Below, piece after piece: positions 1 to 48,640 of a stretch of 48,640 bases of DNA. Positions within the stretch are counted from its first letter, which is position 1; each line of letters opens with the position of its first letter. Source of the DNA: an uncultured Candidatus Peribacteria bacterium (GTDB lineage Bacteria > Patescibacteriota > Gracilibacteria > UBA1369 > UBA12463); contig CAZFSD010000002.1 of NCBI GenBank assembly GCA_964521465.1, positions 1 through 48,640 on the forward strand. Direction: 5' to 3'. A program made the position numbers and the translations under genes. The notes beneath the pieces were generated by a model. That model did not search any database and was not told where the DNA came from. It saw only the letters and a program-made list of their open reading frames with translations.

Positions 1-3000
1 CGAATTTGGCAAAGAAGATTCCAAAGAGAAGTAAGAGATCTCCAGAATTCTGCACCAAGGGAATCACCGTGCTCAATTAACTCTTCAGTGATATTTGGAT
101 GATTGAGATTGATATTTTTCTTTTCAAGAAGGTTTTTAAAATCTTCGGTTAAATTTAAATATGGCCTAATTTCCCACATGCCACTTTTATTTTTTTGTCC
201 ACGATAGCGAGCAATATCAGAGTATAGTTTCCATTTTTTTTCAAGAATCTCTTTAGCTTTCTTGTTTTTCCCTTTGTTATTTTTTCCTAATTTTTCAGTG
301 GTAGAAGTATATGTAAAAATAAATTTTTCATTTTCAAAAGCAATATGCATGTCAGCAAAATCTTTTTTGGCATTTTCAATGTTCTCGTATGAGATATATT
401 TATTCTTCCGCCAACCGCATTGGGGGCATGTCGTTGAGGTATAGGCCGCTGTAGTGTAGAAAAGCACTCCCGTCTGCTTATTTATATCTTGAAAGTTTTG
501 TACTGGTGGCGTGAGTTGAAGTGCTTTTAACGGGTGCCCAGTCTCATTTTCTTTCGCATCTTTTTGCACTAGGAAGTTTAGTTTTTTTGCGAGTGCAAGT
601 TCAAGTTTTTGATAAATAGGAAAATCCAGGGCACTTCTCCCCCGCTTGAAGCCTGAATTTAGATCTTCCAGGACTACAATAGCGTTGTATTTCAAAATAA
701 GATCACAGATTTTTCTTACAACTTGAGAGATATAGCCAGTTTTCAGTTCTTTAATATTTGCAATTCGCTTCCAATCTTTGCGAGCCCCATCCCGCTCTCC
801 TGCTCTTTTTTTAAGCTTTTCGTGGTAGTCAGTCTCCTTGTCCTTAATTTTAATCGTATTGAAGCTTCCCGTATCAAGGATCTTCCCCGCATTGTCAATT
901 ACGGAATAATATGCAAGATGCTTTTCCCCTCGATCAATACCAACAACACAAGGAAGATGACCATCCTTCACGATTTCTAAATTTAGCTTGTAGCTAATTC
1001 TTTTATCTTCTGGCGTGCTAAAATTTAAAACAATGGGACAGTGAAAGAAAATTTTATCTTCTGTATAGCGCTTGTTTTTTATAATTTTACGGTTAAAATT
1101 TCGCTCTTCTTCTTCAATTTTAATGGAACTGGGGCGAAAGAAAATTTCCGCTTCACCACTGAGTTTTATCAGAGGATCTACAAGATTTCTGGAATCAAAT
1201 AAGAACTTAAAATAAGAAGTATGCAGATTCTCCTTCCCAGTAGCCTTGAGACTGAAATCCTTGCTGTGAATCTCGAAAAGATAGACCCTCCCTTCATTTT
1301 TTAGGTTTTTTAACTTCTCACTAGAGATGGAGGTAAAACTTATGTTGTAGCCGTACTTGCTTACATCTCGATAAAATTGGCTTACATCTTCATATTCAGT
1401 GCTTGGCTTAAATTGAAAATTAAACACGCTCCAGTCTGGATATTTTTTGATGCAATCTTTAAAGTAATCGATCCATAGAGCTAAATCCTGTCGATTAAAT
1501 TTTTTATTATCTTTTTTGAATGTTTCTTCTTTGCGAATCCTTAGAATCTCTCTGGAGGGTGTAAAATATCCTTTTGGATTATCTGCCGAGAATAGATTAC
1601 TTTGTGCAAACCCAACCTTGGGTAGCATTTTGTTTGGCCCAGGCAAATATTTATACTCCATCTTCTCTAATTCACTGCCCTTTGCCTCAAAAAGCAGCTG
1701 ATTCTTTTCTCTATCAAAGATATGATTTTCTTTTTTATTCGCAGGAAGTGCTAAAAAGTACTTTCCTGAAGACTTTTCTCTTAAAACTACCCCATAGTTG
1801 TCTGATTGTTTATTTAAATCCCAGCCATTTAAAAGAGTAGAGTTTTCGAAATTCAGCTTCCATTTTTCCTCACTATAAGGTTTTTTTGTAAGGTAGTTTC
1901 TAAAGTTATCATACATTCTTACAAACTCCCGCGAGAAATCATCTTGGCTGCCGTAGTAAGCTTCAAATAGCATATAGAATTCTTCATTTCGTTCTTTTTC
2001 AATTGGTTTCCCACTTTTTTCTAATGCAAAATATTTCAACATTTGAAAAAGTGAAAGTGCTGTATCGCATACTGATTTAATAATCTCATTATTATTCTCA
2101 TTTCGACTATATTTCACACCCGAAGCTATTATTTTTTCAGCTTCTTTCTTTGCTGCTTCGAAATCTTTTTGTATCTTTCTAAATTCAGAATGAAAAATTG
2201 CTAAAAATGTTTGCCAATGGTTATTTTGAAATTGAGCTTTATACTCTTCCTTGAAGAGATTTTCAGATTTAAGATCATTACTACATAGAACTAACCGCAC
2301 TTCTGCCAATGTCACAAAATCTGGCAGTTTCTTTTTTTCACCTTTTCCTTGCATAAGCGCTCCTTTTAATGTTTCCCATGAAAGGAAATATTTACCAGAG
2401 AGAGTATTAATCGAAACGCCTTTTAAGTAGACCTCTTTTAGGAAATCTTCGTCTTCGGTGTGTCGAAAGAGAATTTCTAATACTTTTTCTGCTTCAGTAA
2501 TCTTCGAAGTGTTTAGTTCAATAAATTGCTGAAGTATTGGAAATACTTGCTCATCTTTTTCAAGATCATTCATCACTCGTTTTTCCTTTGGGCTAAGAAT
2601 TTGCTTGTATAACTTCTTAAATTGTCTAAGTTTTTTAAAACCATTATCGGATTTATTTTGCTGGTTATACTCATTAATTTTCTGATTTATACCTATTTCT
2701 CCATTATCTATCTGCTCGGAACCCCCAATGACTGCATTGTAAGAATCTATCCCCTGCTGCAAGAGACAAGAGTTATAAAAATCTATTTTAAAAATATTTT
2801 GCTTATATTCAGGCAAATCGAGCTTCTCATACTCTTCACGATTCTGTTCATATTGCCAGACATTGTCTGCGAAACGACGCAGATTTTCATTCACAATACG
2901 ATTGGCAATTGCAGTATCTTTAGCTTCAGTTACATAAAAATTCCGACGACTTGGGTGTAGACGATAAAAATATGTTGTAAATTTTTCTTTCAAAAACCAG

Positions 3001-3560
3001 TTAAATATATTTATAGGCCTACCCTCATAATCTTTTCCAAGTGTGCTGTATTTCTGGCCACCTATTTCATATACCTCATCAAAAAATATATGTGCAAGCA
3101 ATGAAAGAGTTTCTTTTCCAAACAGCACATCAATACCCTTACTTTCTTTTGCTGCTATAATGCCTTTTTTTATGTACTCGATTTTCCACTCATCTACTCC
3201 CGCAGTAAAAAAATCACCAATTGTCTTACGAAGTTTTTCTTCCTCTTTTTCAAACAGTGAAACTTTTTTATTTTCCTTGTACTCATTTTCTAATGCTGCA
3301 CCCCTTTTCTCTTTTCCAAATTCTTCATAATACTTATCCAAATCAAGATGAGTATTTCTTAAAGCGTCCTGAACAAATTTTCGATGCAACTCATCAAAAA
3401 ATGGCTTAATTTGCTCATAATTCTGTTGGATGATTTTATCTTTCTGGAAAACTCGTGCATCTTCTAACATTTTTTGAGTGTTGCCCACTGGCTTCAATTC
3501 AAACTTCAGTGTTTTTGAAAGTGAATAAAGGTTCGTAAACTTATCAAATATCTGACTCAT
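1..3560 (-). CDS. cas12a: Cas12a (Cpf1-like) type V-A CRISPR effector, 5' part only (1186 codons); RuvC-III and the C-terminus lie left of the window
   Basis: Hand translation of the minus strand from ATG at 3560 gives one uninterrupted frame to position 1. It is absent from the ORF track because no in-window stop exists. Motifs in canonical order: MSQIFDKFTNLYSLSKTLKFELKPVGNT; TAIANRIVNENL; LQQGIDSYNAVIGG; KLNFENSTLLNGWDLNK; YKYLPGPNKMLPKV; KDFSLKATGKENLHTSYFKFLF; RuvC-I VVGIDRGEKHLAYY (Asp codon 933-935); RuvC-II AIVVLEDLNSGFKRGR (Glu codon 666-668); LALAKKLNFLV. The frame ends at ...LWNLLCQI, just before the expected RuvC-III motif. Confidence 0.92.
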   Translation of the reverse strand, partial: MSQIFDKFTNLYSLSKTLKFELKPVGNTQKMLEDARVFQKDKIIQQNYEQIKPFFDELHRKFVQDALRNTHLDLDKYYEEFGKEKRGAALENEYKENKKVSLFEKEEEKLRKTIGDFFTAGVDEWKIEYIKKGIIAAKESKGIDVLFGKETLSLLAHIFFDEVYEIGGQKYSTLGKDYEGRPINIFNWFLKEKFTTYFYRLHPSRRNFYVTEAKDTAIANRIVNENLRRFADNVWQYEQNREEYEKLDLPEYKQNIFKIDFYNSCLLQQGIDSYNAVIGGSEQIDNGEIGINQKINEYNQQNKSDNGFKKLRQFKKLYKQILSPKEKRVMNDLEKDEQVFPILQQFIELNTSKITEAEKVLEILFRHTEDEDFLKEVYLKGVSINTLSGKYFLSWETLKGALMQGKGEKKKLPDFVTLAEVRLVLCSNDLKSENLFKEEYKAQFQNNHWQTFLAIFHSEFRKIQKDFEAAKKEAEKIIASGVKYSRNENNNEIIKSVCDTALSLFQMLKYFALEKSGKPIEKERNEEFYMLFEAYYGSQDDFSREFVRMYDNFRNYLTKKPYSEEKWKLNFENSTLLNGWDLNKQSDNYGVVLREKSSGKYFLALPANKKENHIFDREKNQLLFEAKGSELEKMEYKYLPGPNKMLPKVGFAQSNLFSADNPKGYFTPSREILRIRKEETFKKDNKKFNRQDLALWIDYFKDCIKKYPDWSVFNFQFKPSTEYEDVSQFYRDVSKYGYNISFTSISSEKLKNLKNEGRVYLFEIHSKDFSLKATGKENLHTSYFKFLFDSRNLVDPLIKLSGEAEIFFRPSSIKIEEEERNFNRKIIKNKRYTEDKIFFHCPIVLNFSTPEDKRISYKLNLEIVKDGHLPCVVGIDRGEKHLAYYSVIDNAGKILDTGSFNTIKIKDKETDYHEKLKKRAGERDGARKDWKRIANIKELKTGYISQVVRKICDLILKYNAIVVLEDLNSGFKRGRSALDFPIYQKLELALAKKLNFLVQKDAKENETGHPLKALQLTPPVQNFQDINKQTGVLFYTTAAYTSTTCPQCGWRKNKYISYENIENAKKDFADMHIAFENEKFIFTYTSTTEKLGKNNKGKNKKAKEILEKKWKLYSDIARYRGQKNKSGMWEIRPYLNLTEDFKNLLEKKNINLNHPNITEELIEHGDSLGAEFWRSLTSLWNLLCQI

Positions 3561-3665
3561 AGATAATTTTTTAAAATTAACATCTTATAATAACCATTAA
3601 ATTTCAAAATATACAAGAAAGTCTTAATAGAGTAAAAAGCGCGTCTCATGACACTGTTTATCCTT

Positions 3666-3741
3666 TGGTGGGCCCGCCTGGGATTGAACCAGGGACCAAT
3701 CGGTTATGAGCCGACTGCTCTAACCACTGAGCTACGGGCCC
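3666..3741 (-). tRNA. tRNA with anticodon CAT (elongator Met or lysidine-type Ile2), CCA encoded
   Basis: 76-nt cloverleaf on the minus strand: acceptor GGGCCCG/CGGGCCC, D arm GCTC-AGTGGTTA-GAGC, anticodon arm GTCGG-CTCATAA-CCGAT, T arm CCTGG-TTCAATC-CCAGG, 3' ACCA. The G1-C72 pair and the lack of a GGG/CCC anticodon stem argue against an initiator. Confidence 0.9.
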
Positions 3742-3814
3742 GATTTTTGAAGGAACGCGGACATTATAGCAGCTGTCTTTGTTTTCAAAAGGGCTCTTTT
3801 TGATCAGATTTTTT

Positions 3815-4351
3815 CTATGATTTCTCCCTCCAAATCTCAAAATGAAACGGAGTCTTCCCCTCTTTGAAGTGGTCGGAGTCGGCAATTTTGGTGAATGTTT
3901 TGGGGATTTCGGGGAAGAAAGTATCGCAGTCGAAGGTGGCTTCGATGCGGGTGTACCAGAGGTCTTTTGGCTCGGGATAATCGAGGGCTTGCGCGAAAAT
4001 TTGGGCTCCGCCGATGATGAAGATTTTTTGCGGGCCTTCGGGATTTGTACTTTCTCCGGGTGAATTCCCTTTTTTTTCTGCGATTTCTATCGCCTCTTTC
4101 AGCGAACCTGCGAGGGCGACGCCTTCGGGAAGTTTATAATTTTTGTCGCGGCTGATGACGATGTTGAAACGGTCGGGTAATGGACGGCGTTTTTCTGGCA
4201 GGGATTCCCAGGTTTTGCGACCCATGATCACCGTGTGGCTTTTGGTGATGAGCTGGAAACGGTGGAGGTCTTGCGGGATTTTCCACGGCATGGCGCTTCC
4301 TTTTCCGATGCCTCGTTTGTTGTCGGCGGCGACGATGATGTTGAGACGCAT
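3815..4351 (-). CDS. folA: dihydrofolate reductase
   Basis: 178-aa ORF. MRLNIIVAADNKRGIGKGSAMPWKIPQDLHRF...VIMGRKTWESLP is the DHFR N-terminal signature. It lies immediately downstream of thyA. Confidence 0.9.
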   Translation of the reverse strand: MRLNIIVAADNKRGIGKGSAMPWKIPQDLHRFQLITKSHTVIMGRKTWESLPEKRRPLPDRFNIVISRDKNYKLPEGVALAGSLKEAIEIAEKKGNSPGESTNPEGPQKIFIIGGAQIFAQALDYPEPKDLWYTRIEATFDCDTFFPEIPKTFTKIADSDHFKEGKTPFHFEIWREKS

Positions 4352-4373
4352 GAGAGTTGCAGTATTGAGTCGG

Positions 4374-5174
4374 CTAGACGGCGACTTGAAATTTAATGAA
4401 TGGCTGATGTTGATAATTTTCGATGGTGAAGTCTTCGAACTTCAGCTCCCAAAATGGCTTTTTGGCGATTTTCAATGTTGGCAGCGCGGTGGGTTTTCGT
4501 TCGAGTTGGAGTTTTAATCCTTCGATATGATTGAGATAAATGTGCGCGTCGCCGAGGGTGTGGGTGAAGACGCCGGGCGTGAGGCCGCATTCTTGGGCCA
4601 TCATGTGCATGAGCGCGGCGTAACTGGCGATGTTGAAGGGCACGCCGAGGGCGATGTCGGCGGAGCGTTGATAGAGTTGGCAATCGAGGCGGCCGTTGAC
4701 CACATAAAATTGGAAAAGCAGATGGCACGGAGGGAGGGCCATTTTGTCGATCTGGGCCACGTTCCAAGCGCTCACAATGATACGACGGGAATCGGGTTTA
4801 TTTTTGATGAGGTCGATGGCGTTTTGAATTTGGTTGATCGGCTTGGATTGTCCTTGCTCGTCGATATGATCCCAGCTCACCCATTGATGGCCGTACACGG
4901 GACCGAGATCACCTTTTTCGTCGGCCCAGGCGTTCCAGATGGGCGTGTACTGTGCGAGACCGTCGTTGATGTTCGTGGAACCTTTGAGAAACCAGAGCAA
5001 TTCACGAAGAACTCCATCGAAAAGCACTTTCTTCGTGGTGAGCAGCGGAAATCCTTCACGCAGATCGTATTTGCGCTGCATGCCAAAAATAGAAATCGTG
5101 CCGGTGCCGGTGCGGTCCTCTTTTTTTTCGCCTTTTTCGAGCACCTCGCGCACGAGGGAAAGATATTGTTGCAT
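4374..5174 (-). CDS. thyA: thymidylate synthase (ThyA type)
   Basis: 266-aa ORF with EDRTGTGT, the active-site context [13 protein letters not shown], and [14 protein letters not shown]. Confidence 0.95.
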
Positions 5175-5204
5175 CGGTGAGTAGTATAGAGATTTTTTCT
5201 GAAC

Positions 5205-5229
5205 AAAAAAAGCCCCGCGAGGGCGGGGC
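5205..5229 (-). terminator. intrinsic terminator after the small ORF 5245..5478
   Basis: Minus strand reads GCCCCGC-CCTC-GCGGGGC followed by TTTTTTT: a perfect 7-bp GC stem, 4-nt loop and 7-T run. Confidence 0.8.
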
Positions 5230-5244
5230 TTGTGAATGGTGTTT

Positions 5245-5478
5245 TTAGTCGGTTTGAGCCATTTCTGCTACTGCTTTTTCCCTATCTCTCACATCAAATC
5301 CCGGTGGTAATCCATTTTTTCCAATTTGACTTCTTACATCTCCAACATGACCATCTACCTTCTGGCGAACAGCGACAGCTCCTTGCGCCTCAGTCTTCGA
5401 GACTTGATCAACCACATCGCTACATCCTGGTGCCTTTTCAAATGGATTTCCTCCTACTCTGCCGCTTGCGAGTGTCAT
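5245..5478 (-). CDS. hypothetical small protein (77 aa from [15 protein letters not shown]...)
   Basis: An ORF followed by a strong terminator. The start at ATG 5478 is preferred over the upstream extension in the track. I recognise no family. Confidence 0.5.
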
Positions 5479-5598
5479 AATAAAAAATTTAAGAAATAAA
5501 AAATGGTAAACGCCCACTTTATAACAGTCGGGAGCGTGAGAGTCAATGTCATAGGAAAACTCTTTGCGCGGGCGTCAATCCAACCGTATACTGCGCGC

Positions 5599-6444
5599 AT
5601 GGAAAAAAATCTCTGGCGTGAAAAAACTTTCCGGGCGGCGATGTTTGATTATGATGGAACTTTGACGGATTTGCGACACGGGAGTGTTCCGCCGGTTGCA
5701 GTTGCAGATGCGTTAAATGATCTCACTGCGCGTGGCGTGGCCCTGGGGCTGTGCTCGGGGCGACCTTTGCCGCAGGCACTGGAGAAATTGCAGCTGGTTT
5801 TGCGTGAGGGCTTTGAAAACAATAAGAAACATTGGTTCATTTGTGTGGAAAATGGCGGTGCGGGATATGCTTATGATCGTGATCGTGGCGATTTTGTCGA
5901 AGTGTATCGGGAGAAATGGCCGGAAGAACTTTTTTCTCAGAAGGAATTTGAAGCGAAGGCGCGTGAACTTTTTGTCGATCATTCGGATTATATTTTCATG
6001 CATGAAAGTTGCCTCATCGTGCGACCACTCCATTATCCGACTCTTGATAGCACGGGACTCATTGCTGCGACGGACGAGCTCGAGAAGATCGGCGCGGAAC
6101 TTTTACGGGAGACAAAGACGGAAGATTTTTTGACACTGGGAAATTCGGGACTTGGACTCGTCATTCTTTTGAAATCTGCTGATAAAGGTCGTGCGGCGCG
6201 GGAATTTGGCAAACTTCTGGGACTGCGAGAACCATTTTCTGAGATTGCACTTTTCGGTGATCGACCGATGAAACATGGGAATGACGAAGGGATGCTCAAC
6301 GGCTCCATCGGGACACCTTTCACGGTTGGATTTTATGATGCGACCTGCGCACTGCCTCTTCCGGTTCTCGACGATGAAGGGAAACGACTGACTGGACCTC
6401 TGGCAACTGCTTTTCAATTGAAGCGTTTGAAATTCGAAAAGTAG
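5599..6444 (+). CDS. HAD-superfamily hydrolase (Cof/IIB-like phosphatase)
   Basis: Motif I MFDYDGTLTD near the N-terminus, a downstream SGR, and the ...FGDRPMKHGNDEGML acidic motif. The start is placed at ATG 5599 (MEKNLWRE). Confidence 0.75.
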   Translation: MEKNLWREKTFRAAMFDYDGTLTDLRHGSVPPVAVADALNDLTARGVALGLCSGRPLPQALEKLQLVLREGFENNKKHWFICVENGGAGYAYDRDRGDFVEVYREKWPEELFSQKEFEAKARELFVDHSDYIFMHESCLIVRPLHYPTLDSTGLIAATDELEKIGAELLRETKTEDFLTLGNSGLGLVILLKSADKGRAAREFGKLLGLREPFSEIALFGDRPMKHGNDEGMLNGSIGTPFTVGFYDATCALPLPVLDDEGKRLTGPLATAFQLKRLKFEK

Positions 6445-6462
6445 AAGTGCTATGCTTCTTTT

Positions 6463-6849
6463 ATGATTTTTGATCCTCGCCAAAAAATCTTCAGCCACGA
6501 GCAGGCGAACCGCGCTTTGGCTTTTGTCCGCCCTGTCGTGAAGGATATTCTCCGCAAGCGGGATTTATTTTATGAAGTGCAAAAGAAACTCGAACGCGAC
6601 CAACACAATCAATTTTTGATCGATGCCTGCACGAATCTTTCTGAACAAATTATCCATGACATCCGCGAAGTCGAGTCCACCGGTGCCATTTTCAAAGATG
6701 TTCGCATTGGCCTCGTCGACTTCCCTGCCGTGATTGACGGTTATGAGGCTTATTATTGCTGGTCTTTTGGCGAAGACAGCGTGAGTTATTGGCACGATCT
6801 GGAGAATGGATTTGATCAACGACGGGCGCTGACGAATGTGGCGTATTAG
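6463..6849 (+). CDS. DUF2203-family protein
   Basis: 128 aa. FSHEQANRALAFVRPVV ... GAIFKDVRIGLVDFPAVIDGYEAYYCWSFGEDSVSYWHDLENGFDQRR matches the DUF2203 pattern as I remember it. Confidence 0.65.
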   Translation: MIFDPRQKIFSHEQANRALAFVRPVVKDILRKRDLFYEVQKKLERDQHNQFLIDACTNLSEQIIHDIREVESTGAIFKDVRIGLVDFPAVIDGYEAYYCWSFGEDSVSYWHDLENGFDQRRALTNVAY

Positions 6850-7238
6850 CACACCGACTTTCCGCAATTACAACTGTGCGTGACATTCGGATTGTTGAAG
6901 CGGAAGCCTGAGGCTTGGAGAGATTCTTCGTAGTCGAGCGTCGTACCTTCGAGAAAGTCAGCGGAGACGGGGTCGATGAAGATCCTGAAGCCTTTTTCTT
7001 CGAGGACGATGTCGCGTTCGGATGGGTCTTTTTCGAAATCGATGAAGTATTGGAAACCGGCACAGCCGCCTGGGGAGACTTCAATGCGGATGCCGTGGCC
7101 GTTTTTCTTTAATTGTTTTTGAAGTTTTTTCAACTGCTCTGCAGCGAAGTCGGTCATGGCCATGAGGGTGTCGGCGACCTCTTCTACTTTTTCGACTTTG
7201 TTCAATTTGTCTTTGGTGGTTTTTTTGCAGTTGTCCAT
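6846..7238 (-). CDS. HesB/IscA/ErpA-family iron-sulfur cluster insertion protein
   Basis: GIRIEVSPGGCAGFQYFIDF and the C-terminal SCNCGKSVC cysteine triad. The true start may be the internal MAMTDFAAEQLKKL. Confidence 0.85.
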   Translation of the reverse strand: MDNCKKTTKDKLNKVEKVEEVADTLMAMTDFAAEQLKKLQKQLKKNGHGIRIEVSPGGCAGFQYFIDFEKDPSERDIVLEEKGFRIFIDPVSADFLEGTTLDYEESLQASGFRFNNPNVTHSCNCGKSVC

Positions 7239-7272
7239 AGAATAATGTTTTTGGGTTAGAGTAGAGCTATTC

Positions 7273-7307
7273 TAGCATGAATTTTCTTTTCATGCTACTT
7301 CATGCTA
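7273..7307. promoter_or_regulatory. operator-like inverted plus direct repeat (three 9-nt half-sites) in the iscA-like/trxB divergent region
   Basis: TAGCATGAA (7273-7281), 7-nt spacer, TTCATGCTA (7289-7297), 1 nt, TTCATGCTA (7299-7307). The first copy is the exact reverse complement of the other two. The element ends 11 nt before the trxB ATG. Confidence 0.4.
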
Positions 7308-7317
7308 TGCTCGGCGC

Positions 7318-8211
7318 ATGCACGATACCATTATCATCGGAGGCGGCTGCGCAGGGCTTTCTGCAGGCATGTATGCGGCTCGACTCAATCTCAAAACACT
7401 TCTTTTTGCAGAACTTCCAGGAGGACTCATCACCACGACTCATGTGGTGGAGAACTGGCCGGGAATTATCACGACGACGGGGCCTGATTTGGGCACGGCG
7501 CTCTGGGAACATGCGAAGGCTTCGGGTGTAGAGATGAAGAGTGAATTCGTTCAGAAAGTTGTGAAACTTGCGGATGGAACTTTCGAGGTGACCACGGGCG
7601 GCGGGACATATCCGGGAAAAACGGTGATTTTTGCGACGGGCAGCCAGCATCGTCATCTTGGTTGCGCCGGTGAAGAAGAATTTAAAAACAAAGGCGTTTC
7701 GTATTGCGCTCTTTGCGATGGGCCTTTTTATCGGAAAAAAGATGTGGTCGTGGTCGGCGGAGGCGATAGCGCGGCAAAAGAGGCGCTTTTCTTGTCTGAA
7801 CATTGCAACACGGTAAAACTCATTGTTCGTCGCGATATTCTCCGCGCGGAACCTCGCAATAATGACCTCATCAAGCAAAAATCGAACATCGAAATTCTTT
7901 TTCAGGAAGAAATTGTCTCGATTCACGGCACACGGACAGTGGAAAAAATTATCCTGAAATCGGGGCGCGAGCTTCTGGTTCAGGGCGTTTTCGTGGCGAT
8001 CGGACAAATTCCGGCGACCGATATTGCCGCAGAACTTGGCGTGGCGCTGAATGATAAAAAAGAAATCATCATCAACCGCCATTCGGAGACGAATGTTCCA
8101 GGCGTCTATGGCGCTGGTGACTGTTGCGACACGGAATTCAAGCAAGCGATTACCGGCTCGGCTGAGGGTGTCACCGCGGCATACTATGCTTTTTTGCACG
8201 CACAGAGCTAG
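7318..8211 (+). CDS. trxB: thioredoxin-disulfide reductase
   Basis: 297 aa. FAD motif IIIGGGCAGLSAGMYAAR, redox CxxC in SYCALCDG, NADPH motif VVVVGGGDSAAKEA, and C-terminal GVYGAGDC. Confidence 0.9.
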   Translation: MHDTIIIGGGCAGLSAGMYAARLNLKTLLFAELPGGLITTTHVVENWPGIITTTGPDLGTALWEHAKASGVEMKSEFVQKVVKLADGTFEVTTGGGTYPGKTVIFATGSQHRHLGCAGEEEFKNKGVSYCALCDGPFYRKKDVVVVGGGDSAAKEALFLSEHCNTVKLIVRRDILRAEPRNNDLIKQKSNIEILFQEEIVSIHGTRTVEKIILKSGRELLVQGVFVAIGQIPATDIAAELGVALNDKKEIIINRHSETNVPGVYGAGDCCDTEFKQAITGSAEGVTAAYYAFLHAQS

Positions 8212-8229
8212 GAACACTGATCGAAATCC

Positions 8230-9159
8230 CTATACTCCGTCTGGCATTTTCCTGTTATCTTTTTTTGGTGTGCTCGATGAACCGCTCGATTTTTTTGGTT
8301 CTTTCGTTCCTGGTTTTGGTGGCTCTTTGCTTCCTGGTTTTGGAGGCTGAGCATTCGATACTTCTGGAGTGCCTTTTTTTGGCAAGACATAGGCTGCGCC
8401 CGACATCTGGAAAAAATCTTTCATCTTCGATGAGTCATACGCAATTTTCATGGTATCCACGAAGAGCATTTTGAAAATCGTCATCGCAACTTCTTTTCTG
8501 ATTTCTGCTTTTTTCGGGGAGAAATCTTTTGCATCCATGACATTTTTTACCATTGCCATTTTGTAGTATGGGCCGAACCATGCTTTTTCATCGACTGCTT
8601 TTGGAAGTTTCTGAGTTTGTGCCTCGCTTGTATTCCATGCGGCGGCGACCATGGCCATTTTGAGCATTTCCGGCTGCGTGATCTCTTGAGATGGCTTGAA
8701 TGAACCATCTGAATATCCGCCCACCCAGCCCTTCGTTTTTGCGGAGCACACATATTTTGCGAACCATTCCGTCATGGCGACATCATTGAAGCAAGGATTT
8801 TCCGGTGCTTCCATCTCTTCCTTCGCAAATGCGGTGATGAGAATTTTTGTGAATTCTGCTCGATTCACTTTTTGTTCTGGTTTGAAATTTCCGTCGGCGT
8901 AACTCGTCATGATTTTTTTCTGATCGAGAAATGAAAGCATGTATCCCAAATCTTTGTCTGATTCCGCAATATCATTAAAAACGGAGGCGTTGAGTTCTTG
9001 TGGTAAAAATGGCTTCTGTCTCTGATAAATCAAGGTTGCGACGGTGAGAACCAAGAGCGCTGCCATGAGTGTCATGATCGCTTTTCCCGACACGCGCGGA
9101 GGCATGGTTCGTGCTCCTGACTTTCGTGTGGGATTTTTTTTTGCCTGAGGTTTTGCCAT
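8230..9159 (-). CDS. membrane-anchored SLH-domain protein with Pro/Lys-rich C-terminal repeats
   Basis: N-terminal TM segment AIMTLMAALLVLTVATLIY. Two SLH-like units (YADGNFKPEQKVNRAEFTKIL; GYSDGSFKPSQEITQPEMLKM). The tail is PPKPGSKEPPKPGTKEPKK. Confidence 0.65.
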   Translation of the reverse strand: MAKPQAKKNPTRKSGARTMPPRVSGKAIMTLMAALLVLTVATLIYQRQKPFLPQELNASVFNDIAESDKDLGYMLSFLDQKKIMTSYADGNFKPEQKVNRAEFTKILITAFAKEEMEAPENPCFNDVAMTEWFAKYVCSAKTKGWVGGYSDGSFKPSQEITQPEMLKMAMVAAAWNTSEAQTQKLPKAVDEKAWFGPYYKMAMVKNVMDAKDFSPKKAEIRKEVAMTIFKMLFVDTMKIAYDSSKMKDFFQMSGAAYVLPKKGTPEVSNAQPPKPGSKEPPKPGTKEPKKSSGSSSTPKKDNRKMPDGV

Positions 9160-9300
9160 AGTGTGGTGAGATCAAAAAGTGAAGAATGGAAATTTATTGG
9201 CATCATAGCAAGTTTTATTTCGTGCGGCAAAATTGTCTTTCTTGTTGGTTTCATTTATTATTGTGCTGCTTGTTTGCGCACCCTCCTCACTCACTTTTTC

Positions 9301-11661
9301 ATGTTCCCACTCACCTCACTGAAACTTTTTTTCCGGTATGTAAATTATATCGGCGCGGCTCAACTGTATCTGAAGGATAATTTTCTGCTCCAGGAGCCGC
9401 TTCGTGCTGAACATGTCAAAGACCGAATTTTGGGACACTGGGGGACGGTTCCGGGACTGAGTTTTATGTATACCCATGCGAATTATCTCATCACGAAGCA
9501 TGATGCGAATATGCTTTTTATTGCTGGGCCGGGACATGGAGCGCCGGGGGTTTTGGCGTGTCTTTTTGCCGAAGGAACCATGGGCGAATTTTATAAAGAA
9601 TGTTCCCGCGACGGCAAAGGCATGGGCCATCTCATCAAATCTTTTAGCTGGCCGGGTGGATTTCCGAGCCATCTGAATCCGGGAACTCCGGGAAGTATTT
9701 TGGAAGGTGGAGAACTCGGATATAGCCTTTCCACTGCATTTGGCGCGGTTATGGATAATCCGGATTTGATCGCCGTGTGTGCTGTTGGCGATGGCGAGGC
9801 GGAAACTGGCCCACTTGCGGCAGCATGGCAGAGTAACAAGTTTCTGAGTCCCGCAACCTGCGGCGCAGTACTTCCGATTTTGCATGTGAACGGGTATAAA
9901 ATTTCCGGACCAACGATTTACGGAACGATGAGCGATGGGGAAATTCAGAGCGTCTTTCAAGGTTTTGGCTATCAGGTGAGAATCGTAGAGGGTGAACATC
10001 TTCATCGATCCATGGCTTCCGCGATGGAATGGGCGTATCAGGAAATTCGTGCGATTCAGAAAAAAGCCCGCGCGCTGCAGAAAAAGGGCGACACCCTTCT
10101 CTGTCCGCGATGGCCGATGATTGTTTTGCGTTCTACAAAAGGCTGGACCGGCATTCATGAGCTCAATGGCCGGAAAATCGAAGGCAACTTCCCTTCTCAT
10201 GGTATTCCGCTTGCTGATCCCAAGACGAATCCGAAGAGTTTGAAAATTTTGGAACAGTGGCTGCGCAGTTATAAGATTCACGAACTGGTCGATCGTGAAG
10301 GACGACCACTTCCGAAGGTGCTCAAATATGTACCGAAAGGCGATCTGCGCATGGGGAAGAACAAACATACCTATGGTGGTCAGATGCTGAAAGAACTCAA
10401 AATGCCGAAATTGGAACAATATCAGGTGAAAGTTCGGGACCGCGGCGGCGTCAATGCCTCGAATACGCATGTCGGTGCACTGCTCGTGCGCGATATTTTT
10501 AAACTGAATCGCAGCGCGGCAAATTTCCGTTACTTCTGTCCGGATGAAACGGAGTCCAATAAGATGCAGGCGATTTTCGAAGAGACGAAGAGGGCTTTTC
10601 AGTGGCCTTTGAAATCGTATGACGAACAGATGGATCCGTATGGTCGCGTCATAGAAATGCTCAGCGAGCACACGCTTCAGGGATTTCTGCAGGGCTATGT
10701 TTTGACCGGCCGACATGGTCTTTTCGGAACTTATGAAGCTTTTGCGCCGATTATCAGCAGCATGGTGGATCAGTATGCGAAGTTTCTCAAACAATCCCAG
10801 AAAGTCCCCTTCCGCAAGCCGCTTGCTTCGCTTAATTACATCCTCACGAGTCTGGGCTGGAGGCAAGAGCACAATGGATACTCTCACCAGAATCCGGGCT
10901 TTATCACGACGATTTTGGAGAAGCACGGATCATTCTGCAGCGTCTATCTTCCGTGTGATGCGAATAGTCTCGTTGCGGCGCTCGACGACTCCTTCCGCCG
11001 AAAGAACAGTATCAATGTCATCGCCGCGGGCAAACAGAATATGCCACAATGGATGACCATGAAAGAAGCCCGGGAACAGATTAAAACCGGAATTGCTGTC
11101 TGGGATTGGGCTCATCCGGGAAGTAGTGATCCCGATGTCGTACTGGCCGCTGCGGGCGATCACATGACACTCGAAATGATGGCGGCCGTGAGCCTGCTGA
11201 AAGAACACGCTCCGGAACTTCGACTGCGCGTGGTGAATGTTTCTGAACTCACGGCGCTGGGTATGGGCGACGAACGACGACCGTGTTTACTTTTGAATGA
11301 CGCGACGACGGACAAGTACTTCACACTCGACCGCGATGTGGTTTTCAATTTCCACGGCTATCCAAGCGTCATCCAGCAACTGACCTGGGGTCATCCGGCG
11401 TCACTGCGGTTTTCAATTCACGGCTACCTCGAAGAAGGAACGACCACAACGCCTTTTGACATGCATGTCCGTAATCGCACGAGCCGCTACCATCTGGCGA
11501 TTGACGCCATTTCGCGCGGCGCGAAATTTAATCCCGCTCTTCGCAAAAGAGTTGGGAAGTTGTGCGAATTTTTTGAGAGCATCCTCACGAAGCATCAACA
11601 ATTTATCGTCGAAAATGGACGAGATATGGATGAGGTGGAGAATTGGAAGTGGCGGAACTAA
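9301..11661 (+). CDS. xfp: xylulose-5-phosphate/fructose-6-phosphate phosphoketolase
   Basis: YIGAAQLYLKDNFLL, ILGHWGTVPG, IAGPGHGAPG, and ILEGGELGYSLSTAFGAVMDNPDLIAVCAVGDGEAETG. The start is moved to ATG 9301; the 46 codons upstream in the track look like spurious read-in. Confidence 0.9.
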   Translation: MFPLTSLKLFFRYVNYIGAAQLYLKDNFLLQEPLRAEHVKDRILGHWGTVPGLSFMYTHANYLITKHDANMLFIAGPGHGAPGVLACLFAEGTMGEFYKECSRDGKGMGHLIKSFSWPGGFPSHLNPGTPGSILEGGELGYSLSTAFGAVMDNPDLIAVCAVGDGEAETGPLAAAWQSNKFLSPATCGAVLPILHVNGYKISGPTIYGTMSDGEIQSVFQGFGYQVRIVEGEHLHRSMASAMEWAYQEIRAIQKKARALQKKGDTLLCPRWPMIVLRSTKGWTGIHELNGRKIEGNFPSHGIPLADPKTNPKSLKILEQWLRSYKIHELVDREGRPLPKVLKYVPKGDLRMGKNKHTYGGQMLKELKMPKLEQYQVKVRDRGGVNASNTHVGALLVRDIFKLNRSAANFRYFCPDETESNKMQAIFEETKRAFQWPLKSYDEQMDPYGRVIEMLSEHTLQGFLQGYVLTGRHGLFGTYEAFAPIISSMVDQYAKFLKQSQKVPFRKPLASLNYILTSLGWRQEHNGYSHQNPGFITTILEKHGSFCSVYLPCDANSLVAALDDSFRRKNSINVIAAGKQNMPQWMTMKEAREQIKTGIAVWDWAHPGSSDPDVVLAAAGDHMTLEMMAAVSLLKEHAPELRLRVVNVSELTALGMGDERRPCLLLNDATTDKYFTLDRDVVFNFHGYPSVIQQLTWGHPASLRFSIHGYLEEGTTTTPFDMHVRNRTSRYHLAIDAISRGAKFNPALRKRVGKLCEFFESILTKHQQFIVENGRDMDEVENWKWRN

Positions 11662-11670
11662 TTTGAAAGC

Positions 11671-12129
11671 CTAGGGATTTACACATCGTTTTTCGTATAT
11701 CTTCATCATTTGCAGGAGGCTTTCTCGTGCTCCATCTATCACCGTTTCCGGATCTTTTGCGATAGGAGGATTTGCGATAGGATCTTTTACGGTGGGAGAA
11801 GTTGACCCCCTTTCCATTTCGATATCTTCATAAGCATTTCCCATCCTTCTCAGCGACGCCTTTCCTGCGTCGACGGCATCTCTCAGGGTTGAGCAGTACA
11901 TCCCTGACATATCTTCTGTTCCCGCTCCCCCCATCTCTCCCGCTGTCATGTGTTGCACCGCCTCTCCAATTCTTCGCATTTGAGTCTCGAGGGTATTTCT
12001 GGCACCTTCAAAAATCGACTGAGGATCTCTTGACTGTTCCTGTACTGCTACGCAGCGAAGATTTTGCGATCCCGATGTCGCCATGATTGTTGCGGCGACT
12101 CCTGTATTGACGAGCATGGATGTGTTCAT
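11671..12129 (-). CDS. hypothetical protein with an internal duplication
   Basis: 152-aa ORF. IFEGARNTLETQMRRI and VIDGARESLLQMMKIY look like two copies of one motif. I recognise no family. Confidence 0.45.
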   Translation of the reverse strand: MNTSMLVNTGVAATIMATSGSQNLRCVAVQEQSRDPQSIFEGARNTLETQMRRIGEAVQHMTAGEMGGAGTEDMSGMYCSTLRDAVDAGKASLRRMGNAYEDIEMERGSTSPTVKDPIANPPIAKDPETVIDGARESLLQMMKIYEKRCVNP

Positions 12130-12153
12130 AGATCCTCTTTGCGGAGGCCCATA

Positions 12154-13650
12154 CTACAGCTCTTTTGCTATTTTTTCCAGGTAGTTTGTGAGAAGTCTCA
12201 CGCCAAAGCCGGTTCCTTGTGGAAATTCGTACTTCTTCGGCATGTCGACGAAGGCCACGCCGGCGATGTCGATGTGGACCCAGGGGCTTTTGCCGATGAA
12301 TTGCTGGAGGAAAATGCCGCCTTTTTGGCTGTCAGCGCCGTAGTCTTTGGAGGCGTTTTGCATGTCGGCGATTTTGCTTTTCACGCGTTCGTAGTGATCA
12401 TGATGCATGGGGAGTTCCCAAACGAGTTCGTCCGTGTGGAGACCGGATTTTTCGATCTCTTTCATGGTTTTTTTGTCTGTGCCCATGAGGCCTGCATAGC
12501 GATCGCCGAGGGCAATCACGCATGCGCCGGTAAGAGTGGCGATGTCGATGATGACTTTCGGATTGAGATTTTTGTCAGCGTAGGAAATGGCATCGCACAG
12601 GATCATGCGACCTTCGGCGTCGGTATTGGTAATCTCTACGGTTTTACCACTGTAGGTCGTGATGATGTCAGATGGCTTGTAGGCGGTGTCGCTCACGAGA
12701 TTTTCTGTGACTGGCACGAGACCAATGACATTTCTTTGAATTTTGAGTTTTTTGAGAAGGCGAAAAACACCGAGAACCGCTGCGCCTCCGGACATATCTT
12801 CGTGCATGTTTTCCATGCTGCGGGAAGGTTTGAGATTGTAACCTCCGCTGTCGAAGATGATCCCCTTTCCGATGAGCACGACGGGTTTCTGATCTTTCAC
12901 GGGCATGTATTCCATCATGATGAGGCGGGCTGCCTGATCGTCATTTTTATTGCTTCCACGATTGACGGACAGGATGCCGCCCATGCCCATTTTTTGGAGA
13001 TCTTTGTGTTCGTAAATTTTGTAATTGTAGCCGTTTTCTTTCGCCACTTTTTTTGCTTCTTCGACGAAGGCCTTTGGCGTGAGGACATTCGGCGGTTGAT
13101 TAATCATGTCGCGAGTGGCGTTGACGCTGTCGGCGAGCAGGAGGCCTTTTCGGATTTCAGCCTCGAGTTTTGATTTTTCTTTGCTCGTGGTGACGATGTG
13201 CATGGCATCGAGCTCAGTTTTTTTCTCATCCTGGAGAAGCTTCCCGGTTTTGAATTTTCCGAGCAGATAATTACTCATGCCCATGGCTTCTCCCACGACT
13301 TCGCCGAAATTTTCCAACTCGGGAATGCAGACGAAAGTCATTTCTTTTTTCTTCGCATTTCTGGCTTCTTTCGTTCCCACCGCAACCGCTTCACGAACTT
13401 TGTAGCGCTTGAGCTCTGAGACTTCTCCCAGGCCCACGAGAATCACGGTTTTTGGAAGTCCTTCATGATTTTTAAAACGGAATGTTTCATTTTCTCCGCC
13501 TTTGAAATCCTCCTGTTTCACCACCATATCCACCATGCGCTTGAGTTTTGCGGGCATGTGACCGGTAATGACTTTTTTCTTTTCCGTAAAAACCGGATAC
13601 ACGAGAACATGATCGCGGGTGGAGAAGCTGGTCTGAAATGTGAGGGACAT
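12154..13650 (-). CDS. pepA: leucyl aminopeptidase (M17)
   Basis: 498 aa with the M17 signature NTDAEGRMILCDA, plus VLIGKGIIFDSGGYNLKP. Confidence 0.9.
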   Translation of the reverse strand: MSLTFQTSFSTRDHVLVYPVFTEKKKVITGHMPAKLKRMVDMVVKQEDFKGGENETFRFKNHEGLPKTVILVGLGEVSELKRYKVREAVAVGTKEARNAKKKEMTFVCIPELENFGEVVGEAMGMSNYLLGKFKTGKLLQDEKKTELDAMHIVTTSKEKSKLEAEIRKGLLLADSVNATRDMINQPPNVLTPKAFVEEAKKVAKENGYNYKIYEHKDLQKMGMGGILSVNRGSNKNDDQAARLIMMEYMPVKDQKPVVLIGKGIIFDSGGYNLKPSRSMENMHEDMSGGAAVLGVFRLLKKLKIQRNVIGLVPVTENLVSDTAYKPSDIITTYSGKTVEITNTDAEGRMILCDAISYADKNLNPKVIIDIATLTGACVIALGDRYAGLMGTDKKTMKEIEKSGLHTDELVWELPMHHDHYERVKSKIADMQNASKDYGADSQKGGIFLQQFIGKSPWVHIDIAGVAFVDMPKKYEFPQGTGFGVRLLTNYLEKIAKEL

Positions 13651-13696
13651 GAGGAGAAATGGAAAATTAGAATGTAGGAGATGAAATTTTACTTGG

Positions 13697-14119
13697 TCAT
13701 TGTACGCGAGAGTTCAGGAATTGTTGAGCTTTTTTGAGGATATTTTTTGCGTTATCAAATGTGAATTGTTCGAGAGCTTTCTCGAAAGGGAGCCACTTAA
13801 AATTTTGGTGCTCGTGAGAAATTTTTATCGATTGCGTTTGGGTTTTTCCGACAAAATAAACCACATCTTTGTGATACATTTGTCCTTTCCATTCGTAGGT
13901 GTACTCCATGGTTTCGCGAAACCCGTCGATGAGCGCAACATCGGTAATCCCTGTCTCCTCTGCAAGTTCTCGCAGTGCGGTTTGCTTTTCATCTTCACCT
14001 TTTTCGACATGGCCTTTGACGAAATCCCAGTGGCCGCCGGGATAATGGAGCGCGAGAAATTCACGATTTTCTCCGTTTTCTTTGAAGATGACGACGCCGC
14101 AGGATTTTTCGTGGATCAT
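13697..14119 (-). CDS. NUDIX hydrolase
   Basis: Nudix box GHWDFVKGHVEKGEDEKQTALRELAEETGI in a 140-aa ORF. Confidence 0.85.
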   Translation of the reverse strand: MIHEKSCGVVIFKENGENREFLALHYPGGHWDFVKGHVEKGEDEKQTALRELAEETGITDVALIDGFRETMEYTYEWKGQMYHKDVVYFVGKTQTQSIKISHEHQNFKWLPFEKALEQFTFDNAKNILKKAQQFLNSRVQ

Positions 14120-14131
14120 GAGAATAAGGGG

Positions 14132-14344
14132 TTACGGGTCAGAACAGTCACGGATATAATGACAGTTTGGACAGACGAGCTTACAGTTTCGACCATACAT
14201 CAATGTGGCGCAGCGTTCGCAGTAAAATTGCTTGCCGGCGTCCACTTTCTGCCGATCTTCATCGTCCTGATCCCAGCTTTGTCGAAACTTCGACTGCATG
14301 AGACCATTGTAGAACGGGCACTTTGAAATTGGAAGCCGACTCAT
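14132..14344 (-). CDS. small Cys-rich zinc-ribbon-like protein (70 aa)
   Basis: MSRLPISKCPFYNG...FYCERCATLMYGRNCKLVCPNCHYIRDCSDP, with CxxC pairs CERC and CPNC. The start is taken at ATG 14344. Confidence 0.5.
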   Translation of the reverse strand: MSRLPISKCPFYNGLMQSKFRQSWDQDDEDRQKVDAGKQFYCERCATLMYGRNCKLVCPNCHYIRDCSDP

Positions 14345-14386
14345 GTAGTATGCGTCGTGCGAGCTGCGGGTTCGCAAAAATGGTGA

Positions 14387-14473
14387 GCCGAAGTGGCGGA
14401 ATTGGCATACGCGTACGCTTCAGGAGCGTATGGGAGAAATCCCGTGAGGGTTCAAGCCCCTCCTTCGGCACCA
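14387..14473 (+). tRNA. tRNA-Leu (anticodon CAG), long variable arm, CCA encoded
   Basis: Acceptor GCCGAAG/CTTCGGC, anticodon arm TACGC-TTCAGGA-GCGTA, variable arm TGGGAGAAATCCCGT, T arm GAGGG-TTCAAGC-CCCTC, 3' ACCA; 87 nt. Confidence 0.9.
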
Positions 14474-14501
14474 GGATTGAAATAATTACATCCCGGTGCA
14501 G

Positions 14502-15683
14502 TTATTTTTGTTTTATAACAAACGCCACAATCCTTGCCAAATCTCCCAAAAAGGGGGAATCAAAATAGACATCAGGAGTAAAGACAAGGCGAATTCCATG
14601 GACTACTCCTTCAGCTGTTTTGAGCTGCAAAGGATCTGCAAGGATAAATCCTGCATTTTGCAATTCTCTATGCAGGAAAAGCGCTTCTTCTTGAGAGCTC
14701 AATCGAATGGGAACGATTCCTGATTGCACAGGAATAACAGTTTTGATGCCGTGTTGTTTTAAGCATTGGCCAAAATACTCAGCTGAGCGATATGTTTGAA
14801 TGGCGCGCTCTTGAAGTCCCTTTGGTCCGAATGTCTTTATGGTTTCCAAGGTAAGATAAGGAATAAGCGAACCTTTCGTGGTTCCTGAAATTTCTGTTGC
14901 TCCTGGAATATACATGGATTCATCCGATCTAGCATTTGATTTGAGAAATAAAAGACTGCATTCCCCTGGCCCTACAAATTTATGGGCATCGACCATAACA
15001 GAGCTTACTCCCTGAGCCTGTGCGAGTCTTCGAACGGCTTGAGATTGGCTATGATCTTCACCAAGCATGCCGAGATTCATGCCTCCGTATGCTGCATCGA
15101 TGTGAATCCAAATACCAAGTTCTCGACATTTTTGCTCCACTTCGGGAGGAAGACTTTCAATCATTCCTAATTCCGTTGTTCCCGCAGTAATAACGAGCAC
15201 GCCTGTTTCCTTATTTAATGCATCCAGAAGTTCACTCACATTCATTTGAAAATCTTGTGCACTTACTGGCACGACTCGTACTTTATCTTTTGCGGCTGAC
15301 AAAACAGATCTGTGTGAAAGGCTTGAACATACTACTATTTCTTTTCCTGTTTTTCTTCGAGCATAATCAATGGCTGCACGATTCGTTTCTGTACCTGTTG
15401 TTTTGACGAATCCTTGAACAGACTCAGGATCGAGACCAAGGGCTAAGGTTGCTACGGTATCTATCAGTTCTTTTTTCACTCTTGCCGCATCTTCTTCTCT
15501 GCTATTTGACATATTTACGGATGCAAGTCTTTGAAAACCCTTCAAAAGAGGAAGTATGGCACGCCATGGAGGCATTTGCAGCCCTCGCATGTCGCAGAGA
15601 TTTCGCGCTGGAGGAGCATTCAATGGATTGGCCGCTTGGCCCAATTCTCTCAAGTCCTTATTATCGAAAGTTCGCAGATGCAT
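14502..15683 (-). CDS. group II PLP-dependent decarboxylase (MfnA/tyrosine-aspartate decarboxylase-like)
   Basis: 393 aa. TTGTETNRAAI, ITAGTTELGMIE, IHIDAAYGG, and the PLP-lysine context SVMVDAHKF. Confidence 0.75.
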   Translation of the reverse strand: MHLRTFDNKDLRELGQAANPLNAPPARNLCDMRGLQMPPWRAILPLLKGFQRLASVNMSNSREEDAARVKKELIDTVATLALGLDPESVQGFVKTTGTETNRAAIDYARRKTGKEIVVCSSLSHRSVLSAAKDKVRVVPVSAQDFQMNVSELLDALNKETGVLVITAGTTELGMIESLPPEVEQKCRELGIWIHIDAAYGGMNLGMLGEDHSQSQAVRRLAQAQGVSSVMVDAHKFVGPGECSLLFLKSNARSDESMYIPGATEISGTTKGSLIPYLTLETIKTFGPKGLQERAIQTYRSAEYFGQCLKQHGIKTVIPVQSGIVPIRLSSQEEALFLHRELQNAGFILADPLQLKTAEGVVHGIRLVFTPDVYFDSPFLGDLARIVAFVIKQK

Positions 15684-15692
15684 AAGCTTTTA

Positions 15693-16760
15693 TTAAACTC
15701 TTTTCGGCCTTACTACTCTTTTCCAAAGAGTATTTGGATCTTGAATTTTGCAATTTTCAAACTTTAATTCTTCAATCCATAATTTTGGAAGAAGATAACC
15801 TGTTTCATTGTAAATGGTGCGCCTGACTTCGGTAGGGCGTAATTTCCACGTTTGTTTTTTCGCATCAAATAAATCACTTCTTTCCATATACTGTGCAATG
15901 AGAGCATCTACTTCTTCGATGATCTTTGGTTTTTGACTCCCAAGGATTCGCATGTCTCCAGTGCCTTCAATGTATTTATTAATCGTTCTTTCTGCATAAT
16001 TGAAACTAAATCTTCGATATATTTCATCGGCTATTTCTCTGCCACTTTTCTTCCAGCCTCTTTCGGGATCAAAGAAATTTGGATCGGATTTTATTTGCGC
16101 TAAAGCATATTCACCTTTAATCCTTTCTAATTGAGGCCCTGGAATGAGGGAATCAACAGAATGCACAGATCGATCAGGAAAAGACACAAAGAGGGATCTT
16201 GCAAGACGGGAAATGGTGGATGAGCTTACGTGGAAGGCTTCTGCTATGTCTTCTTGCGTTTGTGGCTGTAGAAGGAACTTATTTCCTGGAGCAAAAACAA
16301 TATATGTGGCTTGCAATTTCGCCAAATGCTCGACCATTCGTTTTTTTGCATCGAGAGCAAAATCAAATGCCCTTAAAACTCCTTTCGTAAATACCTGTGC
16401 AAAAAGATCCGGGTCTTTCTTTTTGAGACTTTCAAGGACCTGCGCAATCTCTTTTCTTACATTGCCCACAGTTGCCTCCACAGAAAGATCTCCATGAATC
16501 GCAAATTCTGGCTCTGAATGAGCTGAAGATGCCTGAGCAACTGCCTCAGTTCTTCTTTTAAAATCAGGGGTACGAAAATAGTCTCCTTTTCCTTTGGTCC
16601 TTTGGAACGCGCCTGTTTCGATGTCGCTCATAAGCTGCCTCAAAACATCTGCAAATTCCTTTTGTGTGAGCTCTAGCACGGCAATTTGAGCCACACTGGG
16701 AACAAATGACACGCCTTTCTGTTCAACTTTTAGGGTTTGGTTCAATCTTGGCCCTGTCAT
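15693..16760 (-). CDS. short sigma-54 (RpoN)-like DNA-binding protein
   Basis: Region-I-like N-terminus LNQTLKVEQKGVSFVPSVAQIAVLELTQKEFADVLRQL, HTH QEDIAEAFHVSSSTISRLARS, and an RpoN-box-like AERTINKYIE. It is only 355 aa and has an unrelated C-terminal tail. Confidence 0.5.
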   Translation of the reverse strand: MTGPRLNQTLKVEQKGVSFVPSVAQIAVLELTQKEFADVLRQLMSDIETGAFQRTKGKGDYFRTPDFKRRTEAVAQASSAHSEPEFAIHGDLSVEATVGNVRKEIAQVLESLKKKDPDLFAQVFTKGVLRAFDFALDAKKRMVEHLAKLQATYIVFAPGNKFLLQPQTQEDIAEAFHVSSSTISRLARSLFVSFPDRSVHSVDSLIPGPQLERIKGEYALAQIKSDPNFFDPERGWKKSGREIADEIYRRFSFNYAERTINKYIEGTGDMRILGSQKPKIIEEVDALIAQYMERSDLFDAKKQTWKLRPTEVRRTIYNETGYLLPKLWIEELKFENCKIQDPNTLWKRVVRPKRV

Positions 16761-16785
16761 GGTTTATGATTAAAAGTGGTATTGT

Positions 16786-16814
16786 ATACTAAAAATATTT
16801 TTATAATAAGTCAA
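16786..16814 (-). promoter_or_regulatory. sigma-70-type promoter candidate for the sigma-54-like gene
   Basis: Minus strand reads TTGACT (16814-16809), a 17-nt spacer, then TAGTAT (16791-16786), about 25 nt upstream of ATG 16760. Confidence 0.4.
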
Positions 16815-16971
16815 CCTCCTTTATTAAATAAAGCTAAAATATCTAACCGCCTCCTTTCTCTAATAAATTCTTTTGCATTAATTCTCTTCAATCAGCACTT
16901 TCTGAATTCTTCTTCTGTCACGACCAAAATCCTTGAAATAAAACCTCCTTTCAAACTCAGTCTTGAATCTG

Positions 16972-17003
16972 AAAAAAAGTGTAACTACCGGCCACTGTTT
17001 CAC
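16972..17003 (-). terminator. possible intrinsic terminator after rnc
   Basis: Minus strand reads GTGAAAC-AGTGGCCGGTA-GTTACAC (6 of 7 stem pairs) followed by TTTTTTT, starting 6 nt after the rnc stop. Confidence 0.35.
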
Positions 17004-17008
17004 CAGGA

Positions 17009-17698
17009 TTATTTTTTCCAACCCTTTGCTGCGAGCGCGTTTTCGGCGGCGGATTCTTCGGCTTTTTGTTTGCTCGAGCCGAGGCCTTCGGCGATTTTTT
17101 CTTCTTTGATGTAGGCGGCGACGCGGAATTTTTTTTCGTGGTCGGGACCCATTTCTTCCAGAACTTCGTAATGAGGCGTGACACCGGTTTGCTCCTGGGC
17201 CATTTCCTGAAATGAAGATTTTGCGTCGATATGAAGACCTTTTTCAATAATCTGTTCGAGCTCTTTGATGATGTACTGATGAATGAAATTGTGCGCGGCC
17301 TGATAGCCTTGTTCGAGATAGATGGCACCGATGAGTGCCTCTACCGCGTTGGCGAGAATGTAGGGCTTTTCGCGACCTTTGCCTTTTTCTTCGCCTTTGC
17401 TGAGGAAAAGATATTTTCCGATGTCGAGCTCCTGCGCGACATTCGCAAGATTGTTGCCTTTCACGAGAGCAGAACGCCAGTTCGTCATTTCACCTTCATT
17501 GCTCTGGGGATATTTTTTGTAGAGATATTCCGTGACGATTAATTCCAAAACGGCGTCACCGAGAAATTCGAGTCGTTCATTATGGCCGCCTTTTTCGTTT
17601 TTATGTTCGTTCACATATGAACGATGAACAAAAGCGGTTTTGAGAAGCTTTTGATCCTTGAATGTGATACCGATTTTTTGTTCGAGAGAGCCGTACAT
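17009..17698 (-). CDS. rnc: ribonuclease III
   Basis: Signature NERLEFLGDAVLEL, the second catalytic block ANAVEALIGAIYL, and a C-terminal dsRBD (KSSFQEMAQE...GSSKQKAEESAAENAL). The start is at ATG 17698, not the 92-codon extension in the track. Confidence 0.9.
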   Translation of the reverse strand: MYGSLEQKIGITFKDQKLLKTAFVHRSYVNEHKNEKGGHNERLEFLGDAVLELIVTEYLYKKYPQSNEGEMTNWRSALVKGNNLANVAQELDIGKYLFLSKGEEKGKGREKPYILANAVEALIGAIYLEQGYQAAHNFIHQYIIKELEQIIEKGLHIDAKSSFQEMAQEQTGVTPHYEVLEEMGPDHEKKFRVAAYIKEEKIAEGLGSSKQKAEESAAENALAAKGWKK

Positions 17699-17729
17699 TG
17701 CAAGAGAGTGATTTAGTGGGTGGGAGTTT

Positions 17730-18182
17730 TTATTCTCCAACTGGCTTTCCTGTTTTGTGATCGCGATGGGTGCAATATTTTTTGAGCACTGCCGAAAGGA
17801 CGCCATTGACGAATTTCGGAGCGTTGAGATCACCGAAGGCTTTTGCCATTTCGATCGCTTCATTGATGGCAACAATCGGTGGAACATCGTCGGAATAGAC
17901 GATTTCATACACGCCCACTTCCATAATAGCACGATCCGTGGGAGCAATCTTCTCGAGAGGCCATTCGATGGCAAATTCTTTGATTTTTGTCGTGATGTCG
18001 GCGCGGTTTTTCAAAATACCGGCGAGTGTTTTTTTGGCGTACTCCTGCTCCTGTATCGCGCCTTCATCTTTTTCCAGAAGGCTTTCTTGGAGTATTTTGT
18101 CGACATCTCCGCCATTAAATTCATAGGCAAAAATCGCCTGCATGACAGCGACGCGTGCTTGATGGCGGGAGCGGGAGGACAT
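17730..18182 (-). CDS. nusB: transcription antitermination factor NusB
   Basis: 150 aa. SRHQARVAVMQAIFAYEF..., DRAIMEVGVYEI, and INEAIEMAKAFG. Confidence 0.9.
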   Translation of the reverse strand: MSSRSRHQARVAVMQAIFAYEFNGGDVDKILQESLLEKDEGAIQEQEYAKKTLAGILKNRADITTKIKEFAIEWPLEKIAPTDRAIMEVGVYEIVYSDDVPPIVAINEAIEMAKAFGDLNAPKFVNGVLSAVLKKYCTHRDHKTGKPVGE

Positions 18183-18418
18183 TAGACTTTCACTTTGGTG
18201 ATATTTTCTGCCTTTTTCGCTTTCTTGATCACCTCTTTATCACCATAAAAACCACATTCTGGGCAGACACGATGGTTCAATTTTGGCTGTTTGCAATGAG
18301 GGCAAGCAATGACCGGGGTCATGGCGAGGAGTTTCTTGCGAGCTGACTGTGCGAATACAAAATACTGCTTTTTGCCGCGGGATGCACTGCGTTTCTGTTT
18401 GGTTACTGGATGCTTCAT
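18182..18418 (-). CDS. rpmF: 50S ribosomal protein L32
   Basis: MKHPVTKQKRSASRGKKQ..., with the zinc ribbon CPHCKQPKLNHRVCPECG. The stop overlaps the nusB start (TAATG). Confidence 0.9.
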   Translation of the reverse strand: MKHPVTKQKRSASRGKKQYFVFAQSARKKLLAMTPVIACPHCKQPKLNHRVCPECGFYGDKEVIKKAKKAENITKVKV

Positions 18419-18424
18419 AAGGTT

Positions 18425-18952
18425 TTAAGAGAGTAAATTTTTGAGATCTTTGAATGGCTTTACTTCTTCCGGTTCTTCGTTTATTTCAGCTTCGTGACCA
18501 CAGTCCTTGTCATTCTTGTTCGCTCCACAGATATTGCAGAGCCCTTTGCACTTTGGTGAGCATATCGGAAAATCGGGAAAATGCAAGAGAATTTCCTGTC
18601 GGAGCATGTTCTCCATGTCTACTTCCATCAGCTTTGTATTGATCAAAAAGACATCATATTCATCTTCAATAACCTCTGGTGGATTTTCCAGAAACTCTCT
18701 TTCGATCCATTCGATATGCACATTTTCGTCCCAAGCCTTGAGACATCGAACACATTTCAGCTTCAAGCCCACATCGATATCTTTGGCCATGACGATGATG
18801 GTGTCTTCCAGCCTCATGAGTTCCAAGTCGAAGTCGATGGACATTTTTTCTCCACTGATTTCGATTTCAGCTTCGATATGATCTTTGATGCTGGCGCCAT
18901 TGTCTTGGCCTTTCAGCGATGCGATGTTGTAGACGAGGTTATTTTTTTTCAT
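18425..18952 (-). CDS. yceD: DUF177/YceD-family protein
   Basis: 175 aa, in the classical position upstream of rpmF. Contains CVRCL and a CSPKCKGLCNICGANKND cysteine cluster. Confidence 0.85.
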   Translation of the reverse strand: MKKNNLVYNIASLKGQDNGASIKDHIEAEIEISGEKMSIDFDLELMRLEDTIIVMAKDIDVGLKLKCVRCLKAWDENVHIEWIEREFLENPPEVIEDEYDVFLINTKLMEVDMENMLRQEILLHFPDFPICSPKCKGLCNICGANKNDKDCGHEAEINEEPEEVKPFKDLKNLLS

Positions 18953-18988
18953 AATCTTAAGTGGCGGCGTTCCGTTCTCGTTGCGGCT

Positions 18989-19669
18989 CTAATTGCGGCG
19001 AGTGGCATTGAGGAGGCGCAAAATATAGATGAAAAGATTAAAAATGTCGAGGTAGAGATTCAGTGCTGCATCGATGGGATGGGCGTATTGTTGATTTTTG
19101 ATCCGCTGAAAATCGTACATTGCATAACCGGAGAAGAGTATGACGCCTAAACCAGAAAAAACCATTTCGAAGGTGTTTCCCCATGGGACGAAAATACCGA
19201 TAAGTGAAACCACGATCATGCCGAGGAGCGCCGCCATGAGGAATCCTCGCATGCCGGCGAGGTTCCAGGAAGTCTTCCAGGCGAAGAGTCCCATCGCTAC
19301 AAAGGTGAGTGTCGTTGCGGCGAGAGCTTTGTAGATGATTTCACCACCGTTTAATTGGATCGTGATTGCGAGCAGTGGGGCGAGCGTGAGGCCCGTGAGG
19401 AAGGTGAAAAGTGCGAAAATGACATAACTTCCTGGAGGATTTCGTTTCCAGATATTTGCCGTAAGAACCAGGATGAGCTCGAGCGCAAAAATGCTGTAGA
19501 TGAGCCAGCGACTTTGGACAAAATATTGCATGGCGTATTCAAAACCGACATAGACCCCTACGGCTGATGCCGCGAGAGCAAGAGCAAAGAACGCCATGAC
19601 CTGACCAAAGAAGGTCATCTGCACTGGCATCGAAGGATTGTACTGCTGATGGATTGGAGCATTTTGCAT
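18989..19669 (-). CDS. BAX-inhibitor-1/YccA-family membrane protein
   Basis: Multi-pass hydrophobic ORF with the C-terminal family-like context YDFQRIKNQ...ALNLYLDIFNLFIYILRLL. The start is set at ATG 19669 (MQNAPIHQQ). Confidence 0.8.
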   Translation of the reverse strand: MQNAPIHQQYNPSMPVQMTFFGQVMAFFALALAASAVGVYVGFEYAMQYFVQSRWLIYSIFALELILVLTANIWKRNPPGSYVIFALFTFLTGLTLAPLLAITIQLNGGEIIYKALAATTLTFVAMGLFAWKTSWNLAGMRGFLMAALLGMIVVSLIGIFVPWGNTFEMVFSGLGVILFSGYAMYDFQRIKNQQYAHPIDAALNLYLDIFNLFIYILRLLNATRRN

Positions 19670-19722
19670 AAGGAGTAGGATTATGAAATGGTGAAGATTT
19701 GATAATTTTTGGTGGCGAGCTT

Positions 19723-20175
19723 CTATTCTACCATACTTGCTGTCGACCATTTGAATCGGAAAGGGTGCACTATTTCTACCCCATCCTTTCTCACTCTTGC
19801 AATGATTTTGAAGAAATATCCTGATCCCAAAGGATACTCTGCGATGAGCGATACTTCCAGCACTCTTTTTCTTCCTCTTGTTTCAAAAACATGCTGCCAT
19901 GATGCAATGCTGTCTCTTATATCTTTTTGCACTTTCGGATTCAGATCATCCCAGCAAGAAGGTTTATATTTCTCTCTTTTTACCGGATCGATGATGACTG
20001 TTTTTCCGCCACCGCATGTTGGAACCATCTCTGTCATGACTCTTCTTCTTGTCAGAATCTTCACTATTTGGAGTTCTTGTGATGTATGTCCCGGCAGGCA
20101 ATCTCGATTCCCGGCGCTCACTTCCCTTATTTCACCACCATCTTCGACTTCTCTTGGGGGAGCTTTTTGCATCAT
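19723..20175 (-). CDS. hypothetical protein translationally coupled to pdxT
   Basis: 150 aa from MMQKAPPREVEDGG. Its ATG overlaps the pdxT stop (ATGA). I recognise no family. Confidence 0.5.
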   Translation of the reverse strand: MMQKAPPREVEDGGEIREVSAGNRDCLPGHTSQELQIVKILTRRRVMTEMVPTCGGGKTVIIDPVKREKYKPSCWDDLNPKVQKDIRDSIASWQHVFETRGRKRVLEVSLIAEYPLGSGYFFKIIARVRKDGVEIVHPFRFKWSTASMVE

Positions 20176-20804
20176 AATGACTGGAGGAAATACTGATGAA
20201 AAATTGTCGTCGTCATTTCTGGATGAAAACAAATGGCAATATATTTTTTCGTCGTTTTCTCTTGTTGATCTTGAACCGTTTCTTCGCATGCAATGATTCG
20301 ATTTTCGTATTTTGCCAGGGTGCGCACATTTTTTCCGATGGTCATTATGTGGGGAGCGCGAATAAATACAGCATCGATGGAATGTTTCTTTTTTTCGGGA
20401 AGCTCGACCACGATACGAGTTTCAAATGAATCATTTTGCCTCCCGTAAGCGTTGCGATCAACTTCGATATCCATGAGGCCCAGTGTTTTTTGGCCGATTT
20501 CAGCGTGCTGGATTTTTTTTGCGAGCATGATAGCACCGGCACATGTCCCCAGAATGACGGGAACCTTTTTGATTTCCTCCATCATATCTTCACGCTCGCA
20601 GAGTTTGTGAAGGACGGTACTTTCTCCGCCGGGGATCATGAGACCTCTGAGGTCTTTCAAATCCTCGCGCGTGCGAACTTCGACGATGTCATAACGAATG
20701 CTTTTATTCTTCTGCAAAATATTTGCGGCTTTTTGCGTCGCTTGGATATGTTCGATGACTCCACCCTGAAGAGCGAGAATTCCGACTTTGAGAATGTGTG
20801 ACAT
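20172..20804 (-). CDS. pdxT: pyridoxal 5'-phosphate synthase glutaminase subunit
   Basis: VGILALQGGVIEH, LMIPGGESTV, and active-site Cys in ILGTCAGAIMLA. It lies downstream of pdxS. Confidence 0.9.
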   Translation of the reverse strand: MSHILKVGILALQGGVIEHIQATQKAANILQKNKSIRYDIVEVRTREDLKDLRGLMIPGGESTVLHKLCEREDMMEEIKKVPVILGTCAGAIMLAKKIQHAEIGQKTLGLMDIEVDRNAYGRQNDSFETRIVVELPEKKKHSIDAVFIRAPHIMTIGKNVRTLAKYENRIIACEETVQDQQEKTTKKYIAICFHPEMTTTIFHQYFLQSL

Positions 20805-20856
20805 GTTTGTGCTCGAAGGGAGTATAACTTTTAAACAACCTCTTCATTTCTTCACT

Positions 20857-21723
20857 TTAATTTCCTCGCTCCGCGAGCTTCACTTCCAAGCTCTTCATTT
20901 CAAGACCCTTCATTGGATCGCCGAGACCGCGGCTGACTTGTGCGATTTTTTTGGCATCTTTGAAATGAGCGACAGCGTCGACGACGGCGCGGGCGACTTT
21001 TTCTGGATTTTCACTTTTGAAAATTCCGGATCCAACAAAAACTCCATCAACGCCGAGCTGCATACAGAGTGCTGCATCTGCTGGCGTGGCAATCCCTCCT
21101 GCGGCAAAATTCACGACGGGAAGGCGGCCGAGTTGAATAACTCTTTTTACGAGCTCGAGTGGAACGCGATACTCTTTCGCTTTTTGCGCGGCATTTTTTG
21201 GTGTGAGTGCGGCGATTTCACTGTTGATGGTGCGAATGTGACGGACGGCCTCAACGATGTTTCCGGTGCCTGCTTCTCCTTTACTGCGAATCATGGCTGC
21301 ACCTTCGTTGATGCGTCGGAGGGCTTCTCCGAGATTTCGTGCACCACAGACGAATGGCGCTTTGAAATTTCTTTTATCAACATGGAACTGTTCATCTGCC
21401 GGGGTGAGCACTTCACTTTCGTCGATGAAGTCGACTTCGAGAGCTTCCAAAATTTGCGCTTCGACAAAGTGTCCAATGCGGCATTTTGCCATGACGGGGA
21501 TCGTGACCGCTTTCTGGATTTCGAGAATTTTTTCTGGATCGGACATACGGGCAACGCCACCCTGGGCGCGAATGTCTGCTGGTACGCGTTCGAGTGCCAT
21601 GACGGAAACAGCACCAACTTTCTCTGCAATTTTCGCCTGCTGTGCGTTTGTTACATCCATAATGACGCCTCCCTTGAGCATCTGCGCGAGACCGGACTTA
21701 AGTGTCTTTGTTCCTTTTTTCAT
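20857..21723 (-). CDS. pdxS: pyridoxal 5'-phosphate synthase lyase subunit
   Basis: [45 protein letters not shown], then [30 protein letters not shown]. Confidence 0.95.
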
Positions 21724-21851
21724 GAGACTGAAATTTAGAGTATAGAGCTTGAGATTGAGACCTTCATTCTCCTTCTCTGAGCGCGCATACTATAGAGGAA
21801 ATTCGAAAATGTTTGCAAGATTTCTTCTTTTCCGGGGATAATAATTCCATT

Positions 21852-22967
21852 ATGGCTTTGACCTGGATTGAAATTTCACAGACGGCACTCCGGCATAACA
21901 TTTCTGTTTTTCGCTCGTTTCTGGGAAAAACAGCTCTTTGTGTTGCGGTAAAAGGGAATGCGTATGGCCACGGTCTCGCGACTACCGCACCCATGTTTGA
22001 TGCGGCCGGTGTTGAATTTTTGGGGGTTCATAGTATTGAAGAGGCTGCGATTATTCGTGGTCTTGGTATTCAGCGACCGATTTATATTCTTGGCGCCGTG
22101 GAATTGAACGATATTGAGCGAGCTTGCGAACTTGGCTGTTCTCTCGTCGTTTATCGCCATGAGACTGTCGAAAAAATTGCTTCTTGTGCAAAAAAAATGA
22201 ACAAGAAAATGAGTGTGCATGTCAAAGTTGAGACAGGAAATCATCGACAAGGCCTTCATCCGGAAGAAATTCTTTCATTTTGCAAATTCATTCTTGCTCA
22301 AGAGAATCTCGTTTTAGAAGGCCTGACTACTCACTTCTCCAATATCGAGGACACTACGGATGATTCCTATGCTCAGCACCAGATCGAAGTGTTCAAAAAA
22401 GTTATTCTTGATCTGAATACAAATGCTATTCATATTCCATTTCTTCACGCGGCAAATACTGCCGGAACTCTTCTCTATCCTGCTTCACATTTCACTATGG
22501 CTCGGGTCGGCATTGGCGCCTACGGACTTTCTCCTTCTGAGAGCACTTCCGATCTTTTGAATACAAAAAATATTCAACTTCGACCTCTTCTTACCTGGAA
22601 AGCAAAAATTGCACAAATCAAACATATTCGTGCCGGCGCCCTTGTAGGCTATGGGTGTACCTACAAAACCGAGCGGCCAACGAAACTTGCAATACTTCCT
22701 GTTGGTTATTTCGATGGATATGATCGTCGATTCTCCAACCGCGCTCATGTCATGATTCGCGGCATGCCTGCACCAGTACGAGGACGAGTGTGTATGAATA
22801 ACATCATGATCGACGTGACGGATATTCCTGATATTTCTTATGATGATGTCGTGACGCTTCTGGGTGAAGGAATTTCGGCCGACATGCTGGCAAATTTTGC
22901 GGAGACGATTCATTGGGAAATCGTGACAAGACTTGCGGAACATATTCCGCGAATTGCCGTCACCTGA
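21852..22967 (+). CDS. alr: alanine racemase
   Basis: PLP-lysine motif VAVKGNAYGHG, then MARVGIGAYGLSP and GYGCTY. The start is at ATG 21852 (MALTWIEIS). Confidence 0.9.
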   Translation: MALTWIEISQTALRHNISVFRSFLGKTALCVAVKGNAYGHGLATTAPMFDAAGVEFLGVHSIEEAAIIRGLGIQRPIYILGAVELNDIERACELGCSLVVYRHETVEKIASCAKKMNKKMSVHVKVETGNHRQGLHPEEILSFCKFILAQENLVLEGLTTHFSNIEDTTDDSYAQHQIEVFKKVILDLNTNAIHIPFLHAANTAGTLLYPASHFTMARVGIGAYGLSPSESTSDLLNTKNIQLRPLLTWKAKIAQIKHIRAGALVGYGCTYKTERPTKLAILPVGYFDGYDRRFSNRAHVMIRGMPAPVRGRVCMNNIMIDVTDIPDISYDDVVTLLGEGISADMLANFAETIHWEIVTRLAEHIPRIAVT

Positions 22968-23031
22968 CCCTGAGGGCACCCCGGACACTCTGTGCTACTT
23001 CGGTCCGGCCCTGAGGGCACCCCGGACACTC
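22968..23031. repeat. perfect 23-nt direct repeat, two copies 41 nt apart
   Basis: CCCTGAGGGCACCCCGGACACTC occurs at 22968-22990 and again at 23009-23031. Copy 1 starts immediately after the alr stop codon. CCGGAC (22981-22986) and GTCCGG (23003-23008) can pair. Confidence 0.85.
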
Positions 23032-23147
23032 CACTGCGTTTCGAAATATTTAAAATTCCTGTAAATCTTTTTCATTTTCTTTTCCTGTCTTCTTGGTCGC
23101 TTTCACGGCTGCGTTGTGGTAAAAAGAGTTGGTCTTATTTTTTTATT

Positions 23148-24398
23148 ATGGGATTTTTTTCTGGACGATTTCGACGAAAGGGCAATTATTATCTCGCTCT
23201 TGATATTGGAACGGATGTGGTGAAAGCCCTGGTTTGTAGCAGCGAGGGCGTCAAAGGAAGGATTTTGGGCGTGGGACGCGTACGACAGAAACTTGGAGAC
23301 ATGCAAAACGGCGTGGTACTCGATATTCATTCCGTGATTCAAAATTGTCAGGGCGCGATTGCGCAGGCAGAGAAAATGGCGGGTGTTCGAACTTCTCAAA
23401 TGGTCATCGGCATTGCCGGTGAACTCGTCAAAGGCGCCACCATGACTACAAGTTATACTCGCCGCGATCCTGACATGAAGATCGATCTTGCTGAACTCAA
23501 AAACATTATCCACAAAGTTGAGTGGAAAGCTTTTGACCATGTTCGCTCTCAACTCGCCTACGAAACAGGCTACAATGAAATTGATGTCAAATTGGTGAAT
23601 GCAGCCATTCTTGATGTTCGCATCGACGGCTATCGCGTCAATAATCCCATCGGATTTCAGGGTCGCGAAGTAGTGATGAGCGTTTTCAATGCCTTTGCTC
23701 CGCTCGTGCATTTCGGCGCCTTGCAAACAATTGCGGCGGAGCTTGACCGTGAACTTCTCACGATTCTTGCTGAGCCGTATGCTCTGAGTCGATGCTTGAA
23801 AGAAGAGGAAGGTGGCGTAAACACCAATGCTATTTTTATTGATATTGGTGGTGGAACCACGGATATCGCCGTTGTTCGCAATGGTCGTGTCGAGGGAACA
23901 AAGATGTTCACGCTCGGTGGACGAACTTTTAGCAAACGCCTTTCACACGCGCTCAATATCTCTTTTCCCGAGGCGGAGGAAGTGAAACTTGCCTATTCTT
24001 TTGACTCCCTCGAAAAGCACTCTCAACGCGTTGTTCGTGAGGCTATGCGCGGCGACAGTGAAGTTTGGCTGAGTGGCATCCTTCTCACGCTTTCTGAATT
24101 CGAACTTGATTCTCTGCCGGCGCGTATTCTGCTCTGCGGAGGCGGATCAAAACTTCCTGAAATTCGAGAGTCGCTCGATACCCGCGAATGGATCAAAAAC
24201 CTCCCTTTCCCAAAAAAACCGCAGATTGATTTCCTCTACCCAAAAATGATTGCAGACCTTGTAGATGAAACCCGGAGCCTCCAGGAAATTGATGATGCCA
24301 CTCCTCTGGCTCTCGCTCACATGGCTCTGGATTTTGTTGGTGAAGAACATGTTCTGACCTCGCTTCTCAAAAAAGTTGTTCGCCTCATGGAAATTTAG
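23148..24398 (+). CDS. FtsA-like actin-family ATPase
   Basis: Phosphate-1 LALDIGTDVVKALV, phosphate-2 IFIDIGGGTTDIAVV, FPEAEEVKLAY, LLCGGGSKLPEI, and an amphipathic C-terminal end. The start is at ATG 23148. No ftsZ follows. Confidence 0.75.
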   Translation: MGFFSGRFRRKGNYYLALDIGTDVVKALVCSSEGVKGRILGVGRVRQKLGDMQNGVVLDIHSVIQNCQGAIAQAEKMAGVRTSQMVIGIAGELVKGATMTTSYTRRDPDMKIDLAELKNIIHKVEWKAFDHVRSQLAYETGYNEIDVKLVNAAILDVRIDGYRVNNPIGFQGREVVMSVFNAFAPLVHFGALQTIAAELDRELLTILAEPYALSRCLKEEEGGVNTNAIFIDIGGGTTDIAVVRNGRVEGTKMFTLGGRTFSKRLSHALNISFPEAEEVKLAYSFDSLEKHSQRVVREAMRGDSEVWLSGILLTLSEFELDSLPARILLCGGGSKLPEIRESLDTREWIKNLPFPKKPQIDFLYPKMIADLVDETRSLQEIDDATPLALAHMALDFVGEEHVLTSLLKKVVRLMEI

Positions 24399-24422
24399 CA
24401 TCTCCTTTTCTCCTCACTCTCT

Positions 24423-26198
24423 ATGGTTGAAAAAAAAGAAAAAATCGAACAAGGCGGTACCGCCGAACATCTCCTCAAGTCGATTGCGGTGAGTAGTCGA
24501 AAAATCGTCTACTGCGAAATCGATGATGAAGTGACGATGATTTTTGATCGACTCAAACAGCTCAAGATTAAAGATATCTATCTTATTGTTCCGCGACAGG
24601 CGGTGATCTTTCAAAGCCTTATTAATTTGAAAATTTTGAAGAGAAAAATCGAGGAAATTGGGAAAAATCTTCACATCATTACGAACGACAAAAATGGCAT
24701 TCATCTCACCTCTCAGGTGGGCATTCCCGTCTATGAAAAGATTCAAACGAGCAAATCGTCAAAGCCTACGGAAAGCGATGAAATGCGCATCACTCCTCTG
24801 AAAGCCACGATCAATGCTCTTCGTGACGAACGCCCGACGCGACGACGAGAAAAAAAGGTTTCTATTGGAGAACTTCTCGAGCGAGGGCGAAGGAAAAAGA
24901 TTCCACTCTTGAAGTCATTTGATTTTCTGCAGCGAAAAAAGGATCTGGCGTCTGAACTGAAAAATGAAACCAAACTCATTCTCGTGACGCCCAATCGACG
25001 GGGACTCTTTGCTCTCGTCGGCGTCAGCACGGCACTCCTTCTGGTTATTTTCTATATTGCCCTTCCCGGCGTTACGCTCACCTTGACGCCGAAATCGAAT
25101 GTCCTTGAACAATCCACGAATATCGTTCTTGCTGACTACGAATCACATCGAGGAAGCTTCCAGAAGCCGGACAGCAAGATGATCGCCTCTTATCCGCTGG
25201 AAATTACCGTTCATAAAACTTTTAATTTTGTACCGACCGGAAAAATTTTCCAAGGAAGTAACGCTTCTGGCACTCTCACGATTACCAATACTCGCAATTC
25301 TCCATGGCAACTCCTCCCGAAAACGCGTTTTCAAACTCAGGATGGCGTTATCTTCCGCATTGGGAGCGCCCTCACCGTTCCCGCTTCAGGAAGTCTCGAG
25401 GCTCAAGTTACGGCTGATCCTTTTGATGCGTATGGTCAGCCAACGGGTGATCGTGGCAACATCAAGCCTTCACGCCTCTTCTTGCCGGGACTTTCTCCGG
25501 AAAATCAAAAACTCCTTTTTGCTGAAAATAAATTGGCTTTTACGGGCGGATCAACTGCTGTGCAAAAACAGGTTCTTCCAGTGGACATTAAAACTGCTCT
25601 CGACCAGATGAAGAAAGATCTTCAAGACTCCGCGGTTCATGAACTTCAGAAAGCCCTTGATGCCAAAGCAGGCCTCCTCGGAAAAAATATTCGCCCAACA
25701 CTCCTCAAGGGAAATGGCACTTATACTACTTCTGAACCAGTGATCACGATTCCACCGGATATTTCCGGTAAGACGCTCGATCAGTTTCTCGTCACGGGAG
25801 ACATGAAAGTACGAGGACTTTATTTTGATTACCATGAGCTCCTCTCTCTTCTAAAAAAAGAAATTCAGGGCAAACAAAACCCTCAAAAAAAGATTTCCAA
25901 GATTGATGAAGAATCAACAACTTATCGCATCTTCGATACTGATGATTCTGGAAAGGTATTAAAGGTGACTGCCACCATGAAGGCTATCGAGGTCTACAAT
26001 ATCGACCTCTCCAAGCCTTCGGGCGAGAGACTGATCGAAAACATCAAAGACAATGTCTCTGGAAAAAGACTCGAAGATGCGAAAAATTACATCATCAATC
26101 TTCCGGAAGTTGCGGGTGTTGAAATTCAAAGTTGGCCGGCATGGGCTCCAACGATTCCAACGATTCCTGACAATATTGATGTGGTCATTCGAGACTAA
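24423..26198 (+). CDS. hypothetical single-pass membrane protein (591 aa)
   Basis: Roughly 190-aa cytoplasmic N-terminal domain, TM segment GLFALVGVSTALLLVIFYIALPGV, and a large beta-rich ectodomain. It vaguely resembles CPR proteins annotated as baseplate-J-like, but I cannot verify that. Confidence 0.55.
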   Translation: MVEKKEKIEQGGTAEHLLKSIAVSSRKIVYCEIDDEVTMIFDRLKQLKIKDIYLIVPRQAVIFQSLINLKILKRKIEEIGKNLHIITNDKNGIHLTSQVGIPVYEKIQTSKSSKPTESDEMRITPLKATINALRDERPTRRREKKVSIGELLERGRRKKIPLLKSFDFLQRKKDLASELKNETKLILVTPNRRGLFALVGVSTALLLVIFYIALPGVTLTLTPKSNVLEQSTNIVLADYESHRGSFQKPDSKMIASYPLEITVHKTFNFVPTGKIFQGSNASGTLTITNTRNSPWQLLPKTRFQTQDGVIFRIGSALTVPASGSLEAQVTADPFDAYGQPTGDRGNIKPSRLFLPGLSPENQKLLFAENKLAFTGGSTAVQKQVLPVDIKTALDQMKKDLQDSAVHELQKALDAKAGLLGKNIRPTLLKGNGTYTTSEPVITIPPDISGKTLDQFLVTGDMKVRGLYFDYHELLSLLKKEIQGKQNPQKKISKIDEESTTYRIFDTDDSGKVLKVTATMKAIEVYNIDLSKPSGERLIENIKDNVSGKRLEDAKNYIINLPEVAGVEIQSWPAWAPTIPTIPDNIDVVIRD

Positions 26199-26236
26199 AT
26201 TGTTTATCATACTTCTGTTCTTAACTTTTCCTCCTC

Positions 26237-27178
26237 ATGATTTCTCCAAAACGCTTCTTTGCTTCTTTCATTCTTTTGGTTCTCAGTGGTCTGACGGTTT
26301 TTGGTCTTCAGATCACCGGAGCTGCAACTTTTCCAACGCAAAATCCTCCATCTGGTAACATCGCTCCACAGTTTTCGAGTGTGGATACTACGGGAAATGT
26401 GACCGTTGGTGGCAATGTTCGCGTGGGTGACAAAATTCAGCCAAAGAGCGGGACAACCCTGAGTATCGATACCGTCGGCACCAACACTCATGGCAGCACT
26501 AATTTTACTGGAAGTATCGATATCAAAGACAATGCTACGATTCAGGGAGCTGCGACCGTTTCCGGTCTTACGACACTTCAGGCCACGAAAATTGGGGGCG
26601 ATATCACCCCTATAGACCCTGACGGAACACTCAATGTGCTCGGAAAATTTGCGGCGACGGATGGAAATTTCGCGACAAGCCTCAATCTGGGACCTGATAT
26701 CATGCTCACTCGTGGCGGCACTGCCGGCAATCAGCTGACTTTCTCTTTCAATGATGTGGATACCTGCCAGCCAGGACAGGATTGCCCGGTAGGAAGCATC
26801 GTCAAAGGCTCCATCAATGTCAAAAGTCCTTTGTCAGCCACTTCTCTCTATGGTGTGAACGGCATCACGGGATCGAAGATCGGAAAGTTCTCTCTCGTAG
26901 GCAACAACATACAAATTGTGTCGCCTCCAAAGCCACCTGTTGGTCAGTCACCAAATCCTGAAAAAACTGCGGTGGTTGCGGTCTGCCCTGCAAATTCTAT
27001 TGCTATTGCCTGCAGTGGCTATCTCGATACTCCACTGCCTTCTGATCAGTATCTTGGATCCCCTCTCTTTACACTCGGCGTCAATGTTTGCGTCTCGAGT
27101 GCGCAGAGAAATGTCATTTCGAACCAAGCAACATTTATCAATGCGGTTGCCACCTGTTTCGATCCGACGGCCAATTAA
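26237..27178 (+). CDS. secreted or surface protein, Gly/Thr/Asn-rich with a Cys-rich C-terminus
   Basis: Signal or anchor segment FFASFILLVLSGLTVFG. The body is a repetitive GxxxV/T-rich beta-type sequence. The C-terminal cysteines are VCPANSIAIACSGY...VNVCVSS...VATCFDP. Confidence 0.55.
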   Translation: MISPKRFFASFILLVLSGLTVFGLQITGAATFPTQNPPSGNIAPQFSSVDTTGNVTVGGNVRVGDKIQPKSGTTLSIDTVGTNTHGSTNFTGSIDIKDNATIQGAATVSGLTTLQATKIGGDITPIDPDGTLNVLGKFAATDGNFATSLNLGPDIMLTRGGTAGNQLTFSFNDVDTCQPGQDCPVGSIVKGSINVKSPLSATSLYGVNGITGSKIGKFSLVGNNIQIVSPPKPPVGQSPNPEKTAVVAVCPANSIAIACSGYLDTPLPSDQYLGSPLFTLGVNVCVSSAQRNVISNQATFINAVATCFDPTAN

Positions 27179-27226
27179 AAGGATCTCGCGATCTATGCGA
27201 TCTGCAGGAACTTTTCTTTGAGAACT

Positions 27227-27514
27227 TTAGAATTTCGGAACTCCTCCATTTTTATTGAATTCAATGGTGAGTTCGCATTGTTTCTGAAGATAATCTTCTG
27301 TGAATTTTTTGCAATTTTCCTTACTTCCCGATGCTTGAGCGTCAGCAAGTTTGTCTAATTTTTCGTCGCTCACTAAGCTCACCACTTTCTGCTTTGATTC
27401 TTGATCTCTCAATTCGTCAACCCTTGCCACTTCTCCATCGCCCGATCCCCAGAGACTACAGCCGCTCACAAGAAGAGATGAAGCGAGGAAGCTTGCTGTC
27501 AGTATTTTTTTCAT
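27227..27514 (-). CDS. small lipoprotein
   Basis: MKKILTASFLASSLLVSGCS, i.e. a signal peptide plus lipobox (L-V-S-G-C). Confidence 0.7.
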   Translation of the reverse strand: MKKILTASFLASSLLVSGCSLWGSGDGEVARVDELRDQESKQKVVSLVSDEKLDKLADAQASGSKENCKKFTEDYLQKQCELTIEFNKNGGVPKF

Positions 27515-27564
27515 GGTGAAAAAGTGAGTAAGGGATATTGATGCGACCGTAGTCGCATAAGACT

Positions 27565-28428
27565 TTAAAGGCCGAGCTGTTTTCGAATTTCTTCGGCTTT
27601 CGCTTCGTCTTGCTGACTTTTTGCTTTTTGAAATTCTTCATTTTCAAGATCCATCCATTCTTCAAAATGCTTTTGATCGAGCATTTCAAGTTGAGGAACA
27701 TGCTTTTTGCTCAATTCAGCGAATTTCTTTTTTTCTTCTTCGAAAATACGAATGAGTTCATCCACCTGGCTCTGTTTGAGCTTCGGGATGGAGTCGACGA
27801 TTTTTCGTTTTTCATCTTTTGTGAGCGAGATCGATCCTGCAAGAAGATGCAAGAAGAGTTGCTCATCGAAAGAGAGTGCATGTGGTGGAACTTTTACTTT
27901 CAATACTTGCGGAAGCTTTTCACCAATTCTGAAATTTGCTGGAGTTGTATCTTCGACTGGCGGTTGCGGTGGTACTGGAGGGCCAAACTGTCCCGACTGA
28001 CCACCCATCGGTCCACCAAACCCCTGACCATCTCCAGACCCTCCTTGACCCTGCTGGCCGGCGAATGGATCGCTCGGTGGCATTTGTCCACCTTGAAACT
28101 GCCCCTGCTGTGGCGGCATGTATGTCGGTGGTGTGTATGTCGGTGGCGGATTATATCCCTGTTGCTGAGCGTATGGATCGAATTGCGGAACAGACTGCTG
28201 ATGGTACTGAGCCGGTTGTGACTGATATTGCTGTGAATACGGATCGTATGCACCTTGAGCATAGGGATCTTGCGAGGCTTGCTGACCTGCAGCAGGATCA
28301 AAAAATTGGTCGTCCTGTGGTTGACCGCCTACCGGTTGACCTGCCTGAGGATCAAACTGTTGACCGCCTTGGCCTGACTGGTCCCCTTGAAACTGCCCTT
28401 GTTGTCCTGAAGCCTGATCGTCGAACAT
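27565..28428 (-). CDS. Gln/Gly/Pro-rich low-complexity protein with a helical C-terminal domain
   Basis: About 170 aa of QGQFQGDQSGQGGQQFDPQAGQP...PPTYTPPTYMPPQQGQ, followed by ...LTKDEKRKIVDSIPKLKQSQVDELIRIFEEEKKKF. The start is placed at MFDDQ (28428) to avoid overlap with the LOG gene; 28488 is also possible. Confidence 0.55.
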   Translation of the reverse strand: MFDDQASGQQGQFQGDQSGQGGQQFDPQAGQPVGGQPQDDQFFDPAAGQQASQDPYAQGAYDPYSQQYQSQPAQYHQQSVPQFDPYAQQQGYNPPPTYTPPTYMPPQQGQFQGGQMPPSDPFAGQQGQGGSGDGQGFGGPMGGQSGQFGPPVPPQPPVEDTTPANFRIGEKLPQVLKVKVPPHALSFDEQLFLHLLAGSISLTKDEKRKIVDSIPKLKQSQVDELIRIFEEEKKKFAELSKKHVPQLEMLDQKHFEEWMDLENEEFQKAKSQQDEAKAEEIRKQLGL

Positions 28429-28463
28429 AGTAAGTATATCGTAATAGAGTTTTTCCCTTTTGG

Positions 28464-29096
28464 CTAGTATTTCTTCCAATTGATACACTCTTTGGCGCCG
28501 CCTTTTTTGAAAGCTTTTTGGGCTTTTTCAATGATTTTCATCGCTTCTTTGTTATTTTTTGCGATGAAAATACAGTCAAAGTCTGCTTTATTGACGAGTT
28601 TTTGCTTGAGCATCCATTTTTTGGCCCATCGGATAAGATCTTCCCACATGCTTCCCATGAGGATGATTGGCATTTTCTGAATATGATTTACCTGGATGAG
28701 CTGCCAAGTGAAAAAAAGTTCGAGACAAGTTCCGATTCCGCCTTTTGTCACGACAATGACATTGGACAGTTTCATAAAATGATCCAGGCGCCTGGAAAAA
28801 GTTGCATGGTCCTCTACGATATCAAGATATTTGTTCGGCTCCTGCTCTGTTGAAAGCTGGATATTGAGACCGATCGTGTCGCTATCGTTTTTCGGACTTC
28901 CTGCTTCGTGTCCGTGACTTGCCGCCTCCATGATTCCCGGTCCTCCGCCGGTAACCATATCCGCCTTCAATTTTCCGATTCCTTTTGCGAGATTAAAAAC
29001 CTCTTTGAAAATTTTGTCGCCGCGTTTGATCCGAGCTGATCCGAAGATGGCGACACGAAAATCTTTCTTTTTGAGTTCTTTTTCGAAGGCGTTCAT
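28464..29096 (-). CDS. LOG-family (TIGR00730) nucleotide 5'-monophosphate nucleosidase-like protein
   Basis: VAIFGSARI, VTGGGPGIMEAA, and VVTKGGIGTCLELF (the PGGxGTxxE-like motif). Confidence 0.85.
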   Translation of the reverse strand: MNAFEKELKKKDFRVAIFGSARIKRGDKIFKEVFNLAKGIGKLKADMVTGGGPGIMEAASHGHEAGSPKNDSDTIGLNIQLSTEQEPNKYLDIVEDHATFSRRLDHFMKLSNVIVVTKGGIGTCLELFFTWQLIQVNHIQKMPIILMGSMWEDLIRWAKKWMLKQKLVNKADFDCIFIAKNNKEAMKIIEKAQKAFKKGGAKECINWKKY

Positions 29097-29247
29097 ACGT
29101 GAGGATTAAGAGTGGGTAATAACGATAATTCGAGGGTTCGAGACTATCTTTCTATTATAGCAGATTTTTTAGTTTTTTTCTAGCGGTTTTAAGCTGACCG
29201 AGTTAGAATGGCCCTGCTTTCTTTTTCGTTATTTTACCACCTTTTCT

Positions 29248-29892
29248 ATGAAACTCTTTCTGGATACTGCCAATATCGATGAAATCAAAACCATTGCCTC
29301 GTGGGGCGTTTTGGATGGGGTCACGACGAATCCGACATTGGTGGTCAAAGAGGGAGTGAGTTTTGAAAAACGCGTGAAAGATATTTGCAAAATCGTTTCG
29401 GGACCGGTGAGTGCGGAGGTCATCTCGACGGATGTGAAGGGAATGCTCGCAGAAGGTCGAGCGTATGCGAAATGGGCGAAAAACATTGCGGTAAAAGTTC
29501 CACTCACTCCTGCCGGTCTTCAGGCGGTTTCACAGTTTTCCAAAGAAGGGATCATGACCAATGTGACCCTGTGCTTCTCTGCAAATCAAGCACTGCTGGC
29601 GGCAAAAGCCGGCGCGAGCATGGTGAGTCCTTTCGTGGGACGACTTGATGACTTGGGCCAGGATGGACTCGAAGTCATTCGAGAGATCATGGATATTTAT
29701 GTTGAATTTGGTTTTCCCACCGAAGTTCTTTTTGCCAGCGTGCGCCATCCTCGCCATGTTACGGAGGCGGCGAAAATGGGAGTCGACATCGCCACTTTGC
29801 CCTACAATGTTTTTGAAAAACTCGTGAAGCATCCGCTCACGGATTCGGGTCTCGAAAAATTTCTTTCAGACTGGAAGAAAGCCAAAAAATAA
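29248..29892 (+). CDS. tal: transaldolase / fructose-6-phosphate aldolase family (short type)
   Basis: [14 protein letters not shown]...[12 protein letters not shown], Schiff-base lysine context IAVKVPLT, and SPFVGRLDD. Confidence 0.9.
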
Positions 29893-29916
29893 TCGTTTCT
29901 TTTCTTTATTTTCCTC

Positions 29917-31206
29917 ATGCTTTCTCTGCATTCACATCATGTTTTCTCGGTTGGATCGCGTGGACTTACCAAAAAAATGGTTGAAGATGTTCTTTCGCCG
30001 GATTTTACTGCTTCTCTCGAGCATCGGATGAAGGATTGGAGTTTTTTGAAATTGGCGCAAGAGTGCGAAGAAAATGGCTTGATCGATCGGATTGAGGCTT
30101 TTTTTCGTGAGGTTGATGGAAAATTTGAATATCTCGCCATTCTTGGGATTGGCGGCTCTGCTCTGGGGACCCGATGCATCGTGGACGCCCTGTGTACGCC
30201 GGCTGCGCGGGCGAAGGTTTTTGTGCTCGACAATGTGGATCCGGCAATGCTCGATGATTTTGAAAAATCGGTCAATCTGGAAAAAACGCTTTTTGTCGTT
30301 GTGAGTAAATCCGGGGGGACGCCGGAGACGGTGGCGCAGTACTTTTATTTTCGATCGCAGGTGGAAGAAACGGTCGGCAAGGAGTGGAAAAAACAATTTG
30401 TCGTTGTCACGGATCCGGAGAAAGGATTTTTGCGAGAAGTTGTGAAGAACGAGGGACTCAAGAGTTTCGATGTTCCACCGGAAATTGGTGGACGCTTTTC
30501 GGTGCTTTCGGCGGTAGGGCTTCTTCCCGCGGGGCTTCTCGGTGTCGATATTCGCGAGATGCTTCGTGGGGCAAGACAGGCGCTGGAATCTCAGAAAATG
30601 GCACTCGAACTTGCGGCGGTGCAGTATCTTTTGCAGCGTGAAAGGGGCGTGGTGATGACGGTGATGATGCCGTACAGCTCCCGACTTTCGACTTTTTCCG
30701 ATTGGTATGTGCAACTGCTTTCTGAGAGCATTGGCAAAGAAAAAAATCTCGACGGCGAGACGGTGCACACAGGCATTACACCCGTGAAAGCCGTGGGCGT
30801 GACCGATCAACATTCGCAGGTGCAGCTTTTTACGAGTGGGCCTTTCGATAAATTTGTCGTTTTTTTGGAAGTTGAGGAGGCGGGCATTGATATGACTATT
30901 CCGATCGTGACCTCTGAAAATACTTCTTCTGGCCGGGACAGCGCGAAAGACTTTTCGTATCTGCATGGCGTTTCTTTTCAAAGACTTCTCAATACGGAAA
31001 AACAAGCGACCGAGCAGGCTTTGACTCAGTACCATCGAGCGAATGCGACGGTAAAAATTCATGAAGTTGACGCTGCTGCGCTTGGCGAACTGTTTGTATT
31101 TTTCGAGATGAGCGTGGCTTTTCTCGGTGAACTTTATCGCATCAATACTTTCGATCAGCCGGGTGTAGAACTTGGCAAGACGCTCACGAAAAAACTTCTC
31201 TCTTGA
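29917..31206 (+). CDS. pgi: glucose-6-phosphate isomerase (short type)
   Basis: ILGIGGSALG, VVSKSGGTPET, GGRFSVLSAVGL, and DQHSQVQLF. The start is uncertain (29917 or the internal ATG 29977). Confidence 0.85.
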   Translation: MLSLHSHHVFSVGSRGLTKKMVEDVLSPDFTASLEHRMKDWSFLKLAQECEENGLIDRIEAFFREVDGKFEYLAILGIGGSALGTRCIVDALCTPAARAKVFVLDNVDPAMLDDFEKSVNLEKTLFVVVSKSGGTPETVAQYFYFRSQVEETVGKEWKKQFVVVTDPEKGFLREVVKNEGLKSFDVPPEIGGRFSVLSAVGLLPAGLLGVDIREMLRGARQALESQKMALELAAVQYLLQRERGVVMTVMMPYSSRLSTFSDWYVQLLSESIGKEKNLDGETVHTGITPVKAVGVTDQHSQVQLFTSGPFDKFVVFLEVEEAGIDMTIPIVTSENTSSGRDSAKDFSYLHGVSFQRLLNTEKQATEQALTQYHRANATVKIHEVDAAALGELFVFFEMSVAFLGELYRINTFDQPGVELGKTLTKKLLS

Positions 31207-31244
31207 AAGTTCTAATCTCTTCTCAATCCCTCATCCCTCACTCT

Positions 31245-31775
31245 ATGTTTTCCATTTTTTCTTCTTTTCGGCATCGAACTTTCTGGCTTTTGTTCTGTGT
31301 GGCAATTTGTGAACTTGCGGGAATTGCGGGTTCGTTTTTTACGGCGCCGGCGGTTTCAAGTAGCTGGTATGCAAATCTGCAAAAACCGGTTTTTATGCCA
31401 CCGAGTTGGGTTTTTGGACCGGTGTGGGTGACGCTGTACTTCCTCATGGGCGTCAGTCTCTATTTCATCTGGAAACAGGCATTTTCGCGACACTTTTTAC
31501 CTTTTTTGCATGAAAAATCCCAGCATCAAGCACGGTTTTCGATTGTGTTTTTCTTCGTGCATCTTGCGTTGAATGCGGCGTGGTCGATCGTCTTCTTTGG
31601 CCTTCAGAATATCGCTCTGGCGCTGGCGGTGATTGGTATTTTGTGGCTCATGATCCTGGTTTTGATCGCCCTGTTCTCATCTCTCGACAAACGGTCCAGC
31701 TGGCTTCTGGTACCATACTTTCTCTGGGTTTCTTTTGCGGCGGTTTTGAATGCGGCGATTTTTGTGTTGAATTAA
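31245..31775 (+). CDS. tspO: TspO/MBR-family tryptophan-rich sensory protein
   Basis: WYANLQKPVFMPPSWVFGPVWVTLYFLMGVSLYFIW and five hydrophobic helices. ATG 31245 is preferred over the TTG at 31203 that overlaps the pgi stop. Confidence 0.85.
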   Translation: MFSIFSSFRHRTFWLLFCVAICELAGIAGSFFTAPAVSSSWYANLQKPVFMPPSWVFGPVWVTLYFLMGVSLYFIWKQAFSRHFLPFLHEKSQHQARFSIVFFFVHLALNAAWSIVFFGLQNIALALAVIGILWLMILVLIALFSSLDKRSSWLLVPYFLWVSFAAVLNAAIFVLN

Positions 31776-31837
31776 GGTCATTCACGAACTATTTCACACC
31801 TTTGATTTCTTTATTCCTGGTGCTATAATCCCGCTCG

Positions 31838-33793
31838 ATGGAACTCCCGAAACTTGGTTTGCCGCTAACTTCAGAGCAGCTTCAACTTTTACGGGCTTTT
31901 AGTCGTTCGTGTCGCCGTTCGGCTCTGCAGATGGTCACGAATGCGAAATCGGGGCATCCGGGCGGGAGTCTTTCGGCGCTGGATTATCTTTCGCTGTTGT
32001 ATCTTTTCCTGGTCAGCCAGACAAACGAGCCGGTCGTCATTTCGAATGGGCATATCTCCCCTGCGGTGTACGCGGTTTTGGGAGAATTGGGCGTTTTTGA
32101 AAAAGAACGAGCAATCAAAAATTTCCGAAAACCGAACGATATTTTCGAAGGGCATGTGAATCGCCGAGTTCCGGGTATTTATTACAGCACCGGGCCGCTG
32201 GGCGTTGGAGCAAGTGTGGCGAGTGGTTTTGCGTGGGGCGACAAATATCGTGGAAGCCATGAATTCACCTATCTCGTGATGGGTGATGGTGAAAATCAAG
32301 AGGGCATGGTCTACGAAATGATGAATTTTGCGGCGAAATACCATTTGAATAATTTGATCGGTTTTATTGATTACAACCAGATTCAATTAACGGCGAGTCT
32401 CGATGAAATCATGCCGCTGAATATCAAAGGTTATTATGAGGCTGCGGGATGGGAAGTTTTTGAGGTCAATGGTCATGATTTTTCTGCGATGTGGGATGTG
32501 CTGGGTCGCGCTCATGAATCTCGTACGAAACCGGTTTTGATTTTGGGCCATACGGTCATGGGCAAAGGCGTGTCATTCATGGAGCAAGTGGCTCACGAAG
32601 GCAAGGCCGATTGGCATGGCGTGGCGCCAAGCGCTGAACAGAACGCTGCAGCAAGTCTTGAACTTGCATCGAGCGATGAGGATGAAGCCTTGATACGAGC
32701 GTTTGTTCAGCAATTTCCTCATAAAATCAAAACGCCGGACATGCCGAATTTGTGGACGAAAATCGAAGGCATTGATGTAGGCGAACCGGTCACCTATCCT
32801 GCCGACAAGCTGACGGATTGTCGCGGTGCGTATGGCAGCGCGCTTGCTGATCTGGCAAAACGCAATAAAAATATCCTCGCGATGACGGCAGATCTGGCCG
32901 GCTCGGTGAAGACTGATGGCGTGAAGAAAAATTCTCCAGCGCAGCATATTGAATGCGGCATTGCAGAACAACACATGGTGAGTGCGGCGGGCGGATTGAG
33001 CTTGCGAGGTTTCGTGCCTTTCTGTTCAACTTTTGGCGCGTTCATGAGTAGCCGTGCGAAAGACCAGGCGCGTGTGAATGATATCAACGAAGCGAATGTG
33101 AAAATGGTGGCAACCCACTGTGGACTTTCTGTGGGCGAAGATGGGCCGACGCATCAGGCGATCGACGATATGAGCTCATTTTTGGGCTTTATGCATACCA
33201 ATATTCTCGAGCCGGTTGATCCGAATCAGTGCGATCGGATGATTCGATATGTGGCGAGTGTCTCCGGAAATTTCTATGTGCGTATGGGTCGCGCCAAATT
33301 GCCGGTGATTACCAAAGAAGATGGAACGCCGTTTTTTGCAGGCTCTTATGTTTTCGAGCCGGGTCGTGCGGACATCGTGCGTGAAGGTACAGATGTGACG
33401 ATTGTGGCGAGTGGGCCGATGGTTGAACGCGCGATGAAAGTGGCAAATACCCTTTCTGCGGTGAACGCAAATCCTGCGAGCGCTTCGAAATCCGTAGAAG
33501 TCATTGCCGTCTCGTCTCTGCGACCTTTTGATGAAGAGACCATTTTGAAAAGCGCACGAAAAACCGGACGCGTGGTAACCGTGGAAGATCATCACAGCGC
33601 AACAGGACTGGGATCACTGGTGCTCCAGACTTTGGCACGGGCACGATGCGTCGATCAGACGGGCATGCCGGTACTTGTCAAAACTCTCGGCGTTCATGAA
33701 TACCAACTCTCGGGCACCTGTGATGAACTCTATGAAAAAGCAGGCCTGGGACTTCAGCACATCGAAGAAACGGTGAAGGGAATGATGGCTTAA
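31838..33793 (+). CDS. tkt: transketolase
   Basis: SGHPGGSLS, the TPP motif VMGDGENQEGMVYEMMNFAAKYHLNNLIGFIDYNQIQL, EQHMVSAAGGL, and GEDGPTHQAIDD. Confidence 0.9.
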   Translation: MELPKLGLPLTSEQLQLLRAFSRSCRRSALQMVTNAKSGHPGGSLSALDYLSLLYLFLVSQTNEPVVISNGHISPAVYAVLGELGVFEKERAIKNFRKPNDIFEGHVNRRVPGIYYSTGPLGVGASVASGFAWGDKYRGSHEFTYLVMGDGENQEGMVYEMMNFAAKYHLNNLIGFIDYNQIQLTASLDEIMPLNIKGYYEAAGWEVFEVNGHDFSAMWDVLGRAHESRTKPVLILGHTVMGKGVSFMEQVAHEGKADWHGVAPSAEQNAAASLELASSDEDEALIRAFVQQFPHKIKTPDMPNLWTKIEGIDVGEPVTYPADKLTDCRGAYGSALADLAKRNKNILAMTADLAGSVKTDGVKKNSPAQHIECGIAEQHMVSAAGGLSLRGFVPFCSTFGAFMSSRAKDQARVNDINEANVKMVATHCGLSVGEDGPTHQAIDDMSSFLGFMHTNILEPVDPNQCDRMIRYVASVSGNFYVRMGRAKLPVITKEDGTPFFAGSYVFEPGRADIVREGTDVTIVASGPMVERAMKVANTLSAVNANPASASKSVEVIAVSSLRPFDEETILKSARKTGRVVTVEDHHSATGLGSLVLQTLARARCVDQTGMPVLVKTLGVHEYQLSGTCDELYEKAGLGLQHIEETVKGMMA

Positions 33794-34395
33794 GCTTCTT
33801 TTTCCAATTCCCTACTTAATCCCTCACGAATTACTAAAGTTATTGTTCCCACATTTCTATCGGCCGGCGGAGTCTCTTCTCCTGGATAGTCGCCAAAGCC
33901 TATCTCTGTGAATCCTGTAATCTCGTTCAATATTCTACAGAATTTTTCAAAGCTTATTCCCCCAACACCTTTCAACTCGTTTATCACGGCTTCCACAAAA
34001 TCATCTTTCATACCATCGTCTTCGGGAATATTTTTTGCATATTTTCCTCTGATTTTAAGTTCATTTTTTATAGCTCCTGCTACTTTTTTTTGTGTCATTA
34101 ACATCTTTTTCTGATTTTGTGCAATCCTCACCAGAGCTGCTTCCATCGCTTTTCCGATCTTCTGTATATCAGCTCTTTTCCCTGGGCTCCTCGTTACTTC
34201 TATCTGCATCTTCAGTTGCTCGAAAAGCTTCATGAGTGTTATGGGTGACGAATAACGCTCATGATTCTCCATTGAAGAATTCTTTAAAGAATCCTTCAAG
34301 GATATACTTCCTCTGCTACCCAAGCCTACTGCCGGACCGCTGATTTCTTCTAAAGTTGAACCTGTCTCAATATCATTCGCCATTGTTTTTTTCAT
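33790..34395 (-). CDS. hypothetical protein
   Basis: AT-rich 201-aa ORF with no signal peptide and no family I recognise. Its stop codon overlaps the tkt stop (convergent, 4-nt overlap). Confidence 0.45.
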   Translation of the reverse strand: MKKTMANDIETGSTLEEISGPAVGLGSRGSISLKDSLKNSSMENHERYSSPITLMKLFEQLKMQIEVTRSPGKRADIQKIGKAMEAALVRIAQNQKKMLMTQKKVAGAIKNELKIRGKYAKNIPEDDGMKDDFVEAVINELKGVGGISFEKFCRILNEITGFTEIGFGDYPGEETPPADRNVGTITLVIREGLSRELEKEA

Positions 34396-34450
34396 TACTC
34401 AATCTTTGACTCTTATTTTAATTCTTTTTTTCTTTTTGTCAAATTCAGCT

Positions 34451-35092
34451 TCAGATGAATTCCCAATTGAGCTCTTTCATTATTTTTGCGAGTGGAATTT
34501 CGTGAAAATCGGCGTCTGACTTTTGGGCGAGAGTGAGGATTTTTTCTTTTTCTGGAGTTTTCGCTTTGAGGATGAAGACTTTTTCGGTGTCGAGGAGGGC
34601 TTGATAGGTCAGTGTGAGGCGGTTTTTGACTGGAAATGCTGAGCCGGCGGGCACTTGCGCTCCTGTCACGAGTGACTTCGCCTCGAGTACATCAGTATTT
34701 GGGAAAAGTGAAGCGATGTGTCCGTCTGGACCATATCCGAGGATGAGAATGTCGATGAGGGGATGGCGCGCGCGCTGGAGATTCATGAGCTTACTCTGCA
34801 TATCTTTTGCGGCTTGCTCAGGAGAAAGAAAGGTATTGAAGACGATAACGCCCTCTGGCTTGATGCGGATCTGAGAAAAAAGCGCTTCACTTAACATGCG
34901 AAAATTACTTTGTTCGTCGGTTGGCGGGACACAGCGTTCGTCAATCAGGATCCATTCGATGCGTTCCCAGGGAAGTTTTTGCTGTGCGAGTTGCTGATAG
35001 ATTGCGCGGGGAGAAGTACCTCCGGAAAGGCCGATGCGGCAAGTGGAATTTTGACGGAGGGAGGTGTTGATGCTGTCGAGGAGATTTTGCAT
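34451..35092 (-). CDS. pgl: 6-phosphogluconolactonase
   Basis: RIGLSGGTSPRAIYQQL, LIDERCVP, and LGYGPDGHIASLFP. Confidence 0.85.
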   Translation of the reverse strand: MQNLLDSINTSLRQNSTCRIGLSGGTSPRAIYQQLAQQKLPWERIEWILIDERCVPPTDEQSNFRMLSEALFSQIRIKPEGVIVFNTFLSPEQAAKDMQSKLMNLQRARHPLIDILILGYGPDGHIASLFPNTDVLEAKSLVTGAQVPAGSAFPVKNRLTLTYQALLDTEKVFILKAKTPEKEKILTLAQKSDADFHEIPLAKIMKELNWEFI

Positions 35093-35097
35093 GAGAT

Positions 35098-36516
35098 TTA
35101 AAAGTTATTCCATTTGTCGCCGAATTGCGCGATCCAATCGTCGACTCCTTTTGGGCCGAGAGTTCCCTCTTCATAGATGTGAAGTGGAGTTTTATCATCT
35201 TTAAACTCTTCGAGTACGGGCTCGAGCACTTTCCAGGAAGACAGCACTTCTTCGAAGCAGAGGAAAAGCAATCGGCTGCCGCGAATGGTTTCCAGAATGA
35301 GTCTGCCGTGCGGATCAATACAATCGCCGGCACAGTAAATCGTTTTGCTGGTGGCGAGATTGTGAAAGTCCGTCTCGTTGCCGCCCATTTTGGTCAGCAA
35401 GTGGAACTCAATTTTCTCTTCTGGCTGGAGTTGAATCACCAGGAGATTCGGCTCAATTTTGTCATTTTTTCGATGGAGTGGAAGTGGCTTGAATTCGATC
35501 ACAATACTCGTGAGTTGCTTGGCGAGCTTTTTGCCGCTGCGCAGATAGATGGGAATATCGTGCCAATCGAGATGGTCGAGCGTCAGGCGCATCGCCATAA
35601 ATGTTTCAGTTTTGGAATCTTTTGGAATTTCTGATTCGCTTGTGTAGCTCTTGTACTGGCCGCGAACGACGGTTTTCTGAACATCTTTGATTTTGATGTA
35701 TTTGATGAGATTTTCTTTTTCACGGTGGATGGTGTCGGTGTTGATTTCTTCCGGCAAATTCATCGTAAGAAATGCGAGAATCTGAAAAAGATGCGACTGA
35801 ATCATGTCGCGGAGATTGCCGACTTTGTCGTAGCTGGGACGACCTTCGATGCCGAGTGTTTCCAGGCCGTTGATTTGAATGTTTTTGATGTATTTTCCCT
35901 GAATCAAGCGGGCGAGCATGGCGTTGGCATAGCGCAGAGACAAAACATTAAATACTGCCTCTTTCCCGAGATAATGATCGAGAAGGAAAATCTGCTCGTC
36001 TTCAAAATTATTGCGAAGAATTTTCTTAAGGGCTTTTGCGGAAGAGTAGTCCGTGCCGACGGGCTTTTCGATCACGAGACGCCCTTCGAATTTCAGCTCT
36101 CCGAGATTTTCAAGTATTGGCTGGAAAACCTGTGGCGGAACGGAAAGATAGGCGATGTCGACATGATCTTTGTGTTTTTTGAGATGGCCGAGCTGTGCGA
36201 GGAGATTTTCGTAATCTTCTTTTTTACTATAATCACCTTGGATGTATTGAACAGCGTTGAGTACTTCGCGGAGAACCTCACGATCTACTTCTTTGCCGTA
36301 CTTCTTGACGACAGCATCTTCGAATATCTTTTGAAATTGTTGTTTGGTGAAATGGGTGCGGCCATATCCGACGATATGGAAATTCACCGGAAGACGGCGT
36401 TCCACCATGAGCTGATAGAGAGACGGGAAAATTTTGAGTTTTGCCAAATCGCCCGATGCTCCGAAAATCACCATCGTGAAATCTTTTTCTGCTTTTTGAA
36501 ATTGGAAATTTTCCAT
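35098..36516 (-). CDS. zwf: glucose-6-phosphate 1-dehydrogenase
   Basis: MVIFGASGDLAKLKIFPSLY, the active-site block LLDHYLGKE, and RGQY. The start is at ATG 36516 (MENFQFQ). Confidence 0.9.
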   Translation of the reverse strand: MENFQFQKAEKDFTMVIFGASGDLAKLKIFPSLYQLMVERRLPVNFHIVGYGRTHFTKQQFQKIFEDAVVKKYGKEVDREVLREVLNAVQYIQGDYSKKEDYENLLAQLGHLKKHKDHVDIAYLSVPPQVFQPILENLGELKFEGRLVIEKPVGTDYSSAKALKKILRNNFEDEQIFLLDHYLGKEAVFNVLSLRYANAMLARLIQGKYIKNIQINGLETLGIEGRPSYDKVGNLRDMIQSHLFQILAFLTMNLPEEINTDTIHREKENLIKYIKIKDVQKTVVRGQYKSYTSESEIPKDSKTETFMAMRLTLDHLDWHDIPIYLRSGKKLAKQLTSIVIEFKPLPLHRKNDKIEPNLLVIQLQPEEKIEFHLLTKMGGNETDFHNLATSKTIYCAGDCIDPHGRLILETIRGSRLLFLCFEEVLSSWKVLEPVLEEFKDDKTPLHIYEEGTLGPKGVDDWIAQFGDKWNNF

Positions 36517-36524
36517 GGTTTTTA

Positions 36525-37949
36525 TTATACGATTCCTTCGTCCCAATTACCATGAAAATTCCCCTCTTTGTCTTTTCGCTGAAATCCGTGGGCGCCAAAA
36601 TAATCGCGGAGTGCTTGGATCATGTTGGTGTTGAGTGGATTCGTCGTCATGGATTGGTAGTACTGCAGCCCAGAGCTGAAGGCTGGAACGGGGCGATCAT
36701 GCTCGATGGCTCGCGTGACCACCGATTTGAGACTTTCGAGTGTGCCTTTTTCCGTCTCTTCGCCTTTGAAATCCTCGAGGAGATATTCTTTTCGGGAGGC
36801 GAAGGATTTTTCTATTTTCTCGAGCATGCGGGCGCGGATGATGCAGCCGCCTTGCCAAATGCGGGCGATTTCTGCGAGATTCAGAGATTCTGCAAATGGT
36901 GCGCTTCTGAGGAGGGCAAATCCTTGAGCGTAGGCGATAGAGGTCGCTTGCAAAAGAGCCTTTTCAAGACTTTCTCGAAATTCTGTGGCGGAAGTTTTTT
37001 TGTCGTTGGTTTTTTTCTCGAGTGCGAGACGGGTTCGAAGTTTTTTCTGTGCGGAAATCGCGCGTGCAAACACCGCTTCTGCGATGGTATTGACTGGAAT
37101 CCCCTGTTCTAGCGCCTCCAGCGTCGTCCAAATGCCGGTTCCTTTTTGACCGGCGATATCGAGAATCATGTCGATCATATATACATTTCCTTCTTTTTTT
37201 CGCATGACGGCACCCGCAATTTCGATGAGGAAAGACTGTAGTGGACCTTTGTTCCACTGCTCAAATACTTCTGCTATTTCGTCATTTTCATATCCCGCGA
37301 CATTTTTCATAAGATCATACGCCTCACTGATAAGCTGCATAACGGCGTATTCGATGCCGTTATGAACCATTTTCACATAGTGGCCGCTGCCCCCCTCGCC
37401 CATGTACGCGACACAGGGTTTTCCTGAAAAGTCACGCGCAGCACAGGCTTCAAATATCTCCCGGCACTTTTCCCATGCTTCCGGTGACCCCCCGGGCATC
37501 ATACTTGGACCCATGAGAGCGCCCTTTTCTCCGCCGGAAATACCCATGCCGATGAAATGTATACCTTGGTGCTTGAGCTTCTCTTGTCGCGTTTGCGTGT
37601 CTTTGTACCAGGAATTGCCGCCGTCGATCAGGATGTCGCCTTCTTCAAGGAGTGGCGTGATGTGGTCGATCATTTCGTCGATAGGTTTACCTGCGGGCAC
37701 CATCAGGACGATGCGGCGTGGCTTTTGCAGGTTATTCACGAAATCGTCCAGGTGCTCAAAACCAAAGAGATTCATCTCTAAATCCCTTGCCTTCCCTTCG
37801 GATTCGGTTGCGTATTTTTCAAGAAATTCTTTTGTTTTTTCGTAAGTCCGGTTGTAGACCGTGACCGAAAAGCCTTTGGAAGCCATGTTTCGTGCGAGAG
37901 CACTTCCCATGGTTCCAAGGCCGATAAGTCCGATACTAGTACCCTTCAT
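36525..37949 (-). CDS. gnd: 6-phosphogluconate dehydrogenase (decarboxylating)
   Basis: IGLIGLGTMGSALARNMASKGFSVTVYNRT, GMGISGGEKGA, GSGHYVKMVHNGIEY, and C-terminal RDYFGAHGF. The start is placed at MKGTS (37949), not the 44-codon extension in the track. Confidence 0.9.
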   Translation of the reverse strand: MKGTSIGLIGLGTMGSALARNMASKGFSVTVYNRTYEKTKEFLEKYATESEGKARDLEMNLFGFEHLDDFVNNLQKPRRIVLMVPAGKPIDEMIDHITPLLEEGDILIDGGNSWYKDTQTRQEKLKHQGIHFIGMGISGGEKGALMGPSMMPGGSPEAWEKCREIFEACAARDFSGKPCVAYMGEGGSGHYVKMVHNGIEYAVMQLISEAYDLMKNVAGYENDEIAEVFEQWNKGPLQSFLIEIAGAVMRKKEGNVYMIDMILDIAGQKGTGIWTTLEALEQGIPVNTIAEAVFARAISAQKKLRTRLALEKKTNDKKTSATEFRESLEKALLQATSIAYAQGFALLRSAPFAESLNLAEIARIWQGGCIIRARMLEKIEKSFASRKEYLLEDFKGEETEKGTLESLKSVVTRAIEHDRPVPAFSSGLQYYQSMTTNPLNTNMIQALRDYFGAHGFQRKDKEGNFHGNWDEGIV

Positions 37950-38112
37950 CTTCGTCATCTTCCTCATCATATCCCATCTCGTCGTCTTCGTCATCGCATT
38001 TGCATTGACTCGTGACTTCTTCGCAGTCTGCGCACATTTCCTCGCGGATGTCATCGCAGCAACTTCCCTGGTCATCTGCAACGCTTCCGCACCAAGCGCA
38101 TTTATATTTCAT
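37936..38112 (-). CDS. 58-aa Cys-rich, strongly acidic mini-protein (below the track's 60-aa cutoff)
   Basis: Hand translation: MKYKCAWCGSVADDQGSCCDDIREEMCADCEEVTSQCKCDDEDDEMGYDEEDDEDEGY. It lies between kamA-like and gnd on the same strand, and its 3' end overlaps the gnd start by 14 nt in another frame. Confidence 0.4.
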   Translation of the reverse strand: MKYKCAWCGSVADDQGSCCDDIREEMCADCEEVTSQCKCDDEDDEMGYDEEDDEDEGY

Positions 38113-38167
38113 AGAAAGAGATTAAGGGTCAAAAACGCGAGCAAATATAGCACAGGAGTTTTATTTT

Positions 38168-39238
38168 TCAAAATTGTTCTTCTGAAGCTGAGAATGCCGG
38201 ATCAATATATTGAATTTTTTCTCCGCGGAAATTTTCTGCTTCATAAATGCCTTTTTGCGAGGTTTCGCGAAACCATGAAACGGGGATTTTTCCGTGGCCT
38301 CCGGGGGTGTCGATGACATATTCCGGGATACAGATGCCCGAAACACTCCCTTGGAGCTTTTGCATGATCTGTCTTCCTTCTTCCACGGAAATTCGAAAAT
38401 GACTTGTGCCTTTTGCGTAGTCGAGGTGATGGAGATGATAGGGCTTCACATTGATTTCGACGAGTCCGCGAAAAAGCTGCTCGAGGATTTTTGCGTCGTT
38501 ATTCACGCCTTTCATGAGGACCGTTTGACTGAGAAGCATGGCTCCTGACTTGTGCAATTTTTGTATACAATCCTGGAATTTTTTTGTGATTTCTCGCGGG
38601 TGATTGATGTGGATAATAATTGATGCCGGTGCTGCTTTTTTTATTATTTGAATAAACTTTGTATTCACTCTCTGAGGATAGACGGCTGGCGTACGAGTGT
38701 GGAAACGGATTCGCTTGATGTGGGTGATTTTTTTGAGCTCGGAGAGGACATGCGATAAGAACGCATCCGTCATCGTCAATGGATCACCGCCGGAAAGAAT
38801 CACTTCCGAGATTTCTGTATGATTTCGCAGATACTCCAAGCTTTTCTGGAGATTGGCGGGACTTTTTTCCAGGAGATCACGCCGAAAACAGAAGCGACAA
38901 TGCACCGCGCAACTCGTGATGAGATTAAGGAGCGCGCGGTCGGGATAGCGGTGAATAATGCCGGGAACGGGCGTATGCGCTTTGTCGCCGATGGGATCGG
39001 CGAGTTCATACGATTGCCTTTTATTTTCGCGCTCGTCAGTCAGGACCATCGCGCGGAGTGGATCTTGCGGATCATACCAATCGATGATGTCGATGAAGTA
39101 TTTGGGGATGAGGATTGAAAAATTCTGTTTTCGAATTTCCTGCTCGTCAGGAAATGGGATACGCGAAAGATCCCACTTTTTTTTCGTGAGATAGTTTTGA
39201 AGATCAGATATTGTCGTAATGAAATCAGCCTTTTTCAT
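38168..39238 (-). CDS. KamA-family radical SAM aminomutase (lysine 2,3-aminomutase / EpmB-like)
   Basis: Radical-SAM cluster CAVHCRFCFRR, SGGDPL, and the overall KamA layout (356 aa). Confidence 0.85.
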   Translation of the reverse strand: MKKADFITTISDLQNYLTKKKWDLSRIPFPDEQEIRKQNFSILIPKYFIDIIDWYDPQDPLRAMVLTDERENKRQSYELADPIGDKAHTPVPGIIHRYPDRALLNLITSCAVHCRFCFRRDLLEKSPANLQKSLEYLRNHTEISEVILSGGDPLTMTDAFLSHVLSELKKITHIKRIRFHTRTPAVYPQRVNTKFIQIIKKAAPASIIIHINHPREITKKFQDCIQKLHKSGAMLLSQTVLMKGVNNDAKILEQLFRGLVEINVKPYHLHHLDYAKGTSHFRISVEEGRQIMQKLQGSVSGICIPEYVIDTPGGHGKIPVSWFRETSQKGIYEAENFRGEKIQYIDPAFSASEEQF

Positions 39239-39250
39239 GTCTTACAAGAA

Positions 39251-39327
39251 TGGTGCACGATAGTGGATTCGAACCACTGACCTTCTCGACGTCAACGAGA
39301 CGCTCTAACCAACTGAGCTAATCGTGC
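39251..39327 (-). tRNA. tRNA-Val (anticodon GAC), CCA encoded
   Basis: Acceptor GCACGAT/ATCGTGC, D arm GCTC-AGTTGGTTA-GAGC, anticodon arm TCTCG-TTGACGT-CGAGA, T arm AGTGG-TTCGAAT-CCACT, 3' ACCA; 77 nt. Confidence 0.9.
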
Positions 39328-39434
39328 AGGCGACTTGTGAAGGAGCTGCCCATGTTCATTTTTCATACTTTTTTCATTTTTTCTTCAGAAAAAAGTTCAT
39401 TTCTGTTCATGTGCGGGAGGTAGGATAAAGCTTG

Positions 39435-40145
39435 ATGCACCTTCTGTCAAAAAACTTTCTTGATTTCGCCCGCCATTTTCTCGATTTTCTTTTTCCGAAG
39501 CTTTGTTTGGGGTGCTCTTGCGAAGGATTTTTGATCTGTGAAATATGCCTCTTATCACTGACTCTGAGTTCCAGATGGCCGAAGAATAGCTTTGAAATAA
39601 GGTATTTTGAGCGGTGCTTTTCTGTTTTTGAGCCGACGCCGCTTTTGCGCCAGAGCATCCACGCTTTGAAATATCATTTTTTGGAGGAAGTGAGCGTTCT
39701 TTTGGGTGATTTTGTGCGGCGGCGGGTTTTTCTGGCTGATTTTTCTGCATCAGTGGATCGAGATTTTTTGGTAGTTCCGGTACCCCTTCACTGGCGGCGA
39801 CTCTACGATCGAGGGTTCAACCAATCAGAACTCCTTGTTCATGCAGCAGGATTTGTGCCGACTCATCTTCTTCGTCGTCGGCGGCGGACGCGAGCTCAGG
39901 CGCTTTTGACGCGTGAAGAGCGACTCACAAACCTGGTCGATGCTTTCGTGATTGATGCGGATGTCCTCCATTCCGTTCGCACTTCTACCGCATCTGATGC
40001 GCGGCGACCGTTTTCGAAACTTCCGCCAGTACTTCTCGTGGATGATGTCTGCACCACGGGAGCAACACTCATGGAATGCGCGAAAGTTCTGCGAGCTGCA
40101 GGTTTTGAAAAAATCTTTTCGCTCGTTTTGGCGCATGGACTCTGA
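39435..40145 (+). CDS. comF: ComF-family phosphoribosyltransferase-like protein
   Basis: N-terminal Cys cluster LFPKLCLGCSCEGFLICEIC and the PRTase motif VLLVDDVCTTGATL. Confidence 0.8.
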   Translation: MHLLSKNFLDFARHFLDFLFPKLCLGCSCEGFLICEICLLSLTLSSRWPKNSFEIRYFERCFSVFEPTPLLRQSIHALKYHFLEEVSVLLGDFVRRRVFLADFSASVDRDFLVVPVPLHWRRLYDRGFNQSELLVHAAGFVPTHLLRRRRRTRAQALLTREERLTNLVDAFVIDADVLHSVRTSTASDARRPFSKLPPVLLVDDVCTTGATLMECAKVLRAAGFEKIFSLVLAHGL

Positions 40146-40190
40146 GCAGGATTTCTGGCGGTTGAGGTGTTTTTGGCGTAGTATACCTCC

Positions 40191-41339
40191 ATGATTCTTG
40201 GCATCGATGCGTCACGATTTGGGCATGAGTGTTCGACGGGTGTTGAATGGTACAGCTATCACATCATTCGCAACCTTCTCCGTGTGATCGCGCAGGAGCG
40301 GATGGATATACGCGTACGACTCTATGTGAGGCGAAAATTGAGCGATGAAGAGCTTGGAGATTCTTATGGTTTTTGTGAGCAGCGCATCATTCGACAGAAG
40401 CGACTGTGGACACAGATCGGGCTTGCACGAGAGATTCTTTTGCATCGACCGGATATCTTTTTTGTACCTTCGCATACTCTTCCGCTGACATCTGCGAAAG
40501 AGTCTTTTGTGATGATTCACGATGTGGCGTTTTGTCATTTTCGCCGCGCGTATGGCGTTTTTCAGTATGCCTATTTGTGGCTTTCAACAAAGTTTGCCGT
40601 GAAAAAAGCGGCGAAAATTTTAGTCCCGAGCGAGGCGACGAAAAAAGACCTGATGAATTTTTTCCACTGCTGCGAGGACAAAATCGCTGTCGTGAGGCAT
40701 GGCTTTTCGTCGCCGAGCGAGAGTATTTCATCCCGCGCAGTACGAAGCGATCAGCACGATGTGGAGGAGATTTTGGAACAATTTCACCTCAAGCCTCATG
40801 AAAAATTCTTCTTGTTCGTGGGGCGACTCGAGGCGAAAAAAAATCTCGTTCGACTTCTTCAGGCTTTTGCGAAATTTCGCGAGAAACACCCTGAATTTCG
40901 CCTCATTCTTGCGGGGAAAAGAGGTACTTGTTTTCGAGAAATTTTGAAAACTTTTCATGATTTTAAATTGGAACGCGCGGTCTTTATGCCCGGATACATC
41001 ACAGAACCGGAAAAGTCCGTATTGTTTGCGGCGTGCCAGGGGTTTGTTTTTCCTTCACTGTATGAGGGCTTTGGACTTCCGGTGTTGGAAAGTTTTTATT
41101 ATGAAAAGCCTATTTTGGCGAGCAAGAGCGGCAGTTTGCCGGAAGTATGTGGTGACGCATGTGTGATGGTGGATGCAGAAAATGTTCATTCGATTGCCGA
41201 AGGGCTCGAGAGGCTCGTGAGCCCAGAAGTCGTCGATCTCCTCCCTCGTGGCCGCGATCGACTCCGACAATTTGATTGGAAAAAAACGGCGAAAAAAACG
41301 CTCGATATCTTCTTGCGCTCTCTTCATACTTCGCACTGA
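40191..41339 (+). CDS. glycosyltransferase (GT-B, family 4/1-like)
   Basis: MILGIDAS...GVEWYSY, then FVFPSLYEGFGLPVLESF (the EX7E region). Confidence 0.8.
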   Translation: MILGIDASRFGHECSTGVEWYSYHIIRNLLRVIAQERMDIRVRLYVRRKLSDEELGDSYGFCEQRIIRQKRLWTQIGLAREILLHRPDIFFVPSHTLPLTSAKESFVMIHDVAFCHFRRAYGVFQYAYLWLSTKFAVKKAAKILVPSEATKKDLMNFFHCCEDKIAVVRHGFSSPSESISSRAVRSDQHDVEEILEQFHLKPHEKFFLFVGRLEAKKNLVRLLQAFAKFREKHPEFRLILAGKRGTCFREILKTFHDFKLERAVFMPGYITEPEKSVLFAACQGFVFPSLYEGFGLPVLESFYYEKPILASKSGSLPEVCGDACVMVDAENVHSIAEGLERLVSPEVVDLLPRGRDRLRQFDWKKTAKKTLDIFLRSLHTSH

Positions 41340-43102
41340 TGGATAATCAAAAAATTGCTGACATTTTTCAAGAAATTGCGAATATGATGGATATTCGCGG
41401 AGACAATCGTTTTCGCGTGATCGCCTATTCGCGAGCGGCGCAGACAATTTCCGGCCTTGCTTTCGACCTTCGGGATGTCGTGATGCGCGATGTCCATGAA
41501 CTCAATAAAATTCCCGGCATTGGCCAGGCGCTGGCAGCAACGATCGTGGAGCTGGTAACAACGAATCGGTGCGAGTGGTATGAAGAGTTGAAAGCAGAAT
41601 TTCCGCCCGGCGTTTTACAGATGCTGAAGCTTCGTGGTGTTGGGCCGAAGAAAGTGAAACTTTTTTATGGGACACTCGGAATCAAAACGATTGCGGAGCT
41701 CAAAAAAGCGGCTCAGGCAGGCAAAATCCGAGAGCTCCCCAAAATGGGCGAGAAAAGTGAAAGCGAAGTACTCGCTTCCATCGAGCATTTTGAGAGTACG
41801 CCACATGATCGTCGGAGTCTTCACGAAGGCTTTCAGGAAGCGATGCAATACATTGCTCACATGAAAAAGTCCGTAAAAGTAAAAAAAATTGAGTATGCCG
41901 GAAGTTTGCGACGCGGCAGTGAAACCATTGGCGATGTGGATCTGCTCGTTGCGGCGAAAGACAGCGATGTTCCAGCGATTATGAAGCACTTTTTGGAGTA
42001 TGGCGAAGTGGCGAAAGTTCTCGGTCACGGTGAAACAAAATCGTCAGTCGTGCTCAAATCTGGTCTTCAGGTGGACCTTCGCGTGATTCCTCTCGTGATT
42101 TTTGGTGCGGCGTTGCATTATTTCACAGGATCGAAGAATCACAACATTCGCATTCGTGATCGGGCGAAAAAAATGGGTTTGAAAGTGAATGAATACGGCG
42201 TTTTTCGCCTTCCTGTCAAGGAAGGTGGCGAGGAAGTTTTTGTTGCTGGTGCGACGGAGGAAGAACTTTTCTCGACGATTCATCTTGCGTGGATTCCTCC
42301 GGAAATGCGTGAAGATCGAGGAGAAGTGGAGTTGTCAGAAAAACTTTTTGCCAAGAAGAAGAAAATGCCGGAGCTGGTCGAACTTTCCGATTTGCGCGGC
42401 GATATGCACTGTCACAGCGAGTGGAGCGATGGCACAGAGCCGCTCGAAGTGGTGGCACAGGGTTATATGAAGGCGGGCTTTGAATACATGGCCATGACGG
42501 ATCATTCGAAAGCCGTGGGCATTACGCAAGGCCTCACCGACGAAAAAGCACAGCGGTATTTCGCAGAAATCGAGCGGGTTCAGAAAGTTCTTGGCAATAC
42601 ATTCACGATTCTCAAAGGCAGCGAAGTGGATATTCTGAAAGATGGGAGCCTCGACTACTCGGATAAAGTTTTGAAACAATTCGATTGGCTCGTGGGTTCG
42701 GTGCATTCGCACTTCAAGCTTCCTCAGGAAGATCAGACGAAGCGGGTTCTTACGGCGATTCAGAGTGGTTATCTCAAAGTCCTCGGACATCCGACTTCAC
42801 GGCTGATTCATGATCGTCCGCCGATTTTGCTGAATATGGAAGCGATCATCAAAGCGTGTATCGATCATCATGTGGCGCTGGAGATTAATGGCTCCCCTTC
42901 GCGCATGGATTTGAATGATGTGTATGTGAAAATGGCCCATGATATGGGTGCAAAGTTTGTCATTTCCACGGATTCTCACCACTCATCGCACATGGGATTT
43001 TTGCACTACGGCATTCTGACGGCACGACGAGGATGGCTCACCAAAGAAGCGGTGTTGAACACATGGCCACTCGAGAAGCTCCTGAGATGGTTTCAAAAAT
43101 AG
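41339..43102 (+). CDS. polX: family X DNA polymerase with a C-terminal PHP domain
   Basis: N-terminal 8-kDa/HhH MDNQKIADIFQEIANMMDIRGDNRFRVIAYSRAA, GIGQALA, GSLRRGSETIGDVDLLV, and PHP histidines GDMHCHSEWSDG...MTDHS. The start ATG overlaps the preceding stop (TGATG). Confidence 0.85.
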   Translation: MDNQKIADIFQEIANMMDIRGDNRFRVIAYSRAAQTISGLAFDLRDVVMRDVHELNKIPGIGQALAATIVELVTTNRCEWYEELKAEFPPGVLQMLKLRGVGPKKVKLFYGTLGIKTIAELKKAAQAGKIRELPKMGEKSESEVLASIEHFESTPHDRRSLHEGFQEAMQYIAHMKKSVKVKKIEYAGSLRRGSETIGDVDLLVAAKDSDVPAIMKHFLEYGEVAKVLGHGETKSSVVLKSGLQVDLRVIPLVIFGAALHYFTGSKNHNIRIRDRAKKMGLKVNEYGVFRLPVKEGGEEVFVAGATEEELFSTIHLAWIPPEMREDRGEVELSEKLFAKKKKMPELVELSDLRGDMHCHSEWSDGTEPLEVVAQGYMKAGFEYMAMTDHSKAVGITQGLTDEKAQRYFAEIERVQKVLGNTFTILKGSEVDILKDGSLDYSDKVLKQFDWLVGSVHSHFKLPQEDQTKRVLTAIQSGYLKVLGHPTSRLIHDRPPILLNMEAIIKACIDHHVALEINGSPSRMDLNDVYVKMAHDMGAKFVISTDSHHSSHMGFLHYGILTARRGWLTKEAVLNTWPLEKLLRWFQK

Positions 43103-43104
43103 AT

Positions 43105-44487
43105 CTATGACGATGCTTCGAAGGTTCGATATCGGTTGGCGAGTGCACCGAAGTCGATGCAGCGCTGTGCGAGGCCGCTGCAGTCCATTTTTTCTTTTTT
43201 GCCGGAGAAGTAGGCGCTGATTTCTGGACCGACTTTTGCGGCGTTGCCGCTGCCGGCGTGATAGGAACGCAAGATCGCAAAATCTTTTGTTGTCAGTGGT
43301 TTCGTGAGATCGATTCCTGCTTTTTTGGCAACGGTGAGACAACGAGATGTCATGGCGAGGACATCGGCAACCACGCTTTCTGCGCGGGCAAATTCTGTTT
43401 TTCCGAGCCATTTTTGAGCCATTTCCTGAAAATATGGCTGGCTTGTGGCGTGCTCCCAACCGGAACCTTCTGCACTTCCACTTGCCGCATCTTTTGCACT
43501 TCGGAAAAATTGAAACATCGTTTTGGAATTGGAACCTTCACCGAATTGCGTGTCGCCGGAAGCGGTATCATTAAATCGTGATTCACGAAATGCAGTAGCA
43601 CAGATGTGCGCCTTGAAGTCTTTCGTCGCACCAATGGATTCACAGACTTTATCCAGCAGTTTGGAGAAATTTGGTCGCTGCGCGTTGAGCTGGTCGAGCG
43701 TCGTGATTTCGGCGCCTTTTCCCATTTCTTCTTGAAGGGCTGCGAGATCGATGCCGTCCAGGGTGGCGTTTTCTTTTTTCTCAACGGGGGCAACCGTTCC
43801 CGTCGGCTCCTGATATTCGCTATAGGTGAGCGGCATGGGCGCCCATCCGAGCCTCCTTCCTTGATCGGCGTAGCGGGCTTTTGCCTCTTTGGTTACCTGC
43901 TCTTTCACTTGCGCAAGTTCACTCTGATCGACTTTTTTTGTCACGACATAATTATCACCGGTAAAAATTCTGATTTTCCCGTGATCATCACCGAAAATAC
44001 CCTTCATGCCTTCACGATACGCGCTTGTTCGAACGAAATATTCTTTTGGCTCTGCTGGACTCCCGTCATCCACCCATTGGTCGTAGACTCTTTTCGCTTC
44101 TGGATCTGAAGCGATATTGTTGTTGTAGGGATTTTTGAGATTTTTTGGATGGATATTCACTTTCACGCCGCGAACGGTTTCTGGTTCGATGTCGGCGAGA
44201 CCGATGTGAAGTTCAATTTTGTTGTTGCCCCTGCTGTCAAATTCGCTGGATTCTCCTTTTTCTTTCGTGAGGTTTTTCTTTTTGAACCCTGGAGATTTCT
44301 GTTCTGCCGCTTCGAGATCTTCCAGGCTCATTTTCTGAATGAACTCTGCTTTCATATCTTTTAACGCCTCGCCGGTTTTTCCGGTGAGTTCTTTTTTTTC
44401 TGCTTCGAGGTCTCGAGCAGTGTCAGGCGTCGTTGTGCCTGTTTCGAGTTTTGTATTTCTGTCTCCGCCTTCGATTGGAGGTGCCAT
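43105..44487 (-). CDS. hypothetical protein with a possible SLT/lysozyme-like C-terminal domain
   Basis: 460 aa with no signal peptide. C-terminal motifs ATAFRESRFN, KTMFQF and LRSYHAGSG appear in the order and spacing of the ES / GLMQ / AYNxG motifs of lytic transglycosylases. Confidence 0.45.
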   Translation of the reverse strand: MAPPIEGGDRNTKLETGTTTPDTARDLEAEKKELTGKTGEALKDMKAEFIQKMSLEDLEAAEQKSPGFKKKNLTKEKGESSEFDSRGNNKIELHIGLADIEPETVRGVKVNIHPKNLKNPYNNNIASDPEAKRVYDQWVDDGSPAEPKEYFVRTSAYREGMKGIFGDDHGKIRIFTGDNYVVTKKVDQSELAQVKEQVTKEAKARYADQGRRLGWAPMPLTYSEYQEPTGTVAPVEKKENATLDGIDLAALQEEMGKGAEITTLDQLNAQRPNFSKLLDKVCESIGATKDFKAHICATAFRESRFNDTASGDTQFGEGSNSKTMFQFFRSAKDAASGSAEGSGWEHATSQPYFQEMAQKWLGKTEFARAESVVADVLAMTSRCLTVAKKAGIDLTKPLTTKDFAILRSYHAGSGNAAKVGPEISAYFSGKKEKMDCSGLAQRCIDFGALANRYRTFEASS

Positions 44488-44552
44488 GACTTTTGGGTTT
44501 ATTTTTGTTTTTTATGAGCCGTTTTCGGGCTCGGCGATATCTTGCTATTGTA

Positions 44553-45386
44553 TCATTTTTTGAGCAGCTTTGCAATCTCGGTTTGATGCTCGCCTTTTTC
44601 ATTTCCGGGAGTCTCTAAAATGAGTGGAATACCTTTTTTGGCTGCAAATTCAGCGATTCCGCGAATTCCCTGTTCGCCAATGAGGCCTTCAAAAAGATTG
44701 GCGTGGCGATCGACTCGGCAGCTTTGAGGCAGCTTGCAATCGTTGAAATGAATGCACGCAATGTGTTCGATGCCGATATGACGATCAAATTCTGCAAAAA
44801 CCTGCTCGGGATCGCTCCAGTCGTAGCCCGCGGCCCAGGAATGTTGGGTATCGAGACAGATTTTCATGCGAGGACTCAGCGGCTGAATGCGCTTCCAGAT
44901 CTCCGCCAAGTCTTCGAAGCGATAACCGAGGTCACTCTTCTGACCTGCGGTATTTTCCAGGATGAAGAGTGTTTTCATATCTTTTGTTTCTTCCAGAACG
45001 AGCTTGATATTTTCGATCATGTTGTCGATGGCGACTTGCGGGTCCATACCGCCGGATGCTTTTCCGAGATGTACCACGATACCACTGCCACCGAGCATGG
45101 TAATTCTTCGAAAATCTTCGACGAGATCCGGAATGAGCCATTTCACCTCGCTCGCCTTCTTGCTCAGATTCACGAGATAACTGGCATGCGCGGTGACAAA
45201 TTGAATCTTTTTTTCGGCGCAGGCTTTTCGAAATTCGTCCGCCTCCTGCTGTGTCAGCGGTTTCGACGAACGACCGCGCGGGTTTTTGACGAAAAACTGC
45301 ATCGCATTCAAGCCATGTTCATCTGCAACTTTCGTCGCGGCGGCGGCAAAACCTTTTGCAATGGAGGCGTGGTAACCGAGAATCAT
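44553..45386 (-). CDS. nfo: deoxyribonuclease IV (endonuclease IV)
   Basis: MILGYHASIAKG, QFFVKNPRG, HASYLVNL, VVHLG, LENTAGQ, LDTQHSWAAGYD, and HFNDC. The start is at ATG 45386. Confidence 0.9.
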   Translation of the reverse strand: MILGYHASIAKGFAAAATKVADEHGLNAMQFFVKNPRGRSSKPLTQQEADEFRKACAEKKIQFVTAHASYLVNLSKKASEVKWLIPDLVEDFRRITMLGGSGIVVHLGKASGGMDPQVAIDNMIENIKLVLEETKDMKTLFILENTAGQKSDLGYRFEDLAEIWKRIQPLSPRMKICLDTQHSWAAGYDWSDPEQVFAEFDRHIGIEHIACIHFNDCKLPQSCRVDRHANLFEGLIGEQGIRGIAEFAAKKGIPLILETPGNEKGEHQTEIAKLLKK

Positions 45387-45404
45387 ATGTAGTACAATCA
45401 TACT

Positions 45405-46499
45405 ATGAAAATTGCTCTGGTCCATGACTTTCTTGTGCGGCTTGGAGGCGGCGAAAGAGTGCTTGCGGTGATGGCGAGGATGTATCCGGATGCGCCGATT
45501 TACACCCTGGCGTACGATGAAAAAGCCGTGGGGCATGTTTTTCCACGAGAGCGTGTTCGCGTTTCGAAACTTCAGAAATACCATGTCGGCGGCAAAAGAC
45601 TGTACCGTTATTTTTTGAGTAAAATTCCACAGATCGTCGAGCAGTGGGACTTTTCTGGCTATGATGTCGTAATCAGCTCGAGCAATTCTTTTGCACATGG
45701 AGTTCTTACACCAGTTGCAACTCGCCACATCTGCTATTACCACTCACCAATGCGGTACGCCTGGGATTACACCCATGAATATCTGGAAGAACAGGGTTAT
45801 GGTTTTTTGAAGACGCTGGCCGTGGAAAAGATGCTTCACGAGGTGCGTATGTGGGACCTTATTGCGGCGGATCGGCCGGATGTCGTACTCGCCAATTCGG
45901 AGCATGTCCAGAAGAGAATCGCAAAATATTATCGTCGCGAGAGTGAAGTTCTGTATCCACCAGTGGATATAGATCGATTTGAAGTGCGCAAGAAATCTGA
46001 GGATTATTTTCTCATTGTTTCGCAGTTGAGTCCTTATAAAAAAGTGGATTTGGCGGTTCATTTCTTCAATAAAATCGGCAAGAAGCTTGTCGTCATTGGT
46101 ACTGGCCCACAGGAAGCATATCTTCGCGAAATTGCTGGGCCGAATGTGGAAATTTTGGGATACAAATCGGATAATGAGGTGAAAGAATATCTGCAATACT
46201 GCCGCGCCCTTATTTTCCCGGGTGAAGAAGATTTTGGCATTGTTCCGATTGAGGCGATGGCCTGTGGAAAACCGGTTCTCGCATACGGCCGTGGCGGCAC
46301 GCTGGAGACCGTGGTAAGCGGCGAAACAGGAGAATTTTTCCAGGAATTGACGCTCGAATCGATGGAAGAAGGCTTTGCAAAACTCCTTCTGCATGAGAAA
46401 AAATATGACCCGATGCGTATTCGCAATCACAGCGAACAATTTGCAATCAAACATTTTCAAAAAAATCTGGAAAGGTTTGTAAAGGGTGCCAAAAAGTGA
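45405..46499 (+). CDS. glycosyltransferase family 4 protein
   Basis: MKIALVHDFLVRLGGGERVL and the EX7E region FPGEEDFGIVPIEAMACGKPVLAY. Confidence 0.85.
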   Translation: MKIALVHDFLVRLGGGERVLAVMARMYPDAPIYTLAYDEKAVGHVFPRERVRVSKLQKYHVGGKRLYRYFLSKIPQIVEQWDFSGYDVVISSSNSFAHGVLTPVATRHICYYHSPMRYAWDYTHEYLEEQGYGFLKTLAVEKMLHEVRMWDLIAADRPDVVLANSEHVQKRIAKYYRRESEVLYPPVDIDRFEVRKKSEDYFLIVSQLSPYKKVDLAVHFFNKIGKKLVVIGTGPQEAYLREIAGPNVEILGYKSDNEVKEYLQYCRALIFPGEEDFGIVPIEAMACGKPVLAYGRGGTLETVVSGETGEFFQELTLESMEEGFAKLLLHEKKYDPMRIRNHSEQFAIKHFQKNLERFVKGAKK

Positions 46500-46515
46500 T
46501 AAAAAAACTGTGCCT

Positions 46516-48081
46516 ATGTCTGACCTTTCACTGTACCGTAAACATCGTCCGCAGAATTTTGCTCATCTTGTGGGACAAGACCATGTTCGCGTGACGCTTC
46601 TCAATGCGCTTCAGGAAGGCCGCAGTGTCCATGCTTATCTTTTTTGTGGACCGCGTGGGACCGGAAAAACATCGACGGCGAGACTTCTCGCAAAGGCGAT
46701 CAACTGTCCGAACCGCAAGCAGGACGGCGAACCCTGTGAAGTGTGCGATATTTGCGTGGATATTACTGAAGGACGACTCATTGATCTCATCGAAATTGAT
46801 GCGGCGTCCAATCGTCGTATTGATGAAATTCGTGAGTTGAAAGACAAAATTCATTTTGCTCCGACTCGTGCAAAAAATAAAATTTACATCATCGATGAAG
46901 TGCACATGCTCACGAAAGAGGCATTCAATGCGCTTTTGAAGATGCTCGAGGAGCCGCCGGCGCAAGTCTATTTCATTCTTGCGACAACAGAATCACACAA
47001 AATTCCAGAGACGATTATTTCCCGCTGTCAGCGATTTGATTTCAAGCGTATTGATCCGAAAATTATCATGACGCGCCTGAGTTATATTGCGCAGACGGAA
47101 GGCATCGAGGCTGATGACGCGGCGCTCGAAGCTATTGCTCATCATGTGGAAGGTGGCCTTCGCGATGCTATTGGGCTTTTTGAGCAACTTGTAGCGAACA
47201 AAAAACTTTCTTTCGAGCATGTCCAAAAAATTCTTGGAATTTCTGGACGCGAGGTTTTGACGCGGTTTTTTGATCTTCTTCATGCTCGCGATACGACGGG
47301 ATGCTTCTCTTTTCTTCAGGAACTGTATCGAGAAGGTCATGATTTCAGTCAATTTACCCGCGAATTTATCAACTTTTTACGCGAGAAAATGCTTGCTTGT
47401 GTTTCGCAAAAAAATACCCAAGAACTTGGCTTTCTCAGTCAGAGTATTGAAGCCTTCCAACAAGCTCTTCAAGGCTTAAAAAACACTACCATCCCGCAAC
47501 TTCCTTTGGAAATGGCGGTGGTGAGACTGCTGAATCCTGCGCCGGTTGCGGCTGCGACTGTTGCTGCAACTGAAACGGTCACGCCTGTGGCGCCTCGGCC
47601 TGCGGCTGCCGCTTTGTCCGTGCCCGCACGACGACCAGTTTCAATGACCAGCGCTGCCAAAATTCCTTCGGAGGCGCCCGTGGTGGCGTCCTCGCCTGAC
47701 AATAGCCCTTTGATTCCGCTTGATCTCGCCGTCATTCAAAAGCAATGGCAACGCATCCTGGAAAGTCTCAAAACTCCTTCGATTCGCAACAGCTTGAGGA
47801 TGATGCGACGGTTGGAAGTGGATGGCAATGTTTTACATATTTATGTTTTGTCTGAATTTAATGCGGAGAAAGTGATGGAAACGACTCATCGCGCGGAACT
47901 TGAAGCGTCGATCGAGAAGAATTGTCGCATGTCTGCAAAAATTCAATGCAGTGCAGAAAAGATTCAATTGGAGCCGGAACTTGCGACGCACGCTGCGGCT
48001 GTGTCAGCACCCAGTGCTCCCGCTCCTGATCTTGCCGATGAAGCGGCAGCCATGTTTGGCGGAGAAATTATCGAAGAATAA
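46516..48081 (+). CDS. dnaX: DNA polymerase III subunit gamma/tau
   Basis: LYRKHRPQNFAHLVGQDHV, Walker A GPRGTGKTS, Zn module CPNRKQDGEPCEVCDIC, IYIIDEVHML, SRCQRF, and an Ala/Pro-rich linker. The start is at ATG 46516. Confidence 0.9.
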   Translation: MSDLSLYRKHRPQNFAHLVGQDHVRVTLLNALQEGRSVHAYLFCGPRGTGKTSTARLLAKAINCPNRKQDGEPCEVCDICVDITEGRLIDLIEIDAASNRRIDEIRELKDKIHFAPTRAKNKIYIIDEVHMLTKEAFNALLKMLEEPPAQVYFILATTESHKIPETIISRCQRFDFKRIDPKIIMTRLSYIAQTEGIEADDAALEAIAHHVEGGLRDAIGLFEQLVANKKLSFEHVQKILGISGREVLTRFFDLLHARDTTGCFSFLQELYREGHDFSQFTREFINFLREKMLACVSQKNTQELGFLSQSIEAFQQALQGLKNTTIPQLPLEMAVVRLLNPAPVAAATVAATETVTPVAPRPAAAALSVPARRPVSMTSAAKIPSEAPVVASSPDNSPLIPLDLAVIQKQWQRILESLKTPSIRNSLRMMRRLEVDGNVLHIYVLSEFNAEKVMETTHRAELEASIEKNCRMSAKIQCSAEKIQLEPELATHAAAVSAPSAPAPDLADEAAAMFGGEIIEE

Positions 48082-48082
48082 G

Positions 48083-48114
48083 AAAAGGGCACCCCTTGAA
48101 GTTGGTGCCCTTTT
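48083..48114. terminator. bidirectional intrinsic terminator between convergent dnaX and the right-edge gene
   Basis: AAAAGGGCACC-CCTTGAAGTT-GGTGCCCTTTT: a 7-bp GC-rich stem extended by A/T runs on both sides. Confidence 0.6.
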
Positions 48115-48141
48115 CGTGATTTTTGAAATATTCAAAAGATA

Positions 48142-48640
48142 TTATTCTTCTGAACCTCCCATTGCATCTTCGTAGTTTGCTCTGACCGCTTTGAAGTATT
48201 CAGAAAGACCTTTTTTAACGTCTTTGACATTTCCTTCTGTGATCAAATCTACGAGAGCTGCTGTGTCGTCTTCACAGTCGAGTTCTGCTGCTTGGCAGAC
48301 TTCCTCGATTTTCTGAGCAATTGCCGTCACGTTGTTCAAGTATTTTGCTTTTGTAAGCTTTTTCTTGTTGAGCTCTTTGATTTTTGCATCGAGAGCCTTG
48401 AGTGTGTCGGTGAAGTTTGCATCTTCTTCAGAATCAACATTTGAGAGATCAACATCGATCTTTACTGGAGCTTTTTTCGCTGCCGTTGCTGTTGCTGCTG
48501 GAAGCTGGAAAGAGCTCTGAGTATTAAATTGGAATGTTGGCTGAGTAAATGTTGTTGGAGCTGTAGGACCGAATTTTCCTTGTGATCCTGTCTGTGGACC
48601 GAAGTTACCTCGTGTTTCAGATCCTGTCTGTGGACCGAAG
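48142..48640 (-). CDS. hypothetical protein, 3' part only (the start lies right of the window); FGPQTGS-type repeats plus an acidic helical C-terminus
   Basis: The minus-strand frame is open from the window edge: ...FGPQTGSETRGNFGPQTGSQGKFGPTAPTTFTQPTFQFNTQSSFQLPAATATAAKKAPVKIDVDLSNVDSEEDANFTDTLKALDAKIKELNKKKLTKAKYLNNVTAIAQKIEE...GGSEE*. The track shows only the last 65 codons. Confidence 0.6.
   Translation of the reverse strand, partial: FGPQTGSETRGNFGPQTGSQGKFGPTAPTTFTQPTFQFNTQSSFQLPAATATAAKKAPVKIDVDLSNVDSEEDANFTDTLKALDAKIKELNKKKLTKAKYLNNVTAIAQKIEEVCQAAELDCEDDTAALVDLITEGNVKDVKKGLSEYFKAVRANYEDAMGGSEE

Follow-up and report, generated by a model that had tools for sequence, protein, structure and literature searches.

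An edge-truncated cas12a gene, probably of a deep short-loop branch of the family, next to a tRNA-Met gene of a Peregrinibacteria-like bacterium

The window analysed here is a stretch of 48,640 nucleotides, and positions 1–3560 of its minus strand most probably represent the first ~92% of an intact cas12a gene that is under selection, belongs to a CPR branch of the family with a short WED loop, and forms part of tRNA-adjacent accessory DNA. We estimate the probability of this reading at roughly 90%. Translation of positions 1–3560 gives a single minus-strand frame from the ATG at 3560 to position 3, i.e. 1186 codons without a stop, which is cut by the left edge of the window, where 2 bases of an incomplete codon remain; the sequence-only reading had described the same frame. 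It had also attributed the absence of this frame from the ORF list to the edge, and indeed the ORF tool omits ORFs that run off an end. Each of the other five frames contains 50–138 stops in the same interval. With p(stop) = 0.0807 per codon, ~96 stops are expected by chance in 1186 codons, and the chance of a stop-free run of this length, given the base composition of the stretch, is 4.7e-44. What the window lacks of the gene are ~100 C-terminal residues. Q1185 aligns with FnCas12a Q1216, so that the last residue in the window is the one before the Nuc Arg1218; the break had been placed just before a ...QMRN block, and the closest relatives continue at this point with LLCQIRN. The features of the gene are as follows.

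1..3560, minus strand: cas12a coding sequence, codons 1–1186 of an expected ~1288 (open frame, TIGR04330, PADLOC, Foldseek, dN/dS)
3477..3539, minus strand: N-terminal WED-I block FTNLYSLSKTLKFELKPVGNT, residues 8–28 (aligns with residues 3–30 of FnCas12a and ReChb)
2598..3413, minus strand: REC1 domain, residues 50–321 (Pfam PF18501, 146.6 bits)
1809..1811, minus strand: codon of Lys584 (WDLNK), the equivalent of the PAM-reading K613 of FnCas12a (phmmer alignment to FnCas12a)
1347..1643, minus strand: PI domain, residues 640–738 (Pfam PF22222, 98.7 bits)
1032..1157, minus strand: shortened WED-III loop GEAEIFFRPSSIKIEEEERNFNRKIIKNKRYTEDKIFFHCPI, residues 802–843 (phmmer, MAFFT of 121 sequences, motif survey)
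924..941, minus strand: RuvC-I motif GIDRGE, residues 874–879, with the catalytic Asp876 at codon 933–935 (aligns with Fn D917; column invariant in alignment A1)
708..785, minus strand: bridge helix ARKDWKRIANIKELKTGYISQVVRKI, residues 926–951 (alignment to FnCas12a)
657..674, minus strand: RuvC-II motif VLEDLN, residues 963–968, with the catalytic Glu965 at codon 666–668 (invariant column; aligns with Fn E1006)
417..428, minus strand: first Cys pair CPQC, residues 1045–1048, of a TnpB-like zinc ribbon in the Nuc domain (comparison with relatives)

Profile, sequence and fold tests agree that the product is Cas12a (type V-A), the family proposed from the sequence alone, and exclude the other Cas12 subtypes. 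The curated equivalog model TIGR04330 matches the whole protein (786.8 bits, E=3.9e-236; cutoff 300), two PADLOC sub-models of Cas12a match end to end (1059 and 1039 bits), and Pfam finds REC1, PI and RuvC_1 in that order. The profile search against other subtypes, which had been suggested as a check, leaves Cas12e below the cutoff (81.6 bits vs 200, in the RuvC region only); the PADLOC model of Cas12e scores 47 bits, compared with 1059 for Cas12a. An AF2 model of the protein (pLDDT 83, pTM 0.70) retrieves exclusively Cas12a among the top 50 Foldseek matches (TM 0.54–0.74), and the sequence matches in the PDB are likewise Cas12a only, save one dead Cas12e at E=1.4e-4. FnCas12a (PDB 5NG6, 5NFV, 6I1K) and the reconstructed ancestor ReChb (8QWD) show the same domain order, with TM 0.70–0.72 and ~31–36% identity. 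The gene is an additional ortholog of a heavily studied family, and public databases already list its lineage as Cas12a.

WED, REC1, REC2, PI, RuvC-I, bridge helix, RuvC-II and the start of Nuc are all present and follow each other in order. The motifs quoted in the sequence-only reading were each recovered exactly once and in the order stated: beyond the WED-I and RuvC motifs listed above, these are TAIANRIVNENL (residues 216–227), LQQGIDSYNAVIGG (267–280), KLNFENSTLLNGWD (568–581), YKYLPGPNKMLPKV (636–649), ENLHTSYFKFLF (777–788) and the terminal LLCQI (1182–1186). Within the WED-I block, F20 is invariant in alignment A1, and further invariant columns are D876, E965, W930 and R831; Trp930 belongs to the bridge helix, for which the AF2 model predicts a helix spanning 930–958. 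The second PAM-reading lysine is Lys648 in the PI domain (FnCas12a K671; MLPKV aligns with Fn 668–672). In the alignments, both PAM-reading lysines, the RuvC-I Asp, the RuvC-II Glu and the NLHT segment of WED-III are kept. Residues in common with FnCas12a thus comprise the RuvC-I Asp, the RuvC-II Glu, the bridge-helix Trp, K613, K671, NLHT and K869/K871/R872; in comparison with FnCas12a, there are also conserved lineage-specific residues, e.g. Y510, R1051 and K880.

The closest relatives are 68–72% identical along the full 1186 residues, with ~71% for the nearest sequence on record. They are encoded on contig CAYHVY010000005.1 of a Candidatus Peribacteria MAG (P0003/P0263, locus L002) and on the Logan contig SRR22388205_251769 (P0001, locus L001). 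The MAG, with 68% identity, is the nearest relative in genome collections, in keeping with the earlier impression of a Peregrinibacteria-type protein. In both loci cas12a is accompanied by an AbiEii-like gene, cas4, cas1, cas2, a conserved leader and 36-nt repeats; the array of L002 comprises 11 identical copies of GTCTAAAGCCAATATTAGATTTCTACTTTTGTAGAT, and the L001 contig stops inside the same repeat. In both loci the repeats close with the TCTACT-N3-5-GTAGAT hairpin that the sequence-only reading had named as a thing to look for. The missing end of the protein reads RN…DANGAY in these relatives, and the motifs LLCQIRN and NGDANGAYNI both occur in P0001-P0004 and P0006. We infer from the two closest relatives that the missing ~100 residues would contain the Arg of Nuc, the second pair of Cys and the Asp of RuvC-III. 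By the same comparison, one would expect cas4-cas1-cas2 beyond the window, perhaps accompanied by an AbiEii-like gene, together with a repeat array whose ~36-nt units end in ATTTCTACTTTTGTAGAT; we agree with the earlier placement of array, adaptation genes and RuvC-III outside the window.

Upstream of the start codon, the gene is separated from a tRNA by a short spacer.

3561..3665, minus strand: AT-rich 105-bp spacer between tRNA and cas12a (sequence)
3666..3741, minus strand: tRNA-Met(CAT), with its 3' CCA pointing at cas12a (ARAGORN and Rfam, 72 bits)

The spacer holds one weak terminator-like hairpin (3654–3641) and one promoter-like site (3636–3608), the number of sites found in the scan being not above chance. 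GC drops from ~0.5 to ~0.3 at 3660, by the 3' end of the tRNA. The GC content of cas12a is 0.342 (34% vs about 48%) and its GC3 0.307, compared with a GC3 of 0.38–0.63 in the host genes. In a strain that is 97–100% identical (L023), homology ends at 3666/3665, directly after the CCA of the tRNA, whose exons are 100% identical. The composition break and the loss of homology between strains thus coincide at the 3' end of the tRNA, which is the pattern of a tRNA-integrated genomic island; no integrase gene was found between tRNA-Met and the left edge of the window. The host genes in the window are chromosomal housekeeping genes, and DnaX of the host finds its nearest matches in named proteins of Patescibacteria and Peregrinibacteria. 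We conclude that, on the chromosome of this Peregrinibacteria-like member of the Patescibacteria, cas12a is low-GC accessory DNA directly 3' of tRNA-Met. A comparable arrangement exists in another CPR locus (L006), where a low-GC cas12a follows right after a tRNA and DNA of host GC lies on both sides on one contig; no att-like repeat was found at this remnant.

What could speak against the link between cas12a and this host is an assembly chimera, in which a low-GC cas12a fragment of another Peribacteria-like genome would have been joined through a shared tRNA-Met, making host and island context artefacts. The window extends only 3.7 kb to the left of the tRNA junction. A join of this kind would account for the abrupt GC change at the tRNA so close to the edge, for the GC3 of cas12a (0.31) outside the host range, for the different DNA into which L023 runs right after the same tRNA, and for the fact that no contig from other samples joins tRNA-Met to cas12a. 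Still, an integrative island would also end homology right at the 3' end of a tRNA, and L006 demonstrates that tRNA-adjacent insertion of cas12a does occur in CPR. Moreover, the two closest loci have gyrA and a DUF87/TraC-like ATPase upstream, and no tRNA, where the window has tRNA-Met; a donor would need a different layout together with an identical tRNA. Similarity of these loci to the window at the DNA level begins only about the ATG, and GC of their cas12a, at 0.38–0.39, is higher than the 0.34 in the window and closer to the value of their own upstream flanks (0.42). Overall, we regard a chimera as unlikely.

Somewhat less probable still is a decaying or orphan gene, i.e. one that is broken just past the edge, or stands without array and adaptation genes, and has lost its role in immunity. 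Just such a tRNA-adjacent remnant is known from L006, whose cas12a is truncated to 868 codons and ends just after RuvC-I; in addition, no Cas12a-type repeat was found within the window. Against decay stand the 1186 uninterrupted codons where ~96 stops would be expected, the intact state of every catalytic and PAM residue that can be tested, and the complete loci in both nearest relatives. The pattern of substitution argues likewise: between this cas12a and those of L001 and L002, pN is 0.16–0.17 with synonymous sites saturated, and dN/dS is ~0.1 (0.13 for L001 vs L002), which points to strong purifying selection on the gene.

Within the intact cas12a reading, the most distinctive trait of the protein is its WED-III loop, which is 17 residues shorter than in FnCas12a. 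Fn H843 and K852 fall inside this net deletion, and neither the phmmer nor the MAFFT alignment contains a His between F808 and H840 of the loop. Retained are K828 (Fn K869), K830 (K871), R831 (R872) and Y832 (F873), so that of the pre-crRNA RNase triad (Fn H843, K852, K869) the Lys869 equivalent alone is kept; AF2 pLDDT is 69–74 across the shortened loop. The segment ENLHTSYFKFLF had been read as the RNase context: it does belong to conserved WED-III and corresponds to FnCas12a 801–812 (PNLHTLYWKALF), but does not contain the catalytic His843 or Lys852. According to Knott et al. (2019, PMC6711708), the WED loop above the processing nuclease adopts an As-type two-helix bundle or an Lb/Fn-type hairpin. 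Compared with AsCas12a and LbCas12a, the present protein has the same hypervariable insertion point in WED-III, occupied by a third and shorter state from which the 'conserved histidine' (H759 in LbCas12a, H843 in Fn) is itself missing. Measured from anchor to anchor, the loop has 41–47 residues in the short type, ~53–64 in the Lb/Fn type and ~91–96 in the As type.

The short loop is found in 44 of the 121 homologs (MAFFT), some being database entries named Cas12a, and it marks one of two deep branches of the Cas12a tree. Not one of these 44 shows a His at the H843 position, and 21 lack His altogether. The loop is likewise free of His in L001 and L002, where it fits the same pattern as here, K[IVA]EEE.R.F.R..[IV]KNKRY, and the CP.C form of the Cys pair is shared too. 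Alignment and tree assign the protein to this deep 'short WED loop' branch, most of whose members are CPR. Because 44 of 121 members likewise lack H843/K852, the incomplete triad does not exclude membership in Cas12a; rather, the His/Lys/Lys triad is not universal in the family. No solved structure falls within the short-loop branch; according to the tree, all solved Cas12a structures belong to the other deep branch.

A second trait is the zinc ribbon. The first Cys pair forms a CxxC here where FnCas12a has ICPVTG, and proteins of the Fn/Lb type have no Cys at either pair position. The second pair lies beyond the window edge; P0001-P0006 carry C[PS]AC after LLCQIRN. TnpB and other four-Cys type V effectors (PF07282) likewise have CxxC...CxxC flanking the Nuc arginine region, and PF07282 is matched by several relatives of the short-loop branch. 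Unlike in TnpB, the ribbon is here embedded in a Cas12a of full size that also has REC and PI domains, the first pair only being in the window. An ancestral-looking zinc ribbon is kept in part of the short-loop branch.

A related effector with another activity – Cas12a2-like RNA-triggered abortive infection, a dead Cas12k-like protein, or another Cas12/TnpB – might be suspected from a Cys pair that is absent from characterised Cas12a and from the missing canonical RNase loop, but is very improbable in view of the intact RuvC-I Asp and RuvC-II Glu (which argue against Cas12k), the subthreshold Cas12e score, the canonical V-A repeats and adaptation genes of the relatives, and, as regards Cas12a2, the PI domain (PF22222, 98.7 bits) and bridge helix together with the lack of any chain of that name among the PDB sequence matches at E<=0.001. 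Cas12a2 has Cas12a-like WED and RuvC domains but is not known to have a PI domain or a bridge helix.

What is more challenging is the question of how a Cas12a of the short-loop branch matures its guides. Self-processing of pre-crRNA is a hallmark of the studied Cas12a; in the short-loop lineage, where the alignments recover only one of the three canonical RNase residues, it is less certain. The canonical His843/Lys852/Lys869 acid-base site is unusable for guide maturation, as the deletion takes out His843 and Lys852. As the likeliest alternative, which we slightly favour, a slower, His-independent cleavage could be carried out by the retained Lys828, Lys830 and Arg831, along with Arg820 and Arg824 (RxFxR), which are conserved in the lineage. 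Should cleavage by these lysines and arginines fail, maturation would fall to another nuclease site or a host RNase. That the His-less short-loop lineage matures its crRNAs by a different active site (e.g. RuvC) or by a host RNase we consider a tentative possibility; RuvC-based crRNA maturation has been reported for some other type V effectors. His-less cas12a genes adjoin arrays of 10–34 repeats.

For the subsequent steps, a conventional Cas12a mechanism is proposed: targeting would be guided by a single crRNA whose 5' handle forms a pseudoknot, with no tracrRNA involved; a T-rich 5' PAM would be recognised before an R-loop forms; and the single RuvC site would make a staggered dsDNA cut. The PAM is deduced from the conserved lysines only, because a search for protospacers found none.

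As a single gene, the gain is one more Cas12a ortholog, incomplete and ~71% identical to the nearest on record. The wider interest lies in a CPR-rich branch that lacks the self-processing His/Lys loop and yet maintains long arrays. If guides do mature differently there, His/Lys/Lys self-processing would be confined to one of the two deep Cas12a branches, and a textbook attribute of the family would change. This could matter for multiplexed guides and for anti-CRISPRs such as AcrVA4, which docks on the pre-crRNA processing site of Cas12a. At the level of the organism, the strain comparison presents a CRISPR effector gene as tRNA-linked accessory DNA in a CPR bacterium with a small genome.

Read leftwards from its ATG at 3560, the minus strand stays open for 1186 codons, with zero stops, until it leaves the window at the left edge, an event for which base composition gives a probability of 4.7e-44; the remaining five frames of the same stretch carry 50-138 stops apiece. 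The sequence-only reading had described an edge-truncated Cas12a frame, missing from the ORF list solely through running off the edge. Both points are borne out, and each of the nine motifs quoted in that reading occurs once in the translation, in the order claimed. The NCBIfam equivalog for Cas12a/Cpf1, TIGR04330, scores 786.8 bits (cutoff 300), PADLOC Cas12a sub-models match end to end with 1059 and 1039 bits, and the Pfam REC1, Cpf1 PI and Cas12a RuvC domains follow in correct order; Cas12e, the sole further CRISPR model matched, reaches 81.6 bits, under its cutoff of 200. Sequence matches in the PDB comprise Cas12a chains (ReChb, Fn, Mb, Lb2, Lb, As, Am) and one dead Cas12e (E=1.4e-4), with no chain named Cas12a2 among them. 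The best 50 Foldseek matches in the PDB to an AlphaFold2 model of the query (input alignment of 53 sequences; mean pLDDT 83, pTM 0.70) are all Cas12a, with TM scores of at most 0.74.

The Cas12a scaffold is intact: RuvC-I, RuvC-II, the PI domain, the PAM lysines and the conserved NLHT segment are all present. Asp876 (GIDRGE) and Glu965 (VLEDLN) occupy invariant columns and correspond to FnCas12a D917 and E1006; the bridge helix is kept, including the invariant Trp930, and the PAM-reading lysines are retained as K584 (Fn K613) and K648 (Fn K671). Because it has the PI domain and bridge helix, keeps the RuvC residues intact and matches no chain named Cas12a2, the protein is rejected as Cas12a2-like, Cas12k-like or any other type V effector. 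The Fn counterpart of Q1185 is Q1216, which puts the window edge one residue short of the Nuc arginine. Selection on the gene is strongly purifying: compared with the cas12a genes of its closest relatives, L001 (a Logan contig) and L002 (a Candidatus Peribacteria MAG), it shows a pN of 0.16-0.17 and synonymous sites that are saturated, and dN/dS between the two relatives is 0.13. The family is already known, and the window gene is a new, incomplete member of it. Its lineage is already named Cas12a/Cpf1 in public databases (e.g. OIO19978.1, PIW96672.1, MCK9379261.1), and classification HMM sets also cover it.

One feature that sets this lineage apart from the studied enzymes is the RNase loop of WED-III. 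Pre-crRNA cutting in the WED domain of FnCas12a employs H843 as acid, K852 for the transition state and K869 as base (PMC11127173); the LbCas12a counterpart of Fn H843, H759, was termed 'a conserved histidine' by Knott et al. (PMC6711708). The stretch from GEAEIFFR to FFHCPI measures 42 residues in the query versus 59 in FnCas12a, and the query loop, PSSIKIEEEERNFNRKIIKNKRY, contains no histidine. The deletion takes away Fn H843 and K852; counterparts of Fn K869, K871 and R872 remain as K828, K830 and R831. The sequence-only reading had taken ENLHTSYFKFLF as the pre-crRNA RNase context; this proved to be the conserved NLHT segment of WED-III (Fn 801-812), which includes neither H843 nor K852. 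The AlphaFold2 model predicts a short helix-turn at the loop (pLDDT about 70). The best PDB matches all come from the His-bearing branch; 8KGF (AmCas12a), considered as a structure for the short-loop branch, was rejected, as it is not close to the homolog P0110.

Among 121 aligned family members, 57 have a histidine in the H843 column. Short loops (47 residues or fewer) occur in 44 of the 121, none of which has a histidine in that column; 21 of these loops are His-free throughout, and 23 contain a histidine somewhere, mostly immediately before KRY. This histidine beside KRY is found in about half of the short-loop branch and is absent from the query's subclade. A neighbor-joining tree inferred from 933 conserved columns, with the loop left out, divides the family at a deep level into two branches. 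The His-bearing sequences of Fn, Lb and As-like type fall in the first, and nearly all short-loop sequences in the second, whose named members, where looked up, all belong to CPR lineages. The His-less state is not decay. Independent His-less genes adjoin arrays of canonical repeats (11 in L002, 11 in L011, 10 in L013 and 34 in L017), and the RxFxR motif of the replacement loop recurs in proteins with only about 36-55% identity to the query. A conservation survey of the WED domain found no compensating or relocated histidine or lysine specific to the short-loop branch. The query further differs from Fn and Lb, which have no cysteines there, by CPQC at 1045-1048; close relatives carry a second Cys pair after the Nuc arginine. 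This four-Cys state marks one sub-branch within the short-loop lineage, some members of which match the TnpB-type PF07282 domain; the branch survey labelled the query itself 'Zn2', an artefact of its truncated sequence.

Genome, viral and metagenome collections, scanned with protein queries for the contig's continuation past the left edge, yielded relatives and not the continuation itself, and exact-protein look-ups of neighbouring genes returned only short contigs from other samples. The closest proteins on record share 68-72% identity across all 1186 residues; one nearest relative lies on L002 (CAYHVY010000005.1), another on L001 (SRR22388205_251769). From the query's last residues onwards, both proteins read LLCQIRN ... 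C[PS]AC ... NGDANGAYNIAR; this adds the Nuc arginine, another pair of cysteines and the RuvC-III Asp, and brings the full length to about 1288 residues. The gene order in both loci is cas12a, an AbiEii-like gene, cas4, cas1, cas2, a conserved leader and the array. Judging from these relatives, the query's missing part and its downstream locus are probably like theirs. The AbiEii-like nucleotidyltransferase gene occupies L001:10144-10809 and L002:12655-13317, and a DUF87/TraC-like ATPase of 642-772 aa, which matches the PADLOC model mad8, lies upstream in these closest V-A loci (L001:3696-6014, L002:6335-8263).

The L002 array consists of 11 identical copies of GTCTAAAGCCAATATTAGATTTCTACTTTTGTAGAT with spacers of 25-29 nt, and the L001 contig terminates within the same repeat. 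Inside the window, no match to a TCTACT-N3-6-GTAGAT repeat was found. A 36-bp tandem repeat at 48561-48640 was rejected as CRISPR, since it sits within a continuous minus-strand reading frame; this edge-truncated ORF (48120-48640, minus strand) encodes imperfect 12-residue repeats of FGPQTGS type near its N-terminus, to which Tandem Repeats Finder assigned the 36-bp period. In a search for protospacers that would reveal a PAM, three L002 spacers were compared with viral contigs, with no exact match, and 94 unique spacers of the relatives were compared with the window and the loci, where nothing meaningful matched.

From this scaffold, crRNA-guided, T-rich-PAM-dependent dsDNA cleavage by a single RuvC site would be expected, with adaptation by Cas4, Cas1 and Cas2 presumably encoded downstream. 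For guide maturation we prefer His-independent cleavage through the retained lysine and arginine residues, at a probability of roughly 55-60%; a precedent is the lysine general base proposed for Cas13 processing sites (PMC11127173). It is possible, if rather doubtful, that guides are instead matured at another site or by a host RNase. Beyond cas12a the window carries ordinary chromosomal genes (thymidylate synthase and DHFR, RNase III, PdxS/T, alanine racemase, PolX, DnaX); several features have the following positions:

3666-3741, minus strand: tRNA-Met(CAT) gene, CCA end 105 bp upstream of the cas12a ATG
9163-11661: phosphoketolase
17009-17974, minus strand: RNase III, with Pfam domains Ribonucleas_3_3 and dsrm
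29248-38081: pentose-phosphate cluster (transaldolase, PGI, transketolase, 6-phosphogluconolactonase, G6PD, 6PGD)

Should the Cas12a lineage not process its own guides, this RNase III is a possible candidate for the processing factor. The pentose-phosphate cluster also includes, between its genes, a TspO/MBR gene and a single hypothetical ORF. DnaX shares 99% identity with a protein of JGI metagenome 3300045379; its other matches lie at 46-59% identity, and their sources, where named, are mostly Patescibacteria or Peregrinibacteria.

The GC content of cas12a is 0.342, and its GC3 of 0.307 lies below the range of sixteen host genes (GC3 0.38-0.63); the composition switches at the 3' end of tRNA-Met. 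DNA similarity of the window to L001 and L002 starts only near the cas12a ATG. L023 (a contig of a closely related strain, JGI 3300045396), with 97% identity in ThyA-DHFR and 100% in both tRNA exons, departs from the window directly past the tRNA CCA into unrelated sequence. The cas12a segment is thus accessory DNA, specific to the strain and placed next to a tRNA gene. An integrative island would be expected to look like this tRNA-adjacent segment. That an assembly join through tRNA-Met brought cas12a onto the contig is improbable: the nearest cas12a loci, L001 and L002, have no upstream tRNA, and in L006 (a Magasanikiibacteriota MAG) a low-GC cas12a directly follows a tRNA, with host-GC DNA on both sides. 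There, positions 9617-12601 comprise tRNA-Ser(GGA), about 290 bp and the cas12a gene (GC 29-33% versus about 52%) before host-GC DNA resumes; the gene, of 868 codons, ends just past RuvC-I and is a decayed tRNA-adjacent remnant. No att-like direct repeat was found around it. The window tRNA is 'Met' according to ARAGORN, and its anticodon stem does not have the three G-C pairs of the initiator tRNA; the CAT-anticodon gene could equally be tRNA-Ile2 (lysidine).

The surroundings of the junction vary among strains. Strains with 97-99% identity occur in JGI 3300045379 and 3300045396 and in the SRA runs DRR685535 and SRR8893623. L023 carries a 322-bp group I intron (L023:2047-2368; Rfam RF00028, 59.8 bits, gathering score 50, E=4.6e-14) that splits tRNA-Met in the anticodon loop between U33 and the CAT anticodon; its 5' exon ends with U and the intron with G, and ARAGORN fails to detect the split gene. 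The window allele is intron-free, with exons identical to those of L023. L020 (a Logan contig from DRR685535, 96.9% identical) ends within the tRNA at window position 3712; this end was rejected as island variability, since it lies 3-4 nt away from where the intron inserts in L023, and most likely reflects heterogeneity in intron presence in that sample. Related strains also have a low-GC insertion of about 690 bp in the gap between DHFR and the tRNA (L023:1265-1954, L024:7909-8085; window 3814/3800). Its two small ORFs, of 79 and 122 aa, have a toxin-antitoxin-like layout and lack a significant Pfam match; the window does not contain the insertion. L024 (JGI 3300045379, 97-99% identical) has a further 1.35-kb insertion (3521-4872) between an Fe-S assembly gene and DUF2203 (window 6850/6847). 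This insertion encodes two hypothetical proteins, of 192 and 207 aa, neither with a Pfam match, and marks another strain-variable spot close to the cas12a junction.

The point of interest at the level of the lineage is the loop from which the histidine and lysine are missing. A cut 5' of AUUUCUACU that leaves a 5'-OH and a 2',3'-cyclic phosphate would signify His-independent self-processing.
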